From Pocillopora damicornis (taxonomy: Eukaryota): 64,000 nt of DNA. Position numbers and translations under genes: made by a program. Under the pieces are notes generated by a model, which worked only from the letters and a program-made list of their open reading frames with translations, was not told the DNA's origin and made no database searches. Every line of letters begins with the position of its first letter. The stretch's first letter is position 1. The DNA lies in the NCBI RefSeq assembly GCF_003704095.1, contig NW_020847607.1, positions 558,001 through 622,000 on the forward strand. The letters are read 5' to 3'. Positions 1 to 64,000 of the stretch are shown piece after piece.

Positions 1-170
1 AATTCCCATACCTTACCCAGCAAACAAGTAATGAGAACACTCAAGTAGAAGTTATCTTGATCTGACACCAAATTCTCATTGCTAATTTACAAGGAAATGT
101 GTACTAGCAAGAGGGAAGAATTAAGATCTTAGGAATAAAAGGCTTAAGAAACCAGATTTAATCATTCACC

Positions 171-3100
171 TTACCTATTTTTTCTCTGCTCCTGTATCAA
201 TTTGTATTGAAACGCAAAGAAGTATAATAAATTGTCATATCTTCCATCATATTCCCTAATGGAAAAAATTTACAGAATATAACTACATTTTTTAAAAGAT
301 TAAGAATCAAGCATTTATGGTAGTAAATTGTGAAGAACACAAAAGTTTTAATATTCCTCGCAACACTTTGCCACATGGTTGGTGTAAAAAATATTTTTTC
401 AGTTATGCATATAAATATACCTTCTTGGTCTCACTTAGTTTACACCATGTGATATAAACTGAGGAAGCTAACATTTGGAGAGAAAGAGGTCACCTGATTT
501 TTCTAATTTCCCTGAAAAGAAAGCTGTCATTCCAACAACAATTGATGTCTAATACGACTTTCTTAACATACAAATAATTGATTAAAATTTGGAACTTTCC
601 GAATCAAAGTCATCATGGCATACACTGAGCTGTGCTTTTGAATAATACCTTTTTAAAATATGCTGATCATATTCCTTGAAAAAGTAATAAATAGCTTCTA
701 TGGTAGCAAGGCATGTATCTGGCTTCCTTTGAGGTCTGTAAAGTCAAGCAAATATCTCTTAAAGGTGTGCCACATTGCTGAAGCTAATTACTAAAAACTC
801 ACAGGAGACAAGTAAACAACTTTGGGGTTCATGGTAAATGCACTGGACTCTGTGTTGAGTGGTCCTGGGTTTGAGCCTCAGCAGGATCATTGAGATGCTT
901 TTGGGCAAGATACTTCCCTATCACAGAGCACCCTGAATTACTGGTGGGTACCTAAAAATAGTCAGGGAAATCTAACAAATACAAGGGGACTACAATGTGA
1001 TGAACCATCATAATACAGGGAAGGTAAATGTACTCCTTACCACTTCATGCAACAGAGCATTAGCTGTTCCTCGTTTGCTCTGATGAAGGGTTATTGCTTA
1101 AAATGTCAGCTTTGAAACTGTTTAAGGTGGCCAATTTAGTTGATAATACCATATTACCCTGTCATACACTCCCACTGCATTGCACCACAGTTTCTTTAGA
1201 AAAATACCCCCTTTAGACTGTAGCAGTGTGGGGCCATCTGACTTTAGAGACTCAAACCAAACATTACAGGTTCAGTCACATCCCTTTGTTGGAAATTCTT
1301 TTAGCCTTCTATTTCCCTATTAACTGTCATCTTGTCAAATATCTAAACAAGTCTTTTAAAAAGGTTGTAAGATTGTACATACCTCCAAAAATGTGTTACA
1401 GCACTCTCAAGTTTTACTCTTTTCAGTCCTTTCAACTTTTTGTCCTTAAAGTAAACTTTCTTGTTAAAAATAAACTTCTGAAAGCCTTTACAAAAAATAA
1501 TCTAAATTCAACAAATATTTCATTACTGATTTGTCAATGACATACATTCAAATCAATTATAGAATTACTACATGGGGCTTCAACATTGCATTTAATCAAA
1601 AGTGAAGCTTATTTTAAATGATAAAACAATCAATTTCTCATTCAAAACAGTTTGATGAACTTAAAGTTTGGTTTGTCTGAATCAATTATTGTATTTTCAC
1701 TGAGCTGAGGGTGAAAGGGAAGCATTGTTATATTATGTTGTAAAAAATGTTATAGGCAAAAATTGTTAAACTGAGTCATTTGCATTTTGCAAATTACATT
1801 CAATTGTGATTTTAGGGAAACTTCTTTAAACGTAAATCAGTGATTGTTACAGCTACATTATACTATAATTAAGAAGCTTGTGCTAACAGGCTTACGGTTA
1901 TGATCTGATGACACTGCTGCCATGTGCTATCAATGAACACCACTCTGTGTAACAAGGCACCAGCATCTGAAGAATCTGGATTCTGTCTGTCCTGGTTTAA
2001 TCTGATCTTCTCCAGGGTGACAGCATCCTGGAAAGTTGATACAGAATTTACACCCTGATTTGTTATTAAATGGTTTATTAGCCAATTTGGCAATTTTGAT
2101 TGTTTCTATATTTTATTAGTGTTTGTAATTTATTCCTAATTACTGGACCATTGTTTTAGTGCATATACGTTGAATACCTTTGATGTAATAATCTGGTGTT
2201 CTTTGTCATCAACCTTATCATTGTCATCATTATCATCATCATCTTTAACTTTCAAGCATAAGCTTCGCTGTAAAAACCATCTTAGTTGTGCTGAACAAAA
2301 TATATCAAACTGAACATAAAATATAACTTCCTGATAACATTTTATTACTGACTCACCTCTGCTGGAAAAACAATTATGACCTGAAATAAAGACAATAACA
2401 TAAATATAGATAATACCATGAAAGAAGTATCTATCTTTAATTAGTAACATATAATGGTAACAATTGTTATATATAGTGAATTACAATTAATCAAATGTTT
2501 TTACCTTCTCCTTCTCTTGAAAATCTGGAACTTCCTGGTGAAAGAAACAAAATGAGAGAATAGAATATAATGTGAATAAAAGAAATAAAAAATAAGACAA
2601 AATGGATAACAGATTTTTCTGGTGGTTTAAAATACAGCATAAACTTACTGGAAAGTTATGGATGGACACATTCCCAGGAGCTAAGATACATGCATGAGTG
2701 GCTGTACTTTTCCCTACCAACTCTTTTTGATGTTTTATTCTGTTGTCAAAAAACATTTTGTCAATTGTAAGATGGTAAGTAATGATCCAAATGATATGTG
2801 GATGACAGACAACAACTATGTATACAGAAGGGGGAATAGGGTGGAAAGTTAGAAAAATCACCTTTAAAAAAGAATAATGAATTGGAGGCTACTGTATTTA
2901 TTATCCATCACATTTTTCAAACATTTTTTTAAAAAAAGTTTTCCTTCTGCGTTGAATAAAATTTCTAAAAAGGCTTTGATCATAGAGGACATAAGGTTTG
3001 AAAATTGGGGAATACTTAACAATTATTCCATGAGAGTGTGTTTGATATGATTTGGTTATCACCGCTCTCGTATCGTAAATTTTTGATGGATTTTAAATTT

Positions 3101-3712
3101 CCCCGACCACATGCAGCTAATTTATTTTAAGGGAAAAAAAGTAACGCTGATCCTGATTAAAAAGAAAATAACGTCAGATTGACACATCGGGTCAAACATT
3201 TCTATTTGTGTCCCTATTCACCCCACAAAGAAAATGAATAATCTCACATGTCCACTTTTATAGGTAGATGAACTGTGGGAATCAGACTTCTATCAAGCCC
3301 AACTGTTATGTAGCATGTGTAACAATAATACTTTCTCGAGGCTTGACACTTGGGGCAAGGTCTTCTTTCAGCGCCTCTGGAAGAAAATAAATAAATGAAC
3401 TTTATCGGTAAAGAATCATTACACATACTTCATTGTCCGTACAAATATTTTACGCTAGCAGAAAGCATTGAAGAAAATAAAAGAATTCCGCTAGCACTGA
3501 GCTGTTTTGTTCCACGGTGTTGATTTGTGTTTTCAAAGATTTCAAAGGCTTAAATTGGTCTAACATTGTACTGTATGAATGAAGCGTCACTAGAAGTAGG
3601 TAAAACGTTTATTTCATTATGGAATGTCAGTAATATACCTTAAGACCTCATGAGATGTGATCTTCAGTTCTGAAAACGGTGAAATGTGTACTTGCTTCAT
3701 TTCGTCCACCAT
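171..3712 (-). CDS. DTWD1: tRNA-uridine aminocarboxypropyltransferase 1 (DTW domain protein 1), 9 coding exons
   Basis: Exons with GT-AG ends and matching phases: 3712-3639, 3376-3248, 2739-2649, 2534-2505, 2380-2357, 2027-1896, 1444-1383, 735-649, 255-171. Translation has the N-terminal CPKC...YYCYTC zinc motif, KHQKELVGKSTA, FIDSTW (DxTW), THFWR, CLATIEAIYYF and YDNLLYFF, all typical of DTWD1. The last exon reads ...KNR-TAA but also contains a possible AG|gtaag donor. Confidence 0.93.
822..1055 (+). mobile_element. SINE copy, decayed
   Basis: Aligns by eye to the 11121 element (gcactggactc, gggtttgagcc, ttgggcaagatact, gggtacc, tactcct..cttcatgc). Confidence 0.65.
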
Positions 3713-4708
3713 GTTGAATTTTTCATTACTCCTTCACGTAATACCAACTATAGTGTCTTTTTAAATGATTATGAATATGAAAGATATCTTCGCGTGTCTT
3801 TTCATTTGACTGTCTCGTGGTGTTAGTTTGATCACACCTAATCAGAGATTTGAAGCTTTTGAAAAAAAAGAGTCTATAATTACACTGACCTTTCCGTTTT
3901 CGGCGTAACTTATTTCTACCTTGAAGAGTAATTGTCGATGGAAACGTTCATTAGGGGACTGGGCGTGTTCGTCGAGAAACATTTCCTCGTTATTTCTCCT
4001 ACACATTATAGTCGGTCGACCGACCCACTTCTACGAAATGGAAAAGGAAAAAACTATTGGGGGAAACGCGTGGCAAGCAAACTTCATTAGATCCTCAACA
4101 TTTGGATATTTGGAGTTTTTCCAGCACTGCAACAATTGGTGCAACAATGCATTTCCATAAGGAGACTCGAAATATGAGCTGACAACCGGAGTTAAGTGAA
4201 CTAATCAGAACACTAGAAATGCAATATCCGGAGTTAAAGATTTAATAGAGTGGTCTTCGATGAAGGTCAGTCGATTTTGCCGGGACAACTGCGCATAATT
4301 GAATAATGTTCACAGTACATTCTGCTACCAAGACAACGTCCCAGGTTTCATAGCTGTTTATTTGTTACATAAAATATGTTTTTAAAAAGCATGAATATCA
4401 TTTATGTGACGTACTTGTAAACGAGAATTGTTAATTTAAGATCTAAATTTGTTCCTAGCCTATTTCTTTTTCGACTTTTATATCGCAAACAGGATTTGAT
4501 TCGTAGCCTATAGCTCCTCATGAAAGAACCTCCAAAATTGTCAGTGCTACGATTATGGCGCAGATGAAACACAGGCTGCCTACAGTTGAATTTGATTAAC
4601 TATAATTACACAGTACGGACTGCTCCATTATCCATCAGTTGCCGAAGGGTTGGGTCAAGAAACGCCTTTCGTCTCTCTTGTCTTTCAAATTCCAGCTTCT
4701 TTTGTTGG

Positions 4709-7700
4709 TTACATTCGCGCAAATTCATACCAGTCGCTTTTCCTTTCGTGGTGATAATGATACAGCTTTGGAAGTCTTAATCTTTCAGCCTCTAAATTAG
4801 CACCAATCGCTCTAAAAAGTAAAATTATACTTAGTTAACAAAGTAACAGAAAGCGGAAAAACAGGACATTTTAATGCCTACCAATTTTTCCGAATCAAGG
4901 GCTTTATATTTTTTTTCTCAGAGTCAGCATTTTCGTCGAGCACCTAATCATATCCGAAGAACTTCGAAAATTTCCCAATGTTTACGAAGGCGTTCCGAAT
5001 ACATTCCGTAAGTGTTCTGAAGAGTTGTTTCAACCATGTCATGGCAATGGTTTATCTTCCACATCCGAGATTTTTGGATATATATATAATCAATCTTATG
5101 CGCTTTTTTTCTCCCACTTTTTAATCAAGTCTCTTTTACGATTAAAATTTTTTTAAAAAAAAATGTATCAGTTAAAATGGTGATGGCTTGATTGTTGGAA
5201 GTGAGCTGGTTTAAGAGTAACGAGAGAGTTGACTGGTGTACATTTAGGGAGGCCTGGGTACGAGATTGCGCTTACCTGTCCATTAGATCCCAGTCTTCAC
5301 CGCCCCATCGTGTGGTGAATTTGACTTCGTCCATTCCTCCAAAACTGTCCCAGTCCGACTTGTAAGCCCCAAACAAACCATAGCCCATCATTTCCCAGAA
5401 GGCTGATGAACGAAATAAGGCAAGATATCTGATTTTACACACACATGAATTTATGACTCGAGAGAGGAAGCATTCTCTTAGTTACGGCATTAAGCGCGGG
5501 AAAGTGCGCGCGAAAGAAATCACCACAAGCCGCAAACGTGCGAAATTGTTAATTTAATGCAAAGAGGGGGAAAGAAGTGAACAGTTGGCAAGTACGCTAA
5601 GAATATTAACGAGTGGCAAACGCTGGTGAAAGATCAGCCAATGGAAAGCGCAGAAATAGTTACCCGGCAAGCGGGAAAAAAATGTTATAAACCGCAAGCG
5701 CGGGAAAATGATGAATAGTGAAAAGCGCGTGCGAGAAGAAAACTTGCTAGTGGTAAGTACGTTAAAAATTTTAACCAATCGAAAACCTAGGGAAAGGATC
5801 TACTAAAGGTAATTTCCGAGAAAGAAACCTTGTAATGGCAAGCGCAGGAAACACGAGAACAGTATCTTCATTAATAGAAAAAAAGATTGGAAGGACATTC
5901 AAACGACCATTGCATGGTGACGGACGCTTTAGACACCAAAGTGAGAAAGCTGGACAACTGAAAAACAGGTGTATGTACCTTGTTGATGTGTAATAGAGTA
6001 ACCACATTTCAACTTGAGAACTGCGGGTGAGTAGAAACTTCTTCCTTGAATCGTGTGCTGTGTGAGGAAAGACCGAAAATCTCAGCAAATAAAGAATACG
6101 TTAAGAAAGAATCCATTAGTTGTGAAACTAGCATATCCCTTACATTGCCTTAAAAAAAAAACGAGCAGCTTAGAAAGTTGGTACCATGTGGAATGTTACC
6201 TTTCTTACGACGTCAAATATATTGACTGGGAACTTGATGTGCAGATCCGCTGTAAAGATGATACTGTTGGGATCCTGGTATGATGCAGAAGAAACCAAAA
6301 AGAAGAAACCCTGCTAAGATGGCGCCTAATTGATCACAGTTTAAACTCTCGTAGCTCATTATATCAAAATTTATCCTAGAGATTTGCATCACTGAAAGTT
6401 CGCCTCATACCACCTCGCTCCCAAATGGACACGTTCAACCCCACCTTCACTTGTTCACGCCTGAATCTTTAACTCAACCATCATGCCAAGCAAGGTATAA
6501 ATTACCTTGATGTAACGTACTCCGTCATTCAAAGCCCTCGTCTTGTGAAATTCAGTAAAATGTCGAAGAATGGCGACCCTTGAAGATAAAAACGTCCAGC
6601 CACAAGGGCCACATTAGAGAGTAACGTTTAAACGTGTCTTTTCGGTGATTCTTATATCAAGTGACAAGATAGATCTAGAAACTTTTCATAGGGGGTTCCA
6701 AACTTTGATTCAGAAAAAAAAAAAGAAGAGTCTGAAGAAGCCAATATGTATTTCAAGGTAAGAAAATTGCAAATACGTGGAACTCAAGTTGGGTAGTAAT
6801 ATGCGACCCTGTCGTTAGACATATCTTGGTCTTAGTAAATGATACATTACATCCCCAGGTCTGATAGAGGGGGCCCACACCCCCGGAACTTCACCCTGGA
6901 TCCGCAGCTGAATGGTTGTTGGTTCCTGTAAGTGCCACACCCTTACCGGTCTTTGATTCCACTATTTTCTCGGAGTTGAAAGAGATCAATGTCACTGCTA
7001 TTGAAATCCACGATGACAAGGAAGAAGTTATTGTCATATCCTTTCTCGTAAATCTGAGGAAAGATATCTGTATCAATTCACGATTTATCATGCTGTGAGA
7101 AAAAATATGTCAAAGGGCAAAGTTAACAATTTAAGGAACTGGAACTTGGGTTTTAGAGTCTTTTATTTGTTTTTGTTTTTTTCAGTAATTATTTTTTCGT
7201 GTTTTGACCATCTTTAAGACATACCGTGATAGTGTTTTGTGCTTCCATATCCAAAGGAAAACTTAAAGATCGATTTGAAAAACCGTGGATGAAACATAAT
7301 ATTTTCCACGAGAAAGACCATGCATCGTCCATAGAACTCCGTCGTGTCCTTACCTGAGTTAATTGATTTATTAGAAATTTGATCCATGGTCCATAGTTCT
7401 TAACTGTAAAGAAGTCAAAAGTTAGCAAAGATGTCTCAGTCTAAATACGAACATTGGCATCAGAAATTTGTTGCAATAAGTTGGTAGACAGGGCCTACAT
7501 GAACAAAACATATCATTCTTCACAGGAATCGCATGTTGCAAAAACATTAAGTGTTGCTCACCTGTTATCACCATGGAAACTGTGACATTTCTTTTCCACT
7601 GGAAGCCGTCTGGGTCACAAAGATCCGTGTTGTTTTTTACGGGTCTGTAAACGTATTCTGATAAACGAACAGAGTGTTCTGCAAAAGAAAAAAAAAATGA

Positions 7701-10700
7701 TTAATTGCACCATACTTGCAATTGCATTACAATACAAATTTTTTTTCATCGCCAGCTAGATATAGAGCGGTTTAGCTTTACCTAAATGATTGTTAACTTA
7801 GCAAAAAATTGAGATCACAATTTCGTAAAAAAGGGTTGTGCTTATTCATCGTTGTTTTCATTTTAGGATGCGAAAAAAGTTAATTAAAAAAAGTCACCTT
7901 TGTATTTGTCCAGGAGTTCCTGCAAAAAGAAAATGAAAAAAAAAACTTAAAAGTTAAATTCGTATAAGATGAATGAATATTTGAACATTCTGGTCCAGAA
8001 AAACTAGTACAAACATGTGAAATCTTTTCAGGGGTTATTGAAGGGTTTAACTAAATTCTCTCTTGCTATAGGGAAAAATAAAGTAAAGTTTAAAGACTTA
8101 CAGGCGGTCATAAAGTGTTGGATTGATTGTCACTCAAGTCGTAATAACAACTTACCAGTTCTAGCAAATAACGGGTTCCTTTCTTTGGATCATCTTTTGC
8201 TTCCACGTTGACGATCTCCTTCAGAACGAATCTGTCCCTAAAAGACGAACATGACAAATGAGTCAACCATTTTTCTCACTTTTTGTGCCCCTCTACGCAA
8301 TCTACAAAAACGCACTTATCTTTGGGGAAAAGGAGTTCTCGTTTGTTGTGTGACTTGCTCTCATACGAAATATGGAAGAAAAAACGTAAGTTAAGAGTTC
8401 AGTCTAACGATGCAATAGTAAAATTACTTCAACATTCACACAAGCGCATGAAAGATGTCTGATCAAATCGCCTTGGTGAGAGTAGTTGTCTGACGTTGTT
8501 CCTGGGTTCAAACAAATAACTGTATAAAAGAAAAATTACACTATAACTCATACTTACCCTTTCTTCTTAGCGAGGGCTTCCATGTAAGAAGATACAATTT
8601 TCAAAGCGTCCTGAAATTAAACAAGACATCGTTTGTGTTTTTAAGTTGAAAGAGAGAACTGTAGTAACTTGAGGTACACCATCGTCAGATTCCTAATCAA
8701 AATCATAACGATGATATTAAACATGGAACTTTTTTACACTACAAATAGTAATTTATTACATTTTTTTCAAGCTTTTTGTTGCCCCAGCTGATGTGGTTTT
8801 TAACATCATGTGACATATTGACATCCGTTCGATCGTTTGGAAAGACTCGAGGATGTTGGATCTGCAAAAGGAGAGGAAATTCTTATAAAATTTTTCATCT
8901 CATCCATTATATTTTTAGAAACTAAATGATGAACTAGGAAAATGTCAAAGTTTCTGGAAGCTTCATCGGGCAAATCTTTCAATCAGTTCATATAAGTAAC
9001 CATAGAAAATAAATCTGGAGTAGAAATCCCAGAAGATTGAAGGCCCACGATCATTAATCACGGGAGGAACACTACATATCGAAATGCACCAGTCACTGCT
9101 GTTGGAAAACCTATCAACCACAGAGCAACCAGTCGAGCTCTCGAATTCCTGACTTGAAAAAGATTAGTAGAATGCAGCTGTGTCGTCACAATCCACATTG
9201 GAACTATTGCGCCATGAGATAAACGATTAAACTTAATCACCAGTTAGTGGGGAAATTTCAGTATCGGCTGGCGTAGTAATTAAGCAATTCAGTACTTACA
9301 AAGTTTCCAGTGAAAGCCTCATTTTCTTTGAGTTTTTTCGAGACGACATAAGACGGTTGATAGGGACACAACGGAAGGACATCTGAGACTTCGGAGTGAG
9401 GAAGATCTTCAACTATATGAAAGAAAAATATGGCAACCAATGACCTAATCTAGCAGTCTAAAATTCCACACTTGCTTGGAAATGAAGCTCGTAAAATTTT
9501 ACAGTTAACTTTATTTGTATTTCCATGGATCAGTATCACCCTACAGAGGAAGTCCGAGTGTTAAAGTAAACGTGGACTGCAATGGTTTTACCTAACTACG
9601 CGATATGGTTGGTCGAAAAAACTCGTGTCACGTCGGCGTCGAACCACCACGACTTTGCGTTTTCTCGCACTTCAGCCCGTTCATTCGTTTTTACTTTGCG
9701 TTCTCATTGGCTCGCTTAATATCACCTTTGTTGTGATTGGTCGCTGCGATCTCTCATGATGATAACTGTCAGCTTTGGTTTTACGACGCTGAAGTGAAAT
9801 GTATTTTATTAACAGAGGCCAGTTGTAAAAAAGCAAACTAAGTGGTATCTTACCTCGAGAATAAAAGTCGTCCCGCAAATCATACTGTTCACGAGTCATG
9901 AACTGAACATAAAAAAGGAAACTTTAAATTCAGTATAACAGATCAATTTTCAAGTGCTTGTCGAAAGTAAAATACGATTGCTTTGGTTTACTGGCCTGTG
10001 ATTGGTCTAGAAAAACTCGAGTCATCCTCGCAATTAATCAGCTAGGGAAATAAAACCGACCGTGGCATAGTCACCGGTGTTTTCCGCGCTTAAGGGCGTC
10101 GGCTTACTTTTCTTTGCTCCGACTGGCTCCTCGTTTTGTTCTCCTTCCTTCGGATTGGCCCACAAGATTAGTTTGATTTTGGCTTTGCGACCCTCACTCA
10201 GAGCAATATGCCTTTGTTGACTGGACAACAAGCCTTCTGTCGTCTTGAAAAATATTAAGTAAAACATAGTCTTTACCTCATCATAAGCAAATAGCAAAGT
10301 TGGGTGATCTTTACAAATGCACAAAAGTCTGGCGTTGATTTCTGCTTTCTCGGCTGAATAATCTGTTGAAAAAGAACAGCAGGTACATCATTCCAGCGTC
10401 CATAATAATATGCTACTTGTGAACTGCCGTCGACTCCAACTTACCTATATACTGGGAGATGTACTGTGAGCCAATAATTTCAAGACTCTCGTCCCCTGGC
10501 ATTTTCCACTATGAAATATTAAAACATGGAATCGTCAGAGTGCAACTTATCGATAACATTTTGAGCGGTATCGATGTTTGATGCATTTAGATTCAAGGAC
10601 AAGTTTGACTGCTGGATCGAGTTTGAGGCGAAGTGCTTAGAAAACATTTACCTCATGAAGCTTCATTGTGCTCTTAATGAAGCTCAAAGTTTGCACAGTT

Positions 10701-13700
10701 ATCGTTATCTGACGAAATTTAGCCATTTTCTGACTGAAAAACATTACTATAAAACAGCTATCATTTCGATATTTTGTATTTCTCACAATGACATTTTTTT
10801 TTACAAAAACTCTTCTTAAAGTACTGACAATTAGAGCGATTTTCCTCCCCGTTTTCTGTTGCTGTTTCCCGCACAAGCGCACACTTTATCGATTGGAAAA
10901 CCTCTAAGAACAGTCGCACTCGACTGGGATCTTAAAAGTCTGCAGTAACATGTAGAGAAGCAGAAAACGTATTTATTAAGTTACCGCAACTTCCACGTGA
11001 TCTTGGCCATACTTTTGCTTTTGAAGAACTTCCACATAATATGCTTTTCCTACTTCAAGTCTGGATGAGACAGAGAGAAAATCAAGTTCAGTAATTACAG
11101 AGCGACTACAGTTACCGAGGGTGAGACACGCTAGTCCAGTGGTTGGTGCACTTGACTCCAGGTCGAGGGGTCTGGGTTCGAGACCTGGTCGAGTCATTCT
11201 GCTGTGTTATAAAGCAAAACACTCAAATCCCGCCGTACCTCTCTCCACTCAGGAGCATTAATGGGTACCGCCGAATTGTCAAGGAAGCCTGATGGGGAAA
11301 TGTCGGGGGGGAACCTCACGATGGACAAGCATCCCATCTAGGGGCAAAGTCATACTCCTAGTCGCCTCATGCTCAGGAAACCGGGATAAGATTCGGTTGG
11401 GGTAGCCACTCGGCTTGAATACAGACTTTACCCTTGTTGTTACCGAGGTCGCTCACAGAAAACTGACAAATCTGATCAAAATTTAATCGCTATGAATCTC
11501 TTCTAAAGACCTTTTTCGCCTTTTTTGTCTTAGTCTTGAGCATTTTTTGCTACAAATTGATTTGGCTGAAATCATTGTCACTGAATGAAATCACTGGAAT
11601 ACCTTGAATCTTTTACCTGATGGCCTCTGAGGCTTGGGAAGCCTTGACTTGAAAATTTCCGAAATGAGTACTGGCTCCATATTGGTTACCAGGCTGTTTT
11701 GAAAGAAGAGAGATTAAGGATTGTCATTAAAACTGTTTTCTTGGTTCGAAATTTTCACTGAAGTGTTAAAAATTTCAGTAGTCTTCGATTTAACACTTAC
11801 AGGGCACACGTGAGGTCAGGTTTAGCTGCAGCACGTGACCTGTTAAGACCAATCGCTGAATAAACGAAAAGTGCTTTTTGCGTGCGCTGATTTGTTATCT
11901 CGGAGGCGATTAACTTAGTACTATACATTCACCTGAGCACTATGCAATTCACCTGCGCGCGACCATAGCAAACAAAATGGCTTCCTGTTTCGCTGCTGTT
12001 ACCAATGAGAAAATTACTCCGATAAACGAGGTTGACTCCACGAAAAAATAGTCAATACAGGCAACAAAGTTTTGTTTGACCAAATAAATTATTCAGTTTA
12101 CTTACTTCTCCAAGATAGGCAATTTTCTTTGAATTTTTTGGGTCATCATTTGAACTCAACCAGAGCTCTGAACCGTCAGCAGAGCTAATGGCGAAAACGA
12201 AGTCACCTGAAAAGTTAGCGTAAAAAAAATTGAGATGAAACACTAATTAGTGCTGCTAATTTTCTTTTTTTATTTGGCGAGTCAGTATTCAGTTTGCTAT
12301 CACGTTTACTAGTTGAGAGCAAGCTGCAAAGTTCAAATCTTAGCAAGAACTGGAGAAAGAGCGACCACCAGTGAAAGCGCAGGAAACCATGAAATTTAAG
12401 ACAAGCGCGGGAAACCATGGACACAGTGAACAAAACGCGAAAAACCAGGAATTAGCGACAAGAGTGGGAGAACTTCAAATTGGTGGCGAGCGCGGGAAAG
12501 TAGGAATCCATTTACAAGCGCAGAGAAACAAAGAAACTGGTGAAAAACGCGAAAAAAACGTTAAACAAGCGACAAGTGCGAAAAGCCATGAATACAGTGA
12601 CAAACATGGATAACTGAAAATAGATAAAAGCGCAGAAAACCACCATACCAGTGATAGGCGGGAACCAATGGCTAACGATAGTAAAAATTAAAATTTTTGC
12701 GAGAACGGGAGAACAAGCAACCACCAGTGAAAGTGCGAGAAACAGGAAAGTAAGAATTAAGTGCTTTGAAACGTGAAGTCAGTGAGAAAATCCGCACAGA
12801 GAAGATTCTGATGAAAAGCGCGGGAATCAGTCCTAACATTGCCTGAATTTTTTTTTTTTTACCTGTGATTGGAGGATGAACGTAACCAAAAATACGTTTT
12901 CCGCTCATTGACCTTTTTGTTACATTTGTAGCGAACTTTTCAAGAACAGTGTTCACCTGATAAACAAAAAAATTTACTTAATAAGTATTATTTAAAAACG
13001 TACACGGACCAATTCAAAAAGATATAATCCTTCGTAGATACTTAAATTCAAAACTACCCAAAGCTTAAAATTAATATTCCAGCGATGCATGTTGGGTTGG
13101 AAACTCGAACCATTCACGTCGCGAATGAACTGATAAACAAAACTGAAGCTCATCTTCTGTTTTTGTTTTGTTGATTTGTTTTTTTTTTTTTCATTCTGAA
13201 TGGAAAAAAGACCCTGTAACAGTCAAGTGTCTTTCGCAAGAGGTCAACGCAGTGACTTAAACAAAGAAAATTTGAACCTGGACTGGACTGCGACGCACGA
13301 ACTACTGGACCACTGCTTTATTATCTCGTTTTCCGAAAGTCAGTGTTTAAAAGATGAGTTACTGATTTCTCATGCTATGAACTGTTACTACCAATTATCA
13401 ATTACCAATCATACTAATTACTACTAATTATCTTGTTTTCCGAAAGTCAGTGTTTAAAAAGTGACTTCCTGATTTCTCATGCTATGACATGTTACCACCA
13501 TTTAGCAAAGGAATTCAACATACTTGTGGTTTAAAGGGAAATAGTGGTTCTCTTCTAAGATCATCAACAGCGAATCCACACCATCCTCGCCATTCATGCA
13601 GGTTCAGATGACCATTTACCTGGAAACAAAATAATTCATGATCCAATACTGTTCATTAAATTACTCCAAGAGTGTATCTTTAGTGGGCGTTAACAGAATC

Positions 13701-15398
13701 CCGCTGTACTCACGGACGTCCTGTTTCTGAATTGTTTGCAGTTAACTCCTGTCACTTCTTCGCCATCACTCAATTCTCCACCTGTGTAGGAAGCTTCTGA
13801 AGTTTGCGACTCTTCGTTACTTTTAGCCACTCCAGTTGTTTTTTCAAAATTCCTTGTATCTTCATTTGGTGTGGGTTGCGCATCTTTTATAGTGTAATTC
13901 GCTCCACCCTCCTCTGTACCTCTCTCTGTATCTGTTGTTCTTACGGCTGGAGTGTTCACCACGTGCAAAAATAATCCGCGATTACTTCGAAGAAAGGCTG
14001 GATCGGTCAACTTCTCACTGGAAATCTTTGGCACTTGTAGATCGATAATTAAAAAAAATAGATAAAAAAATGAGGAGAAAGACAATCAAAGAAAGAGAGA
14101 AAAAAAAATGAAAAAGGAAAAAAAAAACAGTTCGTGTCAGAATCGAAGACTAAAGAGTTTCTAGAGCAGACGTTTCGAGCGTAAGCCCTGCGTCAAAGTG
14201 ATGACGAAGGTCTAACCAAATTTTCTTGTAATTCATGGTAACGCCGCATGGCTAATTATAACTTTCTCGCTGTTCAGTAAGACTCCTCCTCCTTCTCTTC
14301 CTCAAAAGCAATTATTACCAAACATACACTCAATATAACACAAATTAAAATATCATATTGACGTGGAGACGGCCTTTGAAATAACCTAATAAAGTTTTGC
14401 GTGAGGTTCCGAAACTGAAAATTAGAACTTCGATGCGGTATCGATCTTTTTTAGAAGTTTTGAGTTTTTCCTGTTATGTTATCGATGACGAAGAACAAAA
14501 CTGGTCAACAACGATGGTGTGTTTCATTTGGTTTTCGTTCTTGTTGATGGCTTTAGATATGTCTGGTAGTCAAATAATATATATCTATAATTCTATGGTA
14601 ATCTTTCTGAAGTAAAAAGTTCATCGGAAAATTTCTATTAACAAATCCCACCGAAACGAAAGGGAACTAGTGAATTAAGGGGGCAAGTTTCCAAAGAAAC
14701 TGTGGTGCTGCGTTGGTAGGAGGTTCTTAAAGATAAAGTGGTTTTATCAAATGGGTCGACAATAACGTAAAGAGTTTCTCTAAAGCTGAAGTTTCAGGCG
14801 TTAGCCCTTCGTCATTCGCTCTAACCTGTATCTCGGTTTCGTGTCCTGTGAAAGGACCTCCTTCATAAAAAATTTGAAGGCAGAAGGTTATATTTCCGTT
14901 TCATTCCTGTCACTATCACAATTGTAAAATTTTAAATTGACCTCTCCGAGGTTAAGATAGATCGAATACAATGATGTTTGACTATATTTTCAGTCCACGT
15001 CATTTAATAGGACATAGTGGAACCAGAAAGATGGAATCCCCTCGTAACTATCTTACCAAGCAATAAAAGTGAAATTTTTTAGATTTCCCAATATAAAATT
15101 TCAGTCATATCATTAATCTTGAATATGGGATTTATAACCTTAAGGTAAGATTTTTATAATACCTGAGTTCTTCGTTGTGGAACAATCCTGTTTGGAAACC
15201 TGGGCGTCCTTCGATCGAACTTCATCGACGATAAATGAAAAGAGAAGTTGTAACAANNNNNNNNNNNNNNNNNNNNNNNNNNNNNNNNNNNNNNNNNNNN
15301 NNNNNNNNNNNNNNNNNNNNNNNNNNNNNNNNNNNNNNNNNNNNNNNNNNNNNNNNAAACAACGCTCCTTTACGAAGTCCATTGCTTTTTCTTGTCAT
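4709..15398 (-). CDS. beta-1,4-N-acetylgalactosaminyltransferase 3/4-like (type II membrane, PA14 domain + glycosyltransferase domain), about 23 exons
   Basis: Exon translations match B4GALNT3/4 motifs in order: VNGHLNLHEWRGWCG (~13525-13619), RIFGYVHPP (~12863-12956), FAISSADGSELWLS (~12105-12207), YYVEVLQKQKYGQDHVEVA-W (~10985-11060), LPLCPYQPSY (~9300-9412), IVNVEAKDDPKKGTRYLLEL (~8156-8237), VKNYGPWI, DPNSIIFTADLH (6200-6274), FWEMMGYGLFGAYKSDW...WGGEDWDLMDR (5276-5402), last exon 4811-4709. First coding exon spans the N gap: MTRKSNGLRKGALF..(gap)..LLQLLFSFIV...KNS|gt at 15163, phase-compatible with the ~14035-13713 exon. The start (15398 or 15382) is uncertain because of the gap. Confidence 0.88.
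5490..5900. repeat. degenerate intronic minisatellite with AAGCGCGGGAAA core
   Basis: Recurring aagcgcgggaaa / aagcgcagaaa / aagcgcaggaaa at roughly 20-25 bp spacing. Confidence 0.65.
11121..11438 (+). mobile_element. tRNA-derived SINE, full length, with 10-bp target-site duplication
   Basis: A-box/B-box-like head (gtggttggtgcacttgactcc...gggttcgagacc), body and ...cagactttacc tail shared with other copies in the window. Flanked by GTTACCGAGG at 11111-11120 and 11439-11448. Confidence 0.85.
12370..12830. repeat. second AAGCGCGGGAAA-core minisatellite
   Basis: Same core and orientation as 5490-5900, in another intron of the same gene. Confidence 0.65.
13318..13503. repeat. local direct duplication of ~75 bp
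   Basis: ttatctYgttttccgaaagtcagtgtttaaaa...ctgatttctcatgctatga occurs at ~13321-13380 and ~13428-13487. Confidence 0.8.
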
Positions 15399-15612
15399 TA
15401 CATTCCAAACGTAAAGCTAGACAAAGAAAACAAAACATCGTAACAAGGGTGGGTGTAAGGGGGAAGCGAATAATTATGCATATGGGCAGGAAAAAATGAA
15501 GCGTCCAAAGACTTTTGCTATGGATTTTTCGTTAACTCCATTTTTTTCTCCTTTCATTGTTCTTCCTTCATCTTTTCTCTTAACTTTTGTTTTGTTTTCT
15601 TTAGAAATCTCT

Positions 15613-18600
15613 TTAGAAATCAAGATCATCATAGGAGATTGCGCCTGAAGCTCGCCTGGACACTGCAAAGATTTCACTCTCTTTCTCTGCCGGCTGGGTG
15701 TCGTAAAAACTTGCAAAGATCTTCGCTTTCCTTTTGGTAACTGGTTTGCGTTTGTTGTCAGCTTTCCATGACTGTTCAGCCCCGGCTCCCGAGTTAGATT
15801 TTTTTGTTGCAAGCCCCTGGTTTTTTCCTTTTTTGCTCTTCTTTCCCTTTTTGCTTTTCTTTTTGCTTTTCTTTGAAGTATTTGCTGCAATCTGTTGCGC
15901 CTCGGCTTTTGCCATCATGGCTAATTCTCTGTCCGAGACAGGAGGAAAAGTGCACGGGATTCTCTTTTGACTGATCTGCCACGGCATAAACAAGTTACAA
16001 TCTATAGCAACGTAGGTAATATCTCCCTCGGTGTAATTCGTTATACTAACAGGCGCCCGCGTTTTGTGAAGATCATACGAAGATTTTACAGACCTTGATT
16101 GCGAATGAACGCTTTTGTACAGACAAGCGTGGATCTCTCCTGCTTTGTGAGACAAAATGTAGTTGGCCTCAGGCAATCTCTTCAACGCTTGGAAAACCTG
16201 AAACACCGTTTTCATTCCCTGCGCCGGATTAAAACCCGTCCCTTGTTGAAGAATATCGTTGATGGAAAGTTCGTCAACTCGCAGCAGTTTTGAATTGTAA
16301 ACATTAATTCTGCCGCAAATGATTCTGGTGTTCTGGCGAATGTAGCTATTTAGCCAAAACCGCCCAGCCTCACTGTGCGACAATTTTTCGTGACCGAAGT
16401 TAGGTTGGTATTCGAGCTTTGGAAGTACACTGTAAAAAGTGTAACACTTTGGTTTATTTTGTTCTTCTCTGTAGGCATCCACACTGCAACGTATCAAGAC
16501 TTTTAACTTTCCGAATCTCCACAGATTATAAACGAAGAATTTTTCATCGTTGTTCTTGCACGTTTCATTTACGTCGAGATTCTGAACTTTGGATTTCGAG
16601 GCACCATCAGACAGTTTTGATTTCTTCGCCTCAGAGCACTGCTTCTCTTCATCAGTAACTCGACGCTTTCGTCTTTCGGAAGTTGTTGCCACGCTGGAAG
16701 GACACTCTTTAATTCCAACATTTTCCTCCGCTCTTTCCACCTCCGTCATTTCAGTGCCACTTACACTGGAGCTTATAGTTCTTTCTCTGTCGCAATCACC
16801 TGTTTTATTTTCTTCGCTGTTTTTATGACACACTAACCTGCGCAAGGCACGCTTGTAAAACTTCACGTTAACATCACGAGGTGTGACCTTCTGTGGAGGA
16901 AAAGGCTTGTCGACAAACACCACTCTGTGAGTACAAATTTTTTCCTGGCCGCCTGTGCGAAAAAAAAAAGAAAAAAAAAGAAAGCAATTGCCATCGTATA
17001 AATAAATTTCGCAGCCTGCCATCAGATGTTACGTGTTCCAAAATTAAAGGGTGCTGTCTCGCATATTTTAAACACAATTCAGTCTATCGAATATGGCGTG
17101 TGGGAAAAACAACAAAGTGTTTACTCCCGATAACAATAACTGCGCACATTTTGTTGCTAATGAAGAAAAGCTTCACGAAATATACGAGTTGCTCCGGGTT
17201 AAGCCTCCAGAACATTTCTTATGTATCTTTCAAGCTCTCCAAACTTTCCACGTTCTTCGTATCTCGACAACGCAAGAACTAATTGTTTTCTGTAATTCGC
17301 AAGTGTTGCAACTCAGTTTTATACAAACCTTCTACTCGTTGAACAGAGACAGGCAGCTGCCACTGCCTGCCATAATCAGGAGGCTGATTATTCAAGAGAG
17401 TGTCCAGTCCACTTGATGAGATCACAATGTCAACTTTGTGCTTCTTGGCCAGACTGACAGCAATTGGGTCCTCACTCACAACCTGTGGGGGAGTGGGTGA
17501 GCAAGTGTACTTGAACAAAAGACTCCACAACATGTGCCATTTGTAAATTAACATCAAAAGCTAATACAGTTGAATTTAAGGAGAGTGCCCCTTTAACAAA
17601 CAGGTGCAAATGTAGGGTTTACAAGACATGACTGGGACCAAAAGTTTGTGTCTACCAATGAAAGGTACGTGCTAGAGTAATTTTCAATTGACTGCTGAAA
17701 GGAAGCAAGGATTACATTGATTGTACTTTGCTTCATTCTGTGATTCTTGCTACCCTGGGTAGGGAAGGGCCCTGTAGAAGTAACGTTTCTGATACCCAAG
17801 AACAAAAAGAACACCACTCTGAACCTCTCCAAATGAACTTCAACCTTTTGACATTGTGGTGCTCACAACTGCCCTCCCTTCCCTTCCCCCCAACCCAGTT
17901 TATAGTCATTCTCTTACTGAATACCTTGAAGGACTTGGCCTTTTCTTGCACTGACTTCTCTTCTGGAACAGTTAGCCCCACCTCCAATAGCATCATGTTT
18001 GTGTCTTCAGGCAAGGAAAGCTTTGGAATATTCCCCTGATTTAGGAAAAACACAAATCTACTCATTACTTGGAAATAGTTTAAGAAGGAGGAGGTTTTAA
18101 GGGGGGGGGGAAATAAACCAACTTCCTTCTTTAAGAGGGCACTACACCTGAGGTCAAAATGCTCTCCCTCGATACTGCCAAATCTCTTATAATCCCCAAA
18201 GGAGGCTAATTTCTTTCAATCATTTTTAACACATTTGATACCTTGCCTTAATGTTGCATTGGTTGATTGGGTGGGTAGGTAGGTAAAGTCTGTACTCAAA
18301 TCATGTGGCTAATCCAGACAGACCTTATCCTGCCTTCCTTAACATGAAGCAACTGGAAGTATTACTACCTCTCCCTGGATAGGATACCAGTCCAGTGCAT
18401 GATTTCACAAGCATTTCATTAAGCTTCCCCAACTATCCACTGGTACCCATTAATTCTCCTAAGTGAAGAGAGGCACAGTAAGAGTCAAGTGTCTTACCCA
18501 AGAACACAACACAATGACCAGGCCAGGTCTCAACCCTGACCTCTCAGCCCAGAGTCCTGTGCACCATGGGTTAGGCCACCATGTCTCCCACAAAATCTGA

Positions 18601-21180
18601 AATTTAAATCTATTACGTCTTGTCTCATACTTACCACTTGCAGTAGTGTTTGCTCAAAAGTGAGAACTGCATCTGATTTGAAAACAGCTCCAACAGATAA
18701 ACCAATGGTTTCATGCAAGGAATAGTAACGCTGCGTAAAAAGAACACAATTACTGGTTAAAACATGATATGTTTCATTCTCCTAAAAAAAATTGTCCTTG
18801 TAGTAAGATCTTCAAAACATCAAAAATTGAGGTAACTTACCTGGCACTTGTAGACCCTTTCTGTCAATCTTCCATCAATATCTACCTGAAGTACCATACA
18901 AACAGCAGGGGGTTATTGCCCATGGAATTATATACTATTAAGAACTATTCACTAGGAAAATTTGTGACCTCAAGTTTCTCTTTTTTTGTAACAAATTGTG
19001 TGATACTGAAACAAAGGTGAAGATTAAAGGGGGTAAGTTTCTACAGAAACTAGGGCAGGTGTTATTACAAGGTAATTTTGATTGGTTCCATCCACTGATT
19101 TTGATAATGTAAATTGGCCACCTTATAGAGTTTCTAAAACTGATATTTTGAGCATTAGTCCTTCATGAGCAAATTATGAAGGGGTAATGCCTGAAAATGC
19201 CAGCTTGAGAATTTCCTTACAGTTGCCAATTTACATTATCAACTTACCAGTATTTTGCAATTTTTCAGGTGCGTGAACACAAATCTGTATCATAATTTTA
19301 CAAATTCTGCTAATTTTTTTGTCATGGTTAATTAATTAACCCTCTCACTCTTAAGATCTCATTAATAATTCTCCCTACTGTCAACCATACAATTCTTATA
19401 ATGTTAGTTCAAAGAATTTGGAATTGAAACAACTAATAATCCCCTAATTGATATTTTTATTTATTTGTATCACTTTTCTACTTGATACTGTATTGATATT
19501 GTAAGGAGAAATTCTGTCTTGGTCACAAATGGGAGCTAAAGGGTTAAATTTCTCCTGTTATTACAGCTTCTTACCTTAAAGTCATCCCACACATCAGGGT
19601 GGACAAAGTTGTACAAGTGATGATTAGCTTTCGCATGGCTATGTACAAACTTTTGATATTCCTCTTGTTCTAGCAACACTGTATTCTTAATATCCTAGCA
19701 TGAAAAGTCCATTGAGGAACAGTGAGAAAGTTTTTTTTCCCACAGTTTACATAAGTAATATTGTTTATAAATGAATGTCACTTTGGATAAAGATTGTGAT
19801 GCTTTGAATACAATGCTCCTCTTTTTAAGGAGGTAGCTATTTGAAAGTCACAATGAAGGGTGAAAGCACTTAGAGTGTGAAGCAGAGTGATGGTCCTTGA
19901 CAAATTTTTATAATTTCAGAACTTCTTTTGCAATAAATATTCCCTGCTTTCCCTTCCCCCTCTAACCCACCAGCAACTACATTCAATGCTGCACTCCAGT
20001 AACAATGATATAAAAAAAAAATCAACATTACATCTCAACATTACATTAGCAGGGGGAGGAATAAGGGGAAGGGATGGTGAACTCAGATACAATGATGTAG
20101 GAAAGCAAATAAGGGTGCCATGACTTTTGCCACTTAACTGTTTAAACCCTAGTATATCAGTATGCAAATTCTCCATACTATACTCTATAAACTTCCCAAG
20201 GTGCTGACAAGGAGAATTTGCTCAACAATAGAAGTTTTAAAGGTTGGTGATCATTTCCTTTATTCTCATGATCTCAAATAATAATTAAGATGTATTGTTG
20301 TTAGGAGAAATTAGATGCTTGTCATCCTTAGAGTTTAAAGGGGCAAACAGTATAAAGTTGGCTGTGTTTGGTAAAATTTACTCCACTGTGACTGCTTTGT
20401 CTCGGTTTTTGCTATTTCAAAGATACATTGTTTTCTTCAAAGTCAGATCACCAAACAAAAAAAAAAAAGTATGCAATAATAACAAGTCGCATGTTTACAA
20501 ACCTGGACTGCTTTCATTTCTTGCAAATCAACTTTAGCCAGCTGACCAGATCTTAACATCTCCAACATCTCCACAAACATCTTCTGACTTTCAAGGCTGA
20601 CTTTTGACAAAACAGGGAATTCCACTGATGGACCCAAAAAAGCCGGGGCACTCTTAGCTCCACCTTTCTGAGCACCTTTGTTTCTGGTTCCTTTCTCAGT
20701 GATTGCAGAATCTTCCTGGATCCTTGAGATGGAGACATCTGCTTTCGTGTCATCGTGATTATATTCAACTTTTTTTTCTTGATCTTTTCCTGATTTTAGA
20801 TGCTTCTCTAGATACTCCACGAACGATGGGCGACAAGAGTATTTCTTGTAGTTTTCTTGAGTGAAAAACACCTCATCTTGCAACTGACGTGTAGGAGACA
20901 ATGATTTCCTAAAATTTTTAACATAAAAATAGACAATTGGTTGTACTTAGAAGCACTACAAGCATATATTCCAAAGTAAATATCTTGTTCATGCCTTACG
21001 TTTATTACACGTTTATTCTTTTAATAAATCCAATTGAACGACATCAAAAACATCTCGCTTAACTTTGAGATAAATTTTTGTCTGACATAAAAGCGCGTCG
21101 AGGTGAGCGATATTTTTCACCCGTTTATGCTGTAAAACTACATAATAGCTTTCCCTATCTTCTTACTGTTTGTTCTCCAT
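15613..21180 (-). CDS. ICE2: little elongation complex subunit 2 (NARG2_C domain), 8 coding exons
   Basis: Exons ~21180-21167, 20908-20503, 19694-19575, 18885-18841, 18730-18635, 18036-17926, 17482-17329, 16952-15613 splice in frame. VFFTQENYKKYS near the N-terminus, W-x-LPV and VFVDKPFP motifs, and C-terminal YNLWRFGKLKVLIRC / LPKLEYQP / YILSHKAGE resemble ICE2/NARG2. Confidence 0.85.
18280..18590 (-). mobile_element. SINE copy
   Basis: Reverse complement of the same family (aaagtctg...catgaagc...ggtacccat...gtgtcttacccaagaacacaacacaatgacc). Confidence 0.75.
19336..19547. mobile_element. MITE copy of the same family
   Basis: ttaaccctctcactc ... gggagctaaagggttaa termini. Confidence 0.78.
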
Positions 21181-21279
21181 ATTCCACAGTTGAGGTACAA
21201 AGGCGCTGTTAAAGTAATCGTTCGCTTCACATTTCGTCCACCATATTGGAATCCGAGAAAGATTAGTGACTAGTGTCAA

Positions 21280-21570
21280 AGCGATAGACTACGAGAACAG
21301 ACGGAACTTTCCGAAATCGTAAGGAAGCATTCGGAATCAAACGATAGCCTCCGGAATAGAGAAACAGCTTTTAAAATCAGACGAAAGCGTCCGAATTAGG
21401 ACGATAGCTTCCAAAATAAGCCGACAGTGTCCGAAATTGGACGAGAGAGTGCGAAAATGTACGATAGCGTCCGAAATCGCAAGAAAGCGTCTGAAATAGG
21501 CCAGAAGCGTCTGAAGATGGAGGCATCTGACATCCGAAGTTGGACGATAACGTCCGAAACCAGTCCAAAA
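21280..21570. repeat. 21-bp tandem minisatellite (consensus ACGATAGCGTCCGAAATCGGA), about 13 units
   Basis: Visible 21-nt periodicity of acgaNagcgtccgaaat, immediately upstream of ICE2. Confidence 0.85.
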
Positions 21571-24238
21571 AGTTATGACCAAACAGAAAAAGATCTCATT
21601 ATCCTCACATGTTAACCTGCGAGTATATGTAGGCTTTCATGGGCGCTGCTACTCTTGCAACATTCTCGCAAAGTGCACGAGAGTCTAACTGGCCCGCTCA
21701 AAGGGCTACTTTGCTCGCCCGCAGTAGGTCTACGAATTACGAAGAGGACACCTCATACAACTATTGCAGACTTTGCGTGAACCTCGTCAGGTGTTTTTGA
21801 CTGAACAGCGCCAAATAAGGGGGGCTCACATGTCATCCAACTCATATGTCTCCGGATGGTACCAAGAGATTGGATTCCCATTTGATGCCTTTGCGGCTGT
21901 TCTAGGGCGCTGTCTCGAGAAATTCACTTCATTCCACTGTTTAACATCGCGAGTCAGGCGCTGTCGCGTCGACGTTTTCGCCGAGACATCTCTCTTAGTA
22001 GGTAAGTATGTGCTAGTGGCTGATATTAGGCACTAAAAGAATTGACTTAAGATATTTTCCGTTCAACATAGTCATTGATATTTTTAGGAAAGCACAGATG
22101 TGTTGAGCTTCAAATGATACCCGGAAGTTGTATTTTCTTTTCCTTCTTGTCTTGGTCGATAGCGTCAATTTTAGGAGCTAAAACAAGGGTTTTAGTACTG
22201 ATTAGCGAGGGTAAAAGCACGCCAAATGCGCTTGCTTTTGTCCATCGCTTTCGTCGGTGCTTTAGCTCACAATAATCAGTCCTTATCTCGTGTCAGCAAG
22301 GGTATTCACAAAAGCTGAGTACATTACGTATTTTCGCTCCTGAAGTGCCGAGTAACGTGCTGGTTTTACCAACTGTCGTATTTGATGGATGAACAGTTCA
22401 ATACAACTTTCCTTGGTGAACACAAGAAAGGATATTCTCTCTTGTTGAACATTATGACGATTTATCGCTTGTACTCCCGCTTCAAAGAGTGTTGCGTCTC
22501 AATGAAAACAATCGTCTAAGTTAGATGCAATGAATTTGATTGTTAATACAAAACTGCTATTGAAATTCACATAAACCAAAATGATTCTCTTTTTGCTCAA
22601 ATCTGTGCAAATTTATCATTAGAATTAAAAAATCATCGCAAATGGATGTCACAGAATGGAAATATTTTCTGTCGGTAGAATTCATGTTGCTGCTAGAGTT
22701 AAAAATTGTCGTGAGTTTAGCGTAGGACGGAATCTTTGGTGTATATCATTATGTTCTCGCCCTATTCGTCTAGCTATTATAATTGCGTACGTCCAGGCAC
22801 AGCAAAAAATTGTACCTTCAAAGAGATACCCGAATAAACACACAGGAAGCATTGTTAGACAGTCAATAGAAAATTAAATATACGCTTCATTTATGAATAA
22901 TTGCAGCTGAACGTTTAGAAATACAGGGGTAAGCACAAAGTTCTTCCAGCGAACATGAAATTAAAATCACAAAATGGTTCAGTTTACACTATAGTGTAAC
23001 AAAATTTCGTCATGTTGTCCCACGATCTCTGAATGACTAAGGGCTTCCTTGTCACTGATACACACTGACTCTGTGCCCCTGCTGATATAACACTATACTG
23101 ATTGTATTTATAAATAACCCTAGCGTGACACGAGTGACATTTAGCTGTCTAGAGATTTGTTTGGTTCGGTCAATTTTTGCTAAACTTATTTACACGCTAC
23201 CATAACAACATTCATAAAATTATGATGCATAAAAATCAGGGCACAGTGTTTCTGTGTGAATTAGCTAATGAGTTTATTTACTAGCTAGCTAGGGTAATAA
23301 TTATGTCACGTAAGAAATTATTTCGATGAGACATCCACAGTAGCTTACGACCTTAAACAACCACGGCAGCGACGGCAACAAGGAAGTGGAAGAACGACCA
23401 AGATCTAATGAGCAAAACAATAGCTCGGCACTTGTGCTTTTAGGAAAAACTTTGTGCATTTCCTAGCAAATCAGAATAAAAAAGTAAAAGAGTGAACTCA
23501 GGATGAAGTTTCCTTCCAAAACTGTTGAGGAAAAAAAAGTCTTCCACAGGAAGTCGACAAAATAGTACAAAATAGCATCCTATGTATGTATGAAATTCTG
23601 ATGGACACTCCATATTAATTAACTTTTGACTGACTGCGAGCCAAATGTTTCTTCACTTTCACAAGGAATTTCGCGATGCTTTGATGTCTTTATAAAGCCC
23701 AATTCACAGTCGCTTGATATTTGCATGATATTGCGGTAAGCCTCGTTTACAAAGTTCTTTCGCAAACTTGTGCAAGTCTTATGCCGAGATATGTAAACAA
23801 TACCGCTCACTTCGCGTATGGAAAAATAAAAGGGGAAATGTTGCACGTTCATGCCACAAGACAGTCAAGGGTTTCCCAAGATCGCGCACATTTCAAACGA
23901 CTCAAAACGTAGTGTTTCGGCTAAATTTTGAGACTCGCGTTTTGAATGGAAAAATACAATGAAAGAACCTAAGTAAATCTTGGATTTGAATGGATCAGTG
24001 ACTGGGAGAACATGTGATTCAAAACGGAATGAAAGTGAAGAATTCAATTAGAGGACGTATTTCCTAATGGTAGTGAGGTTTTTTTAAACACGAAGTCTTA
24101 ACCGCACAGTAAATCCGTAAATGTAATGAATTCCAAATGCTCCTATCCTTTTTCGAGGTATGAAATTGCCCTTCATTATCATTTTGACTATTTTAAGATT
24201 TATTCATTTAGTTTGTTGTACGATAACTTCTCCTTCAG

Positions 24239-25641
24239 ATGAGTGATATATTCAGATTGCTTCCACGGCCGCCAAGCTCAACGCCAGGCCGACATAGAGC
24301 ATCAGGCAGAAAGTGTAGTGCAGGTTTTGGTGTCAAGTATGAATCAAGCAGAAGGGATCTGGAAGATTATTTTAACCCTAACAGGGAGTGAAGACTTATA
24401 GTGTCTTATTGGAGCTCTTGGCAACGGATTTCTATCTTTGAACCATTCAATCCATGGAGATTGCTTGGACTCCATTCATCTCAGGCTCCCTTTGGAGAAG
24501 TTAAAGCAGCTTTTAAACGTTCTATAACGCAGTCAATTCCTCAGCAGCGTGCCTTGGTATCTTTAGGATATCATATAATCACCTCATCAGGCGAAAGGTA
24601 CAAGCGAGTTCACGGCACGGACGAGTACGTCGTAAGAAGACGGGACCACTTTTTCCTCGCTGCATGTGGCCATGTAGAGGAGCTTTCACGTGTGATCAAT
24701 GGCAAACAGTATCTTTTGGAAGATAAGGACGAGTACGGGAGAACTTTGCTGTACACCGCGAGCAAGTCTGACTTTTACGAAGTATGCAAATTACTCCTTC
24801 AAAAAGGTGCTTCTGTCGATGAACCGCAAAGAGATGGCAGTACTCCCCTTCATGCTGCAGCATACTTCGGCCATGAACGGGTCATCGAACTTCTACTGCA
24901 ATATGGGGCCAGAACAGACATCGTAAACAACTGGGGAAATACTGCCCTTCTCGAAAGCGCCTCAGGCAGAATAACGGGGTTGATTCAATCAGCATCAGTT
25001 GACCAGATTTCATCTCTGGCCGCAGAGCTCAGAACGAAGATGATAGTATTAAACGTGCGAGTCATTGAGCACAAGGGGAAAGTTATCGCAAAGGAATTGA
25101 TTCGTAACGCTTCGGTACTTGACGCACGCACCCGAGCACAGTGGAATCAGATCCACAGAAGTTGGGAAATAGTATGGCACGGTACCCAATATAGGAATTT
25201 GCAGTCTATACTAGAGAGGGGCCTTCTCCCCGCTGGTTCAAGAGGCATCACGCCGGTAAAAGGTCATTTTGAACTCGGCGAAAAGGTCTTCGGTGTCCAG
25301 AACTGGGCAGCTGCAATTTTTGTCTCCCCGAGCATCCTTTACGCATCACATTATTCGCAGAGAGTCTTTTCAGAAGGCCAACTGTGGTGTGTCCTAGTCA
25401 AGGCTTACTGTAGGGAGGAAGTATGAAATCGTACGACCCAACCCTTCTTATATACAGAAGTAAGGACGATGAACCAGAAAAACCAGAATATCGTGTACTT
25501 GTTGATGAAGAGGACAAAAACGTCATTTCGCGCGTTGAATCTGCGCGTAATGTGGTTGTGCATTCTGTGATGTTCGTCCGTGTCAGCTTTCTAAAGGAGC
25601 AAGACCTCAACTTTACGAAAGCCTTGACCCTTTTGCATTAA
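24239..25641 (+). pseudogene. intronless J-domain-like + ankyrin repeats + ADP-ribosyltransferase-like (NEURL4/PARP-like HGT) gene, disrupted in this assembly
   Basis: ATG at 24239 (directly after a ...ccttcag acceptor) is in frame with ORF 24401-25426 except for TGA at 24389-24391. The ORF encodes NPWRLLGL...EVKAAFKR (J-like, no HPD), about 3.5 ankyrin repeats (GRTLLYTA, GSTPLHAAAYFGH, GNTALL) and WHGT..SIL..GL / IFVSPSILYA. The domain continues in the -1 frame ORF 25423-25641 (GSMKSY...PEYRV...VVVHSVMFV). Confidence 0.75.
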
Positions 25642-26254
25642 GGATAAACCGAAAATTTTCTGAAAAATTATGATTTGCCTCAACTGCGTTCCAGGTGTAA
25701 CTTACTGGATCCTCCAAACGATTTATGGTAAAGTTTACAACGGCCATGAGTAAGATTCGACCAAAATATGTACTAGAAAAATGTGACTAGGAAAAAATAT
25801 TAGATGAATGAGTCTCAAAGTAATCTTCACTCAGGGTGTAAGATCCAAACACTCGTCATTATCAGTTTTATTTTTCTTCTGTTTCGCTGTTGAACGTTGT
25901 TTTTACTTTGAAAAGTAGTTATAATCTTTCATCGCTCGTAAAGAATGTGTCGACGCAAAAATATTGAGTAATTTATTCGTTTTAGTATTTAAAGTTAAAC
26001 TTGATCGTTTGCAGTTTTTGAGCGGTAGTTTCTCAGTCTTTGGAGGCAGTGGTTCGATCGTAAATCACAATTCCAGTCGCATCCACTGCAGTCTAAAATA
26101 ACCCAGCAACAAATATAAGTGTTAATTGTTAAGTTCGTTCTTTTTTCTCCAGCATAATTTTTTTAGCTTGTGTTTATATCTTTCTGTTTTAATTTAACCG
26201 CTTGAATGGAGGCAAGCTTATATTTACGTTTTGTCTATAATTTAACACCAGCGT

Positions 26255-26590
26255 GTGAAATCAGACCCTAGTGTCCAAGATCAGACACTAGAGTCTAAAA
26301 TCGGACATCAAGGTCAAAAATAGAACACGAGTGTCTTAGATGGAACATTAATGTCCCAAATCGGACACTAGTATCTAACTTAGCAACAGGCGTCCAAAAT
26401 CAGACTCTAGTGTTTAACATCAGACACTAGTGTCCAAAGTGACCACTCCATTGTCCGATTGTGGACACAGCTATCTGATTTTAGACAGTAGTGTCCGATT
26501 TTCGACACTGAAGTTCGATTTTAAAAACTAGTTTCCGATTTGAGATACTTGTGTCCGATATTAGACTCTAGTGACCTAAATCGGATTCTA
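26255..26590. repeat. 21-bp repeat array with palindromic GGACACTAGTGTCC core and central inversion (foldback-like)
   Basis: Units read aaatcRgacactagtgtcY up to ~26440 and gacactagtgtccgattt afterwards. Confidence 0.8.
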
Positions 26591-27077
26591 TTTCCAATTA
26601 GACTTTTCTGACGATGGAAAGCAAGCAAACAAACAAACAAAGTAACACACACAAACCGGTTTATGACTTCGACCGAAAAAAGATACTGAAAAGAAATTAA
26701 ATGTCTCAAATAAATAACTAAATTAGAGATAATTTCTGGATCATTTTCTTTTTAACTTCTCGATGTCTCAGGAAGAATACACTCCTGACTTGAGATCTTG
26801 TCTCCTCTTCCTATGCAAAGTAGATTATTTTCACGATCGGATAAAACTATCATCTTGATACCTTTCCAGTCGATTACTCCTATGGAAATATTATGAGTTT
26901 TCGAAAGTGAATAACCAAATTAAAGTCGATTTGTTTTCGAATAATGAGTGTGATTTGCCTTGGCTCTCGGCGTTATGAAAATCATTTGTTTAACCTCGTA
27001 AAACTGGAAGACAATAGATCTTCGTTTACTATTTATTTTTTCATTGAAACTCTGGAAAAAGTCAATCTTCTGATCAT

Positions 27078-27929
27078 TCAATACAAGTATAGCATTCCAG
27101 TTTCAACCAGTTCCGTTTCTCTTATTGATCGCTGTCGTTCCTGGTTTTCGTCTGCGAATAATGCTTCCCAAAGACGGCCACTTATTTGTTTCATGAATAC
27201 AAATTGTGCAGATTTTCTGAGTAGGTTTAGAGCTCTCTTAAAATCCTCATGCACAAACGTTGGATCAACTTCTGAAACGTCGAACGCCAACTGGAAAGTA
27301 ACGATAATCAGAAATACAAAATATTGAGCCCAGAAGCTCGCTATTACACACTTGAACAGAATAATGAGGCGAGATTTGCTTGTTATATCGATATTGTCTT
27401 CAACCAACTCCAAGATCTTTATGAAAGATAGCGTGCCTGCTACAATTGTTATTGCAAAGGCGTCTAGAATGTACAAAGCAATTATAGCTTGAGCTGTAGA
27501 TGATAAGTCTGGTACCCAGTAGAGTATAGAGCCAAGACGCACCTCACAAAGAATACAGATAAACGCTAAGAGCCACATTCGAGAAACTTTACATAGCTGT
27601 TTGAAAATCTTCCACATGCCCTTCCATCCTTTTAGCTTTAGAAAAAAAGAGATAAAAATTGCACGGCTGAGAACCTCTGAGCAAGTAAACGACAATTCCA
27701 CAATCATTGCAGTGTTGTGGTTCACGAAGCTACCATTTTCGCAGTTGAAATGAGGACTTCTTGTGTTCTTCCCGCAAGAAAAGGTTTGTAGACAATATAA
27801 AACCAAACCAGGGAAACCGACAAGTTGAAGAAACACAAGAATCGCAAAAGGTACAGTCCGCGGTGTGTAATTTGGCCTCGTTCTTTCAATTAGTCTACTC
27901 TCCTCTGTAACTTTACTGATGCGAAACAT
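27078..27929 (-). CDS. intronless uncharacterised multi-pass membrane protein, 283 aa, 5-6 hydrophobic segments
   Basis: Uninterrupted ATG-to-stop ORF with a caaaATG context. Hydrophobic stretches at about aa 26-47, 75-97, 118-138, 148-172 and 188-216, and a two-Cys loop after the first. No family recognised. Confidence 0.7.
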   Translation of the reverse strand: MFRISKVTEESRLIERTRPNYTPRTVPFAILVFLQLVGFPGLVLYCLQTFSCGKNTRSPHFNCENGSFVNHNTAMIVELSFTCSEVLSRAIFISFFLKLKGWKGMWKIFKQLCKVSRMWLLAFICILCEVRLGSILYWVPDLSSTAQAIIALYILDAFAITIVAGTLSFIKILELVEDNIDITSKSRLIILFKCVIASFWAQYFVFLIIVTFQLAFDVSEVDPTFVHEDFKRALNLLRKSAQFVFMKQISGRLWEALFADENQERQRSIRETELVETGMLYLY

Positions 27930-30042
27930 TTTGAGTTAAGTGTGTACTACTTTAAACAAACCATGCAGAAAAAAAATATTCGTTTCTGGTGAAAACTTTT
28001 AAATTATATTTCGTTTTCAAACTTCGGTTTCCGGTTTGCGTCAGTTTCGAAACTTATTCCCATTGAAAATTCCTACGCGACGCGATTAGGAAGATTTGAC
28101 ACCAATGACTAGCTTGCGCTAGCCGCCATATTGGATGATTTTTGGGCACGAAAACAATCGGGTTCGAATGGGTGACTCAAGGTGGGTTAGTTTCAAAACT
28201 CCACTTCATTCAATTAAATCTACCTCTCAGAATTACCTACAATGATATTTCCACGAGCGACAACCAACAAACGTGACTAGTATAATTTTATCTAAAACTT
28301 TGAAGTCGCGTGAAGGGAGGACATCCTATCGCGTGGGTTAGCCAAAATATCAAGAGCTCATCTTCAGTCACCGATCCGTGAAAAGAGCAGAAAAACACTG
28401 ATTTTTCTGACTTCATATTTTAAATACGAGTGCATCGTAGAATTTAATTTGCGTAAGTTAATTAGATATCCTGTAGGGTGCTTGAGGAGGGCGACTTATT
28501 ACTTTTCTTTCGCTGTCTTTCAATAGACTTTAAGAATCGATGTCGATTGTCGTGATAAAAATCTCTGACGTGTATAGCTCAATTTTCAATTTTCTAAGCA
28601 CAAAGGATTTTGCAACATGATTAATATTCTACCCGGGTTCATGATTGGAAATTGTAGCTGCGTGTCTTCGATATTTGATTCCATGAGAATATGATATATT
28701 TCTAATTACTGTTTTCTGAAAATGTGCCATTTTCGCGACAATCATATGTCGTCGCCAAAAATTCAAAAAAGTTACGAGAGCCTTTTACATATATATTGGA
28801 TTTTTCTAAGTATCCGCTAAAACCAAAAGTTTGAAATGATGGTTTAAAGTCTTCCGGTTAATTTACAATGATTTTGTACAAAATTTATTACATAACACAC
28901 GGAAAAAAATTACGAAATATATTGAACCTATTGACTCTGAGATTGCACTGAACAGCTTCCTTCCGTAGCAGTCGAAATAATTTTGCTATTTTGTTTTATT
29001 TACTCGGTTAACGTGAATACTTAATTGCTATATGACTTCTGCACAAACGATATTAACAGTTGAACGCTAGCTTCTGAAAGTGAATCTTATATTTGTTTAT
29101 TTTATGTGCTAGTTATCAGGAAACCTTGGCCCTTTGCTTGGGTGATCTGATTAGACAAAAGTGCAGATATTCGTCCGAGGTCTTCCTCGATATCACCCGT
29201 TGTTGTTTTGTTACTGTTCCCAGCGCTAGAGTAGGCTTGATGGTTTGATCTGTTTACGATTATCATAAAAGAAACGGCGAATATGAACAGCGCAGATTCC
29301 ATGCTGTCGAAAATTTTTAGAATCCTCCCTTGCCCTTCCTGATTCCAATTTTTTCCATTCAGTGAAAATCCAGTATTTTTTTCGATTCAGTGGAAAATGT
29401 TATGCAAGGTCTGATTTTATCATGATGTTTGGCATGACTGCCTACGGAAAAGAAACCCTGACTGCAAAACCGTTGGAATTATAGGAGAACATCGGTGTCT
29501 CATAAAAAATCCGCAAGGTCGAAGTAATTTCGGGTGATCCCAATGTTCATGGATACTTATGTTATAAAATTTTTTCAAAAGGGTCGCTAAAAAATGTAAG
29601 TGGCTTGAGTGATGAAAGACAACAGTTTCCTGAAATTTGCCTGAGGGAATAACTTGCGTAAGAGAGTGCCTGTCGTCAGAAAATTTATTATAATGTCACT
29701 AACTTTTAAGAGAGAAATATATTATTTCCCAGTTCTCTGCGCGTTTACCACAAGAGCTTTGATCTGACAATCTGCCATCCTTCTAATTTCGAAAACATTT
29801 TCTTTTGATGAACTGGCGTAAAGTCAAACTTTAAGGAACTTTGACCTTGGCTGAGCGTGGTATCGAAATCGCATCACGCCACTACCAGAAGTCACACCCT
29901 TCTATGACGCAACATAAGTGGTGATTAACTTACACGACGGTAGCTAATTTCAACACGGAGTATGTGGATCGCTTTCGAAGGAGTTTTCCCTGTACATAGG
30001 TCGTAATTTTGAGATTGAAGCCATAACATTTGCGGTAAAACG

Positions 30043-33000
30043 ATGAACCGTCTCGCGAATTTTTTTCGTTGTAAGAAGTCGCAAGAAAAAGCTCGTCTAG
30101 CCGTCGGTCAGAAATTTTGCTATGGCGTTGGGCACATTCTGAATGACCTTGCTGCTAACACATGGTTCAGCTATCTTATCATTTACCTGACTAAAGTAGT
30201 TCGACTGTCCAACGGTCATACAGGACTCGTTGTCTTGCTCGGACAAGTTACTGACGGAGTTTGTACACCAATCATCGCAATACTGAACGACAAGACTGTG
30301 TGCCGATATGGACGGAGAAAGATATGGCATATTGTAGGGTCACTCTGTGTCAGTTGTACCTTCCCGCTTTTATTTACACGGCTCATTGGTGATGAAGCCA
30401 ACGACTCGCTAAAGCTTGCCTATTACATCAGCATCGCTGCCTTTTTTCAGTTTGGCTGGGGTTGTGTTCAGATCAGTCATTTATCTTTAATCCCTGAGAT
30501 AGCTATTAGTGAATCCGAAAAAGTCGAGCTGAATGCTATAAGGTAAGCAAGAGGCGCTTGAAATTTTAAGCTTCGCATGGCGCTGAAATTATTTCAGTTT
30601 CGTATTATCTTCGGAGAGCTAAAATGACATGTTTTTTCCATGTTTGTGGAGTTCTTATTTGGCTCACTGTTCAATATTAGCTTATAATATGTACGTATAA
30701 TATATATTTTCACTTCAATGAATTCACCTCCTGCTGTCTTCGTTCGCTACTTTAGCAAGCTTAAGGTTAAGCTATGGTGTTACATGTTCCTTTTTTTGTT
30801 TAATTTTCTGAGCTTTGTTCTCCATCACCTCTATGTTACGTTGCCCTTTGCTCTATCAGTAACAGAGTTTCGAAACTTAGGTTCAAGAAACTTAAAATCT
30901 CTCAGAGAGTAGTGTATTGATTGAGTTGACGATCGAGAGTCCATTGAATTATTGACCATATTTATCAAATTTCGGATCTTGTCGAACAAGGGGTGATGCA
31001 ATCGTAATTTTCCCTACGAATACGCTAATAATTTTGAAGCAAAACATTTTGAAGCAAAACATTTTGTTTCACCGAGGAACTGATTTGTCCCGGAAATTCT
31101 CGCATCTTCCACTTGTCACTCCAGGTTTAGTCAAAGTTCTTCGCCGGAAATCTACTGAAGTTAATCAGTCATATTTTTCGCCGCTCACCCAGCGTGCGGC
31201 ATTTGTTTATATCAGTGTCCAAAAAAAAAAAAAAAAAAAAAAGAAAATACGTGACTCGGAAGTTGCGTTATAATTAGCGTTGTTTTCGGTAGAGTTTCTT
31301 TTCTGTTCAATTGACGCCTTAATATACACGAATCTGGTCTAAAAAGGACTCGGATCGTATCTTGCCGCGATGATTCGGTTTGTTGTTTCATTGTTAGCCG
31401 CTCAGTTGACTGCCACGCGAACGAAGTCTCCAATTTTTTCGAATGAAACTATAGTATTCTGTCAATAATCACAAGTTCAAGATTTTTCTTGCGTTTCAAA
31501 CCCGTTGAAACTACAAAAAATGAATTCGCGTGTGAAATCATTGAAATATTGAAACAGTAGTTCATTGATGTACGTGATCGATTAAAACATCTGCTAATTT
31601 ACATACCGCTGGATTATAATTTATCAGGTTAATCTTATTAGTTTATCCCTCCCCTCCCTGTGTTCTTATAGGGGGGTCAAAGTGCGAAGGTCGGCTTCTT
31701 TAAAAACGCCATAAAAATAATAAAATGTGAGTTAGCACAGTTTTCATTTTAATTGAAAATTCTCGCGAATTGCCCTCGCTTCAATTTTTTCTTTTTTAAC
31801 AGATCGGCTCTACGATTTATTTGCGGAATTTTTGTGTTTTGCGTGACATGGGTTCTATTAGGAAGAAGCTCAGAGGCAAGTATTTCGCCTTCTATGTGGC
31901 AGCAGTTTATGGTAAGTTGCTTGTTTGCATATTTCTTTGGCAGGCTTTTTCGAGGATGTGACATAATGCTTGCACAATACTTTCCTTTTGAGTTGCTGTC
32001 GCGTGACATCTGAAAGAACGGCTACGGCATGTCACGCAATGTACTTCCGCTTATTTTGCAAGTCAGCTGTTATTTCTGATGTTTTCTTTAACAAATTTGC
32101 GCGGGAATTTGCAGCGCGGCCGGCCAGAACTGATTCCCTTGCGCATGCCTGACATTTATCATTGTGTTTCGCCGGGACAATGTCAGCGAAAACTGAAGGA
32201 GTGGTGGAACGTTACCGGCGTTTGATTAAAATCCCATCCTGGGAGATAAGTAACGTATTTTCTCAATCATGATACTAAAGCTGGAATAAATTTCTTCGAG
32301 ACTTGAACCTTTTCATAACTTTCTTCTCAGTATCTTGGTTTTATTATCGTCGCAACTGGCACTGTGTGTAACGTTGTGTTCCATGTTGGAATCAAAGAGC
32401 CTCCTTCTGATGCTTTACTGAAGTGGTTGGAGGAACGTAAAAGTGGAAATCACAAGTTCAAGCGGAGAGGAACCGAAAAAAGAGGTAATTTAGCAACAGT
32501 AGAAGCGTTAATGCCTAGATGACATTAACATGTAACTTCTTTTGTCAATTTAAGTACATAATCCAGCAAACAGGTGATACGAATTGACAAACTGATCAGT
32601 CAGAGGGAACAATCTTCGTATAAGACCAACTTCCCTTTAAAAATTTATCAGCAAAATTTTAGAGGTTTAGAGTGTAAAGCACTGAGATCTATGGGAAGGG
32701 AAATGCAAGTTACAATTGAGCGGTTAAACATCAGAAAGTGCAGACAGAACCTAATAAATCGAACGTATGGTAACACGGCAAGATTCCATATCATGCGAAA
32801 ATAGTAAGAGACTTTTGCCTCCTGTGGTCGATGGTCCTATCGATATTTTCTTCATGGATGAAAATAAATCAGCCCAATAAACTGATGAATAAAGTGCCAA
32901 GAGTTTCTTTCCACAACTTTTAGTGTACTAGAACAAAATCGCCGATCCAGAGAATATATTACACTCGAAAACTGTACGTTAAGAAATTGAAAGACTGAAA

Positions 33001-36000
33001 AGGTGCATGCAATCGTCCAAATATAATCCTCCGTCACTTTTAGGTTCCAAATGGGTTTAAACCAAACTTGTCACAAGCCTGACGTAACGGTTAACTTCGG
33101 CTTCGTCGGAGTGAATGTTTGGTTATAGAAACCACTCAAATAAAACGTTTTTGAAGTCCAGTGATGCAGCTTTGCATGGATTTGAAACTTTAATAACAAA
33201 GCAACCTATGACCCAATGTGCAGACTCGTTGTGTCTCACCCCTTGCGACAGTCAGAGCATTCCCCTCTTTCTGGTCACGTACGGAAAGTCCAAACTTTTC
33301 CTTTGTACACAGGTCTTTTGGCTCGGGCCGTGTATCCGCCGCCATCTCCAAGCAGAAGAAGTGGAGCTTCGCCTGCTGTGGTGATGACACTGTGCGAAAA
33401 AGAGAAGAAGAGAACGGCAGATCCTAACGAAAGGACAGACTGTCCAGCATGCCTGGAAGACGGGGAAGCACGGAAATCCTCTATGGATATTACCGATAAA
33501 ACAGCTATTCCTGGCGGAGGAAAGAGCAAACGACAGTGGATGACATGCCCTGGAATGTATAAAGTGAGTGTTGCCGCAAGAACTTCAGTGAGGTCCCGTT
33601 CTTGCCCATACTGAATTTTATGGGTAACATGTTGTATGTTTACTCTCATTACAGACTGGCTTGGTGTACATTTGTACGCGTTTGTACGTGAATGTTTCAC
33701 AGTCATATTTGCCACTTTATTTGACGGAGACAATGCGATTCGAGAAGGTAAGCCATTGTCTTAACAAATGTTTAATATTTGTATCATTTTATCTGCAGTG
33801 CAATCCTCCATGATGATCTTACCTCCTCAATCACGCATGGACAACAAATTTTATTACCTCTTTAAACGTGCTAATAAAATTATGTTTTTGTTTGGAATGC
33901 TTATCATAGTTTGGGAATTGCACGGAGAAGTTATTTAGAAAATGCGGAGAAAAAGTCAGAGAAGCCTTATTTTCTGTAGACTAGCTGGGTCTCCAGATCA
34001 GGATGTAATTTACAGCCGCCTTAAGCATTTGGTTTTGTCAGAGGAAAATGGATATGAATAACTTTCACCCTCGAGCAATTCGCCGGTTTCCGAATTCAAA
34101 CCCGAGCAACTTTAGTGTAGAGCTCTGTCACTATTATTATTAACTATAATATTCTTTGCAGGAATCTATTGCTTATTTTCCTTTGGTTGTGCTGGTGACG
34201 GGAGTTTTGGCAAGTACAGCTGTCAAACCACTCAATAAACGCCTTGGAAGCAAGGTTGGTTATACTGTAAACTCTTTTTAGCAGCTTTTAGTAGAACAAA
34301 ATCAGTCAAATTTGTTGGATACGGGAAGCCCTAAATCTCCTTTCCTCGAAATATACAGTAAAGGAGAATTGAAACAATTTATTCGTGCAGAAAAAGGGTA
34401 AGCTCTCTGGAAACATAAACGAATTTTGTTGCATCGTTGGCCTGTCCGTTTGTTGGTAAAAAATTCTTTTTTCGACTTTAGAGGTGCACTGTGGGAAGAC
34501 AGCACCTTGCTCACACCTTTCGAGCCAGAATTTAGTACGCACCCTGCCATTGTATCTCTCATCTACTTTCATACACGCAGCGAACCTTTTTTTTTTCTTT
34601 TTTTTTTTAATTAATGGATCCTTCTTCTAACGGAGCTAGTACTCTTCATCATCCACAGATCACATTTTGTCTGGGTGCCATGATGGCCGTCAGTGCTAGC
34701 TTCTGGTTCTTTGTTCAAACAATTGACGCACGGACTGCCGTGTATGCGACCTCCATGCTTATGGGTAGCGGTGGTTCTGTCATGCTTGTGACGTCATTTT
34801 CCTTAATCGCGCAGCTCATTGGCCACGACAAGGTAAACAACAGACGTGATATTACATAGCAGCTATAGGGAGAAGAACGTGTAGTTTGTGCAGTTTGACA
34901 GCGTATCTTTTTTTAAATTGATGATTGCTTTTTTTTGTTGTAGAGATCCGGAGCTTTTGTGTACGGTTTTATTGGTTTCTTTGATAAAGTTTTCAGTGGA
35001 GCGATATTCGCCATTATTCAGCAACTAAATCCTCGTAAAGATCAAGGGTAAGCCGAGTTTTAGTTGATTCCCCCCGTGTAGCGGCTTTCATCTCCTTGGT
35101 ATTGATCTCCATGCTGCTTTCCGCGTTGAAAATTTCTAAGACCAACTTAAAATTTTTCTTAAGTTGCTAAAACGTAAACAGCGGACGCCGCCATATTGGA
35201 AAGGTCACAGTAACCTGGCCTTTTCTCGCGTTCCACAAGCTGCGTTGCTCTAGTTATTGCAATTGATGTTTTTGTAACGTCTTAAATCTGTTAAAGAAAG
35301 AAGTATATGGCAAGCGCAAGGAGGATTGATATTTGTATATGACGTCTCACGGTAGCTTTCCTTTTGTAGAGTTGAATGCTCCAAGTGCGATGAATACACG
35401 CGTCACGTGCAAAGCATAGTACCAGGCACGGTTGCTGTTCTGGGACTTGTGTCAGTAATGGTGTTCTTTGAGTCGATTTTCGTGTGCAAGAAAAGAGGTG
35501 AGGAAAAGTTATTTTGAAGTCGGATCCCTATTTTTTCTGTTTAAAAAATTCACCCGAAGAACGTAAAAATCTTGGGAGTTAAAGACAGTTTTAGCCAAAA
35601 ACATTAAGATAATGAGCGAATTTGATAACATTTAGGCAGTATATCGATTCTATGAGAGGAACTAATCCAATTTTGAGAAATTTATTGTGTTTTCTGTTGG
35701 CCAAAGTGAACAGGGTTTTGAATAAACGATGGTTTTTTTTTCACTTAATTTTCTTCGTTATTAACTTGCCCCCTTCTTCCCTTTACCCTTACTTACCACC
35801 TACTCCTTCTTGTCTTCTAATCCCAATTTAGACTTTTTCAATGTGAGTCCCCTTGTTATAATAAGCGATTTAATTATCATCACCAGTCTCATTAGAGTAA
35901 ACTTTATAGTTGTGCCCTCCACGCCCTTTGTTTTCCGTGCCCTATTCTTTCCTATTTGGCCGTCGACTTTTCATGATACACATTATAATGCTATTTTGTT

Positions 36001-36301
36001 CATTCTAGCGTCGACAACAGACGCCGCAGTCCAAGTTGATTTAGATGAAATCCTGGGCGACGGTGACAGCAGCTCAAGTGGTGTGGATACATCCTCTATG
36101 ACAGAGAAGGCTGACAGCGAAGTTTGCCACATCGGCAGTGCAGAAAAGGGAGCATGCGCAACGCAAAGCAGACCTTTTGATTGCTCCATAGAATCGCGGA
36201 ACTTTCATCCGAAGAAAACAACAAAGCAGAATTATGTCGCCATACGACTGGCGTCTGTATCGCTACCTTCTCCCGTGTTAGATCGAAGAACGATTATATA
36301 G
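30043..36301 (+). CDS. MFSD12: MFSD12-like major facilitator transporter, paralog A, 10 exons
   Basis: Exons 30043-30542, 31803-31911, 32331-32484, 33313-33563, 33655-33747, 34162-34254, 34659-34832, 34944-35047, 35370-35497, 36009-36301 splice in frame. Motifs YGVGHILNDL..WFSYL, YGRRKIWH, FQFGWGCVQISHLSLIPE, TRLYVNVSQSYLPLYL, SGAFVYG..FFDK are characteristic of MFSD12. Confidence 0.92.
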
Positions 36302-50214: not shown

Positions 50215-50712
50215 TTAAGCCTGGGCGGGAAAGAGTTGTATGGTAATGTAAGGACAACTTACCGATCGCTTTCGTCCAGCTCCATTACCGTAGCAAAACA
50301 AATCTGCCGGATTGGTACAAGCTTTTGAGTTGGTGTCTGAGGTTACATCACCCATGCTATCCTCCTTCGGTGCAGTAACACGGACACCTTTCTTAACCAT
50401 AAATTTCTTTTTGCCACTTGGGTTGAAACGGCAGGTAAATTTTGTGCATCTTGGATCGGGGTCTTGAAGCTGTAAAGGATTCGCAAAGCGCTCGTACGTC
50501 TTTCTAGAGAAATCAGGCCCTCTCTTGCCCATAAATAGTTGACAGTTTAGCCGCTCTTTCTTCGGGAGTCTGCCACATTCGACTTGGCGCTTCTGTGTAA
50601 GCGCATTCGAGCGGCCCACGCGCTGCCGCGAGTCGTACTCGCATTCCTCCTCATTTTGACAGCCGTTTAAGGGAGCTTCATCGGCAAGATTCGGACTGTC
50701 AACGAAGTTCAA
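50215..50712 (-). pseudogene. decayed ORF of unknown family
   Basis: 165-codon open frame with raised GC and no ATG start. Protein-like segments appear to switch frame near 50330-50270. Confidence 0.3.
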
Positions 50713-51954
50713 ATTCCTAGAAGAGACTAAAAGTACGGTTTAACAGAACGTGAATTAAGATGATGGTAATAATAAAAATTCTTGAAGTAAGAATCTTTCG
50801 ATTTTCTCAATGGTTAGATTTCTAGTTTAACTGGTTTGAGATTTACGACAAATAAGGACACCCACTGACATTCGTGTGAGCAAGATTTGAGAGAACATGG
50901 AGCTCAGCGCATGAAATGAGGTTCCATTCAACCAATCGCACGTACATTTATTTGCAGTGGTGATCACAAATTATCAACGATTTTCAGAAGTAAAATGGCA
51001 TCAGCGGGGTGTCAGTTGAAAAAGAAATCATTAATGTCCGAGTCGAAACTCAATTTTAAAGAAAATACATGGTAGTATTTTAAGTTCTGGAGCTGCTAGA
51101 ACAATAAGAAGGAAGTTGTTGATGCATAAGAACAGCCAAAGAGAAAGTTACTTAAAGGTCAGAAAAGGTAAAATTAACATAAATGTCTCACCCGACTGCA
51201 GAAAAAACAGAACTACAAACGTAGTAAGCATTTCGCACCAAAACGAGGCTCAGCCGTCGATATCAATTCTCTGGAATTGAATGAGACATTTTTATCAAAC
51301 AATAAAATTGTTTCTAACTTAGAACTGTGATGGTAAAATCTATTTTCGCTAGAAAAAAAGACAACCTTTCACATTCAATGTAGCGAACCAACTCTACGTT
51401 AAAGTATTTCCTCACAGTAAGTTTAACATTGTTGATTATTGCACTACGAGGGCCTTTTGCACGAAAGAAATACACGCCGGGCTGGTGAGCGCTCTGAAGC
51501 GGAACAATCAGCGTCCACAAATATGGCGTTTGTGACCGTGTGGTTTTTAGAGAAGCCTGGAACTAAGTTAACGCCTGTTGAAAACTGCCTCCGAGCGGTC
51601 CTGGAGTTAGTCCGAAGGCGCCAAAACTCGAATGTGCTGAAAGTACACAGTTTTCCTGTCATTTTGATACTAAATATGCCATGGTTTCTTCGATGTTCGC
51701 TTAGCAAGAGACAGTAGAGGAAATAGTAAAAGAAAAGGTAAGGTTTATTTGTCGTTTCTATCGTATTTTTGGCTAGGATAGTTTTTTAAGTTTCTCTACT
51801 TATCCGAGAATTTGTGCTACGAACCGAAACTTCAAAGCCTTGACAAAAGCTCTATGATTTTTGTTTTCCTAATTTTGCCTTCTTTCCTTAGTTTTTTATG
51901 AGTTAATTTCTAGGATGCCGCAGACAAAGAACACGCGCTTTAACTTGGCTCAAT

Positions 51955-52387
51955 TCATGAAAGGTCAGATAACTGGGCAAAATCTCGAATCAGTCTGTTC
52001 TCTCTGTTATAGTAGATTATATCTGTGTGTTTTTCTTCGTTGTGCACAACACCATAAGCGGAACGGGCCTTTTTAACCATCTGTAAAATTAAGGAAAATA
52101 TTTCCGAGGACATCGCCCTTTTAAACTCTACAGTCCAAGCGCTTCGGGCCTTCATTCTTGGACTGAGGCGCCTATGGAGCATCTTAAGCCACATCTTCAC
52201 TTCTCCTTCCAGGAGTGCTGTCGCTGGAATTTGTGACATTTTAGCTCGTTTCAAAGAGCTTTGGCCCACACGGTTTTTTTCAAAAATTGAAGCGAGAGCT
52301 GTTTTTACTTCTTCTTCAAACAAAAAGAAATTATCGACTTCATCACGTAAAGGACGAAGCATTCAAAATGCTATTTTCAGCCGCCAT
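51955..52387 (-). pseudogene. decayed ORF of unknown family, possibly mobile-element cargo
   Basis: 135-aa globular-looking ORF. A strong aaaATGGCGG start at 52387 is out of frame with it, and coding-like sequence continues past the stop with further stops. Confidence 0.35.
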
Positions 52388-55300
52388 TTTGAAAACTGCT
52401 TTGTACTTTTATTCGCATTTCCGCTGTACAATCTCAAACTACAGCGGGCGACAAAGTTCCACTTCACGGCACGCGCCAGCCCGGCGTGATATATATAAAT
52501 AAACCCAAACTAAATGGCTACACAGTGAAAAAGCATAGAACATACTGTTGAAATTGTTCGCAGAATGTTAACGTAGAGAATCACTTAAATTTAAATGAAC
52601 CCTCCCCGTGAGTAAATTTGGAAAACAACCATTTCATTTCAGATAATATTGTTTGTTTGTTTATTTACCTTGCGTCCGAAGTCCGCAATCAATTTTTCAA
52701 CAGATTCTGTCGAAAATAACGGTTCTTACTGATTAAGATAATGTAATTGCATTCTGTTTTCAATTTTTGAGTGAAGCCCCGAAAAGTAAAGGTTGCAACT
52801 ATCCGTTAAATACCGTGGTTACAAGATCTCGATTGTTTTCATTAGAAGTAAGACTCCCTCCCAAAGTATTGCATTGATGTATTCTTGTAAAGAACACAGA
52901 ATTTCAGTCAATAGTTTTTCGTAGGTTCTCTCTCTACGCATTGATATCCGACGTGAAAATGAAATACGATAAATCTGATTGGAATACTTAAATTTCACTC
53001 TATTCGGAAGGAATAAATGCCAATTGTTGACAACCTTAAGAAAATTGTGAATTTTACCTAGATTTTACAAGAAGAGTAGGGTTTTGAGTATTTCTAGTGT
53101 TCAGTTGCTTCTAGTAATGTCTTAGGGTAATGTCAGTTCATAGTTCAATTCAATTCAATTGGGGATCTCTCACCTTGCTAACTCACCTTGCTCTCCCTTT
53201 TGTCCTTTAGCACGGGTCGTATGCATAAAATTGAAAACTTGATCTGCTTATATTCCTTTGAGCGTCATGTTGTCGGAAACAACTATGAAAGATTACTGCC
53301 ATCACTTCCTTCTCAAAGAGGGTTTATTCGGCGCTTTGAGTTCCTTTTCGTAGGCGGGGGGAGTAAATGATATCAATATTTAAACACTTATCCGACAATT
53401 AATCACCCAAATGAACCATCGACTTGAATGTGCGACCGTTGGCTCGTCGCTGAAACAAACTCAGAGCTAGTTAGAGGATCAAATTAATGACCTAAGATGT
53501 TGCTGGAATATTTCAGTCCATAGCTTTTCAGCTGGATCAGAGTTTATCTCTTCATAACTTCGTGTAAGCCTTTTTATCATCTATTTCTACTAGGTAATTA
53601 ATGCTTTATATAGCCTTCATTATCCTAGCTCCTGAATAAATGTGTCCCATAGGACAAAGAGGCTCCAGGTATTTTTCACCCTTCTTTGAAATCTCGAGAG
53701 GCAAACATTGCTTCTTGAAGCTCGCCCAAATATCTGTTTTACCCTCTTCCCGGAGAAATTCCGCATTCTTCGACCTGGCCCATATCTTTCAACATTCAAT
53801 ACCCGATCTTACACATATATATCATAATAAAATTTGTGATTGTTCTTTGATCTTGTTTCTTTCTGTGTTACCCCTCTATCCGCGAAACGATCTACTTCAA
53901 ATATCTGAGCTAATAAAGAAGAAAAAAATTATAATAGGACATTTAATTTATATCTTCTCGGAGACATTTCCCAAAAAATTTAATTTCGACAGAATTTTGA
54001 ATTTGCAATTTTATCATTTGAATTTAAGTAATTAAAGATTGAAAGCAATTGCGACCAATACTTCATACAATTGTTTATTTGTCACTTTGAAAAAAAGTTC
54101 CCTATATCATGAAACCAAAATTTAAAGGAATTGCAAAAAGAAAATTGAAAACGAACCACTTGTTCTAAATTTCTATAATTAATTAACTGCCAGATCAGAG
54201 AAGCATTTTCTTTTTTTGCTCTAGCATCGCTCAATTAATATTCTTAAATGTACGCCAACATCGCTTAAGTGTTTTCAATTCAGTTCATATTATTAATTTT
54301 CTGTGCGAATCCTGGCACCAAAAAAACGTATTTTATATGAAATATTACACGATAAAAATTTTTTTCAAGTTCTCATTTTTTTTTTATACCTTTTTTCAGA
54401 CCTACTCATATCCGTGGTGGCTAGATTTGTATTTTGATAACAATATTAGTTTTTTTTTCTAGAATCTATTGTTATTTGGTATTCTGTTCCCATTTCTTTT
54501 TAAACATTTTCCTGATCCAGTTTATGTAATGATTTTCATATTTTGCGATAAATTTTATTCAACACACATTTCGTATACTTTGGAATAATTTTAAGTGTTG
54601 TAATATTTTTCTGCGAGAAATCTTTGTTTCATAACAATATCTTCCAAGCACTGATTAAAACGATGAACATTTTACTCTACACAATAAATCATAGTCTTTC
54701 CTTTATAGCGGAAACAAATAGCACGATCTTCAAGGCTCAATGTTAATCTTCGCTTTCGTACCCATCTTTTAGTCCTTCTGAAAATTTATCAATGACGTTC
54801 ATCGCGGTATCTGAAGTGTAGTTTATCTTTAAAATTCACAGCTGTCACACAAATTCGCTAAACTGAGCGTGGTCGGGTAATTATTCGAATGCTTAAAATT
54901 TTTCTTTTCAATGACAAAACAACTCATTTGAGATGAGCTGTCGGAAGCATGACTTTCAAGTTTTCCGTCGTCCTTGGTCTCTCGGACTTGTTTTCCAAAA
55001 TTTGATCAAAACATTTCCTCAAGGGTTGGAAAATGGAAATTTCTTTTCAGTTTCTACTGCAACGAGAAATGTGAGGCGTACTTTAGTCACTTAGTAAAAT
55101 AAATGAGAAACATATTCAAGAAAAAACAACAACAACAAAAACGCTCTTCGATAACTTAACTGGCACAAAAAAAAGATAGCGGTAATTCTTATCTTACTAA
55201 ATTACTCAATTATTCCGCCAGTCAAATAAGTATGCAGAGCTCGTTTTAAATAACCCTTTAAGATAAAACACACTTTCTGCATATTGGATAAATCCTATTC

Positions 55301-58300
55301 CCATGAAAAGAGAAAAAACCATTTTTAGTTACAATTGTGACTAATCTTTTGGTTGGAAAAAAATGATCCGCGGCTCGCGACGACTTGCGTAGCTTTTGTA
55401 GTGATAAGTGAGCTACACGTAACGGTTTTAGTATAACGGTGGACAAGCTTTCAGTTTTTGACGTGAAACGATGTAACTCGATATCAACAATTAAAATGAA
55501 ATATGGACGATGAACTCAGCTTCAGATTTTGAGAATGTTTTTATTCAACACTATTTTTCTTTTCTTTTCTTCTTTTCAATTTTTACTACAACATTTTTTA
55601 GACGGATGTAAAAAAGGGTTCCTTGATTACATAACAGATCCAGTTGTGATTGCTTCACATAGTCCGTGCGAATGGTATGTCGGTGAACGACATCAGTGAC
55701 GCTTGTGAAAGCTGAAGCCATATTTTAAAATCAAAATTTAAAGAATAGAGAAGTAGTTTCTATTACTCTAACCATTCCCTTTTGTTTCTTTAGGTGACAT
55801 TTTCATTGTGTAATTTTCAAAACTTGTGAAATCCCCATCTTGAATGAAAACACAACAGCTTTACGAGGCCTCAGAAAAACGGGCCCAAGCTGGCCCTAGA
55901 AACAAAGGCACAAGAGAGACTCAAAAATCTGCGTTTGAATTCCTTCTTCCGCGTGAAAACTATGTCAAATCTCCCAAAATCCATGTAATTTCCGTAATTT
56001 TACTGTTTTTGTGCGTCAGAAACACATTATAATGTTACGTCATGCTGTATGCCTCACAGCAACGTATGCTGGGAAAGATATGCCAAGAAGGAATCTCATT
56101 TCGTAACACTTACATAACTGTAAGTGAATTGGTATTTTGATGTTTGATGGATCACACATCACCTAAATGTTAGACTCCTGAAAATTTAGTGAAACTGCTC
56201 AGCAATTTCTTCACCACAGGCTCTGATCAAATGCATTATTTATCTTTAAGCGCTCTGAAGTATTAATCGTCAATAGATATCGTCCTTGGCGAGCTTGAAT
56301 TGAAATTTTATGACTGATACTGAAGGAGGAAGATAGCCCCTTTGATTAATGAGTTTGTTGAATTGAAAAAAGATGTGTTCTTTGCACAGTGACGTTCAAG
56401 TGACATAAACATGATATGATGGCGCTTTAGTCAGTTTAAGAGATCTTGACAGACAACTACTTCCCAATAAAATTAAATAAGAACGAAAAAAGGGCCACTC
56501 CATTGAGTCATTGAAGCCACATTAAAGGGAAGGGGGAAGAGGGCGTGCAAGTGGTGATTCTCGAAATTTTTTTATGCTGTTTGAATCTTAGCCATGTTTT
56601 AAATATGCGTATGCACTCAAGGGAGTAAATCACACCCTCCACCCCCGAGAAGAGGGCGTTCAGAGGAAAACAAGGTGATAAGAATACAGGAAATTTTAAA
56701 TGTTTGTTTTATTTCATCAAATTAACACATTTTATTGTTTCCTTCGCATTGAAGGTAATTTTGCACATCTCAACAAACGACTCTACCAAATCGTGACCAT
56801 AGCCTTAAACTTGTTGGTTTTGTGGTCGATTTGTGGGAGTAGCACCCTAGGGTTAAGTTCAAATTGGCGACAAACATGTGCGACACGGAAATGTCCACGA
56901 AAAGAAAATGTCGTCATTCTCACGTCATTATGCACCATTAATTTCAGTGCGTCAAGTTGTGAATACTGTTCACAAGAATTAATTTCTTGGAAACAAAAGA
57001 TTTTTTTTTAGTTCCTCTTCCCAGTGTTTTACCCAAGGCATACTTTCATAGGGTTATCACACTGAATGGGATTAATGACTAGAACTTTTAAAGCTAGAGA
57101 GATTGCAAGGAGTTCCTATAACGTCAAATGTTGTTGTCATGACAACGAATTAAAAAATATCTATACACCCTTTTTTTTCTGAGAAAAAAGTTACCATGAT
57201 TCTGATACTCTTCTTCTGTCGGGAAAAACGCAGAGCAGCAATGAAAGACGAGGTTTTTCGAAAAATGGTGTAGAAGCAGAAGAAACCTACACACGCACGC
57301 TAACAGCTTTATAGTTTTTTCAATAAAAAAGGCCCAAAAAAACAACTGTATAAATTTGGAAGCAACAAAATAATAAGATTATAGAACTTCACAAAGGATT
57401 TTTAGCTGTGATATTTTGCTGATAACTTGAATCAAAATGTCGCACTCAAAGTCGAAATCCCCAAAGGATCAAAATGTTTCGTCTTAATCAGAGACAAGCA
57501 AGATAAAGAAAAAGCTGCCTTCGCTGACCAAAAATCTACAGAAGCACTCGATTATACAAGGTTACAAACGAAGTTCAAAGCGGCTGGGACTAAAGCTTCG
57601 TGTACACCTACAGGAGGCGTCTGGCTATAGGAAAAGTCCGCTAGCGTGGATCTTTGGCGGAATAGGGGGAGGTGGACGGTGGGGGGGCATAAATCCCTAT
57701 GCCAAAGTATCTACGAGGTTATCAGAAATGGAAGGCATTCAATATTCACCTGATTTCACGTTTATTTCCTTCACCTGTGTCAATGTTTAAAGTCTAAATA
57801 TCAAATTTTATTAACGTCAAATCGCTCAGTCTAACAAATTGATTTTTACGAAAGTTAGTGCCTCCTACAGTTCCTTAGATACCGCCTTATCGTATCATTT
57901 TTCCTCGTGCCTGCATTTTCTTCTTCAAAGCACGAAATTCTTCGGATGTGTACTGCTTTTTGACTGGTTCCTGAAAGTTAGCAAACAAAAGGAATTAAAA
58001 AGAGCTCTGGCGTCTTTATCATCAAATAGTGTCTTTTTACCTTTTTTCGTTTGCGATAATTGAAATTACTTGTGAAGGTTCACTCGTGTTCCTTTTGCAT
58101 CATTTGTATTGATAACCAATTCAATTTCAGATACTATTGATCCGGGCAGATTTCTATTACGCATCGTTCTCAATTGTTTCACAAATTTTTGCGTCATTGG
58201 TATTTTCGCTTGAATTAAAAGACTTAAACCTTACCTTTGAACATAGCTCTTGTTAGTCGTTCATTTGAAGGTAGTCGCAATTATGAGACACTCGGTAAAA

Positions 58301-58652
58301 AATTGAAATTTTATATCTGTATATATTTATCGAGCAATGGCTAAATGCCGAATTATTCGTCGTGAATTCCCTGAAGTTGGCTCTACAAATCAGGGATAAC
58401 TTATTTTAAAAAGAATAAAAAACAGGGGCAAGGGAGCTCAAATTGTTTTATCTGCAATAAAGTGGACGAGATATAATTCTTAAGACAAATGATCGTTGTA
58501 TCAATGTTGAAGATTCCCCTCTCTCTGAAACTCAAACCCAACTTGAAATTTTATTAACAATTTTTGAGATGTTATTTTAGTTAAAACAGGATCTTTCAAT
58601 TGACTGAGGTACTACAAGCGCCCTGATTGGTCAAAAACCTATTGTTTGTTGA

Positions 58653-58845
58653 TAAAAGGGGTAAGTTTCTAAAGAAATTGTGGTGCTACGTCGATGGGAG
58701 TATATCAGGTAATTTAGTTTTGACAACTGAGTTGAAAACGTAACTTGGCCACCGTAAAGGGTAACGCTCGAAACGTCAGCTTTTTTTACCCTTTACGATG
58801 GCCAATTTACGTGTTCAACTCAGTTGTTAACGCTAAATTACCTGC
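58653..58845 (+). repeat. dispersed repeat (aaaggggtaagtttctaaagaaactgtggtg...) carrying a minimal hammerhead-like motif; Penelope-like remnant
   Basis: Related copies at ~1050-1212 (inverted), ~14676-14822, ~19024-19245 and a fragment at 14166-14216. They share ctgaYgaagggctaacgctcgaaacgtcagc or its reverse complement. Confidence 0.65.
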
Positions 58846-60139
58846 TATTGTTTGTTGCACCGGTATAAACCCATAGAAAAGTGCAACAATTGGTTTTTTT
58901 GTTTTTAATTTTAATTCATAAATGCAATAGACCGCATTTTCTATCGGTTTACTGGCGTAATAATCAAGTTGGGATGTTAGGAGAACACGACAAAGTGTGT
59001 AAATCACTTGGATGCGGCTTGTGATTCTACGCAATTCTTTGCGTGGGTGATTGCACCGGTAAGCCGATAGAAAGTGCGGTATATTGCATAATAAGCGGTT
59101 TAAATGTATATTTTCATCAATACCTTTCTATCGGAGCGCTTTTGGTCTCTTCTTTTCTTTTCACTGAAAGAAAATATCGAATAACAAGTGCAGGAATGAG
59201 ATGTTTAATTAAGGAAAGCTTTGTATCAAGAGTTAGCTGTAAAAGAATCATTTTCTGAAGTGATCTATCATTGCCCCGCCCTCCCTCCCACGCATTTGTA
59301 AATTGCTTCTCTATGCCTTGATCCTCACTTATCTTGAAATAGTCAGCTCCAAAATTTTAATCACACTTTCAGAATTTCGTCCTTTGAAGGCAGCTGAGTA
59401 TATCGCGTCTGATGCTCATGTGCGTCTTAACCAACAACTGCTTGATGAAGATTTCCTATCTCACAAATAAAGACCGACAATTCTTCGAGTTCTTAGGGTT
59501 TTTTTAGCTACTCACTGTTTGCTAAGTAATCCAATTGGATGTTAATGCAATTCGTTGTTAAAAATAAAACAATGTTTCTTTAAAAATAAAAATCAGGCTA
59601 CGTGCTCGACTAATATCAAAAGTAAACAGTCGGATTAAAAGCATAAGACGTAAGCCTGGATCTGCGCCAACGGCAAACGCTAAAAATGAACTCTGATTTA
59701 CAACGATCCCCAGATCAAGCCTGAGGTAAAGAACAAAAACCCTAGGCCTTTTGTTCAGCACTTCTGTGAATATAATCGATTTAATGAACAAAAGAGTGAA
59801 GATAAACCGCCAGAAACTCTATTTTGCCGTTTTTGTAAATAAGTCGCGCTTTCTATAGAATTGTGAGGATTCCAGAAAAATTTGATGATCGCATTAAAAA
59901 AAAGATTGATAGTTTTCCCAAGGTCGTCTAAGAAAGTCTTCCTGTAATTTTATACAGGAATTAAGGTTTACTCAGGAAAAACGTAAATGCAAAACTTCCG
60001 AAAACATCTCATTATCGCGTGTGACTCTAAAGATCATGTTCCGGTGTTTTGAAAGCTGATTAACAAAAGCTGAGAATAGGGAGCTGAGTTTATCGAGTAA
60101 AGTTTCTACATCACTAACTTGTCAAAGAAATAATAGTTG

Positions 60140-60341
60140 TTAACCCTTTGACTCCCAAGATCTGATTGTTAGTTCTCCCTTTTTAGCTTCAACCCATTCC
60201 CTTGTAAATTAGTTACGAGAATTTGGTGATAGATCAAGATAACAACTTCTACGAGTTTTCTCATTACTTGCTTGCTCGATAATGCATGGATATTACAGGG
60301 AGAAGTTACATGTTGATCACTTTTGGGAGTTAAAGGGTTAA
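60140..60341. mobile_element. ~200-bp MITE with TTAACCCTTTRACTCCC terminal inverted repeats
   Basis: Starts ttaaccctttgactcccaa, ends ttgggagttaaagggttaa. Related copies at 1-147 (partial), 19336-19547, ~20135-20345, ~36680-36885, ~41190-41385, ~43065-43274 share aagatct / attctcc / gagaatttgg / ggagaa motifs. Confidence 0.8.
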
Positions 60342-61166
60342 GGAGTTATGAAGACTGACTAAAGCTTTCTTCGGCAGCTTATGCGTGGTCATCAGACATG
60401 ACAGAGCCACCTTAATGCAAGTGAAGACAGGCGGCCAACATTTGAACAGAACCTGAATGAACTCGACAAACCATAATATGAACAGAGTAAAAGCTATCTT
60501 TCCTACAGTGTTTCTGCTGGAGCTACTTCCTGAAAGTTCCTTTTTGAATCCCTTTTCACAGTTTCTTTTGCTATACGCTTTTTTCAAGAACACCATTGCA
60601 CAAATGGCATATCAGTACAAAAGTAAAAATTGACCTTTCGGTCAATAAATTTGTGTTATTGACCAAGCATGCCATCAGTATGCTGGATATTGTCCGAGTT
60701 CTTTATTTCTTTGCGTTTTAATGGACTGGGACGATGCCGAGGTCCATTAAAACGAAAAAAAAAGGAAGGAGGCTAGTGACCAGCCATTTTGATCGAACAA
60801 GCTTGGTCAATAAACGATTCTCTAAATAGCACAAGTATTTCTGAGGTGGTTAACTCTTATTTGAAATGAAATGGAGAAATCCCACTTTTTCTCAAGAATC
60901 AATGATGACTTGTTTATTTTCGAGCCCTGGAAGCCAACAGTGATGGCTGGTACTCGTTTATGTTTTCTATAAATGAACTGTCTTCTTCTTGTCGACATTG
61001 TCCACGAATTACAAACTTTGTATGCCCGCCCCACGGAGGATCAAAGCGGGCGATCCCGAGCAGGCAAGATGGGCCCATGGGCTTGTGGGCCACTTGGCCC
61101 GAGTGCAGAACTTCGCCTTATATTTTATTCATATATTGAATTCTATACTTATTTTGTTTTGTTATC

Positions 61167-63203
61167 TCACCTCGAGGTGGCCTCCTTATCCTTGTAACTA
61201 ACTTCACCTCTCATGTCCAGAATGGTTTCGCTCTGTCTAGCCGGCTGCCCTTCTGACAAAAATGTGGCTTTGATTGTTTTCCATCTTCCTCCCTTAGCTA
61301 ATGGTTTTTTGATCAGGGGCAGTAGGGTGCTTCTTCTCCTCAGCGCCTTCGATGTTTCTTTATTAGGCGCCGCTTCAGCACGATCGAGCAGATATTTGAA
61401 CAATGGTATCTCGTTGAACTTCTCCACTCGTAACCTCAGCTTTGTGAGGACAACTCGATGCAGTAGCGCCAGTGTTTCTGGGCTGCGCCGCGCTACAAGC
61501 CGCTGAAAGCTTGCTTTGTCCAACTCATACACCTCTAACGCCTCAACACACTCTACGCTCGCACAGTACTCTGGGATATCAAGAACCAACTCCACGTCAC
61601 CAATGATGTCATTGGGCCCAATGAAGGAGGCTTGTATTTCACGGCGCCGTAACCTGTCTTCCAAGGCAGTAAATCCGTACTCCAATCTTCTTCGTCGTTT
61701 TTCAATAACAGTCAAAGGCCTAACCAGATCTTCTAGTGCGTTTAGTTCAGTCTTCCCTTCTTCTCCTTCTTCTTCTATTTCTCCGTGGTTTCGTTCTTTT
61801 TTCTTCTTCCTCTTTTTAGGTGCAAAAGCTTCGAACTGTTCTTTGCACTTTCTGGGGTCAGATAATACCTTAGCTGCACCTTTAGCGATGAAATAAACCG
61901 CATTACACGGCGAGCCCTGCTTCACTACTCGATTTCCAAACTGGATTTTGTGCATTTTAAGGTTTTCAATCAAGAGAGCTTTTAGTGCTGTTGGCCATGA
62001 AGCAAACAGTGGGCAAGCCAAAGCAAAGGCAGACTTCTCTTTCCATTCAATGTTATACGCATAAAAAGCCCTCTTGAACAATTCCTCATCGATAACAATC
62101 AATTCCGTCATCTCATCGGCGATCACGGTGGCATTTCGTTCCTTCTTGTCGCTCATTAGAACCATCTCACCAAAACTCTTTCCACTTTTCAGATTTCCTA
62201 GCTCATTTCCAAAGTACGCCACTCTTTCCTGGGCGCCGCGGACTGCACCCATGTCATGATGATGGTGGTAATCGGTGTGATGATCATCTTCCTTTCTGGC
62301 GTAAATTGACACTACACCCTTAAGAATGACGTAGAAACTGCCAGAGAGTAATCGCATATTCAGATCATATTTTATTTCGAAGCAATAAATGCAAGTTCAT
62401 AAACTATTCAACTGATGGATAGCGCGGAGCAGATAATAGAAGTAAATCAATGAACATACCCCTTATTTGATGGTTTAAAAAATTTTAAGCAGATATTTTC
62501 CGTTACGTTGTATTTTCCAAGGGGCAAGAAAAAACACGAGCAATGAGCCGGAAGAGCCCTGAGAACGACCCTGAAGAGTACTCACCAGTTTCCCTTCTCC
62601 CCCTGTCGTACGATGACATGATCTTTCTTTACTTTGATCAACTGCACATGTTTTATTAAGTTGACTAAAGTCTCTGTTAAAAAGGAACAAATAGTCTTAA
62701 CCCCAACTCAAAATCGGAGTGTCTAGAGTACATTCTTCAAACAGATAACCATATAAATGTATACTTCTTACTAACCGAGTTAAATGTCCGTACTGTAAGT
62801 TACGGATCCAGTTTCTTACTCTCGTATTTATGCATATTAGCCGTCAAGGAGGTTCCGTAATTTACAGTACATACCCAGAAAACGGTATAAGATATAAGAT
62901 ATAAGGAAAATGTTTATCTTGATAACCCATGGGAGTTAAAGAAATTTTGTCTGTTCCAAATCACAAAGAAAACGGGTTCATTTCCAGCTGAAAAAACTAA
63001 ATCAGATCTATATAAAAAGAGTCTGTTGAGAGTGTGAGCACAGCCATACATTTACCATCTTCCAGGTTTTTAAACAAACTACTCCTGTGTCGAATCCATG
63101 GAAGAATACGCTGTATGTCGTCGATGCTTCTCTCTTCTGGTCTTCTACAGAGTAACTCCTCGGACAACTGCAATGTGGCTTGTAACAGAGGGTCGTTCGA
63201 CAT
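61167..63203 (-). CDS. cyclic-nucleotide-binding domain protein (CNBD2-like, two cNMP domains)
   Basis: Exons 63203-63056, 62673-62586, 62337-~61170 join in frame: ...RPEERSIDDI...LFKNL / VIVRQGEKGNC-FYVILKG...SFGEMVL...RNATVIA; second domain VVKQGSPCNAVYFIAKG...IGDVEL. The 3' end is uncertain: TGA at 61167 overlaps an AG|gtgag donor with a phase-compatible acceptor near 60968. An acceptor at ~63214 implies an upstream UTR exon. Confidence 0.82.
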
Positions 63204-64000
63204 GACGAGAGTACTACAAAAAAAGGATTTCTGACTCGACCAGCGTTAGGCCTTTTACGTCATAAAGATACCAGTCGAATTGCGCGCGCAACATGCATAC
63301 CTTCCATACAGTTTTGCGGGTGAAAATTAGCCTTGGTACGCCCGCTGGAATAGTCGCTATTTCTGTTTACATTTCAAAGTGGATGAAAACAAAGTATTAT
63401 CATTCGACTCACCGTGTAATTACTTCACATGTGGATCGGGACCTTCTGACTGCTTACCGCTGGTCTTTCTCGGGACGTGAGGTTGATTGGTTGCTTTTCA
63501 ACGACTGTGATGCAGATTTCGCTGAAGCCTTCCCTCTGCATATTCACAAAGCGTTACTCTCGGAGAAAGATGAGGGAGGGGAGGGCGAAGTGCGATCGTT
63601 TTGATGCAGACCTCAAGGATTGCCTTTCTAAATTAGTTCCCTCACCCTCCCCTATAAAAGCCACTCATGAAGGCTATTAAGGTACAAGGAAGGTATAGCT
63701 ATAAGTTTTAGCCCTAGTACTAAACTTTATGACCAACCTAGGCCGAATTAATTGAAGACATTAGATTTTTCCACCATAAAATGAATCAGAAAATAAAATA
63801 TGACTGAAAATATAAAATTCAAGGAAAGTAAGTTTCTTTCCTTGTTTTCCTTGCTTTGCCACAGATAATTGATAATACTTACCCAGTCTTTCCTCATCAA
63901 ATAAAAGACATTAACTCCGCTTTTTTCCCCAGTACGTCAAAGTGAGTTGAGTTCGACCTCTGATATGGATTGCGTAAAGTTTCGGAAATTGCGCAAGTAA

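Follow-up and report, generated by a model that had tools for sequence, protein, structure and literature searches.

The window analysed here is a 64,000-nucleotide stretch of the Pocillopora damicornis genome. The locus under study occupies its forward strand at 24239..25641, together with a 5′ exon, an intron and a 3′ untranslated region, and its features are listed below in window coordinates. Residue numbers are those of the intact orthologue, and ART stands for ADP-ribosyltransferase.

21917..22001 (+), 5′ untranslated exon, defined by an RNA contig; the start is a lower bound from 83 loose letters
22002..24238 (+), intron of 2,237 bases with a GTAAGT donor, a pyrimidine tract and a CAG acceptor abutting the ATG; seen in one RNA contig
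24239..24388 (+), codons 1-50, a low-complexity N-terminus predicted to be disordered; 94% identity to the intact orthologue P0062
24389..24391 (+), premature stop at codon 51 (break 1), TGA
24392..24592 (+), beta-hairpin and shortened J-like domain without HPD; orthologue residues 52-118
24638..24997 (+), about three ankyrin repeats and a capping helix; residues 134-253
25163..25411 (+), opening part of the ART-like domain, containing His314 (25178), Phe361 (25319) and Tyr368 (25340)
25352 (+), two-codon gap between His371 and Tyr374 in the window copy
25412..25426 (+), frameshift (break 2); the first frame closes at TGA 25424-25426
25414..25641 (+), remaining ART-like sequence, read in the shifted frame; contains the predicted catalytic Glu419 (25486) as well as the original stop
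25642..26300 (+), 3′ untranslated region; the same RNA contig covers at least to the end of the compared stretch

This locus is an ordinary transcribed pseudogene, a dead duplicate. Its coding sequence falls into three pieces: codons 1-50; a stretch open as far as 25423; and a final 75 codons, which are in another frame, contain PEYRV and end at 25641. A sequence-only reading of this DNA had described a single intron-free reading frame. Every motif that it quoted lies where it placed it; the single frame does not survive, being interrupted by the TGA at 24389-24391 and by a one-base frame change at 25412-25423, which leaves PEYRV in a different frame. The position of the frame change was set by alignment to an intact paralogue.

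Several other features surround the locus. Directly downstream on the reverse strand, at 27081-27935, lies a single 285-codon open stretch, an unexplained membrane protein that has several hydrophobic segments and matches nothing in Pfam. At least three MFS_2 transporter genes stand in tandem at 30019-45600 (+), with first exons at 30019, 38089 and 39899; an assembly gap falls at about 44300-44600, and the window contains 284 N. A long exon of a cyclic-nucleotide-binding domain protein (PF00027) lies at 61170-62396 (-). Degenerate 20-bp tandem arrays at 21300-21580 and 26230-26600, the second with inverted halves, belong to a common dispersed genome repeat.

Frame breaks, splicing and transcription

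Both breaks are bridged by contigs in all four sequencing runs compared, with no gap and no altered letter there. These runs come from four studies, and 20 of the 24 listed runs contain the stretch. Three of the four are DNA or unlabelled and carry no source flag; the sample of the RNA run is flagged as a possible source of the window DNA. The shifted tail also terminates five database proteins from other assemblies (P0106, P0298, P0300, P0301 and P0304), one of which is found on 13 contigs. A reading in which the species retains a working gene here, with the breaks reflecting assembly errors or a rare null allele, is very unlikely. In its favor, very close orthologues (96-97%) remain intact, and a minor intact allele could be hidden because contigs drop rare variants; against this stand the gap-free bridging in every run, the recurrence of the shifted tail, and additional damaging changes alongside both breaks. 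Relative to P0062 (469 aa, from a cluster of 88), the window copy shows 19 differences over 465 aligned residues and lacks two residues between His371 and Tyr374. Asp (24770) replaces Gly178, a position invariant in 66/66 aligned family members. Protein P0303 has this gap and the Asp in common with the window copy, but no frameshift. The frameshift is therefore likely the later event, and the difference in this break between close relatives is itself a point in favor of a rare allele.

The late, predicted catalytic Glu is encoded downstream of the frameshift and would be missing from the product. The first Met downstream of the premature stop corresponds to orthologue residue 268, and a product starting there would be without Glu419 and all seven conserved columns behind the shift. 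Real frame breaks combined with an intact homologue define a disabled unprocessed pseudogene, and the locus is very probably disabled. The working effector proposed in the sequence-only reading is thus not supported at this locus.

The locus is nevertheless spliced and transcribed. One RNA contig matches the genome from 24237 onward and carries 83 loose letters ahead of this point, 30 of which match 21970-21999 exactly (0 chance matches in 100 shuffles). The resulting joint connects the end of the 5′ exon at 22001 to the ATG and defines a GT-AG intron in the 5′ untranslated region, and two in-frame stop codons lie directly upstream of it. A splice joint cannot derive from DNA in the library; therefore, this one contig indicates that the pseudogene is transcribed. 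The gene is consequently not intronless, as had been claimed, although its coding part is a single exon. Nor is a long single exon unusual in this region, because neighbors carry open stretches of 285, 409 and 471 codons.

An ICE2/NARG2-like gene lies upstream at 13693-20946 (-), with its PF10505 match (E 8e-44) at 15616-17028. Its upstream exons likely extend toward 21000, in a head-to-head arrangement with the pseudogene's 5′ exon, and a promoter shared in this layout could explain continued transcription.

Retroposition, which had been suggested as the origin of the gene, appears unlikely. The window copy has a 5′ intron and no A-tract behind its stop, and the sole paralogue, as judged from the genome sequence, has the same acceptor-like sequence directly ahead of its ATG and likewise a single coding exon. 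These are not the features of a processed pseudogene or retrocopy.

Domain architecture of the family

The order of an HPD-less J-like segment, ankyrin repeats and an ART-like domain, read originally from the window copy, is borne out in the family. The ankyrin repeats, about three in number, score above Pfam cut-offs; the Ank_4 match in the window copy has an E value of 6e-19. The J-like segment shares homology with true J domains over helices I-II (HHalign 96.3%, E 1.6e-9, 26 columns). Among 11 coral J domains, ten reach 16-28 bits, compared with 7.9 for the best shuffle. Pfam DnaJ matches weakly in 5/66 family members. HPD, the hallmark of J-domain co-chaperones, is absent in 66/66 members, in agreement with the earlier description. 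In a partial record from Porites lobata (P0167), two tandem J-like/ankyrin units occur with no ART domain in the record.

The C-terminal domain was assigned by conserved residues and by fold. HGT, FVSPS-x-x-YA and PEYR correspond to conserved family columns, with His present in 66/66 members, Phe in 65/66, Tyr368 in 64/66, Tyr374 in 65/66 and Glu in 62/66. An H-Y-E signature had been proposed for this domain. The His and the late Glu hold. At the strand-2 position, the motif register suggests Phe (65/66) rather than Tyr, matching the registers of PARP ‘YFA’ and NEURL4 ‘LLS’ in the available text of PMC7955679, and the signature would then read H-F-E with the two conserved Tyr residues further on. 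In the structure model (pLDDT 87, pTM 0.84), the His, the Phe and the Glu each lie on a strand, arranged in the ARTD order. In a Foldseek search with the isolated domain, 35/35 among the matches listed are PARP catalytic domains, at probabilities of 0.87-1.00 and a best E value of 2.8e-3, which is of moderate to weak strength. Atlas features match PARP-labelled clusters at 0.94 and 0.91. Together, the model and the Foldseek matches support the proposed PARP/diphtheria-toxin-like fold, and the domain combines the ARTD features of a His in HG[ST] on strand 1, a late Glu and an ART fold.

Pfam alone does not recover this assignment. PF00644 scores of 18 (window copy), 16 and 12 bits fall below the curated cut-off of 26.7 bits, and weak matches occur in 55/66 members with a best E value of 8.8e-5. 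Database entries label family members as uncharacterised, as ankyrin proteins or as TRPA1-like because the ART domain lies below this cut-off.

Intact relatives and inheritance

One paralogue is present in this Pocillopora genome, on contig C497, and brings the family to two copies in total. It has a 719-codon open frame with 57% identity to the window copy over 380 residues, retains all 67 conserved columns, and is identical in protein sequence to Pocillopora damicornis pdam_00017037. It is predicted to be membrane-anchored via N-myristoylation. The homologue search returned 244 proteins at E values up to 0.001, and the best 120 of 244 were examined. Named homologues among the matches listed come from Stylophora, Desmophyllum, Oculina, Orbicella and Paramuricea; more distant named members come from Porites, the rotifer Rotaria and the diatom Trieres, and the family spans stony and soft corals. 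Matches at 0.99 also come from three Atlas clusters of 410-447 aa. The J-like and ART-like blocks occur together in 209/388 collected proteins.

A tree was built from 82 rows, comprising 66 from alignment A1, 15 added proteins and the middle piece of the window copy, with long N-termini trimmed. All nine named coral rows, including an octocoral, fall on one branch (100/97). The window copy clusters with Oculina and Desmophyllum proteins (100/99), whereas the paralogue clusters with Stylophora and a second Desmophyllum protein (95/83). The deep branches are long and unsure. These groupings suggest that the duplication is old and that inheritance within corals is vertical.

The sequence-only reading had entertained retroposition or horizontal transfer; acquisition of the gene by retroposition or by recent horizontal transfer is highly improbable. 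The single coding exon and the patchy distribution of the family would suit such an origin, and NEURL4-like ARTs have been proposed, in the available part of PMC3417536, to derive from endoparasite effectors. The 5′ intron, the missing A-tract and the matching layout of the paralogue speak against a retrocopy, and the single coral branch with its octocoral speaks against recent transfer. Furthermore, in prokaryotic genomes 77/77 matching loci, and among viral contigs 1/1, cover the ankyrin region only; the ART motif was among the scan patterns, and the ART profile matches none of these 77 prokaryotic and one viral loci. An ancient transfer into or among eukaryotes is possible.

The orthologues of the window copy and those of its paralogue differ in integrity. 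Among the matches listed, the four orthologue-group clusters contribute 42 proteins, 13 of them full length; the remainder break near residues 151, 310, 323, 328, 394 and 429 and upstream of 246. In the paralogue cluster, 13/15 among the matches listed are 707-710 aa long, and one more contains all domains. These samples are uneven (15 of 88, 15 of 122, 9 of 9 and 3 of 3 for the orthologues; 15 of 205 for the paralogue), and the truncated records are not independent and may include contig ends or errors, so that the figures describe a pattern, not a statistic.

Proposed function and relation to known systems

We conclude that the window very probably contains a spliced, transcribed, broken copy of a coral J-like/ankyrin/predicted-ART gene that likely makes no active enzyme. 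In the history that we propose, an old duplication within stony corals would have produced two lineages. The lineage of the window copy would have evolved faster and would now be disappearing in Pocillopora through several different mutations while the paralogue is kept, and the window copy would yield RNA and at most short peptides. The intact members are probably active NAD+-using enzymes. By analogy with ARTD enzymology, such a member would be a cytosolic mono-ADP-ribosyltransferase in which His314 and aromatic residues bind NAD+ and Glu419 supports transfer of one ADP-ribose to a protein target. The J-like/ankyrin block may pick the protein target or gate activity; the prediction is that it packs rigidly against the catalytic domain. 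A J-like part without HPD would not stimulate Hsp70, and the decoy role suggested for it in the sequence-only reading is hypothetical.

A different activity, in which the intact proteins act on nucleic acid or merely hydrolyse NAD+ like KptA/Tpt1 or DarT, is unlikely. Faint Tpt1/KptA matches occur in 13/66 members at E values up to 0.1, and there are faint matches to DarT1 and Tpt1 chains (E 0.8-2), but all are restricted to the common first motif. NEURL4 activity is reported as DNA-dependent in the available text of PMC8932523. The fold matches of the coral domain, by contrast, are PARPs. In addition, ankyrin and J-like modules usually bind proteins, which argues against a nucleic-acid target.

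An immune or conflict role for the family is a tentative proposal; the turnover of its copies would accord with a function in immunity or stress. The family could be an innate-immune or conflict effector that has expanded by lineage and evolves by birth and death, with loss of the window copy as part of that turnover and maybe selected. Coral genomes hold several paralogues, the orthologue group shows many different truncations, long branches lead to the window-copy group, and the spread is patchy over corals, one rotifer and one diatom. The ART-bearing AACRNL family has a similar spread and acts on immune signalling, according to the available text of PMC12957317. However, this genome holds just two copies, the paralogue retains every conserved column, and no mobile-element context was found around the window copy. 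We consider this role possible but doubtful; it is compatible with the broken-copy explanation, to which it adds a function. A more far-reaching reading, which we regard as rather unlikely as a whole, is that the intact relatives form an undescribed, widespread eukaryotic ADP-ribosyltransferase class. The HPD-less J segment and three ankyrins would act as one rigid sensor that switches the enzyme on, for example on a chaperone-bound or pathogen protein; turnover in corals would follow birth and death, with parallel loss of the window paralogue in Pocillopora lineages through different mutations.

The value of the window locus is as a pointer to this family. If active, the J-like/ankyrin ART proteins would join the ADP-ribosylation repertoire of corals, rotifers and some protists. 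The intact paralogue is a ready test object, and the mixture of intact and broken orthologues within Pocillopora amounts to a series of natural knockouts in which to study stress or disease phenotypes.

No J-like/ankyrin/ART protein is described in the available portions of PMC8932523, PMC3417536, PMC7955679, PMC8003356, PMC4245714, PMC3482391 and PMC12957317. Literature searches returned no paper on such proteins, within a coverage that excludes the surveys of de Souza and Aravind 2012 and Aravind et al. 2015. In its N-terminal part, the coral family shares homologous helices I-II with J-domain co-chaperones and with HPD-less J-like proteins. It differs from the co-chaperones in that the HPD loop and about ten surrounding residues are missing in 66/66 members, and from both groups in that its J-like part is fused to ankyrins and an ART domain.

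A published parallel is provided by the AACRN/AACRNL Crinkler-like mono-ARTs, as far as the available text of PMC12957317 describes them. Both groups have HGT, a diphtheria-toxin-like domain, frequent copy decay and a patchy spread that includes Cnidaria and Rotifera; this likeness is drawn from the published description. The N-terminus of AACRN/AACRNL is a ubiquitin-like domain, whereas the coral N-terminal modules are J-like and ankyrin, and that text does not mention ankyrin or DnaJ for AACRN/AACRNL. Unlike AACRN/AACRNL, the window copy has no visible hAT-type ends.

The C-terminal ART-like domain of NEURL4 resembles that of the coral family in being compact, with collinear HG[ST], hydrophobic-x-S-P, V-x-P-G-x-Y and a late Glu. 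The NEURL4 triad is H-L-E, with HGS, LLS and ELE (PMC7955679, available text), and its HGS and ELEW motifs are required for activity (PMC8932523, available text). The predicted C-terminus of coral NEURL4 scores 10.4 bits on the family ART profile (0/2,000 shuffles as high), and coral PARP exons reach up to 14.6 bits, on the first motif alone. When only the profile behind motif 1 is used, NEURL4 tops the 459 targets at just 6.5 bits, with 1/2,000 shuffles higher. These comparisons make a NEURL4-like affinity of the ART domain at most plausible; with PARP exons scoring as high on the first motif, they do not establish the closer tie to NEURL4 than to PARPs that the sequence-only reading drew from motif spacing. 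The family is still distinct from NEURL4, as had been recognized: no NHR occurs in its 66 members, which carry J-like and ankyrin modules instead, and a separate multi-NHR NEURL4 gene lies on contig C590. In that coral NEURL4 (L028:1701-1816, G000:C590), Tyr-Gly-Thr stands where the human protein has the activity-required His-Gly-Ser, and the coral protein may be catalytically altered.

PARP/ARTD enzymes, including the tankyrases and ankyrin-bearing clade 1 PARPs (PMC4245714, available text), are alike in the ARTD fold, the HGT motif, the Glu and the N-terminal placement of ankyrins, and the same source text reports that the combination of ankyrin and PARP arose several times. A dense cluster of PARP-domain exons elsewhere in the genome (G000:C1462:436000-580000) suggests a local PARP expansion. 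In contrast to PARP/ARTD enzymes, the coral family scores under the PF00644 cut-off, has, by motif register, Phe in place of the strand-2 Tyr, and carries about three ankyrins and a J-like module with no SAM, WGR or regulatory domain. The distinction from tankyrase drawn in the sequence-only reading is upheld by the 2-3 Pfam ankyrin stretches and by the absence of SAM among the 23 families matched by the 66 members. The family is apparently an undescribed variant of ARTD enzymes, intact elsewhere in the genome.
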